Source: a virus
Strand: one strand, 5' to 3'
IMG/VR virus record: IMGVR_UViG_3300010162_000535
Coordinates: 12,205-76,204 of that record
DNA: 64,000 bases
Part shown: positions 1 through 64,000 of the stretch, one piece after another
Numbering within the stretch: position 1 is the stretch's first letter
Layout: every line of letters begins with the position of its first letter
Notes under the pieces: model-generated
What the model saw: the letters and a program-made list of their open reading frames with translations, nothing else
The model's database searches: none
Told to the model about the DNA's origin: nothing
Translations under genes and position numbers: made by a program

Positions 1-1218
1 TGTTTCATCCTCTTCCCACCATTTCTTCTCATACATCATCTCCCAATGCCCGCGACTAGCTGGTCTTGAAGCATGTAATATTGGGGCAGAACAAATTGCA
101 TTATTGGTTGTCGGCTCCTCATGCATTTTTGAGTCTGGCGGGAAATTAAGAATAAATGCAGAGAAAATACGGTTAGAATCTAGCTGATACCATTCTGGAT
201 GTTCAAGGGCGTTCAAAAAATGTAGCGCCTGATCATCATTCTCGATATTAAACTTAGGCTGGCTAGGAACATAATTTTCTATTAAGTATTTAGCTACGGG
301 CAGCTGTAAATTGCCGTCTAGGTATTGTTGACGTAATTTGAATATATTTTCATAGACCGTAATTAAATCATCGACGTGTCCGGCAATTACGCCAGTATTT
401 AGCTCGCATCTATCCCCAAGAATTTTTTGAAATTCATAATAAAGGCGCGAATGGTCATACACAAAATAAGGGTGAATGATGCCTGGCGAATCTGTAGAAA
501 TTAAAATACGTCCGTCATATAGGGCATTAAACTTACCTAAAATAATATCTACTGGCTGCCTAAAAATAATATCTCGCGTATCTATAGAAACAAGATATTC
601 AATTCCTTTCTTCTTATATTCAAGGCACTGCTCGTAAAAGTGTTTGATTTTATGCTCGTAAAAAGTTGTGTACTCCGCCTTATAGTCATAAAAAGCATAA
701 GGAATACCTTGCTCAGCTGCGCTCTTACTAAACAGCGCAACACTTGTTGTCGTTTTACTGCCAAACGCTGCAGCACCTAAAAAAAGTGTATTTGCGCGTG
801 TCGCGTATAATTCCCCAGGAGTAAATGCCCACACAACATTGCCGCTAGGAGCTGGGCCGCCAGAATTAAAATAACGTACCGGAGAGACTACTACACACCT
901 AAATACATACGACCCCGCCGGTAAGACAATCTCAGGAATTAACTGCCCAGGCTTAGCTGACTCGCCGACCGCTACATCATCAATATAAAATCTAACAATG
1001 GCATTTTTTGAGTACTTTAAAGCAGACGGCGCCAGCCCACACGCAAAACGGGTCGCTTCTTCAAGATTTACACGAAATATACATTCATGCCCAAATGAGC
1101 TCCAGCCGTCCCACACTATCTTTGCCCAATCGCGATGCTCCGTTAGTAAAAAAATATCATAATCTGGTTCCTTTAACTCTCCAGCAACCTTAATCGGTAC
1201 AATACTACTTTGCGACAT
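1..1218 (-). CDS. PLOD-type glycosyltransferase with an N-terminal beta-sandwich (NPCBM-like) domain; truncated by the left window edge and absent from the ORF track
   Basis: Hand translation: ATG at 1218 (MSQSSIVPIKVAGE...) with no stop down to base 1. Contains YLVSIDTRDIIF (DxD-like), LNTGVIAGHV and NDDQALHF, matching the paralogs at 20963, 33288 and 62892. Confidence 0.8.
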   Translation of the reverse strand, partial: MSQSSIVPIKVAGELKEPDYDIFLLTEHRDWAKIVWDGWSSFGHECIFRVNLEEATRFACGLAPSALKYSKNAIVRFYIDDVAVGESAKPGQLIPEIVLPAGSYVFRCVVVSPVRYFNSGGPAPSGNVVWAFTPGELYATRANTLFLGAAAFGSKTTTSVALFSKSAAEQGIPYAFYDYKAEYTTFYEHKIKHFYEQCLEYKKKGIEYLVSIDTRDIIFRQPVDIILGKFNALYDGRILISTDSPGIIHPYFVYDHSRLYYEFQKILGDRCELNTGVIAGHVDDLITVYENIFKLRQQYLDGNLQLPVAKYLIENYVPSQPKFNIENDDQALHFLNALEHPEWYQLDSNRIFSAFILNFPPDSKMHEEPTTNNAICSAPILHASRPASRGHWEMMYEKKWWEEDET

Positions 1219-1249
1219 TATTTTACGTATTTGTTCTTTTAACCCAGAT

Positions 1250-1270
1250 TATACATTTTTTTTTTGTATA
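1250..1270. promoter_or_regulatory. Inverted repeat TATACA-T9-TGTATA between divergent genes; candidate operator
   Basis: Seen directly, between the start at 1218 (-) and the HTH gene start at 1280 (+). Confidence 0.4.
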
Positions 1271-1279
1271 CTGTTTTGT

Positions 1280-1618
1280 ATGGCAATTACATTTGACATT
1301 TTTAAAGAGCTACACGCCCGTATAAAAAAAGGAGATTTTGAATCTGACAGGAAGCTAGCTAAAGAATACGGTATAAACAGAAACTGTATATATCAGATAA
1401 GGCGCGGTACTCACAAGTTCTTTGGGATTCTTGGCGGTTCCATGGATCCAGCTGAAGCTATTGTCTATCCGGCGCTAGACGACAGCGGCATTATAAAAAA
1501 AGCCCGATGCAAAAAATGCGGCGGGCTTTGTCAAGCTGAAATACCTTGCTACGTTTGTGCCGTACGGGAACTCGCAACAAAGAAACATGCACAGGCTTTA
1601 GCCAATATTGGCCTCTAG
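1280..1618 (+). CDS. HTH DNA-binding protein with C-terminal zinc-ribbon
   Basis: SDRKLAKEYGINRNCIYQIRRG is HTH-like; CKKCG...CYVC gives two CxxC pairs. One of only about three credible plus-strand genes. Confidence 0.65.
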   Translation: MAITFDIFKELHARIKKGDFESDRKLAKEYGINRNCIYQIRRGTHKFFGILGGSMDPAEAIVYPALDDSGIIKKARCKKCGGLCQAEIPCYVCAVRELATKKHAQALANIGL

Positions 1619-2236
1619 CTCACCCTCCGGGCCAGTAGCGCCTTCATCACCTCGCTGCCCCGTTGTTCCTGCCGCTCCGCCAGGAATAATTAATGGAGGA
1701 GAAGGCGCCTGCTGTTGCTTAACAATTGCATCGAGTGCATTTTTAACTTCTTCGATAATTTCTGCGCAGCGTTCAGGACTCTGACCAACAGTTCCTTGCA
1801 ACAGTCCCATACGACCTTCACTAATGGGCAGATTTCGCAACGCCACCATAAAAAGAATATATTTTCTTAGCTCCTCATTAGCCGCAAACCAGATAATAAA
1901 GAAATCTTTAACGGTATTCTCGTCAAGAAGCCAATCCGTCATTTCAATAGCTGCCTGCTGCTCTCCTTGAGAAAGTCTTGACAGAATAGCTGGGCCTCGG
2001 TTAAATAGAAAATCATCAGCTTCAGAAAATCCAACGGTTTCTTCCATTTCAGGTGTTATAGGAACACCGACACTTCCAATAGTAGGAGATTCTTGTGAAG
2101 CAGCTTCTTTTTTACGGCACCGACAAGCGTCTTGGCAGGCAGTTACACCTGCCCCTAAGACAGCTACGGCAGCATGTAATTGTTCAACTTGAGCTTCTAA
2201 TGAAGTTACGCGATCAGCTAAAGGAATTCTAGGCAT
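1598..2236 (-). CDS. Hypothetical protein with N-terminal coiled coil and a short Gly-X-Y tail
   Basis: 212-aa ORF tiling with neighbours; ends GTTGQRGDEGATGPEGEL. Confidence 0.6.
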   Translation of the reverse strand: MPRIPLADRVTSLEAQVEQLHAAVAVLGAGVTACQDACRCRKKEAASQESPTIGSVGVPITPEMEETVGFSEADDFLFNRGPAILSRLSQGEQQAAIEMTDWLLDENTVKDFFIIWFAANEELRKYILFMVALRNLPISEGRMGLLQGTVGQSPERCAEIIEEVKNALDAIVKQQQAPSPPLIIPGGAAGTTGQRGDEGATGPEGELEANIG

Positions 2237-2273
2237 TTTGTTCTTTTGTTAAAAATTAATTTCTCTTAATATA

Positions 2274-2861
2274 CTATATTCGTATATTCGCGTCAAGATA
2301 ACTTTGATTTTTTTCCATTTTAAATCTCAGTCCAGCAGTTGCTTCAGGTGATAGATCTTTCCGTTTTTCGTGTAGGGCATATACCTCGAGCTTGCTCCTA
2401 GCTGCTACTTTGGCATATACCACAAATTCCTGTAATGCCTCTGCGATATATTCGTCCACTCTCGCGCGAGAAACCTCTTTTGGAAGCATTCGCATTGCCA
2501 TCGCAAGCCTTGAATCTTTTAACTCCCTAAAACTACTATCGCTAATTCTTTTGAGAATATGATTAAAACAAATCAATCTTAGTAACGGCAGCATAATTGC
2601 CAGGTGATATTCAGGCGAAATAAATGTTGGACGATGCTCAGTCATGTAGCTCCAGCACGCATTTTTATAATTTGCGTCAATAGTAGCATTAGCAAGCGTA
2701 ACTGTCTTTAAGAAAGTAAAATCAGCACGATTAGCGCCTGTCAGTGTTAAACCGGTGCTCTGCGAAAGATTAAAGCCAGCAAGCGTACCGCTCTGCATCG
2801 CCCAAACAATGAGCGCAATAACCAAAATTAAACCATATATTACTGCTGGTGATAGTTCCAT
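2274..2861 (-). CDS. Hypothetical membrane-anchored protein
   Basis: N-terminal hydrophobic helix AVIYGLILVIALIVWAM; abuts the upstream gene. Confidence 0.65.
   Translation of the reverse strand: MELSPAVIYGLILVIALIVWAMQSGTLAGFNLSQSTGLTLTGANRADFTFLKTVTLANATIDANYKNACWSYMTEHRPTFISPEYHLAIMLPLLRLICFNHILKRISDSSFRELKDSRLAMAMRMLPKEVSRARVDEYIAEALQEFVVYAKVAARSKLEVYALHEKRKDLSPEATAGLRFKMEKNQSYLDANIRI
2460..2472. repeat. Palindrome TCTCGCGCGAGA(A), copy 1 of 5
   Basis: Exact 12-bp palindrome followed by A, inside a CDS (codons V-S-R-A-R). Confidence 0.9.
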
Positions 2862-3683
2862 TTAAATAACTCCGTGAGCTGACAAAATAGCTGACTTATG
2901 GACAATAGTTGAGCTGCGTATTGCCTGCTCAATCATCTCTATATAGCCTTCATTTCTTGTAATTCGGTCGTTTAATAAAGCCACTAACCGCCTACTAATA
3001 GTTCCTCGCTTTATTAGTGATTTATAATAATTAATCTTATCTGTGCAGGCCACTAACAAAGCTGGGAGAATAATCTCATAGTAAACGTTATAGGTGTAGC
3101 TCTCAATGGCCGTCGGCACCGTTACGGAAGCGGGTAATTGCTTTTTTAAAATATTTAAAAAATTAATGTGATAGGAATTTGCATTGAAAACTTTAAGTAT
3201 TTCCCTACTTTTCTTATCAAAATGCTCTTTAATGTCTTTACATTTTGCCATATCCTTGCAATGATGGTTTTTATAAATAGAAGGTACAAATGCTTTATAG
3301 GCTATGGAATTGATGATCGTATGCGCCTGTAAGGTTTCCACATCTTCTCCTGCCACAAATTCTGAAAGCAATCTACAAGAAGTTAAACCATCACTAATAG
3401 CTGACTGCACTTCAGCATCAATGTCCCTGCCTTTATTGCACAGCTCCATTAATACAAAATTATCCTCTTTATTCCAGAGCTGATCTATAGCCAACCAAAC
3501 CAACGTTATTATTGTTCCAGCTAGCAGACAATAAACAACCGTAGACTGATTATCAATTTTGCCAATAGAGTCGATTATTAAAGATACGCCAAATAAAATC
3601 GCAATTGGCGAAGTCTTAGCTAGCACATTGCCCCACTGGGCAAGAGCCGCTAGATTACTTGATGCGTTAATTAGTTGGGTCAA
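2862..3683 (-). CDS. Hypothetical protein with two N-terminal transmembrane helices
   Basis: PIAILFGVSLIIDSI and VVYCLLAGTIITLVWLAI are hydrophobic segments, followed by a soluble domain. Confidence 0.65.
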   Translation of the reverse strand: MTQLINASSNLAALAQWGNVLAKTSPIAILFGVSLIIDSIGKIDNQSTVVYCLLAGTIITLVWLAIDQLWNKEDNFVLMELCNKGRDIDAEVQSAISDGLTSCRLLSEFVAGEDVETLQAHTIINSIAYKAFVPSIYKNHHCKDMAKCKDIKEHFDKKSREILKVFNANSYHINFLNILKKQLPASVTVPTAIESYTYNVYYEIILPALLVACTDKINYYKSLIKRGTISRRLVALLNDRITRNEGYIEMIEQAIRSSTIVHKSAILSAHGVI

Positions 3684-5526
3684 GGTATGCCTCCATTTTG
3701 ATAATGCTTAATGGCGGGGCATCTCCGGCATCTTTATGCCAGCTAAACCAAAGCATTGCGCCTCGTGGTACTTCGATAGGTTCAGAACATGCAGTGAAAT
3801 ACACGGGTGACTCTGTCACAGAGTGGCTAAAATCAAACTGTAAATCTTGTGCGTCCCCGTGTGGATTACACAATGACGGGATTGTCATCGGTAAAGGTCG
3901 CGGAACATCATCACACTCAAGGGCCGGGATAACGATGAAACGGCCGGTAAACATTCCAGCGTTAATATTTCCCGCCGCCCCTACTACCAATGTAAGCTTA
4001 ATTCTAACCGTTCGAGCAGTAGCGTCTTCGCCATCATAAAGCGGGATATAAACACTGCCAGAAAACCCAGATTTTTGCCCTGGAAAAAAAGCTAGTGCCA
4101 CCATGCCTCCTATAAAAGCATCTCTCATTTGGTCAAGATGAACTGATTGGACTGGAAGCGGAATATTACTCCACGCATCGCCAGCTACAATCTTGATCCG
4201 TCCGGAAGGTCGCTTAAACTCATCGTGCGTAAAGACATTATCAACGGAAATAACCTGACTAAAAATAGAGTCCATTTCTACCGACTCTACAACTGGCCCC
4301 CAAAAAAAACCATTCTTATCAGTAATCTGATTAAAATCGTCCGCCGTTGGTCTCGCGGTCATACTTTCCCAGCCAGGCCCAATATATTTCAAAACCCTCG
4401 GCCCAAGGAAAACTTCCGATAGTGTTTTGTTGTCTAGCTCAAGGTCAACATTTAAGTCGCCTCGTATAGCTGGTGCGCCTGTCCTAGTGCAAGTGATACT
4501 CAGCCCGGACGCTGGAGTAGTTTGAAGCGACGTTACAACTGCATCATCCGTGTTATAGGTAATGCTAGTATAATACGCCAACATCTCTTCATGCGTATCT
4601 GGTTCTGTAGTCTGCCAAACTGGCCAGTTAGGGTCGGAGGTATTCCAGCTACCCGGATTCCATGGTAATTTATCTGTATCCATCCACCAAATGCCCGTCT
4701 CATTAACTATATATAGATAATCATAAATTTCTGCAATAGCTGGTGCGGGGCCATTTTGCGCCGTATACTGGCTCCAAAATATCTTAAAAGATTCCGGCGC
4801 AACTAATGGAAATAATTCTCGTAAACTGTCAGAGGCGTTGATGTTATAACCAAACACTGCGCCAGCTGGGATACGAAAATTAGATGAAGCAAAGGCCGCA
4901 CTATTAGCTGGCAACCAGCCCTCACTATCCAGGCCATTATTAAGCGACGGCCGGGCTTTCATTAAAAGACGATGATGCCGATGCCCAGATAAAATACGGT
5001 CAAGACTAATATTAACAGCAATAGTTGCTTTATTTGGCCCAACACTAACTACAAAAGCTACCGGAATACTTACAGTCGGCGCTTTAGCTGTTACGCGGCC
5101 TTCAATATTACTTAAATAGCGCACGCCTAACGATAAATAATCATAATGCGCATCTTGATTGCCACTCTCGGTAAAATCTAGCTCGACAATACCGCTTAAA
5201 CAAATATCAGCAATATTAGCTGTATGTTTCTTAACAATAATGCCTAGTACATAACAAGAATTCTCAGCAATCACCTGGTCACCTTCTACACGGGTACTTA
5301 CACGTGCCGGTGAAAACGCACCAGTATCTTTATTTAAGTAGACCGGCGCACCTACATGCGTATCAACATCCACAGGTTGGTTGTAGTGAATAATATTCGA
5401 GGTATCAAGATATGAGCTGATTTTCATATCCAACCTAGACATCCACTGAATCAAGTCCTGTACCGGACGATTAGCGACCTCGGGCGTGAGCGGTTCGCCA
5501 GACTCTATAAGGCGTACTTTTGACAT
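3667..5526 (-). CDS. Putative tail/baseplate-associated virion protein
   Basis: 619 aa; N-terminal EPLTPEVANRPVQDL resembles tail-fibre/baseplate anchor N-termini; beta-rich composition; lies in a tightly tiled structural-looking block. Function is inference. Confidence 0.45.
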   Translation of the reverse strand: MSKVRLIESGEPLTPEVANRPVQDLIQWMSRLDMKISSYLDTSNIIHYNQPVDVDTHVGAPVYLNKDTGAFSPARVSTRVEGDQVIAENSCYVLGIIVKKHTANIADICLSGIVELDFTESGNQDAHYDYLSLGVRYLSNIEGRVTAKAPTVSIPVAFVVSVGPNKATIAVNISLDRILSGHRHHRLLMKARPSLNNGLDSEGWLPANSAAFASSNFRIPAGAVFGYNINASDSLRELFPLVAPESFKIFWSQYTAQNGPAPAIAEIYDYLYIVNETGIWWMDTDKLPWNPGSWNTSDPNWPVWQTTEPDTHEEMLAYYTSITYNTDDAVVTSLQTTPASGLSITCTRTGAPAIRGDLNVDLELDNKTLSEVFLGPRVLKYIGPGWESMTARPTADDFNQITDKNGFFWGPVVESVEMDSIFSQVISVDNVFTHDEFKRPSGRIKIVAGDAWSNIPLPVQSVHLDQMRDAFIGGMVALAFFPGQKSGFSGSVYIPLYDGEDATARTVRIKLTLVVGAAGNINAGMFTGRFIVIPALECDDVPRPLPMTIPSLCNPHGDAQDLQFDFSHSVTESPVYFTACSEPIEVPRGAMLWFSWHKDAGDAPPLSIIKMEAYLDPTN

Positions 5527-5529
5527 AAT

Positions 5530-6015
5530 TTAGAAACTGAAACCACCAATACTGTTTTGAATTCTCTCAACTGCCGTTTGTGCTTCCTTCGTAGCACACA
5601 TTGGCGGCACATAATTAAACGGATAATAAGCTGGTGCTTTGATATTTACCGCACCGGCCTCAGCTACTGGCCTGTCTTTACGAGGTACGCGCTGACGTTT
5701 AGGTTTAGCTGGCGGCTCTTCATTAATAGGCTCTAATGGTGGCTCATCTTTAAACGTCTCATCAATTAGCTCGCCCATTGCTTCAGCCGTTTGTGCCGCA
5801 TTAGCTTCCACCTGAGCAGGATCAATATCTTGCTCTTCATCCTCGGGATCTGACGCCAAAGCCTCAGCTACAGTCTCTTCTACTTCTTCCTGAGTTTGTG
5901 CCTGCTCCGCGGGATCTAGAAGTGGATCAGCTGCATTTTCAATCTCAGCTGACGAATCGACCAGTTGCTCTACGTCTGTACTTAATTCTCTTGCTTTTCT
6001 ACCTGCTTTTGCCAT
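5530..6015 (-). CDS. Acidic low-complexity hypothetical protein
   Basis: 161 aa, E/D/A/P-rich; tiles with neighbours. Confidence 0.65.
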   Translation of the reverse strand: MAKAGRKARELSTDVEQLVDSSAEIENAADPLLDPAEQAQTQEEVEETVAEALASDPEDEEQDIDPAQVEANAAQTAEAMGELIDETFKDEPPLEPINEEPPAKPKRQRVPRKDRPVAEAGAVNIKAPAYYPFNYVPPMCATKEAQTAVERIQNSIGGFSF

Positions 6016-6021
6016 TTTATG

Positions 6022-6519
6022 TTAATTGGTTAAGTTTAATCGGAAAGTTATCGCTGTCTGGGCAACCTGTGAAAAAGGCATCTGATTTTCTCTGACAAAG
6101 TAGCCTCTTGCCCAAACAATATCTCTTGTTATATCATCTATCGCTGTTCCGTGTGTCGGCGAGCTAACTAAAGCAATACCATAAATTATTGCGCCAGCTG
6201 TCGATTTGCCACCGACTCCAGTATTGCCTACACAAATGCCATTAAAAAATAATGTAATATCGTTTGGATTATCTGGATTTATTTTAGGCGTAACCGAAGC
6301 TACAGGAATGCGTAAGAAATCTTGATTTCCAGCTTGGTTTGCTCGCAAATTCAAATAATAATCATCATCCGCTGGGTTAGCTACAGGAGGATTAATTGGA
6401 CTTGAGGTTCCCGCCTGGAACTCTAAATATAAAACATTCGGCGAAGAATTTCTATCACCGGATAAAAGTCTTGCTAATATCCGGTTAGCTGAATTTGATA
6501 CAACCACTGAATTCGACAT
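6022..6519 (-). CDS. Putative baseplate/tail structural protein
   Basis: 165 aa beta-rich ORF (NRILARLLSG...VLYLEF...ITFRL); position and composition only. Confidence 0.4.
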   Translation of the reverse strand: MSNSVVVSNSANRILARLLSGDRNSSPNVLYLEFQAGTSSPINPPVANPADDDYYLNLRANQAGNQDFLRIPVASVTPKINPDNPNDITLFFNGICVGNTGVGGKSTAGAIIYGIALVSSPTHGTAIDDITRDIVWARGYFVRENQMPFSQVAQTAITFRLNLTN

Positions 6520-6544
6520 AGTATTTATTATAACGGGTTAGCTA

Positions 6545-8017
6545 TTATTCTCGTGTAACAGGGCACCAACCCTTACGATTGAAACGCCCCAAATGAATTG
6601 TCATTGATTTAAGCTTATCTCTTACTCGATAACCTGTTTCCAGAATACCTAAGCCCCTCAACGCAATATCGTCATTACTTTCCCCTAAGATAGTAATTTC
6701 ATCAGGTAACTCCAGACATTGCTGAATTAATAATGCCGACCAGGGTGGCGTCAATCTACGAATAGGTAAATGATCTAAATTTAGATCAGTAGGGTATTTA
6801 ACATAATCTAGCTTTAAAAGCGTAAAGTGGTATCTACCTATGTGCTCTGCAAAAAAACGATATGGATTTATTTGGATCTCATTAGACTGTTTTTGACAAA
6901 GCTCAATTACTTCATTTACTGAAGTACCATGTAACTGGCAATGCTTTTCAAAATCCTGCCAAAATCTTTCGACATCAAATCTATTTCCCTCTACTGGAAA
7001 TCGCTTTTGGTCTCCCACTTCATAAATATCCTTATACTCGTTAGCAAATACCAGCCCATAGAAGTATTCAACCCCTAGAAATCTTCTAGGAATTAAAATA
7101 GCTGACACCTCATCAGGCTGGGCTAACTGATTGAGATAGATGGGCTTGAACTCAGCTGTAATAGGGTCGCCTTGCTGAAGCACGTCACCTATTTCCACCG
7201 CCACTTTATGCCCCGCAGGAATTACATAATCATTCTTATCTGTAATAACAGACCAAAGAGCTGTTGCCACTACTGTTTCTTTTTCTTTAGCTATTACATT
7301 CCCTGTAACCTCAGAAAGAATAGTGAATATGTTGGTTGAGCTGGCGCCATCAATATAGGCGTTGAAGATGTTGTCAACCACGCTCCTATAAGCATGACTA
7401 GAGCTAGATTCAAGATTAAGTAAAACACCAAAGTGCTTAAATATCCAACGGAAGTCTTGCTCAACATGAGTTAAAAACCAAGTTCGAGGTTTACCATCTT
7501 TACACGGATCTTCAAAGAACTCGACTGAGTCCTTGAATAATCTAAAATCTTTACCGGGAAACAGTGTAATAGTAGGATTTGTTACATCATCTACTATTGA
7601 ATTAATCGAAACTACATTGCTAAGCGGCAGCTTATAATACGTCTTGGTCGGGTTTGGCTTTCCATAGCGATGGTAGAGAGCTGTCCACTCTGTAGTAAGA
7701 TTAGCTCCGCCCGGTTGAACATTATCGACAGGCCGTATAAAAGGTAGAAATGTAGCAAGGTCATTATCAAAATGCGTAAAGGCAGCTGGCGTATTATTTC
7801 TTTCAGCGGGGTCTAAATAAAAGGTGTAATAACGTTCTCTATGATAAATAGGGATCTTAGCCCTAAACGCAGATAAAGCCAGCTCGTGCCAGTTTTGCTC
7901 TACCTGCTCCTGCAGCCTGAGCGCTCCTTCAAAAAGACCGGACACAAACGGGTCGTCCTGAAAATTTTGACTCCAGTACGTCCCCAATAATCGAAATAAT
8001 TGCCTTCGTGTAAGCAT
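6545..8017 (-). CDS. Putative baseplate wedge-like protein
   Basis: 490 aa; LLGTYWSQNF start and YRSVVDNIFNAYIDG...ILSEVTG segment are reminiscent of baseplate wedge proteins. Not verified. Confidence 0.4.
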   Translation of the reverse strand: MLTRRQLFRLLGTYWSQNFQDDPFVSGLFEGALRLQEQVEQNWHELALSAFRAKIPIYHRERYYTFYLDPAERNNTPAAFTHFDNDLATFLPFIRPVDNVQPGGANLTTEWTALYHRYGKPNPTKTYYKLPLSNVVSINSIVDDVTNPTITLFPGKDFRLFKDSVEFFEDPCKDGKPRTWFLTHVEQDFRWIFKHFGVLLNLESSSSHAYRSVVDNIFNAYIDGASSTNIFTILSEVTGNVIAKEKETVVATALWSVITDKNDYVIPAGHKVAVEIGDVLQQGDPITAEFKPIYLNQLAQPDEVSAILIPRRFLGVEYFYGLVFANEYKDIYEVGDQKRFPVEGNRFDVERFWQDFEKHCQLHGTSVNEVIELCQKQSNEIQINPYRFFAEHIGRYHFTLLKLDYVKYPTDLNLDHLPIRRLTPPWSALLIQQCLELPDEITILGESNDDIALRGLGILETGYRVRDKLKSMTIHLGRFNRKGWCPVTRE

Positions 8018-8427
8018 TAATTTGTTGGTTGCGGGCAGGTGCCAGTATAAGTAAAGTAACCCGGATACCTTACTAAATGATCCACTGAAGGATTCTGCTT
8101 AATAATATTTGGCCCAATTACCCATTTATTCGGGTCGTCGCACATCGGCGTAGGGGCAGGAGGATAATCGCTCGGGCCTCTGGCTGGCACATAATCAGGC
8201 AGCGGCTGCTGCGCTGGCGGATCCCAAGGACGCCAATATGCTGGTGCGGCTTTAGCCGGATAAAATTTCATTATCTTTGATAAGATAACTTCCTGAACAG
8301 CCTGATCTTCTTCAATTAACTGCTTGAGCGTAACTAACTTAATACTCAGCTCCGCTCCATCTAAATTGATAATAAGCGCCGGTTCGTCTCTTTTCTCGCT
8401 ATTACTGCCATCAAACGCTGTAACCAT
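8017..8427 (-). CDS. Hypothetical Pro-rich protein
   Basis: 136-aa ORF; its stop overlaps the next start (TAATG). Confidence 0.55.
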   Translation of the reverse strand: MVTAFDGSNSEKRDEPALIINLDGAELSIKLVTLKQLIEEDQAVQEVILSKIMKFYPAKAAPAYWRPWDPPAQQPLPDYVPARGPSDYPPAPTPMCDDPNKWVIGPNIIKQNPSVDHLVRYPGYFTYTGTCPQPTN

Positions 8428-8600
8428 GTCTTTTTCTCCTCATTATTCTTTTTGTCATCAATCTTAAAAATTGTACTTTCGGTGCCACCGCAGGCGCACG
8501 GCACAATATAACTAATAATATCCTCGTTATCTTCGACAACAGTATTATTAGTCAAGAAATTGTCACAATCTTTACACTTTATATAAAACGCCCTAGGCAT
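8361..8600 (-). CDS. Small CxxC-containing hypothetical protein
   Basis: CKDC and CACGG motifs; TAATG coupling to the upstream gene. Confidence 0.55.
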   Translation of the reverse strand: MPRAFYIKCKDCDNFLTNNTVVEDNEDIISYIVPCACGGTESTIFKIDDKKNNEEKKTWLQRLMAVIARKETNRRLLSI

Positions 8601-9283
8601 TATTTCACCTTTTCAAACATTTCAAGAATGCTCTCCGTCGTACCTTCCGTTAACTTGAGCTGACTTAATTGATAGCGCCAGGCAGCTAAATTTGACAATA
8701 CTTCATCATTTATATCCGTTAACTTAGTGAAAAACCCTTCCATAGTATCAGGGTCAGTAGCCTGAGCATCATCAAACATTGGCTCAGGTAAAAAGTTAAC
8801 TAAAACATTTGGCAGCCCTCTTACGCCCATCCATTTAAGCGTTTCTTCGATATACCCTATTATTTCCTCTGAAAAAGTCTCCTTTTCAGTTGGAGGATAT
8901 AAAAGACATATTTCAAGAACAGCCCAACTTAAATCCGCCGGCTCCATTGGCTGAGCTACCGGAGTGTCCACGCCATCACCGTTAAGAGCATTACATAAAG
9001 TAATGAAAACAGGTAGCTCATTAAACACTGCATCAGAAGTGACAACTTCTCTAGCTGCCATTATCTTATCAAAAACATCCGGCTCAATTTTTACATTTAA
9101 TTCTGATGCAATTTCAAGCTGAACTGTTTTTGGCTCCCACTGAAACCACTCTGGCGGAAATAAATCGCACAATCCCAGAAAAGCTACTGAACCATAGGTA
9201 GCTGGCTGACTAAGAAGCTGGGCAAGAGCGCGCCTTGCCTGATGCGCTTTTGGATTTATAGTGCCGGTTCTATTGATTGCCAT
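8600..9283 (-). CDS. Hypothetical phage protein
   Basis: 227-aa helical ORF (WFQWEPKTVQLEI...FITLCNALNG), tiled with neighbours. Confidence 0.65.
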   Translation of the reverse strand: MAINRTGTINPKAHQARRALAQLLSQPATYGSVAFLGLCDLFPPEWFQWEPKTVQLEIASELNVKIEPDVFDKIMAAREVVTSDAVFNELPVFITLCNALNGDGVDTPVAQPMEPADLSWAVLEICLLYPPTEKETFSEEIIGYIEETLKWMGVRGLPNVLVNFLPEPMFDDAQATDPDTMEGFFTKLTDINDEVLSNLAAWRYQLSQLKLTEGTTESILEMFEKVK

Positions 9284-9290
9284 AGCTCTA

Positions 9291-9608
9291 TTATACTACG
9301 ACATACCCTTGTTTAACAATTTCCTTATATCTCCTATGGGCAGCAGCATAAGCTTCAAGATCGACATCTGGTACTTGATTTAAGTTACCGTTTCTGCCTA
9401 TTTCCTTAGCTCGTTTATTTATGGCTTTTTCAAGAGCTAAAGTCTCGTTTATATCTCTAACTATGTTATCCGCCATTATTTGCCGAAGATCATATTTATA
9501 GACTTCGTGAGTTGCTTCAGCCGTAGCTGCGCTCTTGCCAACAGTACCAGCTCCTAAAGCAGCTATTAAAGTTCCAACACTCAATTTAAGAAATTCACGT
9601 CTCTTCAT
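9291..9608 (-). CDS. Small protein with twin-arginine (Tat) signal peptide
   Basis: MKRREFLKLSVGTLIAALGAGTVGKSAATAEA matches RRxFLK, then an h-region and an AxA cleavage site. Confidence 0.7.
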   Translation of the reverse strand: MKRREFLKLSVGTLIAALGAGTVGKSAATAEATHEVYKYDLRQIMADNIVRDINETLALEKAINKRAKEIGRNGNLNQVPDVDLEAYAAAHRRYKEIVKQGYVVV

Positions 9609-9622
9609 ATTAACTATTATAT

Positions 9623-9874
9623 TTAATCCTCTATAGCGTCCAACTCGAGCCTGTCCTCCCTGTACCGACTACAACCATAACACTCAAAGACTTTATAGCC
9701 TGGCTTGCAATGAGAGTAAATTCCCAAATTTTCTGCCTTGACACACTCCATACACCAATAAATTTCACAACACTCAAAATAAATCCACTGACCAGCAGCC
9801 AGGGAATTACCACACTCACTACAAATGTCAGGTTCCGAACTAGCCGCTGCGGCCGCCACACATACTTTACTCAT
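9623..9874 (-). CDS. Small Cys-rich (zinc-finger-like) protein
   Basis: CSEC, CCE, CMEC and CYGC pairs. Confidence 0.6.
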   Translation of the reverse strand: MSKVCVAAAAASSEPDICSECGNSLAAGQWIYFECCEIYWCMECVKAENLGIYSHCKPGYKVFECYGCSRYREDRLELDAIED

Positions 9875-10167
9875 AATTTACCCTCCACAAGCTGCTTTAG
9901 CTTAAATTCAGCTTCCTTTTTGGTCTTAGCCCACCGACAACTACTAAATAAACAATATTTCCCTAAGCTAGCTTCATCATAGCCAGAAATATCGTCATAT
10001 TTAACTAACACACATTTCTGTATCTTGTCCTCATTTAAAGACAGCTTAGTCATCTTTACTTTAACAACTTTCTTGATGGCATCTAAAACAACCCAGCCGT
10101 CAAAGAACTGCTTATCCTCTAAACCGCCCCAAAGCCAAATTGGGTATGCATAATAATCTACTGACAT
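9871..10167 (-). CDS. Hypothetical protein
   Basis: 98-aa ORF overlapping both neighbours by 4-10 nt. Confidence 0.55.
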   Translation of the reverse strand: MSVDYYAYPIWLWGGLEDKQFFDGWVVLDAIKKVVKVKMTKLSLNEDKIQKCVLVKYDDISGYDEASLGKYCLFSSCRWAKTKKEAEFKLKQLVEGKL

Positions 10168-11084
10168 ATTCTTTTAAGTTCTTGTTGAAGAATTTTACTA
10201 CAAATACGCTCTAACGTTAAATACTTCTCACAAAATTGTTTCATTCGCCGCCGCCAAGCAAAACATTCCTCTTCAGAAATAGATGTGACAATTTTAGGTA
10301 TTTCAGCTAGCTTATCGGGCGTAACCACTATAACTAAGTTTTTCCAATCAACCTCGTCTTCGTACGGAAAAATAGGTTGGTCAGTAATATAGATCGGGAT
10401 TGTCCCGGCAGCTAAAGCTTCGTATATTCTATAAGTAGTTGGGCCGCAGCCTCTTGGGCACAAGGCAAAAGAAGCATTTCGCAATTCCTCTAAATAATCC
10501 GTGTACCTTAATTTCTCAGTCCATTTAACAAAGTCACAACATTTACTGAACTCATTGCTTTTTAGTCGTACCCAATGCGGGCTCTCGCCGCCAAGACAAT
10601 AAAGAATTAACGTTCGCTTAATATCGCTTAAACTGGCCATCTGATAATGTCGCAGCTCTCTTACATGTACTAGCGGTATTATACTATGTTCTGGCGTATG
10701 ATCTACATCACAACTGTTATAGCCGCCGCCGCAGTAAAGAAAGAAATTTTTTGGATGCTTAATAAACGGCGATTGATCCATATTCCTTGTTACAGCCGAG
10801 CTAAAGTAATTAAAAGCATCACTGCAGCTGTCAAAAATTTCTTGCAATTGCTCAAAATAAATTTTACTAATTGCGGAAGTATGGTGGCGCAGCTCCCAGG
10901 CCTGAGACCATTGAATAGGTAAATAAACTGACTTTAACTCAGCTCCTTCCTTGATGCGCTGAATAATATGCGCTGTATAGTCCATAGGGAAAATACCTGG
11001 ACGAATATTTATACGATTAAATTCATCCAGCCTCTCTTTACACAACTCAAAAATACGTTCTTGTTCTTTTTGTATTTCAGTCAT
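10158..11084 (-). CDS. Exostosin-family (GT47) glycosyltransferase
   Basis: YLEELRNASFALCPRGCGPTTYRIYEALAAGTIPIYITDQPIFPYEDEVDW is the typical exostosin C-terminal signature. Confidence 0.85.
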   Translation of the reverse strand: MTEIQKEQERIFELCKERLDEFNRINIRPGIFPMDYTAHIIQRIKEGAELKSVYLPIQWSQAWELRHHTSAISKIYFEQLQEIFDSCSDAFNYFSSAVTRNMDQSPFIKHPKNFFLYCGGGYNSCDVDHTPEHSIIPLVHVRELRHYQMASLSDIKRTLILYCLGGESPHWVRLKSNEFSKCCDFVKWTEKLRYTDYLEELRNASFALCPRGCGPTTYRIYEALAAGTIPIYITDQPIFPYEDEVDWKNLVIVVTPDKLAEIPKIVTSISEEECFAWRRRMKQFCEKYLTLERICSKILQQELKRICQ

Positions 11085-12016
11085 TAGATGTTTGGGTGCG
11101 CAGAGTAAATGATGTCGGACGCTGGAATATGCTTTAGCTGAACTTGATACACTAGCGCTACGCTACGCTGCTGACATATTGTTTTACGCCCAACTACTCG
11201 GTATCTTTCCGAAGTGGTAGCGTCAATCCACACATCATTCTGATTGGGCGAGTATAACGAAGTAATTCTACCTTGAATCGGATTGTCATCAATCGGGCCT
11301 CGAAAATCATCTAGCTTATCGCTATTGGCATCTATTGCTGTAATTTCCATCCCACACTCAATGGGATTAAAATAACCACCAATAAAGCTAGTTCCAAGAC
11401 AAATTGGACACTGATCCCTTTTATTAATGTCTGTTAGTAAATCATTACACACATTGCATTTTACCCCTAACCATTTACGTTTCAAAAGAAATCCAGGCGA
11501 TTTATGATATAGCTGCCTATTTTCAGCTCGAATAATTCTAAGCGCAGTCCTATACTCCGTAAAAGATAATTTAGAGAATAATGTAGTTGGTTGCGATTCA
11601 TAAGTTTTAAGCGGCCCTTTTAAAACCAACTTATAAGCCCCGCCCATACGCTGCCCATGATGCCGTTTCACTGTGTCAGCAAGCTTAAACTGAATATCTC
11701 CTTCATAAACTAACAGCCATGAATCTTCAGCTAAATCAAATTTACTATAGAATAATTGAAGTACTGTATTTGGATGCAATGCTTCCGTAAAATTTCTATT
11801 TTGCTGCCAAGTTATAATAGTTGATCCTTCAACTGATGGCCACACATCAAGCTTGTAGAACGGCGTAAAAGCCACTCTCTCTATCTGAATCGCCGGATCC
11901 CTGACCTGTTGATCTATTGGATGTAATTCAAGAGGTTTTGGCGTTTCAGCTATAATGCGCTCCGGTTTTGTATACGGCGAGCTAGCTCGGAAGTGTTCAA
12001 GTGTTCTGACGGGCAT
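11084..12016 (-). CDS. Putative neck/head-completion protein
   Basis: FLLKRKWLGVKCNVC...CPICLGTSFIGGYF, followed by a beta-rich C-terminus (NDVWID...RYRV); resembles jumbo-phage neck proteins. Inference. Confidence 0.5.
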   Translation of the reverse strand: MPVRTLEHFRASSPYTKPERIIAETPKPLELHPIDQQVRDPAIQIERVAFTPFYKLDVWPSVEGSTIITWQQNRNFTEALHPNTVLQLFYSKFDLAEDSWLLVYEGDIQFKLADTVKRHHGQRMGGAYKLVLKGPLKTYESQPTTLFSKLSFTEYRTALRIIRAENRQLYHKSPGFLLKRKWLGVKCNVCNDLLTDINKRDQCPICLGTSFIGGYFNPIECGMEITAIDANSDKLDDFRGPIDDNPIQGRITSLYSPNQNDVWIDATTSERYRVVGRKTICQQRSVALVYQVQLKHIPASDIIYSAHPNI

Positions 12017-12037
12017 AATTAAATTATAACATTAGCT

Positions 12038-12064
12038 AAAAAAAAGGAGCTATAAGCTAGCTCC
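12038..12064 (-). terminator. Rho-independent terminator
   Basis: Minus strand GGAGC-9nt-GCTCC then T8, right after the TAG at 12074. Confidence 0.8.
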
Positions 12065-12073
12065 CTTCTAGCG

Positions 12074-12469
12074 CTACACTCCTGGCGAATCCTCAATCAT
12101 TTTTGAGATCCAATACCATTGACTGGTACGTAGATCCGAGGGCACCGGATAAGTAACTAGTGGGTTACTCCCGTCTATGTGGCGAAGAATGTTTTTATCC
12201 GCGTCAAATTCAACGCGGATTAGCGTTGAATTGTGAGTAAGCCCGAACCAGTAAGAGCCACTGACCAGCGGCTTTCCCCCGAGCACAATTAATGAAAAAT
12301 TTTCTTTCTCACTGCTCTCGCGCGAGAAAGTAATTTCTTCAGCTCCACAATTTTCTGATAGCGGGTCATATGCGGCCGCTAAGGTCTCAGCTAAGCGCGT
12401 GTCTTGTGCCGAAATGATCTCGGCTCCCTCAAGATCTGCTGCGTAGCCGAAATTGCTTGTATCAGTCAT
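12074..12469 (-). CDS. Hypothetical protein with its own promoter motif, SD and terminator
   Basis: 131 aa; GGAAAGGA upstream of the ATG; flanked by terminators. Confidence 0.7.
   Translation of the reverse strand: MTDTSNFGYAADLEGAEIISAQDTRLAETLAAAYDPLSENCGAEEITFSRESSEKENFSLIVLGGKPLVSGSYWFGLTHNSTLIRVEFDADKNILRHIDGSNPLVTYPVPSDLRTSQWYWISKMIEDSPGV
12316..12328. repeat. Palindrome TCTCGCGCGAGA(A), copy 2 of 5
   Basis: Exact match inside a CDS (codons F-S-R-E-S). Confidence 0.9.
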
Positions 12470-12509
12470 TTAGAATTCCTTTCCTTTAAGGTCACGGCGA
12501 AATTACCGT

Positions 12510-12524
12510 TCAAGATTTTTTACC
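12510..12524 (-). promoter_or_regulatory. Conserved promoter-like motif GGTAAAAAATCTTGA
   Basis: Matches the GGYA-NN-WAW-NNN-TGW consensus found upstream of the 34.7-40.7 kb genes. Confidence 0.6.
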
Positions 12525-12548
12525 TTAAAAGTCAGTTTATTTAAGTAT

Positions 12549-12584
12549 AAAAAAAGAGCGCCGGTAAACCCCTAAACCGACGCC
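12549..12584 (-). terminator. Rho-independent terminator
   Basis: GGCGTCGGT-loop-ACCGGCGCT then C and T7. Confidence 0.75.
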
Positions 12585-12621
12585 CCACGTTAGTGCCAGA
12601 AAGGACAAACAACACTAACTA

Positions 12622-12957
12622 CTATCTTGCGCTTGCGCAGCTATACTGCACTCTAATTTCGTCACACTCTTCATTTGGATTAACTTGTACGCCCTCATTA
12701 AAATACTTAAGGGTACTAATACCGCTCCAGCCAGCTTGCTTGTTGAACTCTTTCTCAGCTAGCTCAATGACATAATTCTTAACCGGATCCATGTTAAAAA
12801 ATTGCTCATAGTCATTTACTGGACTAGGATCGTCTTTAACCAACGGAAGACCAAGAGTAATAAGACATTTATTACTATTAAGCCCGCCGTCTCGTTTGAT
12901 CTCAACCACTGTAATTTGTTTAATCCTAGCTTCTACTGATTTAATATCCCAAGTCAT
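12622..12957 (-). CDS. Hypothetical protein
   Basis: 111 aa, tiled, followed by a terminator. Confidence 0.6.
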   Translation of the reverse strand: MTWDIKSVEARIKQITVVEIKRDGGLNSNKCLITLGLPLVKDDPSPVNDYEQFFNMDPVKNYVIELAEKEFNKQAGWSGISTLKYFNEGVQVNPNEECDEIRVQYSCASAR

Positions 12958-12964
12958 TCTTTTG

Positions 12965-13261
12965 TTACCTCGTTACTGTTATTTTATTCCCCCTCACGCC
13001 CATATATTGTATCGTAATTTTTTCTGTAGTGTTAGAAAGTCTTTTAAATTCATCAAAATCACTTTCAGGGATAGTAGCTAAAATCTTTGCGATTTCATTA
13101 ATATTATTAGAAAAATTTTGAGTAGCTGCTCCCTGACCACACCCAGCACATTTCTCAGGCTGTACCCGCCAACTAGCTGACAATCCTCTCAGAAATGGAA
13201 AGCGAGCCACTACCTCCGGATAGCGCGTCAACCCAACCAGCCAATTTGACGTTAATCTCAT
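12965..13261 (-). CDS. Hypothetical protein with CxxC
   Basis: 98 aa; PEKCAGCGQ. Confidence 0.6.
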   Translation of the reverse strand: MRLTSNWLVGLTRYPEVVARFPFLRGLSASWRVQPEKCAGCGQGAATQNFSNNINEIAKILATIPESDFDEFKRLSNTTEKITIQYMGVRGNKITVTR

Positions 13262-13272
13262 TCGTAACTATT

Positions 13273-14052
13273 TTACCCATAAATACCTGCCTGCCTATCC
13301 CTAATTAACTGATGCAGCTGAGGATATTTTGCCTCTAGCGCCCTCAAAGCTCGTCTATTGCCGCCGCCTCTAAAATTGTCAAACATTAATGTACTATCAC
13401 CTGCATGCTTAAACTCAAATATATTTGACCACAATTTACTCGCCCCCGCTAAGAAATGTTTTGTACCTTTCAATACCGCCATAGCCCAAAACCACATATC
13501 GTCAGCTGTAGGCGCAATTTCCTTAAAAAGCTGGCTATTAGCTACATCAGCATAAAAGGAATTAGGCGGATACAAAATCATCCCAACACCTAGCGGAAAG
13601 GCAGCTGGATATATTCCTTTTCCAAGTATGGACTGCCACTCTCGATACAGCTTAAATTGAGTATCAGCCTCAAATTCTATTTGTCGCATGCATGTGCCGA
13701 CTATGCAAGCTGGATTTTCAGCACTATGTTTAACTAAGTGCTCGACACTATCAAGAGCATAAAAACAATCATCATCCGCTGTAATAATCGTATCATCGGG
13801 AAACTCCTGTAAAGCCCAAACTAGCTTTGAATACGACTTAATTGGTTCATACCCTTCTCTAATTTCAAGACCAGCTATATTTTTTAACTCAGCTGTTGCA
13901 GCATCATTTGTGTCTAAATAAAGAATTACTTTGTCAGCTTTATGCGTTTGATTAAGCAAGCTATAAATCGCATGCGGGGCCGATTCAGCTAATCTGCGAC
14001 CATGACTTGTTAAAGAAATTATTAATTTACCACTCATAAAAAAATTGCTCAA
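13273..14052 (-). CDS. GT-A fold glycosyltransferase (GT2-like)
   Basis: LIISLTSHGRR...SLLNQ...ADKVILYL...SYSKLVWAL...IITADDDCFY...ADDMWF; paralog of 22362..23168. Confidence 0.85.
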   Translation of the reverse strand: MSNFFMSGKLIISLTSHGRRLAESAPHAIYSLLNQTHKADKVILYLDTNDAATAELKNIAGLEIREGYEPIKSYSKLVWALQEFPDDTIITADDDCFYALDSVEHLVKHSAENPACIVGTCMRQIEFEADTQFKLYREWQSILGKGIYPAAFPLGVGMILYPPNSFYADVANSQLFKEIAPTADDMWFWAMAVLKGTKHFLAGASKLWSNIFEFKHAGDSTLMFDNFRGGGNRRALRALEAKYPQLHQLIRDRQAGIYG

Positions 14053-14734
14053 AATCGTCTCGATTTATTTGCTCAATAGCTTTTCTCGAAGTTTCATTCA
14101 ATATATCCCTATAAGATAATTGCTTACTAAATGTAGTAAAAATACGCTCAGTAACTTTGGTTATTATAGGGAAGCTAGAGCGTAGCTTATTAATCCGCTC
14201 GGACACCTGCCTAATAATAAGGTCTAATCCTTCTTCAAATCTAAATATTTCAATTGACGGGTCAATTTTATTGTCTGCCCACAAATACCCACACATGGGC
14301 TGCGTCACATACGGCCACGCACCGCGACCGCCTTCATACAGTAAAAATTCATTTATATTCTTAAAGGGCTTATTTTTGCGTAAATCAACTGCCCAACCTT
14401 CCTTAAACTCGCTATTAGGGTCAGCCATTTTTTCAAAATGATAATAGCTAGAGAGGGTTTTACTAAATGGATTGCGGACAATTGCAAATTTATAGTATGT
14501 GTCCCAAATTTCTGGCCCAAGCAATTGTTGCAGTTCATGTGCCTTGGCGTGCTTTAGCCCAAAGTGCAAGCCGTCAGCTAACCTACCGCGCGGCCCTTCA
14601 GCTGATGGAGTGCGCCCAAAGGGGCAGGATAAAGACAGCACACCATCCATTGTACTAAATTGTTTCTCAATACTTGTCCCACCTGTCTTAGGCAAATGAA
14701 TAAATAGAAATTTATATTTATGCGAAATTATCAT
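14027..14734 (-). CDS. Sulfotransferase (Sulfotransfer_2 family)
   Basis: FIHLPKTGGTSI (5'-PSB loop), FAIVRNPF...LSSYY (3'-PB) and C-terminal YRDIL...DDFEQF. Confidence 0.9.
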   Translation of the reverse strand: MIISHKYKFLFIHLPKTGGTSIEKQFSTMDGVLSLSCPFGRTPSAEGPRGRLADGLHFGLKHAKAHELQQLLGPEIWDTYYKFAIVRNPFSKTLSSYYHFEKMADPNSEFKEGWAVDLRKNKPFKNINEFLLYEGGRGAWPYVTQPMCGYLWADNKIDPSIEIFRFEEGLDLIIRQVSERINKLRSSFPIITKVTERIFTTFSKQLSYRDILNETSRKAIEQINRDDFEQFFYEW

Positions 14735-15543
14735 AATGGCTTACTTAAATGATTACTTATTTGCGCCCAATAAGCTGGCGGCGCCTGTGACTGCTCCATA
14801 TACTCTAAATAAGTCTCACAAAGATTGCACTCAGCAAAAGGATAGAGATGTAAATATTCTCTAACGGCGGTGAGATTTGCAGAAGATAAATCAAGCCCAG
14901 CAAATGGCGCTAACTTCTTGTAATAATCGTCATGTATTGGAGTTCCGTCTTTTTTACCATAATGAAGAAACAGCATCCTAGCTGCATGTCTGGGACAGCG
15001 ATAAAGCTTACCTTTGTGTACTACTTTATTATGGCGTGGCGGACAATTTACCGAAAAATCCCTCTCTTCAGATAAAGAGATTAAAGGCATGTCAGCAAAT
15101 CTCTTTTCTACATAATCGTACTTAAAGCCTTCAGCAGTTAGCCAATCTCGCATATTAACTAAATTCCGGTCATAGCCTCGGCCATGTGGCGTAATTATAA
15201 GATAGAACAATGGATATTTCTCATATAACTCAGCTATCCGATCTTTGAAAAGAAATAGCTGAGTTCCATTAGTAGCGATGCTTATTTGCGTATTTATGGA
15301 GAAATAGTCATAAATACTTTCAACGGCCTCAAATATTTTGTCATGTAAAAATGGCTCGCCGCCATTTAAGCGCACTTCATCTGGAACTAAAAAATTAGAA
15401 GCTAGCTGAAGGTCATCCGATATTTCCTGTAACGGCAGCTCCCAATCCTGTAAAGGACTGAAATGAGCGCAGCCACGACAGCTCAAATTACATTTACTTG
15501 TAATTTGTAGCTCCAGTCTAGCTATTCTGACTAATTTATTCAT
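14731..15543 (-). CDS. Radical SAM protein
   Basis: LELQITSKCNLSCRGCAHFS (CxxxCxxC), LNGGEPFLH, IATNG; C-terminal CxxC. Confidence 0.9.
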   Translation of the reverse strand: MNKLVRIARLELQITSKCNLSCRGCAHFSPLQDWELPLQEISDDLQLASNFLVPDEVRLNGGEPFLHDKIFEAVESIYDYFSINTQISIATNGTQLFLFKDRIAELYEKYPLFYLIITPHGRGYDRNLVNMRDWLTAEGFKYDYVEKRFADMPLISLSEERDFSVNCPPRHNKVVHKGKLYRCPRHAARMLFLHYGKKDGTPIHDDYYKKLAPFAGLDLSSANLTAVREYLHLYPFAECNLCETYLEYMEQSQAPPAYWAQISNHLSKPL

Positions 15544-15772
15544 AAGGTTTAATTTTGCCAGGCTTTAAATTTAAGAGTCCTTTTTGTTCTTCGATAAGTC
15601 GCCGCTGCTCTTTCAAGTAGTTCCTGCCACTTAGTACAGGACATATTTCGGGCTCACTAACACGCTGTTCAAGTAAGACAAGCCGATCTGTTAAATCTAA
15701 CAAAGCTACCGCCTGAGCATTTTGTACTCGTACAATCTCAATTAATTTAGCTGTCAATTCCCAATCGTTCAT
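15536..15772 (-). CDS. Small coiled-coil hypothetical protein
   Basis: 78 aa, heptad-like; overlaps the next gene. Confidence 0.55.
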   Translation of the reverse strand: MNDWELTAKLIEIVRVQNAQAVALLDLTDRLVLLEQRVSEPEICPVLSGRNYLKEQRRLIEEQKGLLNLKPGKIKPYE

Positions 15773-15809
15773 ATGTTGTATTTTACCGTATCTTAGCTAG
15801 ACTTTAACT

Positions 15810-16121
15810 ATGGCGGTTAATCTTAAATACAACATCAGAAAGCTGAAGTGTATTTTGCATTTAGGGCGGGCATGCTGGAACTGCGGATATAATCGTTGCC
15901 TTGATGCTTTAGACTTTCATCATCTGCCCGAATATGAAAAGTTGTATGACATTAGCTGGGGCATTAAACGTTATCCTTTTGAACACGTAATGGTCGAGCT
16001 AGAGAAATGCGCCCTTTTGTGCGCTAACTGCCATAGAGAAACACACGCTAATTTAGGAAAATGGCAGCTGAGGGATATTGATAAAGACGAGCTATTTGAG
16101 AAGTACGGAGCTGAGTTTTAA
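15810..16121 (+). CDS. Free-standing HNH endonuclease inserted against the grain of the cluster
   Basis: CWNCG...ALDFHH...ELEKCALLCANCHRETH. Confidence 0.85.
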   Translation: MAVNLKYNIRKLKCILHLGRACWNCGYNRCLDALDFHHLPEYEKLYDISWGIKRYPFEHVMVELEKCALLCANCHRETHANLGKWQLRDIDKDELFEKYGAEF

Positions 16122-17146
16122 GTCTCGCGCGAGAAAACATCATTTTCTAACGCCCATTGATATGTCTTTCTTATTCCTTCCCGAATTTGTGTCATCTTAG
16201 CTGGGCGCTCAATAATACTGAAAAGCCTGCTATCGTCTAATTCACGTAAAGGCGCACCATCAGGCTTAATATTGTCATAAGTCATTAAACCTTTATAGCC
16301 AATTACTTCAGCTATAGTCTGAGCTAAATTGTGAATAGACAGCTTAATTGATCCGCCTATATTGTAAATACATCTTGTTCCTCGTGCCCAAGTATAATTT
16401 TTAAGCATTGGAACTTCCATAAGTCGGACAGCAATATCGGCTAAATCGTCAACATATAGAAATTCTCGAACAGCTTTACCGCTTCCCCACAGAGAAACAA
16501 CATCTGCATTCGACAATTTAGCTCGGTGAAACTTCCTAATTAAAGCTGGAAGTACGTGACTACTTTGTGGATCAAAATTGTCGTTAGGCCCATAAAGATT
16601 ACAAGGTACAAGAGTATAGTATTGCGTGTCATATTGTTTGTTATACATCTGACACATTTTAGCTGCCGTGACTTTAGCTACCGCATAACCCTCATTAGTA
16701 GGTTCAAAAAGACCATTACAAATTGATTCTTCTTTTATTGGAGTCGGTGCTTCTCTAGGATACATACAAACACTGCCTAGATTAAGTAGTTTCTTTACTC
16801 CGTATTTATGCGCCGCATGAATTATATTTGCAGAAATCATGAGATTGTCGTACAAGAATTCAGCTTGCGCATTGTTGTTAGCTAGAATACCACCTACTTT
16901 AGCCGCACAATTAAAAACAACATCCGGACGGATGTTATTGATTATGTAACAAGCTAAATCCTTTTCCCTCAAGTCATGTACACGACTGTTCTCTTCTGGA
17001 AAAAGTTTCGGCTGCTTTTCTAAATATGAACTCCAAGTTCTTTCCGTAAAAACATTCTCATAACCTTTTTCCTTAAGATTGCGGATAATAGCTGAACCAA
17101 CCAACCCTGTGTGCCCAGCTACGTAAATTCGATCTTTTTTATTCAT
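16118..17146 (-). CDS. fcl: GDP-L-fucose synthase
   Basis: IYVAGHTGLVGSAI, AAKVGGILANN, LGSVCMYP, YAVAK (YxxxK), PCNLYGPNDNF, WGSGKAVREFLYVDDLA. Confidence 0.95.
   Translation of the reverse strand: MNKKDRIYVAGHTGLVGSAIIRNLKEKGYENVFTERTWSSYLEKQPKLFPEENSRVHDLREKDLACYIINNIRPDVVFNCAAKVGGILANNNAQAEFLYDNLMISANIIHAAHKYGVKKLLNLGSVCMYPREAPTPIKEESICNGLFEPTNEGYAVAKVTAAKMCQMYNKQYDTQYYTLVPCNLYGPNDNFDPQSSHVLPALIRKFHRAKLSNADVVSLWGSGKAVREFLYVDDLADIAVRLMEVPMLKNYTWARGTRCIYNIGGSIKLSIHNLAQTIAEVIGYKGLMTYDNIKPDGAPLRELDDSRLFSIIERPAKMTQIREGIRKTYQWALENDVFSRET
16123..16135. repeat. Palindrome TCTCGCGCGAGA(A), copy 3 of 5
   Basis: Exact match at the fcl 3' end, 2 bp past the HNH stop. Confidence 0.9.
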
Positions 17147-17182
17147 AAAATGATTATAACTAAAAATTCAAAATCTTCAACT

Positions 17183-17863
17183 TTACCACTCATAACCTAA
17201 AAGCTCAAAATCTCTTTTATAAAACACTTCAATTACGTCACGAGCCTCACAATTAATTACTTCACGATAATTACGCCGACACTGACGCGCCTTAGTGTTA
17301 ACTTGTTGCGATAACACACTAATAATAGGAAATTCTTTATCTTTTTTTTGGATATTTTTACTTATCGTTGTTACCGCATTATTCAACCCATCTTCAAATT
17401 TAAATATTTCACAATCAATTCTATCGTCGACATATATATATTCTATTTGTGAACGAAGTGCTTCATCTTTAAGTTTTAAAAATTTTTCAGTTAAAAGCCT
17501 AATAATCCATGAATTTAAATCAAGAATATCCTTACCATTAAGCATCATTAGTTTAACTAACCAAGGTTCACTACAATAGCCACACATGGCCCTAAAAAAC
17601 CAATACATACTTATAATGCGATCAAATGGATTACGTACTATACTAAAACGATAATAAGAATTATAAATTTCATTACCCCACAACCATTTAATAAAATTTA
17701 AGTCAGCATGTTTATAGACAGCTATAGACGGTTTATCAAAAAAATTAAACACTTCGCCAGATAATACGCATGCTTCACAAATATTAAATTCAGCTTCAAT
17801 ACTAGTGCCAGCTGTCTTAGGAATATGAACAAAAATATATTTAGACTTATGCGAAATTATCAT
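17183..17863 (-). CDS. Sulfotransferase (Sulfotransfer_2 family)
   Basis: FVHIPKTAGTSI, FSIVRNPFDRIISMY, YREVI...DFELLGY. Confidence 0.9.
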   Translation of the reverse strand: MIISHKSKYIFVHIPKTAGTSIEAEFNICEACVLSGEVFNFFDKPSIAVYKHADLNFIKWLWGNEIYNSYYRFSIVRNPFDRIISMYWFFRAMCGYCSEPWLVKLMMLNGKDILDLNSWIIRLLTEKFLKLKDEALRSQIEYIYVDDRIDCEIFKFEDGLNNAVTTISKNIQKKDKEFPIISVLSQQVNTKARQCRRNYREVINCEARDVIEVFYKRDFELLGYEW

Positions 17864-18792
17864 ATTTTAACTTTCTCTAATATAGCTCTAACAGCATTAT
17901 GATAAACCAACATACTATAATCATCTTCCTTACTCTGATTATCTAGTCCTTTAAAATAATCTACATTGTGCTCTATGCCATTAAAACGATTTTTACATCT
18001 ACTATGACGCATAACCCAGTCTTCTAAACTACCAGTGATATAATGCGCTATATTTGACGACTGACTCAACGATATGAAACTTGTTTTATTGTAATGAAGC
18101 TGCTCAATATTTTTCCAATCTTGAAGAGGCTTATCTGAAATTAATAAACCATTTGCATCACGTGTACATCCATCAATCGTTTTGCAAAAATGAATAAAAC
18201 ACCAACGATCATTTTTAACAAGCCTATCTACTTTAATAATAGATTTAAATTGAGCTGGTTTTAGCATATAGCTATTAATCAAAGGCATTCGTTTTGTTAA
18301 TGCCGACAATCGTGTATTAGGTAATTTAATTGTCCTAACATTATTATTAGATCCATAAATTTTCCACCAAAACAATATCTGACTTGTATCTAAAGCAAAA
18401 GTATCAATAATATCATTAATTTTACGTTGCTTAAAATCATAAAATAATTCATCGACATCCCAAATAGCCAACCACTCAACTTCTTTACTAACCAAATCAT
18501 AAATCAAATTATAGGCTTTTTCTTGAAAATCCCAACCAGGATTGTTATTAACATAAGGCAATATCACTACCTTATCTAAGACAAACTGTGGTAAATTCAT
18601 TATTTTATTAAACGTATTATCTATTTCGCCATCAATTTTATGCAATACAACTAGTATCTTATCAAAACCTATTAAATAATGATGAACAATCCATTCTTGA
18701 ATATACGCTTCTTCTAATCTAGCTACACAACCAATAGCTGACTTATAACGTTTTTTACACATTGCTTTATTACAGACTAGCGACTCGATCAC
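17860..18792 (-). CDS. GT-A glycosyltransferase (GT2/GT92-like)
   Basis: IGCVARLEEAYIQEWIVHHYLIGFDKI, WLAIWDVDELF, FKSII, IAHY. Confidence 0.8.
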   Translation of the reverse strand: MIESLVCNKAMCKKRYKSAIGCVARLEEAYIQEWIVHHYLIGFDKILVVLHKIDGEIDNTFNKIMNLPQFVLDKVVILPYVNNNPGWDFQEKAYNLIYDLVSKEVEWLAIWDVDELFYDFKQRKINDIIDTFALDTSQILFWWKIYGSNNNVRTIKLPNTRLSALTKRMPLINSYMLKPAQFKSIIKVDRLVKNDRWCFIHFCKTIDGCTRDANGLLISDKPLQDWKNIEQLHYNKTSFISLSQSSNIAHYITGSLEDWVMRHSRCKNRFNGIEHNVDYFKGLDNQSKEDDYSMLVYHNAVRAILEKVKI

Positions 18793-19546
18793 GTTGTTGA
18801 TAAAAGTATTTATTAGAATTATTAAAACAATGCATACATAAAACCATCTTACCTTGATAATCTTTAATAAGCTTACTAACCTCTAAATACCAATCTTTTT
18901 TCACTGGTACACTGAGTATTTGAAAAATATCCGGATAAGGTAAGTTACATAACTTAAAAGCATCGTGGCCAGGTGCTCCGCAAATGCTTATACGATTATC
19001 CGTAAAAGTCAATCCGCACATACATTTACAAGGAATAGAATAAGTCTCATCAATTGACGCTATTCTACGCCCAAAATAATGTCTTTCAAAAATTCTAACT
19101 TTATTATGTGTCAATAATTCTCTTATATGTATTTTTTTTTCATCATCTAAAAACTCATACAAACTAATACTAGTTTTATCAACATAATTTAAAACAGTAG
19201 TCAATAACGCAGTATCTTGTAAAAATAAAAGACCATTTGTAACTAAATTAATGCATTTGGCTATTTTACTTTGATGTAATAAAGGTAAACCCTCTAATAA
19301 ATTTTCCCAACATAATGGTTCACCAATCGCATTAATGTTTAAAGTCTCTATAATGTAATCAGAATCATGACAGCTAATTATGAATTTTTCTAAAGCAGAA
19401 ATACTCAAATGCCACTGAGCATACTCAGTACGACAAGCTAAATGAGCACAATTTTTACAATTTAAATTACACTTACCCACCACTGACATATTTAATTCAG
19501 GTATTAACATAATTAAATCCCTCCACTGTCTTAATAAACCGCGCAT
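18770..19546 (-). CDS. Radical SAM protein
   Basis: LNMSVVGKCNLNCKNCAH (CxxxCxxC), IGEPLCW, LVTNG; C-terminal CxxC. Confidence 0.88.
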   Translation of the reverse strand: MRGLLRQWRDLIMLIPELNMSVVGKCNLNCKNCAHLACRTEYAQWHLSISALEKFIISCHDSDYIIETLNINAIGEPLCWENLLEGLPLLHQSKIAKCINLVTNGLLFLQDTALLTTVLNYVDKTSISLYEFLDDEKKIHIRELLTHNKVRIFERHYFGRRIASIDETYSIPCKCMCGLTFTDNRISICGAPGHDAFKLCNLPYPDIFQILSVPVKKDWYLEVSKLIKDYQGKMVLCMHCFNNSNKYFYQQRDRVASL

Positions 19547-20213
19547 CAGTGATTAAAGACTGACCGACATCTTGTCCACAAAAAGAATTATTACTTATAA
19601 AAATTTTTAAATTATTTTCTCTACACCAAGGAAAAATTAAACAATCTATAGCCGGTAAACGGCCATCTGAAGAAACCCATTTACAATTATTCGTATGTGC
19701 GTCATAAAAAATTTTATTTGATTTAATATCATTAATTAATTTAGCTCGCCATTCACCAGCTTGAAAACAAACGCACTGAAATCCGTGTATGTAATCAACC
19801 GTTCCAACTAAATCTGTTAACTTTAAATAACTCTCTGGCTCCTTTGAATATGGCCAACCAGTATGACCTGCCATTAATATTTTCCAATCAAATGGTAGCT
19901 GATTAATATGTGCTTCTAATACTGACTGAAAATCCCACCTAAAATAGGCATCATCTTCAAAAAAACATAAAATATCTTTTTCAGATAATGCCGTCTCAAG
20001 TAAATTTGCCACACTTATTGCATGATCGTAATACTGAGTACGATAAAACTTGAGATCCTTAGGTATTAAACTTCTTTTTTCAACATACCACATGAAAAAA
20101 GAATAATTATCTATGCCAGCAACTTTACACATATTAGCTATACGTCTTCGACGTTCTGCACTTATAGTGCACCCCTCTGAACCACAGCTAAGTATTTTAT
20201 AGTTAAAGACCAT
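19497..20213 (-). CDS. GT25-like glycosyltransferase
   Basis: ILCFFEDDAYF...LPFDWKILMAG...HGFQCV; paralogous to 21736..22362. Confidence 0.75.
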   Translation of the reverse strand: MVFNYKILSCGSEGCTISAERRRRIANMCKVAGIDNYSFFMWYVEKRSLIPKDLKFYRTQYYDHAISVANLLETALSEKDILCFFEDDAYFRWDFQSVLEAHINQLPFDWKILMAGHTGWPYSKEPESYLKLTDLVGTVDYIHGFQCVCFQAGEWRAKLINDIKSNKIFYDAHTNNCKWVSSDGRLPAIDCLIFPWCRENNLKIFISNNSFCGQDVGQSLITDARFIKTVEGFNYVNT

Positions 20214-20214
20214 A

Positions 20215-20970
20215 TCAAAAATTATCCCCTAAAACATCACTAAGCACTTGCCTAGCATATCCGCCTTTAAAATCTCTATTTTCGGGAGCTAAATGAAATA
20301 AACCTGGAAAATGATAAAATATTGCTTTTCCATTATCTACATTAGGCTGACAGCTGGTAAAAATCTGCTTATTTTTATCCAAAGAAATATCTAACCAAAA
20401 CTTTTCATTTGCCTGTTCATATAAATATTTTTCATAAAAAAGCTTTTGCAACATATACTGATCTTCCGGAAATTGATCATCAGAAGAAATATAATTATGC
20501 AAGTGCTCTAATAACCTTATCACATCTAAACGATTACCGCCATAGGCTCCGCTATTAGGTGAAAAAATTAAATTAGAGTTCTTATCCTTAAAACATCGTA
20601 TAAAATCTTCACTATTACGCGGCCATAATGGCGCTTCAGCAGTTAAAGCTAAATAGGGTACTTTTGCATACTCTGTGGAGACTATTACACCATTATCAGG
20701 AAGTCGTGCCTCAAATACAGATGAATCTGCACAGATAAATGTGTCCGAATAATCCGCTAGAATTACTTTCTTATGTGGTAAAATATTCAAATATTTTAGC
20801 CCAATACGCAGCTTATCTAACCATTTTGCCCTACCAAGCTCAGGTCTAAACCTTTCACCAGCTCCTGCAAAAACTAACGGAACTTTAAAATAATCACATG
20901 TTTTTTTTAATAAACTATCCGGAACATTAGGATAAATACTAAAAGCTACTATCGCAAAATTTTCAGACAT
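20215..20970 (-). CDS. PLOD-type glycosyltransferase domain protein
   Basis: KVILADYSDTFI, IVSTE, PNSGAYGGNR, EDQYMLQ, FYHFPG. Confidence 0.75.
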   Translation of the reverse strand: MSENFAIVAFSIYPNVPDSLLKKTCDYFKVPLVFAGAGERFRPELGRAKWLDKLRIGLKYLNILPHKKVILADYSDTFICADSSVFEARLPDNGVIVSTEYAKVPYLALTAEAPLWPRNSEDFIRCFKDKNSNLIFSPNSGAYGGNRLDVIRLLEHLHNYISSDDQFPEDQYMLQKLFYEKYLYEQANEKFWLDISLDKNKQIFTSCQPNVDNGKAIFYHFPGLFHLAPENRDFKGGYARQVLSDVLGDNF

Positions 20971-21742
20971 CTTTACATAACTGATCTACCAGCTTAAAGT
21001 AAGCTTCTGTAAGAGGCTGACCAGGAAAATGGATTATCGGGCTTATATTAGTTAACCCTGTTTCTAATATACGAGCTGACATTAATTGTCCCGTTCTATC
21101 TACCTGTATCAAAGGTATGCCACATGCTTGTAAAATATGAATACAAAATTGATCATCCCAACGTTTTTGCTGCTTTAACGCATAATTAAAAGCATACAGA
21201 CTAGCTATATCATTTTTTGTTAAATTATTAAAATGACCACAATTCCTTTTTTGATCAAGGCATTCAAATACAAATAAAATATGCTGACATAGCTTAATAA
21301 TTAAATTTATTTGCCCAGCAAAAACACCGGCATTTAAAACCACCAACTCCTGATCTTTAGCTACTTTATCTCTAAACCATTTTTCATTATAAGGATAAAG
21401 CACATCGGCCCATCCTTTATTAAATAATACACACTTTAAATCTAACGTATTATATATTCTTAAAAGTTCACAAACTGGCGCAGTAAATAATACATCACGC
21501 GAATCAAAGAAAAACAGGTGCTCTACTCCCTGTTGTAATAATTTTTTTGCACCCGCTAATAATGGATTAATTTTTAAAGCTATATAATCATGAACATTTA
21601 ACGCATTAGTCTCTTCCCAATACAACCAATAAAGCGGTACTCCAAAGTACTTAGCTGTCTTACGAATACCATACGTATATTCCTGTAAACCTGTATTAAC
21701 AGCTGTGCTGCAAAATCTTGTATTTTCTAACGTAGCTAACAT
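20963..21742 (-). CDS. PLOD-type glycosyltransferase domain protein
   Basis: LFFFDSRDVLF, LNAGVFAGQI, DDQFCIH, IIHFPG. Confidence 0.78.
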   Translation of the reverse strand: MLATLENTRFCSTAVNTGLQEYTYGIRKTAKYFGVPLYWLYWEETNALNVHDYIALKINPLLAGAKKLLQQGVEHLFFFDSRDVLFTAPVCELLRIYNTLDLKCVLFNKGWADVLYPYNEKWFRDKVAKDQELVVLNAGVFAGQINLIIKLCQHILFVFECLDQKRNCGHFNNLTKNDIASLYAFNYALKQQKRWDDQFCIHILQACGIPLIQVDRTGQLMSARILETGLTNISPIIHFPGQPLTEAYFKLVDQLCKDV

Positions 21743-22362
21743 GTGGAAATAAGGAACCTATTTTGCTCTTCAGCCGTATATGCTTCTAAACTATCATATA
21801 AAATAGTAGACTGCATTTTACCTGTTTGAATACTAGGACTTCCGCCCTGTCCTACATAACTTTTTTGTGGACAAAATATTTTTAAATGTTGCACTTCTGG
21901 GTCATGATAAAACATACAATCAAGTCCGCCAGGAGAATTATAGATTGCTGCACTTAATTCCATATATGAAAAATTATTACGATATGCAATACACTGTGTA
22001 CCATGAAATTCAGCTAATTGCCTATAATTATTTACTTCTTTTTTTACTTGAAATATTTGAGTATACCCTGGAATAAAAATTTCCCATTCCTCAGGTAAAT
22101 TGGCTAAATCTTTTTCAAATCTTTTAACAAAATCTGGAAAGACTATAGCATCATCCTCAAAACATAATAAATTACCAGTATAAGTACGCAAAATTTTTGC
22201 AAAATGTTTAGTGCCACCTAAAGGAGGATCTACAGCAACAACACTAATACTATATTCACCAATATTGCTTCTTTTAAAATATTGACGTAATCTTGCAATA
22301 CGTTCTGTACTTATTTTATGATCAGTTGACAAAATAACAATTTTAAAATCAGCTAAGTTCAT
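21736..22362 (-). CDS. GT25-like glycosyltransferase
   Basis: LLCFEDDAIVF...LPEEWEIFIPG...FHGTQCIAY...GLDCMF. Confidence 0.75.
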   Translation of the reverse strand: MNLADFKIVILSTDHKISTERIARLRQYFKRSNIGEYSISVVAVDPPLGGTKHFAKILRTYTGNLLCFEDDAIVFPDFVKRFEKDLANLPEEWEIFIPGYTQIFQVKKEVNNYRQLAEFHGTQCIAYRNNFSYMELSAAIYNSPGGLDCMFYHDPEVQHLKIFCPQKSYVGQGGSPSIQTGKMQSTILYDSLEAYTAEEQNRFLISTC

Positions 22363-23168
22363 TATTCCCCCAAATCAAATATGTTATGAATATTTTGTGA
22401 TTTATCGCATTTAAATTTTTTTATCTTATCCGCTAATATTGGATAATGAGCAATAACCGCATTCAACTGTTTAACATTACCGCCTTCAAACGCATTATAT
22501 TTCCAAAGACAAGTACCACCTGCTTCCATTGACTGATCAATTAATAAAAGATTACGCCTAATTTTTTGAGCTAATGGTTTATCAATAAAACTCACAGGTT
22601 TATTGTTTAATATACGCATAGCAAATAACCAAATTTCATCAGCTTTAGGAGTCAGAGTAAGGAACAATTCTTTATTAAATACGTCACTATGAAAACTATT
22701 TGGGGGTATTAAACAACCATGCATATTAAGCGGACTATCTATATTTTTACATGGGCAACAACGAGTATGACACAACTTATACCGATCTTCATCGTAATAC
22801 ACCCCTTCAGAGGTTAAGCATGTCATGGAACCCGTCTTTTGATACTGCTCTACTAAACTGCGCAACCAATCCCTCGGATAATAAGCATCATCGTCTGCCA
22901 ATACAACTAAATCATTTGGAAATTCTTGAAGCGCCCAAAACCATTTAGAGTGTACTCCAATATTTTCATATCCTGCGCGTATTTCTAAACCTAGCTGAGC
23001 TAATGCTTTAAATTTTTCACGCACTATACCTAAATAAGGATCTGCGTCTTTATCTAAATATAAAATTACCTTACTTGGAATATCTTGGTCTAATAACGTA
23101 CTTAAAGCTCTAAAAAGAACCTCATTTATCCGCTTACCGTGACTTGTTAACGAAATTATTGTTTTCAT
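22362..23168 (-). CDS. GT-A fold glycosyltransferase (GT2-like)
   Basis: IISLTSHGKR...KVILYL...HSKWFWAL...VVLADDDAYYP...ADEIWL; paralog of 13273..14052. Confidence 0.85.
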   Translation of the reverse strand: MKTIISLTSHGKRINEVLFRALSTLLDQDIPSKVILYLDKDADPYLGIVREKFKALAQLGLEIRAGYENIGVHSKWFWALQEFPNDLVVLADDDAYYPRDWLRSLVEQYQKTGSMTCLTSEGVYYDEDRYKLCHTRCCPCKNIDSPLNMHGCLIPPNSFHSDVFNKELFLTLTPKADEIWLFAMRILNNKPVSFIDKPLAQKIRRNLLLIDQSMEAGGTCLWKYNAFEGGNVKQLNAVIAHYPILADKIKKFKCDKSQNIHNIFDLGE

Positions 23169-26100
23169 GTTTTTTATATGCTAATAATTTTCTATTATTT
23201 TGCATTGTTATTGAATTATACATTTGCCTACTGACAGCATGTCGTTGTTCTTCATTAAAAAAGGCATGAGCTAAATGCCTAATAAATCCGCCAGATGTCG
23301 AGTTTAATAAAGCGTATTCCTCATGTTTTAATATTACTGGTCTACCATATTTTTTAAATGTAAATTCACTAAACGCCAGCTGTTCCACTGGCCAGGTCTG
23401 TTTTGTATGTTCCCATTCAGCTAAGTTTACAATTTCATATAGTTCTTTCCAAATATCATGAACCATAGGAACATTCGCCATCAATATTACACCCAAACAT
23501 GCCTCGGCATCATTAAAGGTTACTTTTTCATTAAGCTTGTTTGGTACAACATGTATTAAATGCCAAGGCTCGAAATCTTGTAACACATCTTCATAGAGTG
23601 AGATATTATGACTATAAAAACAAGCGTCTGCATCAAGATAAAGTAAATAATCACAATCAACTAACTGACGTTGAATATGTCGCACTTTTTCCCAATTAAC
23701 ATGTCTATCTTGTGGCAAGTCTTCCTTAGCTATTTCCTCAACACTATATTCGTATCCATGAATATCACAGTATAACTGATTTATTGGACGAATATACTTA
23801 TTAAACCAACTATCTTTACAACATAAATCTCCCCAAATATATTGACTAACTTTTAACTTTATTTCTGAAACAGGTAAACCTCCAACAGCTCTAAAAGGTG
23901 CTCTAGTATCATCAGTTACTTTTTTACCGCCATCTTGTCCAACAATACTTTGCTTAGTCAAATAAAATTTAACATTATTTTTTAAACACCATTCGGCAAT
24001 TAAAGTATCTACGCCAAAAGGGTGATTTACATTAATTTCAATGTCCTCATTAATAATGGCCGTAGCTAGCTTTTTACGCCACTCACCTGCCCGCAATAAA
24101 ACACATTGAGTCCCCCAAAAACGACTAGCTTGTATATAATTTGCTTCCACTAGCTCAGCATCTTTAACTGTCATCCACCCAGCAATAGCTATATCCCAGA
24201 AAGCTGGCAAGTTATTCAATTCATTCTTTAATCTATCCTTAAAATTAACCGGCAATCTCGCATCATCCTCAAAATAAATTATGTCATGGTCCGCGTATTC
24301 ATTTATAATTTTTGCAAAATGTAAATCACAACCTCTATTACCCCACAAAGGATTATCCGTCTCCTTTTTAACATATACAGGTAATATATCTAAAACATAA
24401 TCTGTTATGCCCGCACTTTTAAAATTTTTCTTTAATTTTAATATCCGCTCCGTACTAATCTCATTATCTGTGGTAGCTACAATAACGAGATAACGTTTAA
24501 ACCATTCTTCTTTCTTAGCTTCAGTAGCTAATTTAAGCTCTACCATCTTCTTATTACGCTGCATTAATGCTGAATTAAATATTCTTTCAAATTCAGCTGT
24601 ATCTCTTAAACATTCAATAAAATTCCGAATAAAATATCCATAGGCAGATTGAAGCTTATAATATTCTCGCTCCAATTCAAAAACGTCTACAAATTTAGGA
24701 TAAACAAAATTACCTAAAGCCAACTCTACATCTGGATATTGTTTCTTAGTATATGCGCCCAATGTAGTATCCGGTACCGACTGCCAATAATCTAATACTT
24801 TATGCGATTCTTCACTATTTTTATATAGCATTACAGCTAATAACGGTTTTGAATGTACTAAAAACTGTTCACTCACAGTACCTGTTGAAGTTAGTATATG
24901 TTTTGTTAAATTAGTCTCTAACTTAGCTACATAGTCAGCTAATGATATACTATGCTCATAAAATATACAATCGCCTTCTAAAGACAGTAAATAATCACAA
25001 TTATTTAAATGTTTTTTTATTGTTGGAATAAGCTGCCACATAGCATTTCGATCTGACAAACTTACCGCTACGTGTTCACAGATATATTCGTAACCATGAA
25101 GTTCACAATAATTTCTATTAATAGGCTCAATATATTTTTTAAACCAATGATTTTCATCAGTCCACTCTCCAAAAATCATTTGTAAAATTTTTATTTTTTT
25201 ATTAGATTTATTAAAAATAAAATCATTTCTTTCTATAATTTCATTATGTAATTTTTTTGAAATCTCTTCAGGCACTAAACCTGCATACGCTGAAAAATAG
25301 CGTATTAAATAAGAATCAGTCCCGCATAAACGATAATAATCTTTTAAAACAGTTATTTTATTTGGATATTTTTTTGCTAATTCAAACAATGCAACATGCG
25401 GGCCACACTCACTCCACTGACCGCAAGGATATACATTAGTCGTATCAACATCACCTAACCACTCAGCGACTATATCTTTTGCAATCTGTGTATTTTTTAT
25501 TAGCATTACTTCAGTATGTGCTTGACCAACCACATCAAAAGCTACTAACGATTGCATATTATTTATTTTAGAAGAGGGTACCACAATTAAACTACTTTCT
25601 AACTCATTAGATAACTCTTCTAAAATACTTAAATTGTGATCATAAAACAGGCATGAAGCCGATAAACAACATGCCCATGCATCAGGATTACAATAATTTA
25701 ATGCCAAGCGATAACCATACTTAAAATAATAATCATGATGTTTAGAAAATTCTTTAACATTAGGCGCTATAAAAACAGCATAGCTAAAGCCCATTCTATT
25801 ACAATAAGCCTCATTTATTGGCTCAACATACTGCCTAAACCAACTATTTGGTAATGCCTGCTCTTCTGTTATTATTTGAAAAACATTTAATCGACTCATA
25901 CTAATATCAACATACTCTATAGGAACTTGCCCAATACCGCATGGAATCATAGTGAAACCAGAGCGGTATCGTTTATACACATTGGCACTTATTACTTTTT
26001 TTGCTTTATATAGTGTCATAATATCTGTAAAAAAACTCGCTAGACTCTCACTACTAGTTTCTTCACAAAAAAACATTGAATGACCTAATTGACCTGTTGT

Positions 26101-26724
26101 TACCTTAAAATTAAATTTTTCTTGTAATAATTCTCGAATGAATTCATTAGAACAAATCAAAATTAAATTACTAGTTGATACTTCAGCAGTACTGATAATC
26201 TCTTCTATTTTTTTTATAAGATTTAAAATTAGCTCAGAGCCTCTGTAACCATAATCTTTTTTCCAATTATCATACCATCGAACATGTAATGCCGTATACT
26301 CACTGTTGTTTAACTCCTTAAGACAATTCGCAATAGCTGCTAAACCAATTTCACTCATATCTGGAGTAATTAACCATTCGAATTCAGTTAAATTTAACGG
26401 ATCTACAGGCCACTCATGACCATCACAAAAAACAATACCTTCACTATTAACATGCTCAAGAAGCCAATTATATACTCGTTCTTTAGAGCGGTCATTACCG
26501 GGTAATTGAAAATAATGAACTTGTTCATTATTGTATAAAAAAGAATTTGACCAGCTAAAAAATTTATGAAATGATTTATTTTTTGGAATTACTGGGGTTA
26601 TCTTTAATGAATCTCCAAATAACTGTTTTAAGTAAATAAAAAATTTACAAAAATCAAAATAACCCTGATAAGTCCAAATTACCCTAATTTCTTTTATCAA
26701 CGAATTATCAAAATATTTAGACAT
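23134..26724 (-). CDS. Multidomain glycosyltransferase: fucosyltransferase-like + GT34-like x2 + GT25-like + GT34-like
   Basis: N-terminal YTALHVRWYD...LILICSN...TDIMTL; three repeats of WFxxY(I/V)xPINxxYCxxxG(Y/F)xY; FEDDARLP...WDIAIAG...FWGTQC; the last repeat has YLDADACF. Confidence 0.8.
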   Translation of the reverse strand: MSKYFDNSLIKEIRVIWTYQGYFDFCKFFIYLKQLFGDSLKITPVIPKNKSFHKFFSWSNSFLYNNEQVHYFQLPGNDRSKERVYNWLLEHVNSEGIVFCDGHEWPVDPLNLTEFEWLITPDMSEIGLAAIANCLKELNNSEYTALHVRWYDNWKKDYGYRGSELILNLIKKIEEIISTAEVSTSNLILICSNEFIRELLQEKFNFKVTTGQLGHSMFFCEETSSESLASFFTDIMTLYKAKKVISANVYKRYRSGFTMIPCGIGQVPIEYVDISMSRLNVFQIITEEQALPNSWFRQYVEPINEAYCNRMGFSYAVFIAPNVKEFSKHHDYYFKYGYRLALNYCNPDAWACCLSASCLFYDHNLSILEELSNELESSLIVVPSSKINNMQSLVAFDVVGQAHTEVMLIKNTQIAKDIVAEWLGDVDTTNVYPCGQWSECGPHVALFELAKKYPNKITVLKDYYRLCGTDSYLIRYFSAYAGLVPEEISKKLHNEIIERNDFIFNKSNKKIKILQMIFGEWTDENHWFKKYIEPINRNYCELHGYEYICEHVAVSLSDRNAMWQLIPTIKKHLNNCDYLLSLEGDCIFYEHSISLADYVAKLETNLTKHILTSTGTVSEQFLVHSKPLLAVMLYKNSEESHKVLDYWQSVPDTTLGAYTKKQYPDVELALGNFVYPKFVDVFELEREYYKLQSAYGYFIRNFIECLRDTAEFERIFNSALMQRNKKMVELKLATEAKKEEWFKRYLVIVATTDNEISTERILKLKKNFKSAGITDYVLDILPVYVKKETDNPLWGNRGCDLHFAKIINEYADHDIIYFEDDARLPVNFKDRLKNELNNLPAFWDIAIAGWMTVKDAELVEANYIQASRFWGTQCVLLRAGEWRKKLATAIINEDIEINVNHPFGVDTLIAEWCLKNNVKFYLTKQSIVGQDGGKKVTDDTRAPFRAVGGLPVSEIKLKVSQYIWGDLCCKDSWFNKYIRPINQLYCDIHGYEYSVEEIAKEDLPQDRHVNWEKVRHIQRQLVDCDYLLYLDADACFYSHNISLYEDVLQDFEPWHLIHVVPNKLNEKVTFNDAEACLGVILMANVPMVHDIWKELYEIVNLAEWEHTKQTWPVEQLAFSEFTFKKYGRPVILKHEEYALLNSTSGGFIRHLAHAFFNEEQRHAVSRQMYNSITMQNNRKLLAYKKHENNNFVNKSR

Positions 26725-26735
26725 AATTTAAATCC

Positions 26736-27404
26736 TTACCAACTGTAATTAAAAAGTTCAAAATCTTTTTGATACTTTTTCTCAATATATTTTCTAACCA
26801 TAGAACTTAATACCTCTCGATAATGACCTTGTTGTCTTCTATGTTCTGAATGAATCCTATAACTTATTGGAGAATAAACTAATTCTTGGTTCATATTATT
26901 TGTATTAATTTTTTTAATAATTTCTTGTAAAGCAGCGTCTAAAGTATCTTCATATTTAAAAATATCAACCTTAATTTTATCTTTAGATGTGCAGAAAAAT
27001 GACTGTGGATAAAATAAGGCCATTGTCCAAGTAATGTCACCGCCTTGAATAAATGTATCTAAGCTACTAACATCTTTATTTAAATTTTTTGCAATAACCT
27101 TAATATATGAAATATTATGTTCAAGGCCTGTCCTGAAATACCAATATTGAGAAATAAATCTGTCATATGGATTTCTAACTATGCTAAATAAATAATAATT
27201 ACTAAATATATTAGCGCCATATACTAACTTTAATGCTTTAGTAGAGATATGTGATGCATTTAATTCTAGCCCCCATTTTTTTAACGTAACAGTGTCACAT
27301 ACTTTAGCCGTGCTATCAATATTAAGTAATTGTGAATATAAGCTACTACCACCAACTTTAGGTATATGGCAAAAGATGTATTTATTTTTATGCGAAATTA
27401 ACAT
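26736..27404 (-). CDS. Sulfotransferase (Sulfotransfer_2 family)
   Basis: FCHIPKVGGSSL, FSIVRNPYDRFISQY, YREVL...DFELFNY. Confidence 0.88.
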   Translation of the reverse strand: MLISHKNKYIFCHIPKVGGSSLYSQLLNIDSTAKVCDTVTLKKWGLELNASHISTKALKLVYGANIFSNYYLFSIVRNPYDRFISQYWYFRTGLEHNISYIKVIAKNLNKDVSSLDTFIQGGDITWTMALFYPQSFFCTSKDKIKVDIFKYEDTLDAALQEIIKKINTNNMNQELVYSPISYRIHSEHRRQQGHYREVLSSMVRKYIEKKYQKDFELFNYSW

Positions 27405-27407
27405 ATT

Positions 27408-27617
27408 TTATTTAACAGTATTGGACTCCACCCACTGCCTCGCTTCTTGTTCATCTGCAAACCGCTTCTCACCAACACCTAAACATCGTGCAATATACGG
27501 TAACGGTATATTCTCTACTGCATTAGCTGCTTCAATAACTGAACCAAGCCAAAAAGAAAATGGCTCTGTTACGAAACTTCCATCTGCGACCCACTTCAAA
27601 TCCAGTATAAGTTTCAT
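27408..27617 (-). CDS. Small hypothetical protein
   Basis: 69-aa ORF at the boundary of the AT-rich block. Confidence 0.5.
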   Translation of the reverse strand: MKLILDLKWVADGSFVTEPFSFWLGSVIEAANAVENIPLPYIARCLGVGEKRFADEQEARQWVESNTVK

Positions 27618-27718
27618 TTCTTTTTCTTAACTATCTCAAATCCCTCTGGAACCCAAAACTCAGCTCTACATAATTAATTTCTTCTGTCATGTTTTTTTAA
27701 ATTGTTTTCGTAGTTTAC

Positions 27719-28783
27719 TCATAAGCCCCTCACCAAGCTAAAGGCTTGCCACATTACCTTATCCATGTCCAAATATTGATAGCTCCCCAATCTACCACCA
27801 AAATAGAGATTGCTATAATTTAGCTTCTCCTTATACCTCTTATATAGTCCAGTATTGTAGCAATCATTAACCGGATACATTCGCTCCTGCCCCTCGCCTC
27901 GTCGGAAGCTAGCTGGCACCTCATAAGTTACAACAGAAGTCTCAAATGAATCAGCCGTATCCGGGTAAAAATATTTATGCTCCGTTGCCCTAGTATAAGG
28001 AACCTCCCATTCCGGGAAATTAATTACAGCATTACCAAATAAATTATCCTTTACCTCACGCTCCAAAAAATTAATTGTGCGATACTCTAGCTCCCCCTCA
28101 GAATAACCTGAAATGACATCTAAGCTGCCACTGTAGATAATTCTGTGATATTCATTTAAGCTAGCTAATAAATCCTTATGATAAAATGTTCGGCCATATT
28201 CAACATCAATACCTTCAAGCATTTTGTCGAACATCGCCGAATAGCCATTAATGGGTATTCCCTGATATTTATCTAAAAACATCCGAGTTTCAAACGTATC
28301 GCGCCATTTAATGCGCTTCATTGCGGCCTGGACTACATTAAGACCAGTGTTCCCCATTAAACCCGGACGACCAATAAAACAATCCTCGCCCCACATTTTT
28401 CTGGAATAATCGCGGAAGAGCTTCTCAAAAATCAAAGAATGCTCATCTTTAGTTAAACCATTTCCCTTAATCCCAAGCTGCTGATATGTCAGCTTATTCG
28501 GCGGAAAAGAAATATATTGCCCACCAACAAAGCTAAATACTCGGTGGACATAATTATTAAAAGAAGTAAACCTATTAATAAAACTCCATATTTGCTCATT
28601 GTCTGTATGAAAAATATGGGGCCCATAAGTGTGAACTATCAATCCGCTAGCTCGCCTCTCGTCCCGACAAATACCGCCAGGTTTCTTACCCCGCTCAATG
28701 ACCTTTACTTTGTGCCCGGCATCAGCCAGGAGCCTAGCACACGTACAACCAAATAATCCAGCTCCAATTACTAATACTTTCAT
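27719..28783 (-). CDS. glf: UDP-galactopyranose mutase
   Basis: MKVLVIGAGLFG (probable start 28783; the track start is 28831), VHTYGPHIFHT, YQGIP, RATEHKYF, YP, GGRLGSYQYLDMD. Confidence 0.95.
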   Translation of the reverse strand: MKVLVIGAGLFGCTCARLLADAGHKVKVIERGKKPGGICRDERRASGLIVHTYGPHIFHTDNEQIWSFINRFTSFNNYVHRVFSFVGGQYISFPPNKLTYQQLGIKGNGLTKDEHSLIFEKLFRDYSRKMWGEDCFIGRPGLMGNTGLNVVQAAMKRIKWRDTFETRMFLDKYQGIPINGYSAMFDKMLEGIDVEYGRTFYHKDLLASLNEYHRIIYSGSLDVISGYSEGELEYRTINFLEREVKDNLFGNAVINFPEWEVPYTRATEHKYFYPDTADSFETSVVTYEVPASFRRGEGQERMYPVNDCYNTGLYKRYKEKLNYSNLYFGGRLGSYQYLDMDKVMWQAFSLVRGL

Positions 28784-28827
28784 CTTGTTCTTTGTTTGAG
28801 GTTTTCCTCCAGTATAACAAATCTCGG

Positions 28828-29685
28828 TCAAAAGTCAGCATTTTCTCTCGTAGCTAAATTATGGATAATATCGGCCTTTACGTCAGGATGCTGTTTTATG
28901 CAAAAAGCCACTTCATCCGCCATATTTAAATTGGGAGCTGAAGCTAAGCTGTCAGTCCCCAATAATACCTTTACACCTAAATCCAGCATCTTTTTCAATG
29001 GATATGGCTTATGACGAAAATAAAAATGCGACCTAGGACAATATACTACAGACATATGTGGGTGCTCAGCTAGGAACTTGAGCTCATTGTCCTCTAAATA
29101 ATTACCGTGCACAATAAATACCCTAGGAGCTACGCTCAATAACTTCAGATAATCTAGCGGCTGATACCCTAATAAAATATTAGCCGGATTATAATAACGA
29201 TCCATTCTTGTTTTATGTAGCTCCAACATTGCGCCAGTGCGACATCTTAATAATTCCAATTCCTCCAGCGTCTCAGCTAAATGAATAGAAATCGGGACTT
29301 TTTTGTTTATTGCGTAACCAATTAATTCAGGATGGACAGAATACGGTGCATGAAGGGCAATTCCAGCTGCCTTCTTGACCTGCGATAATTGCCTAATGGC
29401 CTGCTCTGCATATTCTGCACGCCAACCTAAGACAGCACAAAAAGGAAGCCAATTGGGCAATTCTTCAGCTAATTTATCAATACACCCAATAGGGGCAAAA
29501 TCAATTATGGCATCACTATTGCCTAGCTGGCTATAACCTAGCTTAATTCCTTCCTCCTCTCTAGGTGCAGCCTGCTGCTTCCAAATAATTAACTGCGTAG
29601 CCCACTCTAAAAAAGAACGATCTTCACAAATAATGGGCGATCCAATTTGACTTAAATTAAGATGTGCGTGCGCGTTGAAGTACAT
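28828..29685 (-). CDS. Amidohydrolase superfamily, nucleoside-deaminase-like
   Basis: NAHAHL (HxH), HAPYSV, IHLAET, VHGNYL, YCPRSH, GTDSLAS. Confidence 0.85.
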   Translation of the reverse strand: MYFNAHAHLNLSQIGSPIICEDRSFLEWATQLIIWKQQAAPREEEGIKLGYSQLGNSDAIIDFAPIGCIDKLAEELPNWLPFCAVLGWRAEYAEQAIRQLSQVKKAAGIALHAPYSVHPELIGYAINKKVPISIHLAETLEELELLRCRTGAMLELHKTRMDRYYNPANILLGYQPLDYLKLLSVAPRVFIVHGNYLEDNELKFLAEHPHMSVVYCPRSHFYFRHKPYPLKKMLDLGVKVLLGTDSLASAPNLNMADEVAFCIKQHPDVKADIIHNLATRENADF

Positions 29686-30331
29686 AAAGTCTGATCCAAT
29701 TAATTAATCCGGCAGCTGCAATCATGAATAGTACCCCATAAAGAATTGCCGTAAATGTAATCCCAACCAATATACATACAATTATCGCCACAATATTAGC
29801 CAGCATAAAGCAAGCAAAGGCCTCTAAATACCTTTGAGATAAAAGCATTACGCCAATTATGTTCAGCGACATAATAAATGTGTCAGCGTACGGGTAATTA
29901 GCTGGGACTGGGAATAAATAAGGGAACAGCTGATGGCTTACTGAATTTAAATGCCCAAATATCGCCATAGCTAACATCACAATAAATATTCCTTGAGCTA
30001 ACAAATAGCCGTCTAAACGTTTTATTAAAACTCGCTCATCTTTTCTTTTCCAATACCAAATTGCATAAAGTGCCACGCCAAAAAAGAATAGCTGAATTAT
30101 TACACTAGCGTACAGCTGGACTTGATAAAAAAGAGCAAAGAATAATAGGCCTTGAATTATGCAATAATACCAAGTCCAAATACTATTTCTGACAGAATAA
30201 TAGGCAGAAAGGATGCCGACTAGAATGGCGCTGGCCTCAATGTAGCTAAGCTCATACCCAAATATGGTCGCCATTATGTTTTCAATACTAAAAAATTCAA
30301 TCATTTTAAAATTAATAATCCTTCGATCCAA
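29657..30331 (-). CDS. pnuC: PnuC-family nucleoside/vitamin transporter
   Basis: Multi-TM; YYSVRNSIWTW, LYASVIIQLFF...YAIWYW, PYADTF, LLSQRYLE. The true start may be a downstream Met. Confidence 0.88.
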   Translation of the reverse strand: MDRRIINFKMIEFFSIENIMATIFGYELSYIEASAILVGILSAYYSVRNSIWTWYYCIIQGLLFFALFYQVQLYASVIIQLFFFGVALYAIWYWKRKDERVLIKRLDGYLLAQGIFIVMLAMAIFGHLNSVSHQLFPYLFPVPANYPYADTFIMSLNIIGVMLLSQRYLEAFACFMLANIVAIIVCILVGITFTAILYGVLFMIAAAGLINWIRLYVLQRARTS

Positions 30332-32679
30332 AGGCCATCTATGTTGTTATTTTTAAAGGTATTTACTGCGTTGTCAATGCTTTCAATAATTGGCTCCTGT
30401 ACATTGAAGGACGTATTGCACAGCATGGGAATATCTGTCAGGTTATTAAATTCCTCCAAAACCTCTTTAAAGCGTCTAGGATGCTCTCTTATTGACTGCA
30501 GCCTAGCTGTGCCGTTGTGATGCAGGATAGCTGGCACCTTGCTCTTCTGCGCTTCTTTAACCGGAAAAGCTTCAGTCATAAATGGAGAATAAACATAACC
30601 CTCAAACCAATTATGCCCTTCTCGGTCAAGAACTGCTGGGGCAACTGGTCGAAAATGCTGGCGTTTTTTAATTTCATTAAGCCTGTCTCGACTAATAATT
30701 GTCCTGGGGTCAGCTGTTATAGTACGATTACCTAAAGCTCGCGGCCCGAATTCACTGCGTCCGTCAAAAATAGCGATAATCTTGCCGTCTATTAATAATT
30801 TAGCTATTTCAGCTGGGGACGCTTCCCAGTAATTTAATTCCAATTCTGTTAGCTTTTGCCTTACTTCTCCCTGCGAGTAACTTGTACCCCAGGATGCGTG
30901 CGGCATACGGAATTTACTGGGATCTTCAAGGGCTAAGCACGCAGCGCCTAAAGCTAGTCCGCAGTCACTTGCCGCTGGCGGCACGAAAATATTATCCCAC
31001 CTACCTGTCTGCCTGATTTTATTAACTAATTGGCAGCTCATTGCACAACCACCAGCAAAACATAAATTACGAATTGATTGATCAGCGCATAAAGTCAGAA
31101 TATCCAAATGACGTAGCTCAAAATAAGTCTGGATGGTGTGGGCGACATTAGCTTGCTCCTCTTCTGTATGAGCAGCTGCAGTGTAGCTCATAAATTCCTT
31201 TAAAACATCAGTATTTGGGATTAACTCATTATTCTCCCAGCTAAATAATTCTCCAGTTAAGATTTTTGTACCATATGCTGACAGCGCCATTAGCGCTCCT
31301 TCGCTGCCCAATCCCATTCGATGTGATGTTCGTGTGTACCAGAAGCCCATCGTATTATAGGAATCACGATCAGGCTCTTCTACCTCTTGTACCCATTCAG
31401 GGCCTAAATGTCGGCACCTATGCTGCCAAACGGGCGTAATATTGTGTCCTTGCTGAATAGATAATGTAATCGAGAGATTATCATCCCCAGCGTGATCAGA
31501 CGTCAGGACGTAAGCTAGGTCAAAGCCAGAAGGGTAATATGCACTAGCTGCATGACAGGCGTGATGCCCGTACATGTTTTCTTGTTCAGCTAGTTCCCGG
31601 GTATTTTCAATAAATAGTCGTAAAGAACAATTTTCAGATAATCTAGTTAAAGGGACAGAATTACAATGTGCGACCTTTGAATATTTAGTATTATTTATTC
31701 GCTTATAACCCTGTATTGGGAGCCGCTTCCCTTCTGTTGTGAAATTAGACGAATGCCCTACGCCATCTGCCTTCTTTTTACGATTAAATCGTTCTTCCTC
31801 TAATAGCAGCTCCGGGCCAGCTTCCTTAATCACAGCTAACCCAATGTCATGTGTGATAACATGTGCGCCTAATATCTTTTTCGAGTCTTTAGCTACCTGC
31901 CTGTACTGCTGAAGAATATTGGTTTTATCTAATTCAGCTCGTTGTGGGCCCATATATGCGTAGTGCGCAAATAATTTCCCGCCTACTACTAAATTATGCC
32001 GACCCATTATTTTAGGTAAATAATCGCCAAGAAGATGCTCATCATTTCTGTCTCCCTTAAAAATATCGGGGCCTAATTGCGCCATATCATGCCCAAAATA
32101 GGCAATAACATTAATCACACAATAATCATCCAGTACTCTAGTTGACGGAAAGCGTAAACTGTCCAAAGCATCATTAGCCCAGCAATCCAGCAATATTTCA
32201 TGCCATTTTTCAGCGCCATTCCCGCGATTAAGTATTTCATTAGCTACCTTATTGCCCTTTTGAGCTAATGTCTCTAAATATTCAGCTCGCTTTTTTGTAG
32301 CTATATGGTCATTTACTACATTTGGTAGAACTATAAGGGGTTCAGGATTACGCACACGATAGCCCACTAATTCAGCTATTGCGCCATCTTCTACAAAAAC
32401 AATATCATCATCTATCTTTATATAGACAGTATTCTCTTCACAAGTAGTCTGATAAAACCTAGCTACGCCGCAGCTATTTAAATTATCATTGGGCGGATTA
32501 ACAAGAATTACGTCTTTTTGAAGGCTAATCCAATCTAAATCATCATTATTTTTCGTATTTATCCATAGGCGTATTTCATCTATTACGGTGCAGCGCTGCA
32601 GATACGGAAGCAATATTTCAAGATATTTCCGCCGACCACTTGGTACACAAGCTACAATTTTATAATTTTCAAAGCTCAT
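30301..32679 (-). CDS. Fusion of a GT-A-like domain with a NodU/CmcH-family O-carbamoyltransferase
   Basis: N-half GRRKYLEIL...YIKIDDDIVF; C-part HDIGLA...EEERFNRKK, HHACHAASAY, DCGLALGAA, EFGPRALGNR, RQHFRPVAP, NTSFN. Confidence 0.9.
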   Translation of the reverse strand: MSFENYKIVACVPSGRRKYLEILLPYLQRCTVIDEIRLWINTKNNDDLDWISLQKDVILVNPPNDNLNSCGVARFYQTTCEENTVYIKIDDDIVFVEDGAIAELVGYRVRNPEPLIVLPNVVNDHIATKKRAEYLETLAQKGNKVANEILNRGNGAEKWHEILLDCWANDALDSLRFPSTRVLDDYCVINVIAYFGHDMAQLGPDIFKGDRNDEHLLGDYLPKIMGRHNLVVGGKLFAHYAYMGPQRAELDKTNILQQYRQVAKDSKKILGAHVITHDIGLAVIKEAGPELLLEEERFNRKKKADGVGHSSNFTTEGKRLPIQGYKRINNTKYSKVAHCNSVPLTRLSENCSLRLFIENTRELAEQENMYGHHACHAASAYYPSGFDLAYVLTSDHAGDDNLSITLSIQQGHNITPVWQHRCRHLGPEWVQEVEEPDRDSYNTMGFWYTRTSHRMGLGSEGALMALSAYGTKILTGELFSWENNELIPNTDVLKEFMSYTAAAHTEEEQANVAHTIQTYFELRHLDILTLCADQSIRNLCFAGGCAMSCQLVNKIRQTGRWDNIFVPPAASDCGLALGAACLALEDPSKFRMPHASWGTSYSQGEVRQKLTELELNYWEASPAEIAKLLIDGKIIAIFDGRSEFGPRALGNRTITADPRTIISRDRLNEIKKRQHFRPVAPAVLDREGHNWFEGYVYSPFMTEAFPVKEAQKSKVPAILHHNGTARLQSIREHPRRFKEVLEEFNNLTDIPMLCNTSFNVQEPIIESIDNAVNTFKNNNIDGLWIEGLLILK

Positions 32680-32682
32680 TTA

Positions 32683-33291
32683 TTACAATGCCCAGGTATG
32701 TTCCCAATGATGCACGCTGAATGATTCCGGCTTAATATAATCTTCCCAGTTTTTATCTCTATCGGAAAAAGGAAAGGGATAAAAATAATCTAAAGGATAT
32801 ATTGTTACAGCTTTAGGAAAAAAAGGCTTAATATGTTCACCAAATATCGAGGGAAGCGTAGCGTAGCTAAATTTTGCCCTCAAGTAATACCTGCACATAG
32901 CGTGCATTAATGGGTGCTCTTTTTCTGCCCCGATAATACCGCAACCTACGGCAAAATCATCTTCTTTCTCGTATTCCTTACCAACAAAACATTTATTAAT
33001 TAATAATTCATCCAGCGGTTTTAATATTCGCGTATCAGTATCTAGCCAAATACCTCCAAAGTCAGCTAACACCTGGAATCTTACATAATCTGCAACAAAT
33101 GCCCATTTTTTCCTTTTAGCAGCCTCTCTAATATAAGGACACCAATTTAAATCAAAATTATCCTCATTCCATAGCTTCAGCTCATAATTTGGCAATAACC
33201 TTTCCCAAGACTCTAGGCACTCTACTCTTAGTGAGCTAGAGGTTAGCTCGCTAGCCCCAAACCAGGCATAATGTATTATTTTAGGAATCAT
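32683..33291 (-). CDS. GT32 (OCH1-like, DxD) glycosyltransferase
   Basis: MIPKIIHYAWFG, AFVADYVRF, GGIWLDTD, FYPF, HHWEHTW. Confidence 0.92.
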   Translation of the reverse strand: MIPKIIHYAWFGASELTSSSLRVECLESWERLLPNYELKLWNEDNFDLNWCPYIREAAKRKKWAFVADYVRFQVLADFGGIWLDTDTRILKPLDELLINKCFVGKEYEKEDDFAVGCGIIGAEKEHPLMHAMCRYYLRAKFSYATLPSIFGEHIKPFFPKAVTIYPLDYFYPFPFSDRDKNWEDYIKPESFSVHHWEHTWAL

Positions 33292-34187
33292 ATTAAATTA
33301 TTCTCTTTGCACCATTTAGCCCAATAAGCAACGCCAGCATATTTCACAGTAACACTTGAATGTAAAATGCTTGCGTTATTAGGTTTACCTGAAACATTTC
33401 CATATTCCCTCATTTTAGCTAGCGGCTCGTCATGTTCCTGTGTCCAGGCAAATAAATATCTTTTATCGTCTGTCTCAATTAAATTAGGATAATACAGAGA
33501 AGCTAGCTGCAATAATAATTGATCATCGTTAATCCACTGATGTAATTGCCCATAAAACATTGGGTCTCTCATGCAATATTCAGCTACGCCCTGGCGAGGT
33601 TGATCGGCCATTAATTCTCGCTGTATTTCAATTACTCTAATAAACAGCTCTTTTATCGCACTAATTGACCCAAATAATGCCCCGGCATTTAAATGCTTTC
33701 CTTCAGCTAAAATCCAGCTCTTATACTCAGCATTCTGATATGGATAAATATGATTATCTAATTCTCTATTAAATAATACTGTCCCTGGTTTATAAATATC
33801 AAGGGCTTTTTGTATTATTGTGGGAAAATTATCAGTAAATACAATATCAGCTGAATCCAAAATAAATGTGTGAGTAATTCCTTGAGCTTGTAAGTAGCTA
33901 GCTTGCCGGAGGAATTGCTGTATTTTATGGTAGGTGAAGCCTTTCCATTGTTCTCTGAAACTGAGCCATTTAAGTGGAATTTGAAACTTCCTAGCTGATC
34001 TAATGAAAGTATCTATCTTTTGATAAGTGCTATTTTCATAGGCTGCGACAGAAAGAATAGCTGTATTTGAGCCAAAGCCACTAGCTTCAAAGAATTGATC
34101 TGGTAGTGCATTTGTGAAGCCATTAATATTACTTACAAGAGGAGTACCATATTCCTGTATGGCCTGTGTAAATCTAGTGCTGTGCAT
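33288..34187 (-). CDS. PLOD-type glycosyltransferase domain protein
   Basis: FILDSADIVF, VLFNRE, LNAGALFGSI, DDQLLLQL, ILHS. Confidence 0.8.
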   Translation of the reverse strand: MHSTRFTQAIQEYGTPLVSNINGFTNALPDQFFEASGFGSNTAILSVAAYENSTYQKIDTFIRSARKFQIPLKWLSFREQWKGFTYHKIQQFLRQASYLQAQGITHTFILDSADIVFTDNFPTIIQKALDIYKPGTVLFNRELDNHIYPYQNAEYKSWILAEGKHLNAGALFGSISAIKELFIRVIEIQRELMADQPRQGVAEYCMRDPMFYGQLHQWINDDQLLLQLASLYYPNLIETDDKRYLFAWTQEHDEPLAKMREYGNVSGKPNNASILHSSVTVKYAGVAYWAKWCKENNLI

Positions 34188-34426
34188 TATTTGTTAGAGC
34201 CGCAGCTACTGCAGCTACGACGCTGCTGTATTGTGTAGCGTTGTACCTGTATTATAGTGTTTTTTAAGCTGGCGGGTTCTCGCGCGAGAATGTCGCTATG
34301 AAATACACATGATTCTTTGTTGCAATTAGTCGAGCAGTTAGCTGGTTGTCCTTTTTTACACTGTACTTGCCAGCCTCCTTCACACTTAATTGGCCGTATT
34401 CTAGCCCAAATACATGGGAGTCTCAT
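34187..34426 (-). CDS. Small Cys-rich protein
   Basis: 79 aa with 8 Cys, ending RRSCSSCGSNK; AGGAGG SD upstream. Confidence 0.65.
   Translation of the reverse strand: MRLPCIWARIRPIKCEGGWQVQCKKGQPANCSTNCNKESCVFHSDILAREPASLKNTIIQVQRYTIQQRRSCSSCGSNK
34277..34290. repeat. Palindrome TTCTCGCGCGAGAA, copy 4 of 5
   Basis: Here a full 14-bp palindrome inside a CDS (codons I-L-A-R-E). Confidence 0.9.
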
Positions 34427-34474
34427 GGCTATTGCCTCCTAAGGCTTGAGGCCTTTAGGAGGCCTCTATTAATT

Positions 34475-34557
34475 TAAGCTACCTTCTTACTCTGTTGGTA
34501 TTCTTTTATATTACGGAACAATATCGTAGGCTTTTTAATTAAGCTACCTTCTTACTC
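34475..34557. repeat. Direct repeat TAAGCTACCTTCTTACTC x2 (34475-34492, 34540-34557)
   Basis: Exact 18-bp copies 65 bp apart in a ~320-bp non-coding gap; similarity extends leftwards to AGGC. Confidence 0.85.
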
Positions 34558-34716
34558 ATATTGTTTTATTAGCCCTCAAGGTACAGGCCTTTAATGGTTC
34601 TCTAGAACTATCGCTTTATTTATTTAATTGCCCGTTGTTTTGTATTGGGCTTTTATAGTTGCCTACAACTATCGGAAAGAACGATTAATCTTTATGTCCT
34701 TACTATTATTATATCT

Positions 34717-34744
34717 AAAAAAAAAGGAGCCTAGGCTCCTTTTT
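34717..34744. terminator. Terminator hairpin, possibly bidirectional
   Basis: A-run, GGAGC-CTAG-GCTCC, T-run. Confidence 0.85.
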
Positions 34745-34748
34745 CAAT

Positions 34749-35027
34749 TTAGCTCTTTGGTTTCTTTGGTATTGGGTAATTTTCAAAGAGTTTATTCCAA
34801 AGTTCTTTTCTTTCTTTGGCAAAGGCTGCTAGTTCGGCATCAAGCTCTTTCAAACGAGTTTCGATTTCATTCCGCCTAGTTTTCAGTTCTTTCGATGACA
34901 TTGCGTTTATTTCAGCAGCGGTCATTGGGGTCAATTTCTTTGGCCCAGGTTTAATTTCCGCGGTTGTTGCGGCGATTACGGCTGGGTCTTTGGCTGTACC
35001 TTTTTTAGGTTTTCTTGGTGTTGACAT
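34749..35027 (-). CDS. Small basic coiled-coil protein
   Basis: 92 aa, K/P-rich; GAAAGGAG SD. Confidence 0.75.
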   Translation of the reverse strand: MSTPRKPKKGTAKDPAVIAATTAEIKPGPKKLTPMTAAEINAMSSKELKTRRNEIETRLKELDAELAAFAKERKELWNKLFENYPIPKKPKS

Positions 35028-35055
35028 TTTAATCTCCTTTCATTGTTAAAGTATG

Positions 35056-35070
35056 TCAAGGTTTTATGCC
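35056..35070 (-). promoter_or_regulatory. Promoter-like motif GGCATAAAACCTTGA
   Basis: Consensus match between terminator and SD; followed by CTTTAAC. Confidence 0.65.
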
Positions 35071-35095
35071 AGCTAAACTGTAGCTTTTTAATAGT

Positions 35096-35121
35096 AAAAA
35101 AAGGAGCAGCCTAAGCTGCTC
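35096..35121 (-). terminator. Rho-independent terminator
   Basis: GAGCAGC-4nt-GCTGCTC then C and T7. Confidence 0.85.
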
Positions 35122-35125
35122 ATTA

Positions 35126-35587
35126 TTAAGTGAAGGATTTACTGCTGCGGATAATACGGCAGTCAAAGCTAGCGGCTTGTCGAGCATGCGCCAGGCGTTC
35201 TTCACACGCTTGTTCTGCTGCTTCTGCGACTGTTATGCCCTTTATTTTTTGGGCTGCCATGGCCGCTGCTTGTTGTGGGTTCTTTATGACGCTATTAACG
35301 TTATAGCGGAAGTCACAGAGGCTTTCACCGGGTTTTCCCAACTGAAGGTCTCTATCACTTTCTATGTCTCTTTTGAAGACGATGAAAAACACTGCGACGG
35401 ACTTTGCGTCCATTTCCAGTGCTGTTGGTAGCAAACTTACTATTTCAGCCACGACTGAAACAGTAAGTTTGCAGCTTGCTGTTTCCAGAACTTGCTTAAT
35501 TGTAGCGAGTTCTGCTTCTTCCACTGCGTCTATAGGCGCATACAGAAAAGTTTTCTTAGCCTTTTTAGGCATACTGACTCCTTTCAT
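35126..35587 (-). CDS. Hypothetical protein
   Basis: Probable true start is the ATG of MPKK about 15 nt downstream of the track start, because the track start overlaps the GAAAGGAG SD. Confidence 0.7.
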   Translation of the reverse strand: MKGVSMPKKAKKTFLYAPIDAVEEAELATIKQVLETASCKLTVSVVAEIVSLLPTALEMDAKSVAVFFIVFKRDIESDRDLQLGKPGESLCDFRYNVNSVIKNPQQAAAMAAQKIKGITVAEAAEQACEERLAHARQAASFDCRIIRSSKSFT

Positions 35588-35670
35588 AAATAGGGGTTAA
35601 AGAATATCAAAATTATTTACCTTAGAAGGGGCTACCTTTTAGCTAAAAAAAGGAGGGAGCTAAGCTCCCT
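35579..35670 (-). promoter_or_regulatory. Terminator-promoter-SD cassette, copy A (motif GGTAAATAATTTTGA at 35607-35621)
   Basis: Near-identical to 36443-36530 over about 90 bp. Confidence 0.8.
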
Positions 35671-35675
35671 TGTTT

Positions 35676-36020
35676 TTAGCCATAGCCTCGGTTCCGTCTT
35701 TTACCTCCGGGCTTCTTAGGGCACGGCGGGCTAAGAGGTGGTACAGAGGGATTAAGAATAGCTTCAAGCTTATTCTTAAATCGGTAAATTTCGGAGCGGT
35801 GCGTACTCTCTAGAAATAATCCTATTTCTACTCTGAGTGATTCCGTCTTCTTTGGCTCACCAAGTTTCTTGATGTCGTGGAGCAGGCGTAAGCTGGCGAT
35901 TAACGTTTTCTTATCCTCTGCTCCAAGTTCGGGATTATCTGCGGCACGTTCAGCAATATTACTGAGATGCAGATAACAATGCGATTCTAGTTCCTTTATT
36001 CGTAAAGAATCCATCCACAT
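35676..36020 (-). CDS. Hypothetical protein
   Basis: 114 aa; no SD; CTTTAAC-CCCCC-TTATG leader. Confidence 0.65.
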   Translation of the reverse strand: MWMDSLRIKELESHCYLHLSNIAERAADNPELGAEDKKTLIASLRLLHDIKKLGEPKKTESLRVEIGLFLESTHRSEIYRFKNKLEAILNPSVPPLSPPCPKKPGGKRRNRGYG

Positions 36021-36041
36021 AAGGGGGGTTAAAGTGATACT

Positions 36042-36056
36042 ACATAAATACTTACC
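36042..36056 (-). promoter_or_regulatory. Promoter-like motif GGTAAGTATTTATGT
   Basis: Consensus match. Confidence 0.55.
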
Positions 36057-36080
36057 TTATTTAAATAATTCTTTTAAGCT

Positions 36081-36116
36081 AAAAAAGGGAGAGAAGGTTG
36101 TTACACCTTATCTCCC
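36081..36116 (-). terminator. Rho-independent terminator
   Basis: GGGAGA..AAGGT hairpin followed by T6-AGCT. Confidence 0.75.
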
Positions 36117-36147
36117 GTAGAGCTAAGCTCTAGCACGGCTGCTATTT

Positions 36148-36438
36148 TTAGGCAGCAGACTCGTATGCATCTAACACCATATCAATAGCCTCTATTTCTG
36201 CATTGAGTGCTGCTATGATCGCTTTTTGCTTTAGCGCTCTTTCCCGATAATCTTTTTTGTCTTTTTTATGGCCGTTAGGGTCTTTGCTTAGATCGCCATA
36301 TAAGCTAGCGGATTTATCTAGCTCAACAATAGCTTCCAGTAATACGCTACGGGCATAGACTGTTGCACGATATGCAGACTCTACGCTGTGCGGGCCATCT
36401 TCGAGGTAGCACGCTGCTACGACTCTTTTCTTCGTCAT
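36148..36438 (-). CDS. Hypothetical helical protein
   Basis: 96 aa; GAAAGGA SD. Confidence 0.7.
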   Translation of the reverse strand: MTKKRVVAACYLEDGPHSVESAYRATVYARSVLLEAIVELDKSASLYGDLSKDPNGHKKDKKDYRERALKQKAIIAALNAEIEAIDMVLDAYESAA

Positions 36439-36442
36439 AATT

Positions 36443-36536
36443 TCCTTTCATAAAAGGGTTAAAGAATATCAACTTTATTTACCCGTAAATTAGCTACCTT
36501 TTAGCTAAAAAAGAGGGAGCTAAGCTCCCTCTTTTT
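36443..36536 (-). promoter_or_regulatory. Terminator-promoter-SD cassette, copy B (motif GGTAAATAAAGTTGA at 36469-36483)
   Basis: Near-identical to 35579-35670; hairpin AAAAAGAGGGAGC-TAA-GCTCCCTCTTTTT. Confidence 0.8.
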
Positions 36537-36825
36537 ATTTCCTTTTAGGTTTCAGCAAGTTTTGCCAATTGACTAAACTTTCGTTGTAGCAGTCAAGTGC
36601 ATAATCACGAGCCACCACTAACCCTGCCCGTTGGTTATTTACGGACATTGTCATTATTTGTTCTGCCAATGCTCGGTATTCCCACCACTTTAACACTGCA
36701 TCCGCTAAGGCGCAGCTTATCAAACCTTTTTTCAGGTTCCGAATCAGCTGCATATCAGCTTCTTCGGAAACGCCAAAACCTTGGGCGAGCAAAATCGCCG
36801 CCATACTAACTCTCGATACATTCAT
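36535..36825 (-). CDS. Hypothetical protein
   Basis: 96 aa, third gene of the DHH operon. Confidence 0.6.
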   Translation of the reverse strand: MNVSRVSMAAILLAQGFGVSEEADMQLIRNLKKGLISCALADAVLKWWEYRALAEQIMTMSVNNQRAGLVVARDYALDCYNESLVNWQNLLKPKRK

Positions 36826-36851
36826 AAGCTCTCAGTACAAATCCTTTCGTG

Positions 36852-37208
36852 TTACGAGCAGCCGCCGCAGCAACCATGCTCTACGTTAATATTCACCACT
36901 TTGAGCAACAGCGCCCTAGCAGCCGGACCAAATTGATCCATTTCCTTCTGAATATGCTCATCACCATACTCCTCTTGCCAATCTATCGTCCAAGGGCCTT
37001 CGCCCTGGCTGATGTCCGAGGTGGTATAGTCATATGTACAATACCCTCCAGACGTAAGACATCTTTTCCAAGAATATCTTGTTTTAGTATTATTTCTATC
37101 AACAGTATCAAAGACTAATGTGCCCGAACATAAATTTGGCCATTTACCGCTATATGATACAAATTTAATATCTTGAATATCTACGAATTTAGCTGCTTTC
37201 TTAGGCAT
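36852..37208 (-). CDS. Hypothetical phage protein with C-terminal GCCGGC
   Basis: YSGKWPNLCSGTL...TSGG...HGCCGGCS. Confidence 0.7.
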   Translation of the reverse strand: MPKKAAKFVDIQDIKFVSYSGKWPNLCSGTLVFDTVDRNNTKTRYSWKRCLTSGGYCTYDYTTSDISQGEGPWTIDWQEEYGDEHIQKEMDQFGPAARALLLKVVNINVEHGCCGGCS

Positions 37209-37233
37209 TAGCGTGTTGCGCCGTAAGGTTTTA

Positions 37234-38232
37234 TTAAGTTACATCTTTTACTCTTTGCGTATTATTTACCAGAAGTCTCGAGGTCGTACAGCCGGCCGCT
37301 CCAACGTGACCTCCACCGTTCTTACCGATTTTAGAGCCATCAGCTGCCTTCTCGCTCCCCCAGAACTTACAAAATTCAGCACAATCATAGTGTCCGTTTG
37401 AATATAAGCTGTAATTGTAGTCCTCTCCGTCCCAGAAATATAAGACGCATACAACAGCTTCTTTATAGTATCTCCCAAAAATATCGGAATTAAATCCGAA
37501 AGTATTGATAGCATAGCACCAAGTCCCATCAGGTAGCTGCGCTCTCATTAGTCCACGCTTTCTGCGACCCCAGTGCTTAGCTTTCTCTTTACGCCATAAC
37601 TCCTTACCGCGAGCTAGGTATCCTTCGAGCAATTCATCATTACCTAGTATTGCCGCCATAAAATTAGCGTCATCTATTGGGTAGCTCATTTCATACGCTG
37701 TACAATTTAAGTGCCGTGAATCCTCATCACTATGAACCCAACGATCATAGTCATCAGTAAGCATGATACCCCGAGGAGCTGGGCCGCCCATTAGCTCATC
37801 CCAGGTAATTAGGGCACCGCAACGGCCGCCAGAAATAACTACATAGTCATCCTGAAGCCAGGGCAGATTGAGCTTGATTACATCCTCAGAAACAATGTGG
37901 TGATCGAACCAAATCAAACCACCTGGCTCAATTGCGTCATGAACATATTGAAGAATGTCTACGGTCTCTTCTGTAAAAGAATGATCAAGAATAAATCCAA
38001 GATCAAATTTCCCAGGAGGCAGCTTGGTTTCAGCTGGCGTTTTGGGGTAGTTCATTAAAACTACAGTAATATTCAGCGTGAGCTGACTAAAATGTTCTGT
38101 TAAAGCTTTATGGCACGCAAAGAGACTAGCTTCTCCATCTAGGTCGGTATGTGTGCAAATTAAGACATTAATAGATTGTCGTCCTTGGAATTTCTTGACA
38201 AATTTAGATAAGATATTTGTTTTTGGTTTCAT
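37234..38232 (-). CDS. DHH-family phosphoesterase (with DHHA1 domain)
   Basis: THTDLDG, FILDHS, WFDHH, TDDYDRW, GGGHVGAAG. Confidence 0.9.
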   Translation of the reverse strand: MKPKTNILSKFVKKFQGRQSINVLICTHTDLDGEASLFACHKALTEHFSQLTLNITVVLMNYPKTPAETKLPPGKFDLGFILDHSFTEETVDILQYVHDAIEPGGLIWFDHHIVSEDVIKLNLPWLQDDYVVISGGRCGALITWDELMGGPAPRGIMLTDDYDRWVHSDEDSRHLNCTAYEMSYPIDDANFMAAILGNDELLEGYLARGKELWRKEKAKHWGRRKRGLMRAQLPDGTWCYAINTFGFNSDIFGRYYKEAVVCVLYFWDGEDYNYSLYSNGHYDCAEFCKFWGSEKAADGSKIGKNGGGHVGAAGCTTSRLLVNNTQRVKDVT

Positions 38233-38253
38233 CTAGTTAAATTTAATAAGATT

Positions 38254-38292
38254 ACATGTATATATACCACAATAGAAAAGCACTTTCTATTG
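38254..38292 (-). promoter_or_regulatory. Promoter-like motif GGTATATATACATGT (38254-38268) next to inverted repeat CAATAGAAA-5-TTTCTATTG (38270-38292)
   Basis: Seen directly. Confidence 0.6.
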
Positions 38293-38298
38293 AAAACT

Positions 38299-38354
38299 AA
38301 AAAAAGAGAGTCAGTACCAGTAAAGTTTACTTTGCTAGCTATATACTGCTCTCT
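38299..38354 (-). terminator. Long hairpin terminator
   Basis: AGAGAG-CAGTA...TACTG-A-CTCTCT then T-run. Confidence 0.65.
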
Positions 38355-38365
38355 CCCAGCAACCC

Positions 38366-38479
38366 TTAACCGGTACACGAAGGTATCGCTGTGATTACGC
38401 AAATAATCATCATTGCCATAGCTGTGATAATTATTGTGGTTCCGATTAAACCGATCCATTTTGTAATAGTGTCTTCCAT
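38366..38479 (-). CDS. 37-aa single-TM peptide, not in the ORF track
   Basis: GAAAGGAG-6nt-ATG; MEDTITKWIGLIGTTIIITAMAMMIICVITAIPSCTG*; followed by a terminator. Confidence 0.75.
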   Translation of the reverse strand: MEDTITKWIGLIGTTIIITAMAMMIICVITAIPSCTG

Positions 38480-38491
38480 GACAAGCTCCTT

Positions 38492-38674
38492 TCATTTGGT
38501 TATGGATGCGCTTATTCGCGCAATCCCGTGATTGGCGTGAATCTGCGGAGAAGAATACTCCACGGATATTGTTTGCTTAATACCAGAAGAACAGCATCCG
38601 GTAAATAAGGCGATACACCACAAAAGTGCAACAACTGCACATAATGTGATAAACATACTGCTTGAAGGTCTCAT
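38492..38674 (-). CDS. Small putative lipoprotein
   Basis: MRPSSSMFITLCAVVALLWCIALFTG-C is lipobox-like; the ATG at 38674 is preferred over the TTG at 38680. Confidence 0.65.
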   Translation of the reverse strand: MRPSSSMFITLCAVVALLWCIALFTGCCSSGIKQTISVEYSSPQIHANHGIARISASITK

Positions 38675-38701
38675 TTTCAATCCTTGTTAAAGTGATTATC
38701 T

Positions 38702-38716
38702 TCAAGATTAACTACC
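38702..38716 (-). promoter_or_regulatory. Promoter-like motif GGTAGTTAATCTTGA
   Basis: Consensus match; CTTTAAC downstream. Confidence 0.6.
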
Positions 38717-38740
38717 AAGATAGTGGCTAATTTTAAAGGT

Positions 38741-38763
38741 AAAAAAAGGGCGCTAATGCGCCC
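38741..38763 (-). terminator. Rho-independent terminator
   Basis: GGGCGC-4nt-GCGCCC then T7. Confidence 0.85.
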
Positions 38764-38780
38764 GCGCCAAAGGCGCTGAA

Positions 38781-39647
38781 TCATCTTTTGTATCGACGCA
38801 TTAGCGTTTCAACTTCTTCACGAAATGTTACCCCGCCTAGCGCTACTTCTTTATTTTCCCATTTTTCATATTCTTTTCTAAATGGGCCAAAAGTTAGCTG
38901 AGCTACCTTGCTGTCCGACACTAATAATTGCTCATTCATCCTGTTTAAGAATTTTAAAGCAGCTTTAGGGTCGTCCTTTAGGGCAATTAAGCGATCATCA
39001 ATGAAAGCTTCGACGTGAGAACGTCTAAGCCTAGCAACATCGCGGCGAATTTTAGCCGCTATAAGGCTCGATGAGCTTTCAACTTCAATGTTCACGGGTA
39101 CGGTGCAAGCTTTGTCTAGATTACACTCGTGGCACACGAGCTGCTCATTATACGGAGAATCTTCTCCCTTATTTGCATGAGGGTTGTTATGATCTAAAGA
39201 AAACCTTCGATCTTCTTCAGCATAAACTCCAATTCCATATTTAACGTGCAACACTTCGCCGCCAGGATCTAATGACACTTGTTTTTCTAACCAGTAAGAT
39301 TTAACCTTTCTTTTACAAAGGGGGCACCTCTTAATACCTTTGAGCACAAGTTGACGATACATTGCTTTATAGTAGTTTAATAAGCAATTAATCCGTTTAT
39401 CGTCGATAACAAAAGAAAACTGAGTTCGTGATACTTTGTCACTGTAACTAGGCAATAATTCAGCTTGCAATTCAGGCGGGTATTGCTTTTTTATCGCCTG
39501 GAATTCTTCTTCGCCATAGCAGTAAATGACATTAATATGCTTACGAACTTTGCTAGTAAACTTCATTAGTTCTATTGTGGTTAGCTCGCGGAGCTTAACA
39601 ACTTCTCTAATTACGTTCTTTCTAGCTTTCTTCCCTTTCCTTCCCAT
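38781..39647 (-). CDS. HNH endonuclease-domain protein
   Basis: CPLCKR...FSLDHNNPHANKGEDSPYNEQLVCHECNLDK; GAAAGGAGG SD. Confidence 0.85.
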   Translation of the reverse strand: MGRKGKKARKNVIREVVKLRELTTIELMKFTSKVRKHINVIYCYGEEEFQAIKKQYPPELQAELLPSYSDKVSRTQFSFVIDDKRINCLLNYYKAMYRQLVLKGIKRCPLCKRKVKSYWLEKQVSLDPGGEVLHVKYGIGVYAEEDRRFSLDHNNPHANKGEDSPYNEQLVCHECNLDKACTVPVNIEVESSSSLIAAKIRRDVARLRRSHVEAFIDDRLIALKDDPKAALKFLNRMNEQLLVSDSKVAQLTFGPFRKEYEKWENKEVALGGVTFREEVETLMRRYKR

Positions 39648-39668
39648 AATAACCTCCTTTCTATCTGG

Positions 39669-39703
39669 TGTAATAACATCGCGTTATTACAATTTTATGT
39701 ACC
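39669..39703 (-). promoter_or_regulatory. Promoter-like motif GGTACATAAAATTGT (39689-39703) overlapping inverted repeat TGTAATAAC-5-GTTATTACA (39669-39691)
   Basis: Seen directly. Confidence 0.65.
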
Positions 39704-39705
39704 AT

Positions 39706-39735
39706 AAAAAAAGGAGGATATGATAATATATCCTC
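39706..39735 (-). terminator. Rho-independent terminator
   Basis: GAGGATAT-loop-ATATCCTC then C and T7. Confidence 0.8.
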
Positions 39736-39743
39736 ACGGGTAA

Positions 39744-40604
39744 TTAAGACATAAGAACCTTTAATTGACGCTCAACCTCAGTTAAACGCCTATCAAAATC
39801 TTCTGATGATGACTGAAGAACTGTTTCAACCATGGCTTTCTGTTGTAACGTTTTCTCCCATTTATTAAAGAAATTGGCGCCAACTGCACCCATTTCTTTA
39901 AACGCAGCTTTTAATGCTGCTCGACGACCGCCATCATGGATTAACATTGCCTCTAACTGCTCTTCAGCTAAGGAAACACGCCGCTTAACTACAGCAATCA
40001 AGGATAAGATCTCATCCCTGGATTCTTGAAGTTTAAGTTCTTTTTTGAGTAAGAGAGCCGCTTCTCGTTCCTTTTCCTGGCGTATTTGTTCAGCCCTTAT
40101 GGCCTGAAGTAAGTCATCACTCGATTTAACCGAAGCATCAATGACAAGCGCTCCCTTTGCCTGATTGCATGTTGCGCACATCGGCTGGTAATTGCTCATT
40201 TCATTTAGGCCGCCTGCTGCCTTAGGACGTATATGATCCTTTGTCAACAAAACTTCGTCTGTGCCTACAACAGCATAGACATTAACGGACAACTTATCCA
40301 TATCCGCCACGCTAAGAGGTCGCTCAATTGCCCAAAGCGATCCTTCGACCCCACAAGCTACACAACGAGCACCGTCTCGCAGAAATACACGATGTCTGTC
40401 GGATAAGCACACAATAGAATGCCCTTCGATCTTACAGGTGTATCGTCCTGGATCCACGTCTTTGTAGTGTATCAGCGATAAGCCCTGCTTCTCAATAATC
40501 CCCTTTGAGCGACGGGTTATCTGAATATTGTCTAGGTAGCACTGCCGTAACCAACGCTTCTGCTCGTCAGTTAGAATGTGCAGCCTTTTCACTCCTTCTA
40601 TCAT
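39744..40604 (-). CDS. HNH endonuclease with C-terminal coiled coil
   Basis: VFLRDGARCVACG...LTKDHIRPKAAGGLNEMSNYQPMCATCNQAKG; GAAAGGAG SD. Confidence 0.9.
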   Translation of the reverse strand: MIEGVKRLHILTDEQKRWLRQCYLDNIQITRRSKGIIEKQGLSLIHYKDVDPGRYTCKIEGHSIVCLSDRHRVFLRDGARCVACGVEGSLWAIERPLSVADMDKLSVNVYAVVGTDEVLLTKDHIRPKAAGGLNEMSNYQPMCATCNQAKGALVIDASVKSSDDLLQAIRAEQIRQEKEREAALLLKKELKLQESRDEILSLIAVVKRRVSLAEEQLEAMLIHDGGRRAALKAAFKEMGAVGANFFNKWEKTLQQKAMVETVLQSSSEDFDRRLTEVERQLKVLMS

Positions 40605-40659
40605 AACACTCCTTTCAAGCTACGACTCCTTCGTAGTAGGATAGTAACCTCATGTCACT

Positions 40660-40674
40660 ACACGGTTATATGCC
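40660..40674 (-). promoter_or_regulatory. Promoter-like motif GGCATATAACCGTGT
   Basis: Consensus match; followed by hairpins TAGTGAC/GTTACTA and CTACGA/TCGTAG. Confidence 0.55.
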
Positions 40675-40691
40675 AGTTAACCTATAACTAT

Positions 40692-43600
40692 TTAACCGTC
40701 ATGCGCGAACCAATTGGCATCTTCTTCATTTATAAAAGGACTTATTGGCGGCCTGTGCGGCGCGTCATTTGGAAGATTAGGCAATACTGATTTAATAATC
40801 GGATTTGGCTGCCCTGGCTTTTGCTTAGTAAAATCAGTACGCCCAACAACAGCTGGATAAAATGAAGGCCCAAACGGATCAGCTGTCAGTCCCTTCTGTG
40901 TAGCCTCTAAAATAGACTGCTTTTGATATGATCCGCCCATTCGAGTTAACCAATCATTACTATATCTAGTATTGGCCATAGCTCGTACCATATTAGATTG
41001 AAATTTAGCTGGATTAGGATTTGCTGTAATTTTATCTATTCCATATTTCTTTAGGTTAGCTAACACGCTGGGCCGTAGCTTAGTTCCAATCGTATAATGC
41101 AATACAGGTTCTTCTAAATATTGATTTGCAAAGTATTCAGGGCGACCAATTTGGGAATCTTCACGAGGCTCATAGTCAGCTTCATACTGGGAATATGATA
41201 CTGTCTCATCTGGCAAATAATTACCGTGTTCTTCACTAATTCTTACATGGTCTATCAATCCTTTAGCTAGCAACTCAATATTCCGTTTATTAGCTCGTGT
41301 GCCAGCTGCTCCTAAGGTATCACTAAATGCCTGTACAAAATACCTTCGCCCTTCTCCAATGCCTTTATGGTGCACGACTTCAGCCGGATTTGGCAGCCCG
41401 TCAGAAAGAGTGTCGCCGGCTTCAATAACATCACCAACTTTTACCGTTGGCTTATTTGTATGCGGGATAATATGTTGCTGATTATTTATCGTAACTATTT
41501 GATTACCTAGCTCATCTGGCTCTATTTTTGTGACTTTCCCATCCTCTTGTGAATGAATAGCTCCCTCATAGACCGACGGAACTTGTAGCATCTGATTTAA
41601 ACTTTTAAACCCTGATACCGCCTTAGCTGTCCCGCCCGCCACGCCGCCAGAATTATGTGTTATTAGGCCGTTGGCCAGTAGGTAGAGATGAGTTCGATTT
41701 GCAATCTCTAAATCATATACTTGTTGTACGCCTATGCCTTTTGAACTAATTAACGTATATTTTTTATCTTTTTCCTGTGTTTTTAAACTGATGTTATCTA
41801 AATTATTTTTTAATTTAGATCGTTTTACACCGTATAAAGGTATTTCCGTATAAAACAATTTAATATCTTTTCGTCTTAAAATATTAAAAGAATAAAGTGT
41901 TCGTTTTCGTCCCGAAGTTGTTTTATAAACTCTGGTGCTATGAATCCCAAAACGCACCTCTAATAAATTACGTAATTCACGTACCATTTGCTCAGAAGTA
42001 GAGCCAAAGCTCAGCGCTAGCGTGTTTTTCTTAGTCACGTATATACTGCCATCCGTTATCCACAACCCTCCAATTAATGCAGCTATGGACGTTTTATCCC
42101 AGGCTTTAACTACCTCAGGAATAAATTTTTGGTGAGATTTAGCCCCGTATAAATTCAACTCTTTTAACCATTGCTTCAATGGATTGCGCTCAGATGAAGT
42201 CACTCGACCTAAGTTATCGCGTGCAGTTATTTTATTTTTTAAGCGAGAAATACGATAGTAGCCGTAATGATCTGTTAATTCAGTTATTTTTAAGTTAAAC
42301 AAATACATGTATGCCTGTAATTGCGGCACTAAAGTATCGTCATGGCATGACAAGAATACGCCATTAACACTTTTAACAAAACAACCATCACCTAATAAAA
42401 GACCTAGTAATAATGCTCTAGACTCCCTGATTCCTTCAAAATCATAAGTACTTCTTACAGATAGCGCATCATAACTATCACAATTTAGGCCTATTCGTAA
42501 TGATTTATTTTTTGTATAATTTTTATTGGTTTTTTTCGAAAATCTTGAAATGGTTGCAAAAAATCGATGCTGATCAGTACACGTAACTGTTATATATTCT
42601 TCTGTTTTTCCTATTTGAAAAGTATATTCACTACACTCTTGCAAACCATTATTAAATATATTACTAACCTGCGCTGGTTTAGCCACTTGATCTTTATCTA
42701 CGCCTAATACATAATCCCCTATTTTAATTTCTTCGATTTTTTTAGTGGAAAAATCTGCCATACGAATCAGTGTACCTTCGGCTAAGCAGTGCTTCGAGCT
42801 CAAGGAGCCCTGTGTAATTTGCTCAGAAATGGCTTGACCGGCAGTGATACTAGGATTTTCCCCTGACACACTTAATCTATTTTTAGCTGTCTGGCCTACA
42901 TCATAAGCGTATAAACTACCATCGCCGGGCCCGCCCACTATTGGCGATCTAACAAGAATATCATTTATTTTCTTGTTTTGTAAATCTTTAAGAACTGCAT
43001 CCGTGATTAATGTATTTCTTTTGTAACCCCCAATGGGGCTGGCTAAATATCTACCAACGTTACCATTATCATCTGCCGTGGCTGGCAGGCCAGTATTAGG
43101 TTTAAATCCTCCGGCCGTTGCATCTTGTGCAGAAATAACCCCTTTATGAGCTACCTGGGAAAGCTGTTTCGCCAAAAATCCAGCATCGGCGACTTGGAGC
43201 TTCGTATCGACTACTCCTTTTCTAGCCCCAAAACTGCCCGCCCAATATTCAAATAGATTTAATCCTTCACCGTAATTATGCATTACTGGATACGGAATTG
43301 GATTATCGCTCGAGCCTGTATATAATCCATCAAACCCTACTCCGGCAGAAACAGCGAATGGATTTCCTTTAGCGCCACTAGCCCGTAATAAAGCGAGCGG
43401 TGATTCATCCGCCTCTAATGTTTCAATAAGCTCTTTACGTAAAGCTTCTCCGCCCTCCAACATTGTCTGATTAACTAACTCGTCTTTTTGCCGTGAAGTT
43501 AAATTATCGTTCTCATAAATCTTCTTCAGCTTAGCATTAATTCTTTCCCTGTGCTTTTTTGTTACCTCTGGCGTAGTAACTAAATCCGAAGCTAAACTAT

Positions 43601-43793
43601 AGCCTCCTGACCGTTGCGCAAAGGTAGCGCCCAAACGACCTAGCTTACCAACTATCTCGGAATATTTCTCTGGATTTTTAGTTGCAATATCTTTAAGAAG
43701 TTTTTGCATGCCTTTTTTATCCAAGACACGGGTATTGTCACGGTATTCTGGCGGCAAAATTTCATTGATTAATAATTGTCCTGCTGTTGCCAT
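40692..43793 (-). CDS. rpoC: RNA polymerase beta' C-terminal half, intein-containing
   Basis: ATAGQLLINEILP (cf. TTVGRAILWMIVP), ASGAKGN (SGARGS), EGLNLFEYWAGSFGARKGVVDTKLQVADAGFLAKQL (bridge helix), SSKH|SGG (trigger loop), SGFKSLNQML (GLPRVADLF), RANKRNIELL. Confidence 0.95.
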   Translation of the reverse strand: MATAGQLLINEILPPEYRDNTRVLDKKGMQKLLKDIATKNPEKYSEIVGKLGRLGATFAQRSGGYSLASDLVTTPEVTKKHRERINAKLKKIYENDNLTSRQKDELVNQTMLEGGEALRKELIETLEADESPLALLRASGAKGNPFAVSAGVGFDGLYTGSSDNPIPYPVMHNYGEGLNLFEYWAGSFGARKGVVDTKLQVADAGFLAKQLSQVAHKGVISAQDATAGGFKPNTGLPATADDNGNVGRYLASPIGGYKRNTLITDAVLKDLQNKKINDILVRSPIVGGPGDGSLYAYDVGQTAKNRLSVSGENPSITAGQAISEQITQGSLSSKHCLAEGTLIRMADFSTKKIEEIKIGDYVLGVDKDQVAKPAQVSNIFNNGLQECSEYTFQIGKTEEYITVTCTDQHRFFATISRFSKKTNKNYTKNKSLRIGLNCDSYDALSVRSTYDFEGIRESRALLLGLLLGDGCFVKSVNGVFLSCHDDTLVPQLQAYMYLFNLKITELTDHYGYYRISRLKNKITARDNLGRVTSSERNPLKQWLKELNLYGAKSHQKFIPEVVKAWDKTSIAALIGGLWITDGSIYVTKKNTLALSFGSTSEQMVRELRNLLEVRFGIHSTRVYKTTSGRKRTLYSFNILRRKDIKLFYTEIPLYGVKRSKLKNNLDNISLKTQEKDKKYTLISSKGIGVQQVYDLEIANRTHLYLLANGLITHNSGGVAGGTAKAVSGFKSLNQMLQVPSVYEGAIHSQEDGKVTKIEPDELGNQIVTINNQQHIIPHTNKPTVKVGDVIEAGDTLSDGLPNPAEVVHHKGIGEGRRYFVQAFSDTLGAAGTRANKRNIELLAKGLIDHVRISEEHGNYLPDETVSYSQYEADYEPREDSQIGRPEYFANQYLEEPVLHYTIGTKLRPSVLANLKKYGIDKITANPNPAKFQSNMVRAMANTRYSNDWLTRMGGSYQKQSILEATQKGLTADPFGPSFYPAVVGRTDFTKQKPGQPNPIIKSVLPNLPNDAPHRPPISPFINEEDANWFAHDG
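41652..42788 (-). mobile_element. Intein (379 aa) with LAGLIDADG homing endonuclease
   Basis: Starts CLAEGTLI and ends LITHN|S; LLGLLLGDGCF and IGGLWITDGSI motifs. Confidence 0.95.
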
Positions 43794-43796
43794 AAT

Positions 43797-45017
43797 TTAA
43801 TTACGGTAAAGGTATATTAATTGTTCAAGTAAATCTTCGTCTTTTGTCTGATTTGTTAAATAATTTAACGACTCTGCAGACGGTTTCAAGTTTTCATAAG
43901 TTAAGGTAGTAGCTCCGGCAGTCGGTGCTGCCATAGTACTGTAATCATTAACTGGGCAAGTAACACATAAATTCCATGTCTTTTCGCACATAGTCTGGCC
44001 GCCAACTGACCAACGACCTCTTACTTCAAAACATTCTTTTAACGTATCATAACAACGATAACCATCTGGCGCAAATACCGGAACAAACTGCCCGCCGCCC
44101 GTCAAACGCACGGATGAGGGAGAAACCTCCCAGCTGCCACAGTCCGTGTACGGCACGATGTTTAAATAAATAAGCCCTAAGTCATAACCTCCATATGCAT
44201 TGGCCGCACACGGATTATACATGCTGGAAAAATCATAATCATCGTATTCATCGCTGGGCGGAATAGGCCCTCCTTGAATTGGCGGGCAACTTGACCACCG
44301 CAAATCCGCCTGACACATATCACAAATATCTACGGCTACATTGTGATGTCTTCTTGAGTTTTCTATAATGCTTGTGTCATTACTATAAATGAAAGTTTGA
44401 TTTCTAAAGTTATTTGAAATTTCACTAGCTAAATAGTGCCTTAATGGCATCTCAAACGTAAATCCGCCTTCACGTATTTGTGTAACTTTATTATTAGGTA
44501 CGTCGATGATATACCTAATAATTTTTTGAGCTAACACGCTGCCATCTCGCCTATGTGCGGTTAAGGTAAAATCTTGTATTTTTGCCGGCCCTTGAATAGG
44601 TATTTTTACGCTAGGCGGAGAAATACCATAATAACCGCCATTCATCTCACAATTACAAGCGCCTGCTGTATCGGCCACCCTATCCTCCGGCACGGGATAA
44701 GCAGTAAGCTCGCAGTCCCCTTGCGGACATTCTAAGAGAAGGGTAATTGGTGGAATTAAATCATCAACAGGAATACAAGGTATTTCTGCATCAGGTACCA
44801 GCGGCATATTAGCTGGTGGAAATTGAAATGTATCCGTAGGTGCAGGAAATTCACAGCAAGGCACAGGTACCAGCTGCTGCACATAAGGCATTATATTGCC
44901 TGACCCATAGCATTCTCGGTCTAAACCATGTGGATTACGCACCATCCCTGACGAAAGGTAGCTTAAAGCACCGCTCGACAGGCCAGAACTATAATATGCC
45001 GCTAATCCACTTGACAT
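43797..45017 (-). CDS. Cys/Pro-rich putative virion protein
   Basis: 406 aa with many Cys; co-transcribed block. Function is inference. Confidence 0.55.
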   Translation of the reverse strand: MSSGLAAYYSSGLSSGALSYLSSGMVRNPHGLDRECYGSGNIMPYVQQLVPVPCCEFPAPTDTFQFPPANMPLVPDAEIPCIPVDDLIPPITLLLECPQGDCELTAYPVPEDRVADTAGACNCEMNGGYYGISPPSVKIPIQGPAKIQDFTLTAHRRDGSVLAQKIIRYIIDVPNNKVTQIREGGFTFEMPLRHYLASEISNNFRNQTFIYSNDTSIIENSRRHHNVAVDICDMCQADLRWSSCPPIQGGPIPPSDEYDDYDFSSMYNPCAANAYGGYDLGLIYLNIVPYTDCGSWEVSPSSVRLTGGGQFVPVFAPDGYRCYDTLKECFEVRGRWSVGGQTMCEKTWNLCVTCPVNDYSTMAAPTAGATTLTYENLKPSAESLNYLTNQTKDEDLLEQLIYLYRN

Positions 45018-45019
45018 AA

Positions 45020-45961
45020 TTATTCACAAGGAGGAACCGGAGGAACCGGCGGCTCCTCACATTCGCCGCGTATGTCACCAATACATGTAATTGTTAAAGT
45101 TTGTGGCTCACATTGATCAAGAGGCGTTACCTCCGCAATAAAATTATTATCATGCGTTAATACAATATGATTACCGTACGCCCCAGCTACGGTTTTTGCA
45201 AAAATTTTACCGGCCTCAATGCCGTCAAATCTATTAGAGTCCGGAGGATTAAACGGTTCAAAATTACCGTCAAAGTAGCCTTTACCTATTGGTGTTTTAA
45301 CCTGCCCTAAACCGGCCCCAGCTAGCGGCATTAATACTATTCTATTTTCTAAAGGTAAAAAAGTTATTAAACAATTGTAACCTTCTTTAAAAATAACGTC
45401 CCCTAAAGTTATGGAACCATAAGACCAGAAAGACGGTCGATTTTCAGTCGGATCGGGTAAGCACTTATTACTGGGTAAAAACCTATCTTGATTAAGAATC
45501 TCAATAGAGTTTATTTTGCGTTTATTTAGTATTTTGACACAGCCAATGTATACTGGAATATCCGTAAATTCAGGTGTTTGGCTGCCCTCAATTGGAAGAC
45601 AACCTAATAATGCTGCGTGGCCTATCGTTATAAACCCGTATAAGTCACTACCCGCTACGCTTTTTATTGTTGTAAAGTCAAGAGTATTTTTAGGAATAAT
45701 AAACTCTAGCGGATGAAACTCCTCTCCTTCAGAAATAATGACAGTTACTTTATAGCCGTCACTTACCTGCCTTAACGAAGCCATTACCTCAGCTGGGCTA
45801 ATGTCATCGTTGCTAGTGTAAAGAACAATACCTAAATCTACAATACCTTTTTGCAGTACATTTATTTCAATTTCACTAAAACTCGAGCGGTTTGACTGAA
45901 CCTGCTCTTCGTCAAAAGGATAAAAACGTAATGTATTTTGTGAATAAAAACTAGTTTCCAC
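45020..45961 (-). CDS. Putative tail-associated structural protein (N-terminal FYSQNTLRFYPF family)
   Basis: 313 aa; N-terminal motif shared with neighbours; Cys/Pro tail. Confidence 0.5.
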   Translation of the reverse strand: METSFYSQNTLRFYPFDEEQVQSNRSSFSEIEINVLQKGIVDLGIVLYTSNDDISPAEVMASLRQVSDGYKVTVIISEGEEFHPLEFIIPKNTLDFTTIKSVAGSDLYGFITIGHAALLGCLPIEGSQTPEFTDIPVYIGCVKILNKRKINSIEILNQDRFLPSNKCLPDPTENRPSFWSYGSITLGDVIFKEGYNCLITFLPLENRIVLMPLAGAGLGQVKTPIGKGYFDGNFEPFNPPDSNRFDGIEAGKIFAKTVAGAYGNHIVLTHDNNFIAEVTPLDQCEPQTLTITCIGDIRGECEEPPVPPVPPCE

Positions 45962-46745
45962 GAGCTGCCAATCGTATGTCTAAACTATTTCGTCTGCCTG
46001 TAAGACGTAGCGCATCGCCATAAAGTACTAAACTATTTGTATATATAGGTATATTGCCATTTATGTCCGGTAACAATGTAAATGATTTACTAATTAAATT
46101 AGCCGGATCTCGATTATTAATTACAGTTAAGTCGATACTTGCTACATACCTATTAAAAAACTCTTCTTCAAATACTTCTTGTCGCCAAATTGCATAATAA
46201 GGTTCGCCAGTAAAGTGAAAAAAAACTGCATTATCTTTTCTTTCTAATGTTATTCCCTGTGTACCAACAAATTCAACATCGCCAGTCACTAGCTGCCCAT
46301 CTACAATAAAGCCCACTAATCTATCTTCGACTATGGGTACATGACACGCTACCTCAAACATGGCCGTACCTCGTAATAACGAATAATCACCATCAGGTAC
46401 AAATAGAATCGATTCTAAGGACTTAACAACCAATAATCCAGCTCGCCGACCCCATGTATCGATTAGCTCAATCGTCTTTTTTGTGAACTCATTTATATTT
46501 TCCGCTTCAATTCTATAGTGCCCTTCAATAAGTTCTTGAGTGACTATCGTACCTATGTAAATAGTAATTTGTCCGCGTCGCTTTACCAGTCGAGTTATTT
46601 CATATCTATTCTGCCCAGTGACATAAATATGCGCATCAGCAATAAAGTCTGCAGGAAAATATATCGTGTCCGTCAGCTGAAATGAAGACATTTCGCTGAA
46701 CGGGTAATTAGCTGCCTCATGATAAGGGAATGCTCTTGGATACAT
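45951..46745 (-). CDS. Putative tail-associated structural protein (FPYHEAANYPF...FIADAHI)
   Basis: 264 aa; N-terminus resembles 45020 and 46750. Confidence 0.5.
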   Translation of the reverse strand: MYPRAFPYHEAANYPFSEMSSFQLTDTIYFPADFIADAHIYVTGQNRYEITRLVKRRGQITIYIGTIVTQELIEGHYRIEAENINEFTKKTIELIDTWGRRAGLLVVKSLESILFVPDGDYSLLRGTAMFEVACHVPIVEDRLVGFIVDGQLVTGDVEFVGTQGITLERKDNAVFFHFTGEPYYAIWRQEVFEEEFFNRYVASIDLTVINNRDPANLISKSFTLLPDINGNIPIYTNSLVLYGDALRLTGRRNSLDIRLAARGN

Positions 46746-46749
46746 TTAA

Positions 46750-48420
46750 TTAATATGCTTGCAATACGCCAAAACCTGCCCAAAAACGTGGCCTTCCACT
46801 GGTGCTAGGCTGGCCGTTAGCTACTCTCCGCCAAGGCATAAACCAGGGATTATCTAGCTGAGGCCAGGGTAAATTAGTGGTATCAACTAATACTTCGCCG
46901 GTACTTTGTCGATGTAATCTCATTTTTAGTATATATTCTCCATTAAAATCCATTGGATGCGGTAGCGGCTTCATAAAAAGCCCTAATACTCTATTGCCGG
47001 GCAAACTATGATTAAGCTGATCATAATTTGAATCCGGGTGTCCAGGAGTGTGGTTGTAGAATCTAAAATTCCAAATAACGTCCGGCTCAAACCATGTTCG
47101 ACGCACTTCTATATTACGAGAATAAGCCCAACTACCACAGGTTCCTCGAGAACAGAATGTCCCAAATGGGATATAATACCAGTCCCATGCGCTATTGCGT
47201 AAGGTAAGTCTTGAATTTGTATCTCTTACACACAAGCCACCTGAGCTATGAAAACCGGCTAAACAATTGATTGGCGGCCCTGGCGTACTATTATCGACAC
47301 ATACGCCACCCACTAATATATGTCCTGGAGGGCATTGAATTACTTCCTCATCTCTAACGCAAACTCCATTAATAAGAGTAAAACCTTCAGGGCAGGTGAG
47401 CACAGGCGGCGGCTCAAATCTGTCTGGTGTACAAATACCATTTATTAACGTAAAACCTTCAGGGCAGCTACCGGGCGGATCATTATTACCTCCAGAAACT
47501 CTAACGCAAACATCCCCTACCAGCCGAAAACCTTCTGGACAAGTTAGCTCCGGTAAAATCAATTCCTCACACTCTGGAAAATATGGGGCAGTAGTTACAC
47601 AATCAGCTTCAGGCGTTGGGATAGTAGTGATATGATAGTCTGGATCTGGACACAGAGCTTGCAAATCAAAATCTATACCTAAATGAGCACCAACTGTTTT
47701 ATCCGGTTGCTCAGGTAGTCGCTCAATAATTGGGGCAACTGTAAATGGCCCAATAAACCTTACAGCCAAACTTCCATCAGCCCCAGCAGCAGCGCCATTT
47801 ATATGCCCGACATTGTGCATCGGCGTTTCTTGATACTGTGTAAAGTAATTTATGCCATTAGCTAAGTCTTTTTTTAGTTCATCCTCCAGTACAAAAAATA
47901 TTTTATTGTCTTTAGCCGTAATAGTCAGTCCGTTATCACCTATTAATTCCACCAACCCATTAAAACGTATATGCGTTTTATCGCAGGTCGCGGCTAAAAA
48001 TAAATGCTCTGACCTAAATAAACAACGCTCAGCTATTTTTGACTGAGCTGCCGAACTGTATCTATGAATTACTGGAAGATCTAAAATATTTAAACGCCCA
48101 GGAGTTAACCAGCCAGAATAGCCTTCGGTTATCTGCTCAAGAAAAACCGGACGACCATAAATCCAGTCACTTTTCAACACAGTAGCTGATAAAATGGGTG
48201 TTTCAGCAGTCGCAATAATAACACTTACTAACTCTCGGCCAATATTTATGCTGCTAATATAAGGCTCATCAGTTAAGCTACAGGATAAAAATATATCCGC
48301 AATAAAATCAAGTGGACGGATGTTCCCTTTATCATCTATTCCTGTGGCTACAGGATCAAGAATGAAGCTCCTCGCCTCATTGTGAGGCAGAAAATTAAGG
48401 TAATTTCTATCTAATGACAC
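46750..48420 (-). CDS. Putative tail fibre/adhesin with five CPxG(F/H)xLxxGxC repeats
   Basis: CPEGFRLVGDVC, CPEGFTLINGIC, CPEGFTLINGVC, CPPGHILVGGVC, CLAGFHSSGGLC, then a Trp-rich C-terminal domain. Confidence 0.65.
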   Translation of the reverse strand: MSLDRNYLNFLPHNEARSFILDPVATGIDDKGNIRPLDFIADIFLSCSLTDEPYISSINIGRELVSVIIATAETPILSATVLKSDWIYGRPVFLEQITEGYSGWLTPGRLNILDLPVIHRYSSAAQSKIAERCLFRSEHLFLAATCDKTHIRFNGLVELIGDNGLTITAKDNKIFFVLEDELKKDLANGINYFTQYQETPMHNVGHINGAAAGADGSLAVRFIGPFTVAPIIERLPEQPDKTVGAHLGIDFDLQALCPDPDYHITTIPTPEADCVTTAPYFPECEELILPELTCPEGFRLVGDVCVRVSGGNNDPPGSCPEGFTLINGICTPDRFEPPPVLTCPEGFTLINGVCVRDEEVIQCPPGHILVGGVCVDNSTPGPPINCLAGFHSSGGLCVRDTNSRLTLRNSAWDWYYIPFGTFCSRGTCGSWAYSRNIEVRRTWFEPDVIWNFRFYNHTPGHPDSNYDQLNHSLPGNRVLGLFMKPLPHPMDFNGEYILKMRLHRQSTGEVLVDTTNLPWPQLDNPWFMPWRRVANGQPSTSGRPRFWAGFGVLQAY

Positions 48421-48436
48421 AATCTAATTATAACTT

Positions 48437-48760
48437 ATGCAAGAAAAGCTAGAGACGGAGCGAGAATGGCGTGAACAACAACTTAACTACGCTTTTAATA
48501 GCCTTATTAAGGTACCACAAGTGTTCAAATTTAGGTCAATTAATACTGCGCTTAACTGGGTGAGAAAATACAGCCCTACGTTAATAGGGCTGTTAATTGA
48601 GAAGAAATTTACGTTTATTTTGTTTAAGATTAAGAGAAAAGCTGAAAGCTGCGGTCTTGAAGTCGAACAACAGTGCACAATTTGGATTAAAATCCCAACT
48701 ACTCAACGAAAGAGTAACATTGCATTTTTAAATTACAAAAATAATCCCACATTCTCATAA
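48437..48760 (+). CDS. Hypothetical protein
   Basis: 107-aa ATG ORF that fills an otherwise empty gap. Confidence 0.55.
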   Translation: MQEKLETEREWREQQLNYAFNSLIKVPQVFKFRSINTALNWVRKYSPTLIGLLIEKKFTFILFKIKRKAESCGLEVEQQCTIWIKIPTTQRKSNIAFLNYKNNPTFS

Positions 48761-49844
48761 AGGTGTCCAAACGTTGCTCCAGCGTAGCTTGAAAATAAGG
48801 CACATTGTTGCGTCTTTCCATAAAAGTCACTAAATTACGGCGATTAAATAACTTCTTATTTACTAAATTAAATAACCTATCCCAATTTGGCACTACTCTA
48901 TCAAAACCATACCCAAATTCCTTCATTTGCCCCTTAAAAAGTACGCCAAATTTACCATTATCAAGTATGTCTCTATAAATTGGTTGGTCAAAACCCGCAA
49001 CAAGCAAACCTTGATGTAAGGCAGCTGACAAAAAATAACCTACATGATTCATTGGATTAAGATCAATAAATAAATCATGCTGTTCAACAATATTTAGATA
49101 CTCAAAGTCAGAAAAACAATTTATGACTAAACATTTATCCGAGCACTCTAACCCCATTTTCTCCACAAACTGAGCTTCTTCACGATAGGATTTACCGTCC
49201 ATCAATAAGGTAATAAAAACATCAGTACGTTCTTCAAGAGTTTTAACGATATTCTTAAGAATAGCTAACCTATTGGACGGGTTTTTAATCCCGCACATTG
49301 AAATTGTTACTTTTATTTGTTCTGGATTAATTAGATCGCACCGAGTAGGTTTAAGAGTTCTAAATGAGCCCGGGTAGCAAGCCTGCGCACCATAGGGGCT
49401 TCCCATTAAACAGTTATTAAAGCGATTGTCTAGCTGCTTTGTAGGTAAAATAATAGATTGATATTTTTTAGAGCTGCACATTTGCTCCCAATCCCACTTA
49501 ACATAGTCAGCAAACAAATAATTTTGACAACCCTTTGATTTGTCGATATAATCTCTGCGATAGTCAAACCAATACACTGCTTTAGCTTGAACTTTGTCGC
49601 CTTGAGCAGTATAGCCTCTCAAGCGACGTGCAAAATCATTAGGACTGACTATCCTGCGCACACAGTGATCTATTAGCGGGGAACAGTAGCTAGAGATTGG
49701 GTCTAATGTAACATATTCAAAATTATATTTTCGAATATCTACAGTTTTTTTTACGATAAAAGAAGCCATTGCAGAAGCATAAACAGCAGCTTCACTCTGT
49801 TTATACGGAGCAAAGAAAATAACGCGCCTTTTTGGTGTTGACAT
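48699..49844 (-). CDS. Divergent GT-B (GT4-like) protein
   Basis: C-terminal YLNIVEQHDLFIDLNPMNHVGYFLSAALHQGLLVAGFDQPIYRDILDNGKFGVLF follows the GT4 pattern but lacks both Glu of ExxxxxxxE. Confidence 0.55.
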   Translation of the reverse strand: MSTPKRRVIFFAPYKQSEAAVYASAMASFIVKKTVDIRKYNFEYVTLDPISSYCSPLIDHCVRRIVSPNDFARRLRGYTAQGDKVQAKAVYWFDYRRDYIDKSKGCQNYLFADYVKWDWEQMCSSKKYQSIILPTKQLDNRFNNCLMGSPYGAQACYPGSFRTLKPTRCDLINPEQIKVTISMCGIKNPSNRLAILKNIVKTLEERTDVFITLLMDGKSYREEAQFVEKMGLECSDKCLVINCFSDFEYLNIVEQHDLFIDLNPMNHVGYFLSAALHQGLLVAGFDQPIYRDILDNGKFGVLFKGQMKEFGYGFDRVVPNWDRLFNLVNKKLFNRRNLVTFMERRNNVPYFQATLEQRLDTFMRMWDYFCNLKMQCYSFVE

Positions 49845-49888
49845 AGGGGTATGAGTTTAGAATTAGGGGTAATTATAAGAGTAGGCGT

Positions 49889-49916
49889 AATATACCCCAG
49901 CTAGAATAATTGTCAA
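49889..49916 (-). promoter_or_regulatory. Sigma70-like promoter TTGACA-N16-TATATT
   Basis: Seen directly upstream of the 49844 start. Confidence 0.5.
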
Positions 49917-50488
49917 GTGCCCCCTCTTGCGCGGCGCACATTCTGTGGCTGGCGTTGCTCCAGCACTGGTGCAGCTTGACTCCGCGCCTCATAATCTTCC
50001 TTTACGAACTGTAACGCCTCTTGCATTGTGACAAAACCATCACCATTTAAATCCAGCATCACAAATTCTGCCACTGCTGCCCCAATAGGTAAGGTACTGG
50101 CAGCAATGTATTCAACCATTGAAATTTGACCATCTTGGTTTGCATCAAACTCAAAAAACCAACTAAATGAGCTAGACTTTAGCTCCGCTGAGACATTATC
50201 GTATACGCCAGAAATAGTGACAGTCTGCTGTTGAGTAGCTGCTATGGGCGCTGGCGGCTGCCTCAGGCTAGGAGGCGCTGGTAGCGTAGGCGGGCGCATA
50301 CCAAATTGGAGTATCGGCTCCCATAAGGTAATTTGAGGCTCGCCAAATGGTCGCACCAGTGGCGAATTATCAACTACCGGAGCTGCTACCTCAGCTGGCT
50401 GCTCTGGCGTTCTCTGTCCTCGCTGAGGAGCCTGAGCATAAAGATTAAACGTAAAAAAAAGAAGTAGGAGAATTAATAATACTCTCAT
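49913..50488 (-). CDS. Secreted EF-hand protein
   Basis: Signal peptide MRVLLILLLLFFTFNLYA; EF loops DANQDGQISMVE and DLNGDGFVTMQE. Confidence 0.85.
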   Translation of the reverse strand: MRVLLILLLLFFTFNLYAQAPQRGQRTPEQPAEVAAPVVDNSPLVRPFGEPQITLWEPILQFGMRPPTLPAPPSLRQPPAPIAATQQQTVTISGVYDNVSAELKSSSFSWFFEFDANQDGQISMVEYIAASTLPIGAAVAEFVMLDLNGDGFVTMQEALQFVKEDYEARSQAAPVLEQRQPQNVRRARGGT

Positions 50489-50524
50489 ACTTCTTTAAAC
50501 CCCGCAAGGTTACAAAAGTTCTTC

Positions 50525-50537
50525 TCTCGCGCGAGAA
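50525..50537. repeat. Palindrome TCTCGCGCGAGA(A), copy 5 of 5
   Basis: Exact match, intergenic. Confidence 0.9.
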
Positions 50538-50540
50538 AAA

Positions 50541-51044
50541 TTACCATCTAAACGGCGGCCGTTGTTGCGGATGTCCAAACTGTGTGGGGAAGGATTGATT
50601 CCACCCATGCTGCTGAGTGAAATTTTGATTCCATCCGGGCCCGGGCCGAGACTGATGGATGTTAATCTGGGTTGGTCTTGTCATGTTGTGCATAACAATA
50701 CCGTGAAATACGCGATCAACAATATGCGGTGCAGCTGCCGCCAATACTGCGCCTGGGCGCGGTTGGTAATGGTGCTGTACCATCACCATTCTTTGTCCCG
50801 TTATCCCGCAAATGAAGATTTGCTGCGGCTGAGGAGGTGCCATGACCGCGTGTACCTGCACATTAACAGGCTGCTGTGCTTGTATAGGCTGTGGCACCTG
50901 TAAATGTGCTCGCAAGGCTTGCTCTCGCTTTAACGCCTCAATTTGGGCGTTAATTTGAGCATCTGATAGCTGCTCAACAACTTGCCCTAGGGCAGCTGTT
51001 GCAAGCAATAATGTAGCAACACAAAAAATAATGAGATGTTTCAT
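50541..51044 (-). CDS. Secreted Gln/Pro-rich protein
   Basis: Signal peptide MKHLIIFCVATLLLATAALG; AGGAG SD. Confidence 0.75.
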   Translation of the reverse strand: MKHLIIFCVATLLLATAALGQVVEQLSDAQINAQIEALKREQALRAHLQVPQPIQAQQPVNVQVHAVMAPPQPQQIFICGITGQRMVMVQHHYQPRPGAVLAAAAPHIVDRVFHGIVMHNMTRPTQINIHQSRPGPGWNQNFTQQHGWNQSFPTQFGHPQQRPPFRW

Positions 51045-51077
51045 TGTTAGTCTCCTATTGTTAGAGGTTAAATTATC

Positions 51078-51092
51078 CCAAAATCATGTACC
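51078..51092 (-). promoter_or_regulatory. Degenerate promoter-like motif GGTACATGATTTTGG
   Basis: Two deviations from consensus; followed by ATTTAAC and an SD. Confidence 0.45.
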
Positions 51093-51108
51093 AGAATAGT
51101 CACCATAT

Positions 51109-51543
51109 TTAACGCCTAAATGAGCCGTCCGGATTTGCCCCGATATTCTGATTTACGCTGCGAGTCATAGGCGTAAAGCTAGGCTGTAGTCCTCCTGGAT
51201 TTTGAGGAGAAAAGGGCGGCGCAGAATGCCACTGCGTATAAAGATTCGCCAGTCCTAGCCCTGATGTACCAAGAGTGGAGCCTAAGCCAGTTCCCACTGA
51301 TAACAACTTCCGCTGCATAGGAAATGAGACATTATTGGAAAACCATCCTTTTAAGTTCTCTCCAATATTGCCTAAAAAGGCCTGCTTACTAAAAGGAACA
51401 TACTTAGCTTCTTTTACTTTTTCCGGTAGTGTTTTCATATTCGGTGTCTCCTGTGCCCATCTGTGTGCGGTACCTTCGGGTAACTCCCCGTCAGCTTCAG
51501 CTGCAAAAAAGAATCTTTGTTGTGCTTTAGACTTGAATGGCAT
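51109..51543 (-). CDS. Putative virion protein (MPFKSKAQQRFF...LPEKV N-terminus)
   Basis: 144 aa; Gly-rich hydrophobic C-part; TAATG coupling. Confidence 0.6.
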   Translation of the reverse strand: MPFKSKAQQRFFFAAEADGELPEGTAHRWAQETPNMKTLPEKVKEAKYVPFSKQAFLGNIGENLKGWFSNNVSFPMQRKLLSVGTGLGSTLGTSGLGLANLYTQWHSAPPFSPQNPGGLQPSFTPMTRSVNQNIGANPDGSFRR

Positions 51544-52331
51544 TAGCGTATCCCCCTTCTTCGTCTTTCTTCTTCCTCTCTAGCGCGCTGCTCTCGCTGC
51601 CTTGACAACATGTAAAGCCCGCCAATACCTAAAGCCCCAACTCCACCTGCGGCAGCAACCCAAGGAGCCCAGTCACCAATAGTCTTCCACATATTCTGAC
51701 CCTGCCTCTGTAAACCGCTCGCGTTTTGATTCAGTTCAGCTATGTGCGGCATACTGTCGTCCAGCGCACCAGCTAAATTGTGCATTCCCTCAGCAGCCTG
51801 CTGTCCTCCGCGATTTATTCCTCGACCAATAAAATAACCGCCGCCACCTAAGCCGCCTAGTAATCCGCCGCCTACAGCTAAATTCTGACCTGTATTACCG
51901 CCTCGCGCAGCTGTCGCCGTATTTACGGCATTAGCTGCCGACGTACCGCCGCCGCCAATGTTATATCCGGGCCCCGCAGGGTATGGGTAACTTGCAGTGG
52001 GCGTTGCTGTCATTCTAGGTGCTGCCGAAGCCGACGGCGTAGTAAATGTCCAAGGAGCATTGGGGTTAAATCGTTGTACGTTACGCCCTACAGTATCCCA
52101 ATCATTTCTACTCATTGCGTGTAGCGTATGCCTTAACTGATCATATTTAGCTCCATGAGCTGCCATATCAAACAAATGATCACTGTTCTGGGCAGTTAGT
52201 CGACCAAACCCAGGTAATGCTCGAATAGCATCATCTGATAATGTTGTAGAAACTGCCTTAACCGCACCGCCGGACGCCAGCTTCAAAATACCATCGACAT
52301 TAATTTCTACAATTTTTAATATGCCTTGCAT
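51543..52331 (-). CDS. Gly/Ala-rich putative internal virion (ejection-like) protein
   Basis: Two Gly-rich hydrophobic helices, ending in a charged tail RQREQRAREEEERRRR. Confidence 0.55.
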   Translation of the reverse strand: MQGILKIVEINVDGILKLASGGAVKAVSTTLSDDAIRALPGFGRLTAQNSDHLFDMAAHGAKYDQLRHTLHAMSRNDWDTVGRNVQRFNPNAPWTFTTPSASAAPRMTATPTASYPYPAGPGYNIGGGGTSAANAVNTATAARGGNTGQNLAVGGGLLGGLGGGGYFIGRGINRGGQQAAEGMHNLAGALDDSMPHIAELNQNASGLQRQGQNMWKTIGDWAPWVAAAGGVGALGIGGLYMLSRQREQRAREEEERRRRGIR

Positions 52332-52343
52332 AATATCTTTAAT

Positions 52344-53891
52344 TTAAAATATAGCCCCAAAAGTGTCTACAAAAGCCTTATTTAATGTTTTAGGGTATTC
52401 AATAATTTGACCCCTATAAAAATCAGCATTTTGTGCGACACCCGCCGCTTCTTGCCCTAAACGACTGACACCATCAGCGGATATACGGCGCGCATCCTGA
52501 GGCTGAAGCGCCCTACCTGCTACTAAATCACCCATGCCTCGAAGACCTGCACGATACCATGCAGTACTCCTATCTAATCCTTCTCTCCATACATTTCTTG
52601 AACCGCCTGACAAATTACTTAAACTGCTACTCAACGCACCAACAGTGTTGGGCTTACCTGTAAGTTTGTTATGAGCTAAATACCCAGCTAAGCCACCAAT
52701 ACCCAAACCACCTATCCCTAAAGCTGCCGGAAGAATGTAATCAGAAAAACGTAATCTACCGCGACGCTTAGTCTCTCTCTCTATATTATCCTGCAAGCTA
52801 AAAAATCGATCGTCAGAAATATTTCTTCTGGTTAAATCATCCTGCGCCCTAAGCTGATACCTTTCCGCATCCCTACGGCGCGCATTACTCTTATCTCTTA
52901 ACACATTATAGGCACCCACCAAACCAAGAGCCCCTATTCCAGTACCAATACCTGCCGCGCCTAATAAATTTACAGCATTACTTGCATTTTGAGCTGGTTC
53001 TTTGTAAGAACGTAAAAGCTCATTTGTAGTATTTAGATTTTGCACCAAGGCACTATCTGGAGAAGTTAAACTTTCCTTCACCGCATCTTGTATATTATTC
53101 CCCATGAGCGCGCCGCCTGCGCCAAGACCCCCTGCAAAACCTGCACCAATCGGGACAGAAATTGCTAAACGGCCCATAACGTTTCCTTTTTTAACAGTTT
53201 CACCCTCTAATGCCCTGTTAAAAATGTTGGGCATAATATTTTTTATCCCACTGTAAGTAAGGTAGCCTAGTCCAGCACCGGCCCCTAACGTAGCTAAAGG
53301 CCCTAAATAATCACTAAACTGTAAACGACTGCGCTTAGCCGCCTGATCCTCTAGCTCTAATTGCCTAGCTAAATATTCGTGCTTATCTAGCCCAGCTCGT
53401 ACTAAATTTTTCTCCGCATGCCATAGTCGTCGCTCCGCATCTCGTCTACGTCTATCTTTATTACGATTTAACCAAGAATACGCGCCTAAGGCGCCAAGCG
53501 AACCCATTGAACCTGCACCTAAATAGGCAGCTAAGTTCCCGCTAACATTACCAAAACCTTCAACTCCTTTATTTAGCTTATCGCTAAAACTAACTACCGC
53601 AGCATTAAAAGTATCGTCTAAACTTCGCTCACGAGTTGAATTTATCAAATGCTGCGTAGGCCTGTCAATCAAAGCCTCAGCTGCTCCTTGCGCAGGATTG
53701 CCAGCTGCAGCAGCTTCTGCGTTAGGCAGTATAAAACCTTTATCTAAAGCATTTACACCTGCCATGCCCGTCACGCCTAGCATGCCAGTTCCAAGCAAGC
53801 CGTTTAGTGCACGCCCTATCCACGCCAATTTGAGAACTTGTTTATCATCCACACTATAATTATAAGGCCGCTCTCTTTTAAGAATCTCCAC
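52344..53891 (-). CDS. Gly/Ala-rich putative internal virion protein with an internal duplication
   Basis: The unit GxLGAY...RRRDAER...RLxFSDY...G-rich helix occurs twice. Confidence 0.6.
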   Translation of the reverse strand: MEILKRERPYNYSVDDKQVLKLAWIGRALNGLLGTGMLGVTGMAGVNALDKGFILPNAEAAAAGNPAQGAAEALIDRPTQHLINSTRERSLDDTFNAAVVSFSDKLNKGVEGFGNVSGNLAAYLGAGSMGSLGALGAYSWLNRNKDRRRRDAERRLWHAEKNLVRAGLDKHEYLARQLELEDQAAKRSRLQFSDYLGPLATLGAGAGLGYLTYSGIKNIMPNIFNRALEGETVKKGNVMGRLAISVPIGAGFAGGLGAGGALMGNNIQDAVKESLTSPDSALVQNLNTTNELLRSYKEPAQNASNAVNLLGAAGIGTGIGALGLVGAYNVLRDKSNARRRDAERYQLRAQDDLTRRNISDDRFFSLQDNIERETKRRGRLRFSDYILPAALGIGGLGIGGLAGYLAHNKLTGKPNTVGALSSSLSNLSGGSRNVWREGLDRSTAWYRAGLRGMGDLVAGRALQPQDARRISADGVSRLGQEAAGVAQNADFYRGQIIEYPKTLNKAFVDTFGAIF

Positions 53892-53908
53892 CTTGACCCT
53901 TAACTAGC

Positions 53909-56900
53909 TCATCGCCGCAGGATCTCAACTTCATCGGACAACTGAACTTCGCCTCTTACCCATGCTTGCTTAAAATCAGCCATTGTTGCGAAGACCTTTG
54001 GGCGGCTTTTCTTTTTTCTAGATCTAGTAGCTTCATAAAGCCCAGCTATGTAGTCCTCTTGTGGCGTAAAGTTAGGAGACCCATCAGTCATATTTAGTAA
54101 ATTTTGTGAAGGCAGCATCAATCTTATTGCATCTTGAACTGCGTCATCGCTGATAGGTAATTGAAAATTCATAGCATCGCCGTCGAGGTCAGCACCAAAG
54201 CCTCCCATGGTATATTGATTCATTTGGATGCTATTTCCTTTAACTAGCTTAGGCCAAAAAGCCATAATTCCATATTGGTGCAAAATAGGAGATCGATCAA
54301 GAACTACTGGACGCTCTTGCACTGACTGTAAAAGTGCAGCTTTAGCTCGCTTGTCTTTATTATCGTACATGTCCTGAGCTGTCGTAAGCGGAACACCGCT
54401 TTGAGCTAGCTTCCTGATAATTACTGGTTTATAGATTTCATAAGCTGAATTAATGGGTAGCCCAACTTCATCTAAATCAAGATTGGGCGACATGGTAATT
54501 ACGTTACGGGAAACAACGTCAACGCCTCCACCCAATAAATTACGTTGTACCATTCCATATTTACTGCTCCCCTCCCCAAAGACATGTCGCAATAACCCTG
54601 TTACCCGTTTTTGCTGTAGCTTGGGATGGGACGGATCCATTAATCCAGTTATTTGTTTAAAATAGTTGTAAGACTGCAAATACTCTTCACCTGCGTCACC
54701 AATTTGACCTTCTAGCTCCTTAACTGTTTTATCGTGATCAATCATTTGCTTATACAAATAATTAACATCGGCAATTAAAGCAGTTTTTGTCCCGCCCATC
54801 TCAGACACGGGCCGGAACTTAGGCGGTATAACTGGAATACGATCCAGCATCCAATCAGCTGGCGTTAAATCATTATCTTTAGCTGCCTTTAAGAACTGCA
54901 GCTTCTTTACTGCTTCATCTCTTTTTGTGCCTCTTGTACTGGCTATAGTTTCACGAGCACGAGACATTTCATGGTCAACATTTAGCTTGCCTAAAGCTTT
55001 TCTAATAGCTTGTGGCCCAGTTCCAAACTCATTTAATTGTGCCCGACCAGCTATGACATCATTTAATTTAGCCTGTGTCAAACCTAGCATTCTTCTAGCT
55101 GGCTCTTCCATTACCGGATTAAGCATAGGCTGAGCTGGTTTAATAAAGCCCCATTTCTCGCCATACTCACCAAAAATAGCTGGATCAAATAATCCGCCTT
55201 TAATACCCTTTTTATCGCCTTCCCACTTAATTGTTTCAGAAGAAGTGACTTCCCTATTACCAACTAATTGCTTGACATCATTATTAGTAAGGGCCAAGAT
55301 TTTCAGCTTGTTAGCTGTTGGCGTTACATTAATTCCCGATCCTTGAAGGTGAGCCATAAACTTATGATACATTTGAGGCATTTCTGGCTCAGGCGGCTGA
55401 TAACCTCTCATAAAAGCTGCCCAATAGTCATCATTTTTCTGCCCACGAATTCGCCTCGCATCAGCTAACATGTTATAAGCTCCATGACTTATAAGGGCGT
55501 TTGTGTGCATAAGAGCTACTCTTTTGGCCCCTTCACTGCCTCCGCTTGCAGGTTGTTCATCAGCTGTGTAATGACCAAAAGAACGGTCACTTGTCTTTCC
55601 CTCAGCTGAATGATGGAGTTTTTGAACGTAGCTGTAGCCCCACCCAATACCCTTTCCGTCCGTCCCGGTTATTAATTTACCTGTTTCAGGATCTAATACT
55701 GGATCCCGTGGATTAATTCCATGTTCTTTTGCCAAGCGCAAAACATATGCCGCCGTGTCAGGCTCCTTGGGATCAAATGATTCAATCTTAATTGGCTTAC
55801 CAGTTTTCTTAGCAATTCGGCCTAATAAATGCTCATGCAGCATCGAATAATTTACTCTACCGATATTTCCTATTGGAGAATATACAATTTCAGCTGGGCC
55901 ATCAGGAGTTTGTGGCATCTGATCATCAGGGACTATCTCAGCAATAACGCCTTTTGCCCCATATCTGTTCGCGAGCTTATCTGCCAAACGTGTTGGCGAC
56001 AAAGAACTTACGACTACATTAACACCATTCTTATCATTAAACACCTCAACCACCTGACCTGGGTCTTCATGATCCCATTCCAGCGCACTATTAGTTAATG
56101 ACTGTGCGCCTTTACGATGGATGCGATCAACCGGTTTTGTATTTACATCAGCTTTAAGCACCATTGGGTCGCCTTGATTTAAGACTGTCCCAATACGTAC
56201 AACACCGTCATCGTCGATAGTGTCTAGCTGAGCTGCATCATAGACTGATGGAAATGCGCCCATAAAGGTTTTCTTACCCTGCTTAATATTCTCAGCCCAA
56301 TCTACTTTATGCTGATAGGCATGCTGAGACTTCATACGATCAGCCATCGATTTGCTGATAATAATTGCATCCATAGTATTACTGCCTCTCCACGGCATTA
56401 CAACCGCCCTAGCATTAAACCCCTGTGCCATTGCGCCAGTATCATCCGTAAAATTAGATTTAGCTAACAGCTGGCCTTTTGTAATCTGCTGACCGGGTTG
56501 AACTACTGGAGTTTGAGTAGTATAAGTATTGTGCACAACTAACCCACCGCCTACACAAAAACAATGCGAATTAGCTACCGTCAAATCATATACATCAGTA
56601 ACGAACTCTGTTAGTTTTATTTCTGTGATTAAATCCCATTCAATATCCGAAGCTGCCCACAATCCAAAATTACCAGAAATATCTTTTAGTAATTTTTTAG
56701 GTATTGCGCCTTTTGTACCGTACCTGTATAATTCTCGCCATTTTTTTAATTCCCAAAATTTCTTAGGTCTTAAATTTTTTAATAATTTAATTGAAGCTTT
56801 ACTAACTGGTACTTTTTCAGTACAGCCCGTTATTTGTCGTTTATTTTTTTGACAATTTAAAAGATCATCTAATAATTTTTGACGATCTTCATAAATAAAC

Positions 56901-59725
56901 CATGTTTTTAATTTTTTAATACTTTCCGTTCTAACACGAAAACCATATGCATCCGCCCATTTATCATTTATTAATTTTCTAGGAGAAAATAAAATAGTCG
57001 TTGAAACGTTTAAAGAAGCTAAAATATCAACTAAATCATCACGTAAACGTTCGGAAGTAACAAACACACACAATTGAATAGCGCCGTTTATGTCCGTATG
57101 TAAGCAAGCATCGCCGCTAAAAAATCCAGCAATAAGTCCTTGCCTAAAAGCTTTAGACTCACCTAACAGTTCATCAGCTATATATTTAGTACCAGAATAT
57201 CTTCCACAATAATTAAATAAATCGCAAGCCAATGCCGCATTTGCTATTCTTACTCCACCTTTTATCGGCAATGCCTTATTTTCTGCCGACCAATCTTGTA
57301 AATAAGTCAGGACTTGTTGCTTACGAGACTGACCCTCAACAGCAAAATTAACCTCACTATAAATATTGCCATCATTAGCTTTAAATTTTTCCAATTTTTT
57401 ACGACCGGCATCTCCCTTTTTCGGAAATTTTGATTGTGCTTGATGTACTGAAGTATGTGCAACAGCCCGTTTTAAATAGCCTTCAGCAAGATAAAGCCCA
57501 GTAACCGCTCCTCGAACATATTCTGCCCTGTAATCGTATTCCCTTTTTTCACTAAGCGCTAATGATGCAATAGGTATTCGTGTTTTACCGACGATACATT
57601 CCGATGGAAATAACGGTACAAGCGCACCAATATCATTTAAAGTTACTAAACTATGATCTTCAGTTACCTGCACTTTTCGTCCAGATTTTGTAACTATTTC
57701 AAGTATTTGTTTATCTTTATTAGTTACTTTTTGTACCGCTGTTACGGCTTCCCAACCGGTATTATAATTATTTTGTTGAATAGTTCGTGTCTTATCTCCG
57801 GGTTGCCAGCTATAGTCTTTTATTTTTCCTCGCCAAATTTTTCCAGTTTCCCGTAATATGTAAATCTTAGTGTCACCTACAACACACTTTCTATTGCTTG
57901 CTGCGTTCTTGACAAAAGGAAATTTCTTTTGTCCTTCTGGAGTGTCAATAATAATTTCTCGATCAGTTACTTTTCTAACCATGCCCTCTACATCAGAATT
58001 AACAGTAGAAAAGAGACCTATTTTGTCTTCATATGACTCATCTTTAGCTCCTGGCATACGTGATTGAACTAAAGGGGATTCGCCGCCTTCTAAAGGCAGT
58101 GCTTGAGTAATCATACGAGCTGCCATCGATACTCGCTGTCCTTTTACATTCCCCAGCATGGGAATTAAATTAGAAAGATTGTTGTAGCCTGACTGCGCAT
58201 TGGGAAAAATATAATCAATTTGATCTTTTTTAATTCCCATTCTGGGTTGCCTATCTCTGTCGAAGGCAGAAATACGATCATCCCCTTTGGCCCACTCTGA
58301 TTGAAGCGTGACCGTAGCTTCCATCAAATCTACTGGATTTTTATATTCTTCCTTACCTGTTCGGGCATTTATTACTGGAATATATAAATTACCGTCGGAT
58401 CCTTTTTTAGCTGACGAGCTAATATAAAGGTCAACTCCTGCCCTTAAAGATTCTGGTGTTTGTAGCGGATCAATAAACCCATATTGACTATTGTTTACCT
58501 CGCGAGCTGAGTCTGGGATAGCGTTTGAGTCATTGATTGCTCCCGCACCCATTCTTGTCACGCTAAATAACTTAGAATACTGCTCATATGGGTTTACTTC
58601 CTCAGCTGGGCTAGCTAACCCACTTTGAGTAATAACCGCCCCAATTTGTTTCGATAATGCACCAGTTGGTATTTTATCTAAATTGGGATTATTATTTGAC
58701 AAGAATGTCAGTTTATTTAATAGTTGCCTTCTTACTCTACCGTCATCTAATCTAAGTCGCTCAGCAAATAAATCTTCTGGCCCGTGAAAGGATTGAAAAG
58801 CCATATTATCTCGACTATCACTTTCAACTTCTCCACGAGCTAATTGAACTAATTTTTTAGATGCACTTAACACAGCGTCCTTATCTAAATGATCCTTTTC
58901 TGTCCCAAGTGTTGATCGAGTTACTTCCTTAGCAAATTTAATCGCAGCAGCTTGCTCTTGAATACGCTCACGCATTTTAGCGTCACTGTCTTTATCTCCT
59001 GGTTGCTGATATTTCTTCCTTACAAAACGATCATACAGCTTACGAGTATTTACTTCTCTTGCGTGTGCTTTATTTGTTTCAAATAATTTATCACCCCAAG
59101 CTTCCTTTAACTCATCGTCGGACGCGCCCATTGCATGCAAAAAAGTATACAACGGCACATTATTTTTACTGACTTCCATATCAAATCTACCGGTAGTTGG
59201 GTCAAACTTATAAGAATGTGTCGGCCCTTCATGGTCAGCTGCATTTACATTAGCCACCAGCTCATTATTCTCCTTTTGTCTAACATAAATTCCATGCTTA
59301 AGTCTTTGCTGATTACGGATGTAATAGAGATTACCAGAGTCCATGACCCCACCATTGTCCAAAATATACGGGACATTAGCTAAAGTCTTGCGCTGTTTCT
59401 GTAGAAGCCTTCCTGTTTGAGTGTCTATTAAATTCCAAGTACCTCTAAGCCTGCGATTGAGTGACCGTTGCTGGATTCTAGCTTGGTGAACATCGTGCGC
59501 ATTGTATGCAGGATTGTCAGCCCAATCTACATCAGAAATGGACAGCGTGTAGCGATTATTAGACACAGGCTGCAAATTACTTGCGGCTTGATGTACGGAA
59601 TCAAATACCGCACTTCTAAGAGCTGCAGGATCGTCAAAGGCTCTCATCCGAACAGCTGGTTTTTCGTCCTCTTTCTTTTGCTGCGGAGGCCGTAAAGTAT
59701 TCTGAAAAAGCGGCGGTGTAGTCAT
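53909..59725 (-). CDS. rpoBC: RNA polymerase beta fused to the beta' N-terminal half (catalytic Asp triad), intein-containing
   Basis: Beta motifs: YGFIDPLQTPES, LIPMLG...RVSMAARMITQALP, DKLANRYGAKGVI, YVQKLHH, GAKRVALM. Beta' motifs: GGLFDPAIFG, IPVIPPKFRP, QRNLLGGGVD, LDRSPILH, GADLDGDAM (54176-54196), TPQEDYIAGLY. Confidence 0.97.
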   Translation of the reverse strand: MTTPPLFQNTLRPPQQKKEDEKPAVRMRAFDDPAALRSAVFDSVHQAASNLQPVSNNRYTLSISDVDWADNPAYNAHDVHQARIQQRSLNRRLRGTWNLIDTQTGRLLQKQRKTLANVPYILDNGGVMDSGNLYYIRNQQRLKHGIYVRQKENNELVANVNAADHEGPTHSYKFDPTTGRFDMEVSKNNVPLYTFLHAMGASDDELKEAWGDKLFETNKAHAREVNTRKLYDRFVRKKYQQPGDKDSDAKMRERIQEQAAAIKFAKEVTRSTLGTEKDHLDKDAVLSASKKLVQLARGEVESDSRDNMAFQSFHGPEDLFAERLRLDDGRVRRQLLNKLTFLSNNNPNLDKIPTGALSKQIGAVITQSGLASPAEEVNPYEQYSKLFSVTRMGAGAINDSNAIPDSAREVNNSQYGFIDPLQTPESLRAGVDLYISSSAKKGSDGNLYIPVINARTGKEEYKNPVDLMEATVTLQSEWAKGDDRISAFDRDRQPRMGIKKDQIDYIFPNAQSGYNNLSNLIPMLGNVKGQRVSMAARMITQALPLEGGESPLVQSRMPGAKDESYEDKIGLFSTVNSDVEGMVRKVTDREIIIDTPEGQKKFPFVKNAASNRKCVVGDTKIYILRETGKIWRGKIKDYSWQPGDKTRTIQQNNYNTGWEAVTAVQKVTNKDKQILEIVTKSGRKVQVTEDHSLVTLNDIGALVPLFPSECIVGKTRIPIASLALSEKREYDYRAEYVRGAVTGLYLAEGYLKRAVAHTSVHQAQSKFPKKGDAGRKKLEKFKANDGNIYSEVNFAVEGQSRKQQVLTYLQDWSAENKALPIKGGVRIANAALACDLFNYCGRYSGTKYIADELLGESKAFRQGLIAGFFSGDACLHTDINGAIQLCVFVTSERLRDDLVDILASLNVSTTILFSPRKLINDKWADAYGFRVRTESIKKLKTWFIYEDRQKLLDDLLNCQKNKRQITGCTEKVPVSKASIKLLKNLRPKKFWELKKWRELYRYGTKGAIPKKLLKDISGNFGLWAASDIEWDLITEIKLTEFVTDVYDLTVANSHCFCVGGGLVVHNTYTTQTPVVQPGQQITKGQLLAKSNFTDDTGAMAQGFNARAVVMPWRGSNTMDAIIISKSMADRMKSQHAYQHKVDWAENIKQGKKTFMGAFPSVYDAAQLDTIDDDGVVRIGTVLNQGDPMVLKADVNTKPVDRIHRKGAQSLTNSALEWDHEDPGQVVEVFNDKNGVNVVVSSLSPTRLADKLANRYGAKGVIAEIVPDDQMPQTPDGPAEIVYSPIGNIGRVNYSMLHEHLLGRIAKKTGKPIKIESFDPKEPDTAAYVLRLAKEHGINPRDPVLDPETGKLITGTDGKGIGWGYSYVQKLHHSAEGKTSDRSFGHYTADEQPASGGSEGAKRVALMHTNALISHGAYNMLADARRIRGQKNDDYWAAFMRGYQPPEPEMPQMYHKFMAHLQGSGINVTPTANKLKILALTNNDVKQLVGNREVTSSETIKWEGDKKGIKGGLFDPAIFGEYGEKWGFIKPAQPMLNPVMEEPARRMLGLTQAKLNDVIAGRAQLNEFGTGPQAIRKALGKLNVDHEMSRARETIASTRGTKRDEAVKKLQFLKAAKDNDLTPADWMLDRIPVIPPKFRPVSEMGGTKTALIADVNYLYKQMIDHDKTVKELEGQIGDAGEEYLQSYNYFKQITGLMDPSHPKLQQKRVTGLLRHVFGEGSSKYGMVQRNLLGGGVDVVSRNVITMSPNLDLDEVGLPINSAYEIYKPVIIRKLAQSGVPLTTAQDMYDNKDKRAKAALLQSVQERPVVLDRSPILHQYGIMAFWPKLVKGNSIQMNQYTMGGFGADLDGDAMNFQLPISDDAVQDAIRLMLPSQNLLNMTDGSPNFTPQEDYIAGLYEATRSRKKKSRPKVFATMADFKQAWVRGEVQLSDEVEILRR
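56528..57886 (-). mobile_element. Intein (453 aa) with LAGLIDADG homing endonuclease
   Basis: Starts CVVGDTKI and ends LVVHN|T; VTGLYLAEGY and LIAGFFSGDAC motifs. Confidence 0.95.
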
Positions 59726-59755
59726 GCTTTAATTATACTTGAGCATGTCGAAGCT

Positions 59756-60206
59756 AAAAAAAAGAGCGGACAGCGATTATAGGCTCCTTCCTGACCAGGA
59801 AAGGCTACCTATAACGCTTTGCTCACAAAATACCTCCTGTACCAATAGAAGTATATGCATTCGGGAAGTGAGCGCACCCCTACATTGCTCATCTCGCTGA
59901 GCAATTTGCTAGTCATCGCCAGCGGCGTCATCCTGTCTCCTGAGCGGGCGATAACTCACGTTGCCCCAGGACAAGCACATTTTTTTACGCTACTAACGTT
60001 ACGAGTATATGGTAATGTGCGCCGCAGCTCCACCATACATTGTCGTCAAGGATTCTTTATCATTGCAGCTTGTACCTTGAATAGGGCTGCAACGTGTGGT
60101 TCTCCTTATAGGATTATGTCACTGAACAGTTCACAGAGGCCACAGCTCTCCCTGTCTCCGAGTTTCCCCGGACTAACCGCGTTGTCTTTGCGGCGGACGT
60201 TCCTTT
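59756..60206 (-). ncRNA. Candidate large structured non-coding RNA (~450 nt), family unassigned
   Basis: GC-richer gap with at least 7 stems, GAAA and GUGA tetraloops, G-U pairs, two possible H-type pseudoknots and a long 3' hairpin plus U-tract; AT-rich repeated leader upstream. The 5' end is approximate. Confidence 0.7.
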
Positions 60207-60301
60207 TTGTTGCATGAAAATATTTTATAAAAATCTTCATTATTTATAAATATCTTCACTATTTAATAACACAAATAACGCTGTTTTTTAATTCTTTTTA
60301 G

Positions 60302-61354
60302 CTACCTTGTAAGTCCACTATTTACAGCTTTTACAATAGGCTCAAATGAATCATAAACAACGGGAATACTTTCAGAAAGAACAACGCCTAGTCTTCCATA
60401 CCTGCCTGCCGTAGAAAGAAATCTCGATGCAATAGCTTTCGTCATCCAGGCGCCATCAGCTGGCGAACCCAGAATGTCAGCTGCTGTATAGCGACGGCCG
60501 TGACTGTTTAGCCAGTAGACATATTCTTCGCCGCCCACAGTGACCCAACTATTAATGCTGGTTGCATGATTCCAGCTGCCCGATAGCGTAGCTACTCTCA
60601 CGCCATTTCTATCCGTTGAACTGCCGCCCACTTTTATTGTATTCCCTAAGAAAATACCAAACCCGGCCTTAGCTGCCTCGAAAACCCTATCAACAAGATT
60701 ATCCGTAGGCATCCAGCAAAGACCTGATTGGTAATTAAGAGCGACATTTGCATGTGTCCTTGTGTCCGGCTGACGAGTTACATTATCGCCAGCTACTTCA
60801 ATTGGGAAATTACCGTGTCGATTAACAGCCGCACCAATTGCAGCTATGCTCTGGCCGCCCCGCATACTGCCGCCTTTAGAAATAACCCAAGTCACTAATG
60901 GATTATACGGGTTATACAGCATTGGCTGCCCTAAAGCAATATCAGTAAGTGTTGAAGCATGCTTTGCGAACGCAGCTGCAAATCCGGCGCAGCTGGGCAC
61001 AGACTGTTGGCTAAATGCAAATTGGTTACCTCGCCGGAAGTTAGATGGAAGAGCTGGAATAATATCCCAAGGAAACCAGCTAAACCCTGAGTCTACAATA
61101 CGTTGCAAGGCTACCTGCCGAGACCGCATGTAACGCTCGAAGGTACTATCCCAAGCTATGATTGGCATATCCCCACCACGCTCCCAGCCAGAAATACTGA
61201 CAGCTGCTGCGGACATTGCCTCTAATAACTCTTCATCATAATCATCCGCTGGCAAACAGCCATCTTCCGCAGCATTAGCAATATTTGCCTCGCGCCTCAG
61301 CCTAGCTCGTTCGGACATCCGAACATCTGAAATTCTAAATCTGCTTCTAAACAT
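60302..61354 (-). CDS. Papain-like (C1) cysteine peptidase
   Basis: SQQSVPSCAGFA (Gln, Cys), WNHATSI (His), WLNSHG (Asn); AGGAGA SD. Confidence 0.85.
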   Translation of the reverse strand: MFRSRFRISDVRMSERARLRREANIANAAEDGCLPADDYDEELLEAMSAAAVSISGWERGGDMPIIAWDSTFERYMRSRQVALQRIVDSGFSWFPWDIIPALPSNFRRGNQFAFSQQSVPSCAGFAAAFAKHASTLTDIALGQPMLYNPYNPLVTWVISKGGSMRGGQSIAAIGAAVNRHGNFPIEVAGDNVTRQPDTRTHANVALNYQSGLCWMPTDNLVDRVFEAAKAGFGIFLGNTIKVGGSSTDRNGVRVATLSGSWNHATSINSWVTVGGEEYVYWLNSHGRRYTAADILGSPADGAWMTKAIASRFLSTAGRYGRLGVVLSESIPVVYDSFEPIVKAVNSGLTR

Positions 61355-61356
61355 TG

Positions 61357-61581
61357 TTATCTCCTAAATAGCCCTCGTGTAAGTCGCGGTTGAACTACTG
61401 GCGCCGGTGTTGGCTCTTCTTCTTCTTCTTTAACTTCCTCCTCAGTCTCTTCTGCTTCAGCTACCGGCAAATTACCGAAGTCCTGCAACAATTTCTCTAA
61501 TAATTTCTGAGGGTCTTCTGCCAGCTTGATGTTCTCGCTGAAAGGCAGAACCCAGTGCCTCCCGCCACTGGGGTGCTTCAA
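61357..61581 (-). CDS. Short acidic ORF overlapping the upstream gene by ~110 nt; start uncertain
   Basis: Only a TTG start; E-rich tail ending RGLFRR just before the protease start. Confidence 0.4.
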   Translation of the reverse strand: MKHPSGGRHWVLPFSENIKLAEDPQKLLEKLLQDFGNLPVAEAEETEEEVKEEEEEPTPAPVVQPRLTRGLFRR

Positions 61582-62089
61582 ACTGAATCAACGGGCGCAA
61601 CTCGTTGGTAGGGTTAAAGGAATCATCTATCGTCCCGACCAAAGTGTCCAAGCTGTTAGCTAGCCTAGCGGGATTTTCTAAAAACGGAGCATACTTACGA
61701 CTTAGTTCAGTAAGTGTCAACCTAGAATCATCTTGATTATTATTATTCTGATTCTGCTGCTGATTCTGATTGTTATTAACATTCACATTCCTCATGAACT
61801 CAGAGTTCAAAAAGAAATAAGCGCCAAGCAGAATAAGGGCGACCATAGCTAGTCGTTGAACAATGTCAGCTACTTGAGTTTTAAAATCAGGCCACCTAAA
61901 CTTGTCCCGCTTTTCTGCACAAAGTCGCTGCACTTCACCGCCCATGTGCTCAGTCAACTGCTCGAGGTCAGCTAACCTCTGGGTCATTCGGTTATACCTG
62001 TCATCGCTGTCAAGAGCCAAATTATTTATCTCTTGACTCAACTCTTCTATCGTAGCTCGATTAGAAGCCACCGTCGGTCTTGTATTCAT
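61472..62089 (-). CDS. Single-TM protein with coiled coil and N/Q-rich linker
   Basis: LAMVALILLGAYFFL helix; NNNQNQQQNQNNNNQ. Confidence 0.7.
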   Translation of the reverse strand: MNTRPTVASNRATIEELSQEINNLALDSDDRYNRMTQRLADLEQLTEHMGGEVQRLCAEKRDKFRWPDFKTQVADIVQRLAMVALILLGAYFFLNSEFMRNVNVNNNQNQQQNQNNNNQDDSRLTLTELSRKYAPFLENPARLANSLDTLVGTIDDSFNPTNELRPLIQFEAPQWREALGSAFQREHQAGRRPSEIIREIVAGLR

Positions 62090-62091
62090 AT

Positions 62092-62892
62092 TTATTCCTC
62101 AATTACTTGAAATGCCCAAATTGTATGTGCGCCATTATTACTGTTACCGTTTAACACAACTTCCAATAAATGTTCGTCCGGCCAGAGAATAAAATCACCC
62201 CACTCATCACTAGTTGACTTATTAATGGTGTTAATTTCTCCGATTAAATTACCGCTTGCATAAAATGTCACAGGATTTCCTAAGACTGCATCATGGTTTA
62301 CAAAACCAGCTAATTTAATTGGCTTTGTATTTCGGAGCAAAATAGCTGACGGAGCGTGTGCACTAATAAAATTCCAGCCATTTAAGCTAGCTGGCGGCAC
62401 CACATTCCCCCCATAACCTGTCACTCCATTTAATCCTATTCTACCGTACCCTACCGTGTGCCAGAGGATATTGATGCTGTCATTTATCGGAAGATCAGCT
62501 AAAGCCGTTACTTCAGGCGTAGCCGGTAGCTGAGGTGCTGCATATATAGTCGCCATCACCTCATTATTTGACGTAGTGGCCGGCGGATAAAATTGAGGAA
62601 CTTGTGCCGGCTTATAGGTCGCCCGCTTATTTTCAGCGCAGTCAGTACATGGCTCGCTTGTGACTGTTGCTGTAATTTGCGGCGTAAAAGGCGCTATTAC
62701 TGGATTTCCGCCAGCATCAGTACCCACAAATACCGGGGCAGGCGCGGGCAAAGCTACTGCATTAGACTGCTTCACAAAATATCGGGCATTCAATTGCTGG
62801 CCAGTAGTCGGTCTTTGCACCGACGGCACTTGAGAAAATTGCGCTGCAGCTACAGCGTCAGGAACTAATCTAATTGGCTTAACCATGTGCAT
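62092..62892 (-). CDS. P/T/A-rich linker plus C-terminal NPCBM-like beta-sandwich domain
   Basis: FISAHAPSAILL...VTFYASGNLIGE...HTIWAF; similar to the N-terminal domain of the <1..1218 gene. Confidence 0.55.
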   Translation of the reverse strand: MHMVKPIRLVPDAVAAAQFSQVPSVQRPTTGQQLNARYFVKQSNAVALPAPAPVFVGTDAGGNPVIAPFTPQITATVTSEPCTDCAENKRATYKPAQVPQFYPPATTSNNEVMATIYAAPQLPATPEVTALADLPINDSINILWHTVGYGRIGLNGVTGYGGNVVPPASLNGWNFISAHAPSAILLRNTKPIKLAGFVNHDAVLGNPVTFYASGNLIGEINTINKSTSDEWGDFILWPDEHLLEVVLNGNSNNGAHTIWAFQVIEE

Positions 62893-63704
62893 TAAAGTAT
62901 ATTTATAAAATTATCTAATGGATTCCCCAGACGAAAGGCAGGCGAGCCATGTAAAATACACGCCTCACCTATGTTTAAATGCTGCTCTTTAGCTACACGC
63001 ATTTCTGGCAGCGTAACTAATCGCTGCCCAACATAATTAGCTAATAACCTACACATTATGTCGGGTACGGCAGCCATTTTATTTTTCATTAAAACTATGT
63101 TAGTTAAAGTTTGATCACAGCCTCGGTCAAGAGCTTGCGCGGTTAGCTGACTAAGATGTGTCACCTTCAAATCTTGAATAAAACTTACTTTATCGGTTCT
63201 CCACCTATCATGAGCTAATTTTAGTGCAGCATAATGAGCTTTATAAGCGTCAATATGCCCAACCATTAGCCCCATACAGCAATATCCGGGCGATAATCCG
63301 TCACTTAATTTATGCCCCAATGCTTGGAAGGCGGGCTCATCGTTTGCAACTCCCACACTATAAGGATAATTCCAGTCAGTGGCAGTTAAAAGAGTTTCTT
63401 GCGGAGGATATACTTGCTGTGCCTGCCTAATAAAATCACTAAAAGGCTTAACGCATACTGTGTCCGCCGCATCACACCATACAAGATATTCAATGCCTTG
63501 CTGCTGAAAATAATCTAGCTTGTCTATAACCGCCTTAAACTTTACGTCAAGAAAGCTAGTCCAATTATTTTTGTAATTTAAAAAATGAATCGGATAGCCA
63601 AATTTTCTTGCCGATTTAACAAACTGACCAATAACCGCAAATAAACCCGTATGCGGATACGACGCAGCTGAAAATAATACTGTGTTCTTTTCTGTACAGT
63701 TCAT
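62892..63704 (-). CDS. PLOD-type glycosyltransferase domain protein
   Basis: KSARKFGYPIH...FLDVKF...YLVWCDAADTV...CMGLMVGHI...CDQ...ILHG. Confidence 0.8.
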   Translation of the reverse strand: MNCTEKNTVLFSAASYPHTGLFAVIGQFVKSARKFGYPIHFLNYKNNWTSFLDVKFKAVIDKLDYFQQQGIEYLVWCDAADTVCVKPFSDFIRQAQQVYPPQETLLTATDWNYPYSVGVANDEPAFQALGHKLSDGLSPGYCCMGLMVGHIDAYKAHYAALKLAHDRWRTDKVSFIQDLKVTHLSQLTAQALDRGCDQTLTNIVLMKNKMAAVPDIMCRLLANYVGQRLVTLPEMRVAKEQHLNIGEACILHGSPAFRLGNPLDNFINIL

Positions 63705-63706
63705 AT

Positions 63707-64000
63707 TTAATAATTGTTTTGGTCTTCAGGCTCCTCTACTATTATTGATTTAATAAACGGGAGTATTTCAATAACTCCAACTTCCATTTTTGCAGCCGGC
63801 CACAAAGAACCAGTATATTCTTGTTCGCCAATAAACATCTTAACTAATCCTCCGTGTAATTTAGGCATAAATCTACCCGCCCTGCATCGCTTATCATAAC
63901 AAAGATATACGATAGCCTCGCTTTCAATAACGTGATGATAATACGTGGAAAATTCACCAATTTCCGATACAAACTCTACGGCTATTTCTGGATCTTTTGG
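63707..64000 (-). CDS. C-terminal fragment of a hypothetical protein; start lies beyond the window
   Basis: Hand translation is open from 64000 (PKDPEIAVEF...EEPEDQNNY*) to the TAA at 63707. Confidence 0.7.
   Translation of the reverse strand, partial: PKDPEIAVEFVSEIGEFSTYYHHVIESEAIVYLCYDKRCRAGRFMPKLHGGLVKMFIGEQEYTGSLWPAAKMEVGVIEILPFIKSIIVEEPEDQNNY

Follow-up and report, generated by a model that had tools for sequence, protein, structure and literature searches.

A two-chain RNA polymerase from a large tailed phage, lacking both beta' zinc sites and predicted to be free of cysteine

Multisubunit RNA polymerases (RNAPs) are regarded as having, almost universally, two structural zinc sites in beta'. 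The second site has reportedly been linked to assembly in E. coli, and the N-terminal ribbon to termination and antitermination. The N-terminal zinc-binding domain (CxC...CxxC) is common to all multisubunit RNAPs, according to PMC7618050, and the E. coli ribbon forms part of the RNA exit channel (PMC6606751). We analyzed a stretch of 64,000 nucleotides (hereafter, the window; positions 12,205 to 76,204 of IMG/VR virus record IMGVR_UViG_3300010162_000535) encoding an RNAP for which the original prediction was that both sites are abolished. This locus raises the questions of what stands in place of the sites, how such an enzyme initiates, and why the zinc sites were given up.

The phage that encodes the enzyme is tailed and large (~225 kb), and the RNAP is made as two chains (Table 1): a direct fusion of beta to the N-terminal half of beta' (beta-beta'N) and the C-terminal half of beta' (C-half). 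The fusion had Pfam matches to Rpb2_6 (1e-39), Rpb1_2 (5e-20), Rpb2_3 and Intein_splicing, and the C-half to Rpb1_5 (6.6e-16) and LAGLIDADG_3 (1.7e-20); Rpb1_2 and Rpb1_5 scored 72.8 and 59 bits, respectively, both above the Pfam cut-off. The final 497 aa of the fusion ORF matched bacterial beta' chains in the PDB (E 1e-53), and the model of its residues 1441-1937 was superimposed on E. coli beta' 22-553 with a Z of 22 and an rmsd of 12.7 A over 450 residues. In a Foldseek search, the best matches of the N-extein model of the C-half were bacterial and plastid beta' chains (E 1e-16). TM was only ~0.45 and rmsd ~11 A, because the domains of the isolated fragment are arranged differently; this search is uninformative on the local geometry of the zinc sites. 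The fusion ORF ends ~90 aa past the catalytic Asp triad, and beta' is split near the junction of cyanobacterial/plastid rpoC1/rpoC2 (gamma/beta'). All three Asp residues of the catalytic motif were retained, with Gly instead of the Asn of the canonical NADFDGD; the trigger-loop His and the beta' zipper were also retained. Homology to E. coli RpoC is clear and extends to the active site, the trigger loop and the zipper; however, bacterial beta' has both zinc sites, whereas that of the window has neither, contains no Cys, is fused to beta, and comes without a detected alpha gene.

The phage falls within an uncultured clade of RNAP-encoding Caudovirales, the cultured relatives of which are Salmonella phage Arash and Vibrio phages D69, D148 and D181. 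It is most likely a member of the mReC clade of uncultured tailed phages, some of which exceed 200 kb and which, as here, have deep-branching bacterial-type beta/beta' (Weinheimer and Aylward 2020, PMC7481178); the mReC paper makes no mention of zinc, cysteine, sigma, inteins, or fusion in those phages. The beta' N-half had more than 1000 database matches, and the matches listed were of fusion length with both beta and beta' Pfam domains. A tRNA scan identified no tRNA.

Table 1. Positions of the RNAP genes, their elements and associated ORFs (window numbering unless indicated)
Feature	Position	Strand	Details
Direct fusion of RNAP beta and the beta' N-half	53909-59725	minus	ORF, 1938 aa
Intein in beta, LAGLIDADG-like region	56528-57886	minus	aa 614-1066 of fusion ORF
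Site I scar, GGLFDPAIFGEYGEKWGFIK	55139-55198	minus	aa 1510-1529 of fusion ORF
Catalytic Mg motif ADLDGD	54176-54193	minus	aa 1845-1850 of fusion ORF
Four Cys-free, Gly-rich ORFs	49913-53891	minus	515, 262, 144 and 191 aa; just downstream of beta-beta'N gene
C-half of beta'	40692-43793	minus	ORF, 1033 aa; 10 kb downstream of first RNAP gene
Site II remnant	42894-43130	minus	in beta' C-half; AQDATAG 43110-43130, RSPIVGGPGDGSLYAYDVG 42894-42950; E. coli C814 -> A225 (43119-43121), C888 -> G288 (42930-42932), C895 -> Y295 (42909-42911), C898 -> D298 (42900-42902)
LAGLIDADG intein in beta' C-half	41652-42788	minus	aa 336-714; directly after trigger-loop His
Sigma70-family ORF	G000:C1:983-1720		same record, outside window; 245 aa, 0 Cys

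Each RNAP gene is interrupted by an intein. The beta intein was recognized by Intein_splicing (1.3e-12), while its LAGLIDADG_3 match was weak (E 0.0078, under the Pfam cut-off). Read directly from the sequence, each intein carries the residues that splicing requires: Cys1, a TxxH block, His-Asn at the end, and a nucleophile at +1 (Thr in beta, Ser in beta'). All 10 Cys residues of the fusion ORF and all 6 of the C-half ORF lie within the inteins (16/16), and none of the 2139 extein residues is Cys. The predicted spliced chains, 1485 and 654 aa long, would therefore be Cys-free against ~38 Cys expected from the mean content of 1.77% over the ORFs of the phage record (chance probability ~3e-17). 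With no Cys in the finished chains, both beta' zinc sites are gone, which bears out the prediction and makes the loss broader than had been claimed. The same tendency was found across the family: Cys was absent from 70 of the 86 intein-free fusion proteins and from 78/86 beta' C-halves. The Arash-like C-halves contained exactly four Cys in 113 of 120 cases, and all four site II positions were Cys in every sampled row.

The three peptides on which the prediction was built (GGLFDPAIFGEYGEKWGFIK, AQDATAG and RSPIVGGPGDGSLYAYDVG) were all found on the minus strand at the positions given in Table 1. For site I, the chains were aligned to E. coli rpoC with MAFFT. A short turn, GEYGEK, stands in for the Zn ribbon of ~33 residues with C70/C72/C85/C88 (E. 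coli numbering). The predicted deletion of this domain was confirmed throughout the family: the 49 residues from E. coli F57 to I105, four of them Cys, correspond to 16-22 residues without Cys in 114/114 members, Arash and D69 included, each time at the GGLFD...W..I junction. AlphaFold2 block pLDDT around the scar was 87-95. Other phage RNAPs, those of Rhizobium phage RHph_Y65 and Vibrio phage Va2, in which beta' is unsplit, have the ribbon. The family's common ancestor had already lost zinc site I.

At site II, all four Cys have been replaced, as predicted, by A225, G288, Y295 and D298; AlphaFold2 block pLDDT around the site was 88-96. Of the 132 clade rows in which site II was aligned, taken mostly from the best 150 cluster representatives at 50% identity, none had Cys there, and the last three positions were exactly G-Y-D in 101/134 aligned rows. 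In addition to the loss of site I in all members checked, the survey of relatives proposed together with the prediction demonstrated that all four site II Cys are kept in Arash, D69 and the basal relative P0236. In the rooted tree, P0236 was sister to 39 rows, all without site II Cys (SH-aLRT 98), so a single loss accounts for the family pattern. In the ancestor of the sub-clade to which the window belongs, x-G-Y-D took the place of the four Cys in a single replacement. Judging from its sequence, the enzyme would contain no bound zinc.

Among cultured relatives, Arash (gp206 and gp216, sigma gp10; OQ632216, PMC10585845) and D69/D148/D181 share with the window the beta-beta'N fusion and separate C-half, the ribbon deletion at the same place, the near absence of Cys, a gp10-like sigma, a homologous portal, and the lack of a detected alpha gene. 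They differ in having no inteins, while the RNAP of the window has two, and in the distance between the two RNAP genes (0.6-5 kb against 10 kb). The four site II Cys of Arash and D69 are the sole Cys of their C-halves, whereas the C-half of the window has none after splicing. In Arash, gp206, gp216 and gp10 were detected in purified virions; the RNAP homologues were among the most abundant proteins, with gp206 giving the most spectra, and the authors stated that abundant enzymes may carry over into purified particles (PMC10585845). The Arash virion proteins gp4, gp10 and gp217 have no Cys each. A homologue of the Arash portal gp204 was found in the same record as the window, outside the latter (tblastn E 4e-41 to the gp204 region).

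Packaged RNAPs of other phages were also compared. The N4 vRNAP (gp50, 3500 aa) and the N4 proteins gp51/gp52 have no Cys, and Cys suppression is described as being conserved among the ejection proteins of Schitoviridae (PMC11445570). Like the chains of the window, N4 gp50 and DEV gp71, which are packed in the virion and ejected, are wholly Cys-free; however, they are single-subunit T7-like enzymes of ~3500 aa from podoviruses and have no homology to beta or beta' (PMC11445570). The phiKZ-like virion RNAP (gp178/gp149/gp180/gp80) is multisubunit and carried in the particle. In our alignment, its beta' N-terminal subunit gp180 lacked the ribbon at the same position as the enzyme of the window, whereas the non-virion gp55 had it. 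The phiKZ enzyme nevertheless belongs to a lineage that is unrelated to that of the window and far more diverged, in which both beta and beta' are split. It keeps the Cys of site II, in gp80, and its virion subunits contain 16 Cys over 2614 aa, whereas the enzyme of the window has none; Cys loss is therefore no rule for packaged multisubunit RNAPs. The phiKZ virion RNAP is not known to have a sigma70-type factor. The non-virion RNAP of AR9, a phage multisubunit enzyme of a different lineage that is not packaged and recognizes promoters in a uracil-dependent manner, also lacks the N-terminal zinc-binding domain, according to PMC7618050 (citing Fraser et al. 2022); ribbon loss thus does not require packaging. 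Together, the homologues in Arash virions, the Cys-free N4 and DEV vRNAPs, and the ribbonless phiKZ virion RNAP lend support to the original guess of virion packaging.

The surroundings of the RNAP genes were searched as well. The block of Cys-free, Gly-rich ORFs downstream of the beta-beta'N gene also contains a fifth ORF, of 167 aa with two Cys, and a Cys-free block likewise lies downstream of the RNAP gene in a close relative. The products of these ORFs may be co-packaged or ejected. A PHROG scan of the 515-, 262- and 191-aa ORFs gave no match, and that of 16 neighboring ORFs identified no virion function, only HNH endonucleases and a DHH phosphoesterase. For the window's sub-clade, the virion link would be drawn by analogy with Arash, the RNAP of which shares only ~29% identity and retains zinc site II.

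The best explanation as a whole, which we consider probable, is a Cys- and zinc-free two-chain RNAP adapted to packaging in the virion and delivery into the host along with the DNA. The packaged enzyme would sit outside cells for a long time and probably cross the envelope unfolded; without thiols or bound metal, its refolding would need neither. Inside the host, it would act without alpha subunits, most likely together with the phage's own Cys-free sigma70-family factor on phage promoters. The absence of Cys and of the zinc sites is common to a large phage clade, and the probable reason is transport of the enzyme into the host within the particle. Tentatively, and with somewhat lower confidence, a cellular-type RNAP of ~240 kDa may have been rebuilt thiol- and zinc-free for virion storage, threading into the host and unaided refolding, the ribbon being lost first, family-wide, and the second knuckle later, giving way to G-Y-D packing.

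Alternatively, the enzyme may not be packaged at all, Cys and zinc having been lost for some other benefit, such as tolerance of oxidative or thiol-reactive stress during infection of the cell, or independence of zinc supply. Such an origin would agree with the ribbonless AR9 non-virion enzyme (PMC7618050) and with the indirect nature, via Arash, of the virion evidence for the window's sub-clade. We regard it as unlikely, since the phage proteome is otherwise not poor in Cys (1.77% overall, 3-4% in neighboring ORFs), zinc economy would leave non-ligand Cys in place, the best-documented Cys-free RNAPs are ejected ones (N4; PMC11445570), and the Arash homologues are found in particles (PMC10585845).

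The original prediction also stated that an enzyme without these sites must initiate differently, without a sigma70-type factor; this was not supported. A sigma70-family ORF (Table 1) is encoded in the same record (Pfam Sigma70_r3, 35.6 bits against a cut-off of 25.3; phrog_351, E 2.8e-9); its Sigma70_r4 match was weak, and a search of the record for Pfam Sigma70_r2 found nothing. Its protein has counterparts in three relatives, among them the virion protein Arash gp10. The model has a helical hairpin at aa 212-252 of the fragment; by its position, it may be assigned to the clamp helices, which bind sigma. In the literature searched, no text described the ribbon as the principal place where sigma docks. 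The manner of initiation in this family does not depend on site II, since Arash and D69 have retained it and share everything else. A search for the alpha subunit (PF01000) gave no match in four records, of which one is complete and another 93% complete; the record of the window is only 41% complete, so absence from it means little.

The promoter-like motif that had been proposed as non-sigma70 is real: GGYA-N2-WAW-N3-TGW had 11 matches against 3.3 expected, 9 of the 11 on the coding strand within gene leaders, with no -35/-10 pair at 17-bp spacing. It is, however, A/T-rich, and its core TAnATAA resembles a -10 element, so sigma is not excluded by the motif. These features of the motif would also suit a ribbonless enzyme that is unable to use the sigma70-type pathway and reads it by a sigma-independent mechanism, as would the unusual promoter mechanism of the likewise ribbonless AR9 non-virion RNAP (PMC7618050). 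Such a mechanism is nonetheless improbable given the conserved sigma70-family gene with a virion-associated Arash counterpart (PMC10585845), the retained zipper and modeled hairpin, the -10-like core, and the description of the E. coli ribbon as belonging to the channel through which RNA exits (PMC6606751). Overall, the original interpretation was partly supported.

It is even more doubtful that site II is still occupied, by Ca2+/Mg2+ or an Asp/Tyr network instead of zinc. D224, D242, D244, N245, E246, D291 and D298 are conserved around the site in the window's clade (Y295 in 87% and D298 in 98%), as clade-specific acidic coordination would imply; however, no clade-specific conserved His or Cys was found in residues 215-305 of the C-half, Asp and Tyr are atypical as structural zinc ligands, and the loop of the window, DDNGNVG, deviates from the clade consensus. 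Decay or inactivity of the RNAP genes, with the missing sites as mere damage, has nothing in its favor apart from those sites and the two interrupting inteins, and was rejected as extremely improbable: the frames are open across 1938 and 1033 codons, the enzyme retains its Asp triad and trigger-loop His, conservation of the replacement residues extends over >130 clusters at 50% identity, both inteins have their splicing residues, and a second RNAP gene was looked for in the phage record and not found.

In the literature searched, including the mReC work and a review of jumbo-phage RNAPs, we found no report of zinc-site loss in this RNAP family. If the adaptation to packaging outlined above is true, ribbon loss in the virion but not the non-virion RNAP of phiKZ would point to a convergent rule for packaged multisubunit RNAPs. 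A very large natural clade, comprising >130 clusters at 50% identity, lives without both zinc sites and without Cys, and its conserved G-Y-D replacement, together with relatives retaining site II, forms a natural before-and-after series. The family thus offers a means of asking what the zinc sites are really for. The enzyme is a candidate metal-free, thiol-free RNAP scaffold, and Cys-free chains may serve as a sequence signature for predicting phage proteins delivered into the host.

The original prediction that both beta' zinc sites are abolished in the RNA polymerase (RNAP) of the window was confirmed and strengthened by our analysis. The peptide named as the replacement of the N-terminal zinc ribbon (site I) was located, and alignment to E. 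coli RpoC showed that the ribbon was gone. The reference segment, RpoC F57-I105, has 49 residues and contains C70, C72, C85, and C88; its counterpart was 16-22 residues long with zero cysteines in 114 of 114 family members, including gp206 of Salmonella phage Arash and the protein of Vibrio phage D69. The zipper region was retained upstream and, downstream, a W-x-x-I strand that stands in for MGHIEL, which makes this a clean deletion. An AlphaFold2 model of the beta' N-half fragment had a mean pLDDT of 83 (87-95 in the blocks over the site I scar), and its residues 35-497 were superimposed on E. coli beta' 22-553 (Z 22, rmsd 12.7 A, 450 residues). The CxC...CxxC ribbon was retained in the RNAPs of Rhizobium phage RHph_Y65 and Vibrio phage Va2, in which beta' is not split; thus, its deletion is a trait of the fused family.

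At site II, E. coli C814, C888, C895, and C898 were aligned with A225, G288, Y295, and D298, so that all four ligands were lost. The N-extein model of the beta' C-half had a mean pLDDT of 86 and 88-96 in the site II blocks. We failed to find clade-specific conserved His or Cys in residues 215-305 of the beta' C-half; the conserved acidic residues of the window's clade in this region were D242, D244, D291, and D298. A library-wide search (E below 1e-30) yielded 443 clusters at 50% identity, and the best 150 of the 443 representatives were aligned together with three added rows. Within this alignment of the best 150 and three added rows, site II could be aligned in 132 clade rows; none of these had Cys at the site II positions, 101 had exactly G-Y-D, and no intermediate state was seen.

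A phylogeny of 63 beta' C-halves, inferred by maximum likelihood, was rooted with E. coli, RHph_Y65, and Va2; it was a quick search with long outgroup branches, and the four trait columns were retained (4 of 635). The tree separated the Arash/D69 clade, all members of which have site II, from the clade of the window. The basal relative P0236, belonging to the latter clade, has site II and was sister to 39 rows, all without it (SH-aLRT 98). A single loss would thus be sufficient to explain the pattern inside the family. The unrelated beta' of Va2 (L011:8512-12090, +) retained the ribbon and seemingly lacked the site II cysteines (T, gap, S, E) in a weakly aligned region, and it may represent a second independent loss.

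The window belongs to a 92.7-kb record with an estimated completeness of 41%; all long ORFs were on the minus strand, and the RNAP protein was also found on a 225 kb contig. Two ORFs of the window code for the large subunits of a bacterial-type RNAP. The last 497 residues of the fused beta-beta'N ORF matched bacterial beta' chains (E 1e-53), and ten kilobases of genes without annotation separated the two RNAP genes. Cys1, a TxxH block, and a terminal His-Asn were present in the inteins of both. Two HNH endonuclease genes were also encoded nearby. In L006, a 75%-identical relative, the beta-beta'N gene consisted of three ORFs (L006:2189-8552, +; 710, 492, and 917 aa), the middle one being Cys-rich, an order that suggests another intein or homing-endonuclease arrangement. 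In the catalytic motif, Gly replaced the universal Asn of NADFDGD; the 62 rows of the clade alignment had G (42), N (18), S (1), and A (1) at this position, whereas Arash and D69 have Ala. The Asn of E. coli, N458, is said to touch the ribose of the incoming NTP, and the sugar selectivity of the window RNAP may differ.

Features of the RNAP locus and of the sigma-like gene (window positions unless prefixed G000:C1, the coordinates of the virus record)
Feature	Position	Strand	Description
Beta fused without linker to beta' N-half	53909-59725	-	1938 aa; ends ~90 residues past the catalytic motif
Beta intein	56528-57886	-	aa 614-1066; weak LAGLIDADG-like match; +1 Thr
Peptide at site I	55139-55198
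Catalytic motif	54176-54196	-	GADLDGD
Cysteine-free, Gly-rich ORFs	49913-53891	-	just downstream of beta-beta'N
556-aa ORF	46750-48420	-	between the RNAP genes; 18 Cys
Beta' C-half	40692-43793	-	1033 aa
Beta' intein	41652-42788	-	aa 336-714; clear LAGLIDADG domain; +1 Ser
Two HNH endonuclease genes	38781-40604	-	directly 3' of the intein-bearing beta' C-half gene
Promoter-like motif occurrences	12510-40674	-	GGYANNWAWNNNTGW
Cysteine-free, Gly-rich ORFs	G000:C1:1-2582		around the sigma-like gene; outside the window
Sigma70-family protein	G000:C1:983-1720		245 aa, cysteine-free; Pfam Sigma70_r3, phrog_351; outside the window

All 16 cysteines of the two RNAP ORFs were internal to the inteins, leaving spliced chains of 1485 and 654 residues with none. 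The average over the ORFs of the record was 1.77% Cys; therefore, about 38 cysteines were expected in these chains, and the chance probability of their absence was about 3e-17. From relatives without inteins, 86 fusion proteins and 86 C-halves were counted; 70 of the former and 78 of the latter had zero Cys. For Arash-like C-halves, the count was exactly four in 113 of 120, and the four site II positions were Cys in every sampled row. By these sequence counts, cysteine avoidance is a trait of the whole family, and the branch of the window has given up the last four as well.

Both groups of cysteine-free, Gly-rich ORFs had hydrophobic Gly-zipper-like stretches and Arg-rich runs, and their products are candidate co-packaged or ejected proteins. 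L006 also had a cysteine-free block 3' of its RNAP gene, with no sequence similarity to the ORFs of the window. In contrast to its cysteine-free neighbours, the 556-aa ORF carried four tandem Cys-rich modules, CPEGF(T/R)L(I/V)xGxC; a PHROG scan gave no match for it.

The claim that an enzyme without zinc sites must initiate differently was not supported: a sigma70-family gene was encoded in the same record, and the enzyme probably initiates with its product. Its product scored 35.6 bits with Sigma70_r3 (cut-off 25.3), with a weak region 4 match and E 2.8e-9 for phrog_351; its best PDB matches were sigma F and SigA. It had 31% identity to an ORF of a 93%-complete relative and matched the Arash sigma, gp10 (E 5e-8). 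No alpha subunit was found in the four records searched. The motif GGYANNWAWNNNTGW, proposed to be a non-sigma70 promoter, occurred 11 times (3.3 expected), 9 of them on the coding strand in leaders. In most cases TTTAAC came 5-10 nt later, ahead of a Shine-Dalgarno sequence; the A/T-rich core of the motif would fit a -10-type element read by a sigma factor.

The N-terminal zinc domain is described as common to all multisubunit RNAPs, retained in the non-virion RNAP of phiKZ, and missing from that of AR9 (PMC7618050). Alignment confirmed the ribbon in the phiKZ non-virion gp55 (L019:7923-9185) and showed none at the same place in gp180, the beta' N-terminal subunit of the virion RNAP (L020:37786-39258, -); site II was retained in both phiKZ C-halves. 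No statement on this difference between gp180 and gp55 was found in the literature examined. The ejected virion RNAP of N4, which has 3500 aa, had zero Cys, as did its partners gp51 and gp52. The DEV counterparts are reported to be likewise Cys-free, and cysteine suppression is described as conserved among the ejection proteins of Schitoviridae and tied to passage through the periplasm (PMC11445570).

The RNAP family and its virion association are already published; no report of the zinc-site loss in this family was found in the literature searched. In purified Arash virions, gp206 gave the most spectra of any protein, and gp216 and the sigma gp10 were also detected (PMC10585845). The Arash virion proteins gp4 (1097 aa), gp10, and gp217 had zero Cys, and our record encoded a portal homologous to Arash gp204. 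The Arash virion data thus support the suggested packaging of the enzyme, with moderate confidence because the direct evidence is limited to a 29%-identical relative still having site II; at that level of confidence, packaging into the virion is the best explanation for the RNAP of the window.

Follow-up and report, generated by a model that had tools for sequence, protein, structure and literature searches.

An ORF-less gap upstream of the fused RNA polymerase gene of a termite-gut phage: a candidate gene-free copy of a modular early cassette

The 576-nt gap (59726-60301) that separates a 350-aa ORF (60302-61354) from a 1938-aa ORF (53909-59725) on the minus strand of a termite-gut phage is read here as an ORF-less copy of a modular, PeSL-like early cassette of termite-gut jumbo phages, which would give rise to an orphan, strain-specific transcript of ~500 nt; we give this reading about an even chance. 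It draws on a promoter module and a 5′ stem-loop that are common to related phages, on the terminator junction and on a conserved TATAAT box ahead of the RNA polymerase (RNAP) gene, as well as on the absence of coding capacity, the variability of the region upstream of the RNAP gene and the occurrence of a second ORF-less unit in the related locus L005. The gap is the largest ORF-free stretch both in the window, by which we mean the whole 64-kb stretch of DNA that was analysed, and in the 92.7-kb IMG/VR phage record of which the window is part. Identical DNA is present in termite-gut metagenome contigs of up to 225 kb, and the copies from three termite-gut metagenome studies are 100% identical to the window across 5 kb. 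No RNA run was found to contain this DNA. The 1938-aa ORF encodes a fused β/β′-N RNAP, which combines RNAP β domains, an intein and N-terminal β′ domains. Every long ORF of the window that is confidently coding runs in the minus direction; plus-strand ORFs of at least 90 aa are few, and most of these overlap coding ORFs of the minus strand. The original prediction of a discrete, non-coding minus-strand unit holds, in that the gap contains a conserved promoter module, lacks coding capacity and ends in a hairpin followed by a U8 tract. The following features can be recognized:

60257-60291, minus strand: predicted promoter module, consisting of an A-tract (TTAAAAAAC), a 5-nt spacer, a T-rich block, TG, an AT-rich -10-like box and AGTG.
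60214-60259, minus strand: 5′ AU-rich stem-loop, the arms of which are two 19-nt repeats (TGAAGATwTTTATAAA, twice).
60106-60240, minus strand: 44-codon ORF without a Shine-Dalgarno (SD) sequence, beginning inside the 5′ hairpin.
60199-60211, minus strand: SD-like remnant AACAAAAAGGAAC, with no ATG, GTG or TTG after it.
59825-60198, minus strand: orphan non-coding body, GC 0.49.
60157-60172, minus strand: GAAA hairpin inside the body.
60061-60094, minus strand: hairpin inside the body.
60007-60038, minus strand: hairpin inside the body.
59932-59975, minus strand: bulged GUGA hairpin inside the body.
59885-59923, minus strand: twin hairpins inside the body.
59809-59931, minus strand: 40-codon ORF with AGGAG 5 nt ahead of its ATG, the sole ORF of the unit with a good SD.
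59756-59824, minus strand: predicted intrinsic terminator, a 61-nt compound hairpin (59764-59824) closed by GAGC/GCUC and directly followed by U8 (59756-59763).
59732-59737, minus strand: putative -10 box TATAAT of the RNAP gene itself, 6 nt ahead of the ATG at 59725, with no SD.
59855-60217, plus strand: 120-aa ORF, the longest open frame of the gap.

Relatives could be found for the segment 60257-60291 only, the remainder of the gap having none. This module aligns with intergenic modules in L002 (three copies), L005 and ~10 termite-gut metagenome loci, and is present as a single copy in the 92.7-kb record. A pattern based on the module identified ~12 distinct copies in termite-gut metagenome contigs, each ahead of a different ORF, and a promoter pattern without the A-tract produced 26 matches in viral contigs, none of which contained the module. 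In L002 (72% RNAP identity), which is the same phage as L132, three tandem module copies are located directly upstream of the RNAP gene. In the relatives, the module is followed at a distance of 38-74 nt by a strong SD (AACAAAGGAG), which precedes an ORF of 95-186 aa. L002 and L119-L132 share the order TTAAAAAAC, five variable nucleotides and TTTTTGTGGTAAAGAATAGTG, followed by a stem-loop starting at GUG, the AACAAAGGAG SD and a small ORF, and L002, L131 and L132 show the terminator joined through the T-run and AG to TTAAAAAAC. On the grounds of its conservation and its promoter likeness, we infer that 60257-60291 acts as a promoter; a consensus scan chose another hexamer pair, which lies inside the 5′ hairpin, and the start site is therefore uncertain by ~30 nt. 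The module would be σ70-like with an upstream A-tract, would be read by the host RNAP and would start transcription near 60255.

The predicted transcript would open with the class-typical 5′ stem-loop, followed by the SD-like remnant that lacks a start codon. The 5′ stem-loop folds with a z-score of -3.2 (2/200 shuffles were equally good), and a stem-loop that starts from the same GUG after the promoter is present in nine of the eleven distinct related cassettes that were folded, with differing arm sequences; in the L123 and L131 cassettes the 5′ stem begins elsewhere or is only partly paired. The repeats that make up the arms had been proposed to replace the cassette motif in the leader. Their presence is borne out, while their role as a replacement is not, as the conserved promoter lies 5′ of them and, being the arms of the stem-loop, they do not represent an alternative promoter. 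At the position of the SD-like remnant, the cassettes of the relatives carry AACAAAGGAG, followed 5-8 nt on by an ATG and an ORF, and a weak nhmmer alignment to L129 (E 0.12) passes through the AACAAAAAGGAAC region. The transcript would subsequently cross ~370 nt of GC-rich, non-coding and not detectably conserved sequence and end at the hairpin and U8 tract of 59756-59824, with the RNAP gene starting thirty bases on, from its own TATAAT box, probably as a leaderless mRNA. From these signals we infer that the unit is transcribed, and that this takes place early and through the host polymerase.

The terminator hairpin has a minimum free energy (MFE) of -28.1 kcal/mol and a z-score of -4.3, and corresponds to the long 3′ hairpin that had been anticipated ahead of U8. 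The T-run and AGCT that follow it form a junction shared with the terminators that other cassettes carry, both in the window and in L002. A simple terminator scan missed the hairpin because of the loop and stem limits of that scan. In the window, as in L002 and L003 (near 2985-3003 in the latter two), 6-7 nt separate the TATAAT box from the ATG of the RNAP gene; in L005 and L009 the box lies farther upstream. The N-termini of 14 RNAP homologues align from residue 1. The arrangement suggests that the RNAP mRNA is leaderless and made by the host RNAP. The presence of a conserved TATAAT after the terminator further indicates that the RNAP gene has its own promoter and that the unit is not an RNAP leader; its terminator would instead shield the RNAP gene from upstream read-through.

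The PeSL (promoter-early stem-loop) cassettes of T4-type phages are small modules in which a strong σ70-like promoter is coupled to a stem-loop terminator (Arbiol et al. 2010, PMC2839356; PMC4122927). They recur in hyperplastic regions, between ORFan genes that are small and variable, and are conserved while their flanks are unrelated (PMC2839356; PMC4122927). The cassettes described here are similar in that the relatives have in common a promoter module of ~35 nt, a 5′ stem-loop and the T-run-AG junction at the terminator, while their cargo differs. A conserved σ70-like module, a predicted promoter, thus occurs in ~12 copies between unrelated small genes, and a stem-loop terminator (hairpin and U8, z -4.3) is joined to the promoter module. 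The cassettes differ from PeSL in that they belong to an unrelated lineage, that of jumbo phages with a fused β/β′-N RNAP, in that the motif sequence is unrelated and in that the window copy has no ORF. The sequence upstream of the RNAP gene is different in each of the closest relatives (60-74% RNAP identity).

The same promoter module precedes another ORF-less unit, in L005 (L005:1470-1925), the sequence of which is the same as that of L123:2547-3002. It comprises ~230 nt without an ORF and with strong hairpins, followed by a 27-codon ORF with an SD and then a terminator, and folds at z -4.6. Beyond its promoter this unit is likewise an orphan, with no homologue found by nhmmer in the fetched loci, and at least two copies of the cassette therefore carry no gene. 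In L002 a 195-nt gap (L002:2373-2568) precedes the gene before the RNAP gene and contains a tRNA T-arm-like sequence (GGGTTCGATTCCC), for which there is no Rfam tRNA match.

The body does not code for protein, nor does it represent a gene that was disrupted recently. Each of its sense frames contains between 8 and 16 stops and, where stops are ignored, the sense-frame codon bias across the body averages 0.12, as compared to 0.17 for antisense controls. Neither genetic code 4 nor the reading of TAG as glutamine opened an ORF in the gap, the ORFs of the gap have no Pfam or PHROG matches, and a six-frame tblastn comparison of the gap against all fetched loci was negative.

The original prediction had gone further and proposed that the gap gives rise to an 'ornate' non-coding RNA of ~450 nt, both functional and highly structured, which would found a new class and might be an RNAP partner or be packaged into virions. 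We consider this unlikely. The gap is a discrete ORF-free unit bounded by a predicted promoter and terminator, as such an RNA would be, the strings quoted in the prediction are all present on the minus strand at the positions given for them, and both GNRA-capped hairpins (GAAA and GUGA) exist. However, the two tandem pseudoknots that had been regarded as a sign of selection occur at chance frequency in the window. When hairpins with a 7-bp stem and a 6-nt loop complement no more than 40 nt downstream were counted on both strands of the window (128 kb), 54 were found with Watson-Crick pairs only and 146 (1.14 per kb) with one G-U pair allowed, a variant that was included since the second of the predicted hairpins needs one. 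At this rate two such motifs are expected by chance in 460 nt, and adjacent pairs of them within 120 nt occur 27 times in the 128 kb. An ORF-free gap in which helices and loop complements are drawn by hand resembles an ornate RNA, yet these are met at the same rate inside the genes of this phage.

Folding energies point in the same direction. For the whole gap the z-score is -3.9 when the minus strand is folded, a figure that is inflated as shuffling blends the AT-rich leader with the GC-rich body, and -1.4 for the plus strand. The minus strand again folds somewhat better in the 460-nt core (z -2.41, against -1.84 for the plus strand), while the central 168 nt, which include both 'pseudoknot' hairpins and the bulged GUGA hairpin, reach only -1.44, with 18/200 shuffles folding as well. 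Across native 300-nt windows of the phage the mean z-score is -0.67 (sd 1.24) and the lowest value, -4.55, falls within a gene; the 300-nt window 59800-60099 scores -1.16. The expected excess of folding energy over shuffled sequences is thus not clearly beyond the native background. Among the individual segments, the 5′ AU hairpin (-3.2), the terminator (-4.3), the hairpin at 60061-60094 (-2.9) and the twin hairpins at 59885-59923 (-2.4) stand out, the first two of which are generic transcript features, while the others range from +0.66 to -1.8, including +0.2 for the hairpin at 60007-60038. The internal segments of the body average ~-1.1, as compared to the genome mean of -0.67. With helices and loop complements at chance level, the description of the unit as ornate and structurally selected finds no support.

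That the unit fits no described RNA family is confirmed. There was no family match in Rfam 15 for the whole window at gathering score, nor for 59400-60700 at E<=10 with permissive filters, where the models included ROOL, GOLLD, OLE, HEARO, raiA, 6S and the riboswitches, and the five closest related loci also gave nothing at the Rfam gathering score. ARAGORN identified no tRNA or tmRNA gene in the whole window and, with Rfam equally silent, the reported absence of tmRNA, RNase P and group I/II signatures stands. ROOL, GOLLD and OLE RNAs are of a similar size range and occur in phage genomes (Rfam; PMC12286853). The unit in the window differs from them in matching no covariance model even at E<=10 and in having no multi-genome family, nearby tRNAs or folding stability above background.

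No homologue of the body was found in any search. Blastn of the gap against 50,697 phage records was negative, as were blastn and nhmmer searches of 88 and subsequently ~150 loci, which comprised the surroundings of related RNAP genes, loci with relatives of the 350-aa neighbour, loci with the promoter module and relatives binned into metagenome-assembled genomes (MAGs), and the search of the whole record of L009 (74% RNAP identity). Wobble-tolerant DNA patterns, derived from open frames entered as 'proteins' and used six per scan, gave no match in IMG/VR, JGI metagenomes or GTDB genomes. Likewise, a covariance model (R1) built from the central 168 nt as its single sequence recovered no homologue from 1.4 Mb of loci or from 50 related IMG/VR phage records, of which 19 have a completeness of 90% or more; its sole match besides the window itself was a 17-bit hit inside a 628-aa gene, which was judged spurious. 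Upstream of the related RNAP genes other sequence is present, and the comparison to ROOL- or GOLLD-like classes lacks a second member in any collection searched or in the 50 related phage records. The proposed linkage to the RNAP gene is not supported either, as relatives at 60-74% RNAP identity have different upstream sequences and the RNAP gene has its own TATAAT. As the available copies show no variation, there is no covariation by which the helices could be upheld. The consensus scan detected no promoter for an antisense transcript on the plus strand of the gap, and the search for trans-antisense targets in the 92.7-kb record revealed no extended complementarity, the best match being 13 nt (E 0.65).

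The base composition of the gap is unusual. With a GC content of 0.489, the core falls within the top 2.4% of 460-nt windows and exceeds both the gene GC3 of 0.325 (neighbours 0.31-0.44) and all other spacers (0.31-0.42). On the minus strand the core (59787-60204) contains seven GGAG, seven AGGA and four AGGAG words, with shuffle P values of 0.001-0.004 (AGGA P 0.003), although GGAG and AGGA are merely the top two of the 256 tetramers tested and are not beyond multiple testing. Only 0.4% of sense windows have at least seven GGAG. The trinucleotide GGA itself is not enriched (P 0.08), the GGA sites lie mostly inside predicted stems, and four of the seven GGAG sites have a start codon 4-9 nt after them. 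One ACAGGAUG in the core resembles a CsrA site.

These properties bear on the fate of the proposed gene-free cassette. The high GC content of the core, the absence of leftover codon bias and the over-representation of SD-like words favour a function, while a body without relatives, the ordinary structure and the presence of protein genes in the other cassettes of the class, the ORF-less unit of L005 aside, speak against one. A long-dead cassette should drift towards AT-richness or be deleted, and a GC content of 0.49 without old codon bias therefore favours some constraint or a recent foreign origin. ORF-less and abundant phage RNAs are known. In the Vibrio phage ICP1, an RNA of ~800 nt from a 1-kb ORF-free space is the most abundant phage transcript by RNA-seq (PMC7567579). 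The unit in the window is similar in being a long ORF-free intergenic stretch of large-ncRNA size to which neither a family nor a function has been assigned and which has no tRNAs nearby, and differs in that the ICP1 RNA has been observed by RNA-seq, whereas the transcript of the unit in the window is predicted from the sequence. This precedent lends some credit to the ornate RNA of the original prediction, and renders a lineage-specific functional RNA plausible but unproven. Within the cassette reading, the unit is probably a by-product of the shuffling of cassettes that is transcribed after its ORF has been lost or replaced; that it acts as an RNA seems about half as likely.

A more specific form of such a function would be a strain-specific, early decoy RNA of ~500 nt, in which the AGGAG and GGAG sites would, during takeover, sequester 30S subunits, or else a host regulator or defence protein that binds GGA. 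We regard this as a speculative idea with little probability. It arises from the four AGGAG and seven GGAG sites, most of which have no usable ORF after them. In the CsrB/RsmZ sponge RNAs many GGA motifs are located in hairpin loops or single-stranded linkers; the core of the gap has seven AGGA and the one CsrA-like word, and its GGA sites lie mostly in predicted stems. Were the decoy to exist, the GC-rich body would be under selection while evolving too fast for recognizable homologues, and the ORF-less unit of L005 would be a second, independent case.

It is similarly improbable that the unit encodes one or more micro-proteins, from the 40-codon or the 44-codon ORF, with the rest serving as a long leader that controls translation. 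The SD of the 40-codon ORF is well spaced and would be sequestered by the predicted stem at 59932-59975, a start codon follows several of the GGAG sites at a suitable distance, and the ORF-less unit of L005 likewise ends with a short ORF that has an SD. The sense-frame codon score over the 40-codon ORF (0.22-0.25) is also the highest of the gap and an exception within it. However, the codon-usage log-odds of the ORFs themselves are -0.127 (40-codon ORF) and -0.055 (44-codon ORF), which place them 3.6 and 3 sd, respectively, below real genes, where reference chunks average 0.226, with an sd of 0.097 at a length of 40 codons and of 0.064 at 120 codons, as against -0.066 ± 0.127 for open antisense frames. 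The 40-codon ORF has no homologue by word search or pattern scan and no Pfam or PHROG match. The 44-codon ORF has no SD, and the ~320 nt of leader are left unexplained. A type I toxin-antitoxin mRNA (hok/sok-like) was considered and rejected, as the 40-residue product has no hydrophobic helix, the consensus scan gave no antisense promoter and there are no family matches.

It is very improbable that the gap is a DNA-level element between the two genes, such as the scar of a recombination event, a MITE-like insertion, or a site for replication or packaging. The ends of the gap form a 12-nt inverted repeat of an A/T-run and AGCT (59752-59763 and 60292-60303; 92% complementary), the GC content is unlike that of other spacers, and the absence of the unit from relatives is what an insertion predicts. 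The terminal repeats are, however, the generic T-run and AGCT cassette junction, and the record contains no second copy, no iterons and no GC-skew switch at the gap. That the 120-aa plus-strand ORF is a real protein gene is hardly credible, as this longest open frame of the gap, which was called by one gene caller, has a codon score of -0.164 (~6 sd below real genes), no convincing SD and no Pfam or PHROG match, lies opposite to the strand of all confidently coding long ORFs of the window, and has no homologue in three DNA collections or in an exhaustive HMMER search of 1.84 billion protein representatives, which returned itself and two short-stretch matches in long proteins that are taken to be spurious. 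The ORF has been deposited in a public protein collection as a predicted protein (P0126), which is likely a spurious gene call.

Returning to the proposed gene-free cassette, its value lies in the anatomy of a conserved early cassette, with an A-tract promoter, 5′ stem-loop, SD and terminator, in a little-known clade of jumbo phages. If ORF-less cassettes are expressed and retained, they could represent a source of fast-evolving phage RNAs that are invisible to family-based searches.

Several further observations concern the surroundings of the gap and its relatives. The phage record encodes tRNA-Pro(TGG) and tRNA-Met(CAT) (G000:C1:83473-83548 and 84701-84772), ~11 kb from the gap and outside the window. 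Relatives of the fused β/β′-N RNAP (L135-L148) are found in MAG bins that span many phyla, among them Planctomycetota, Alphaproteobacteria and Nanopelagicales; they probably represent phage contigs that were assigned to these bins by error, and no reliable host can be derived from them. Homologues of the 350-aa neighbour (60302-61354, minus strand) occur in other genomic contexts, where the gap RNA is absent. After a distant homologue of this gene, a 1.1-kb gene-free stretch with repeated GGTTCGA T-loops (L091:6289-7423) looks like a tRNA gene array. Although the 350-aa protein itself has no Pfam, PHROG or PDB sequence match, it resembles cysteine proteases of the papain fold. Four homologues all retain Gln116, Cys122, His263 and Asn283, at distances from one another that are papain-like. 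In the AF2 model (pLDDT 55.7, pTM 0.64) Cys122 is placed at the start of a long helix, and the best 50 matches of this model in a Foldseek search of the PDB are all C1 peptidases (cathepsins L/K/S and falcipains), with a TM-score by target of ~0.5.
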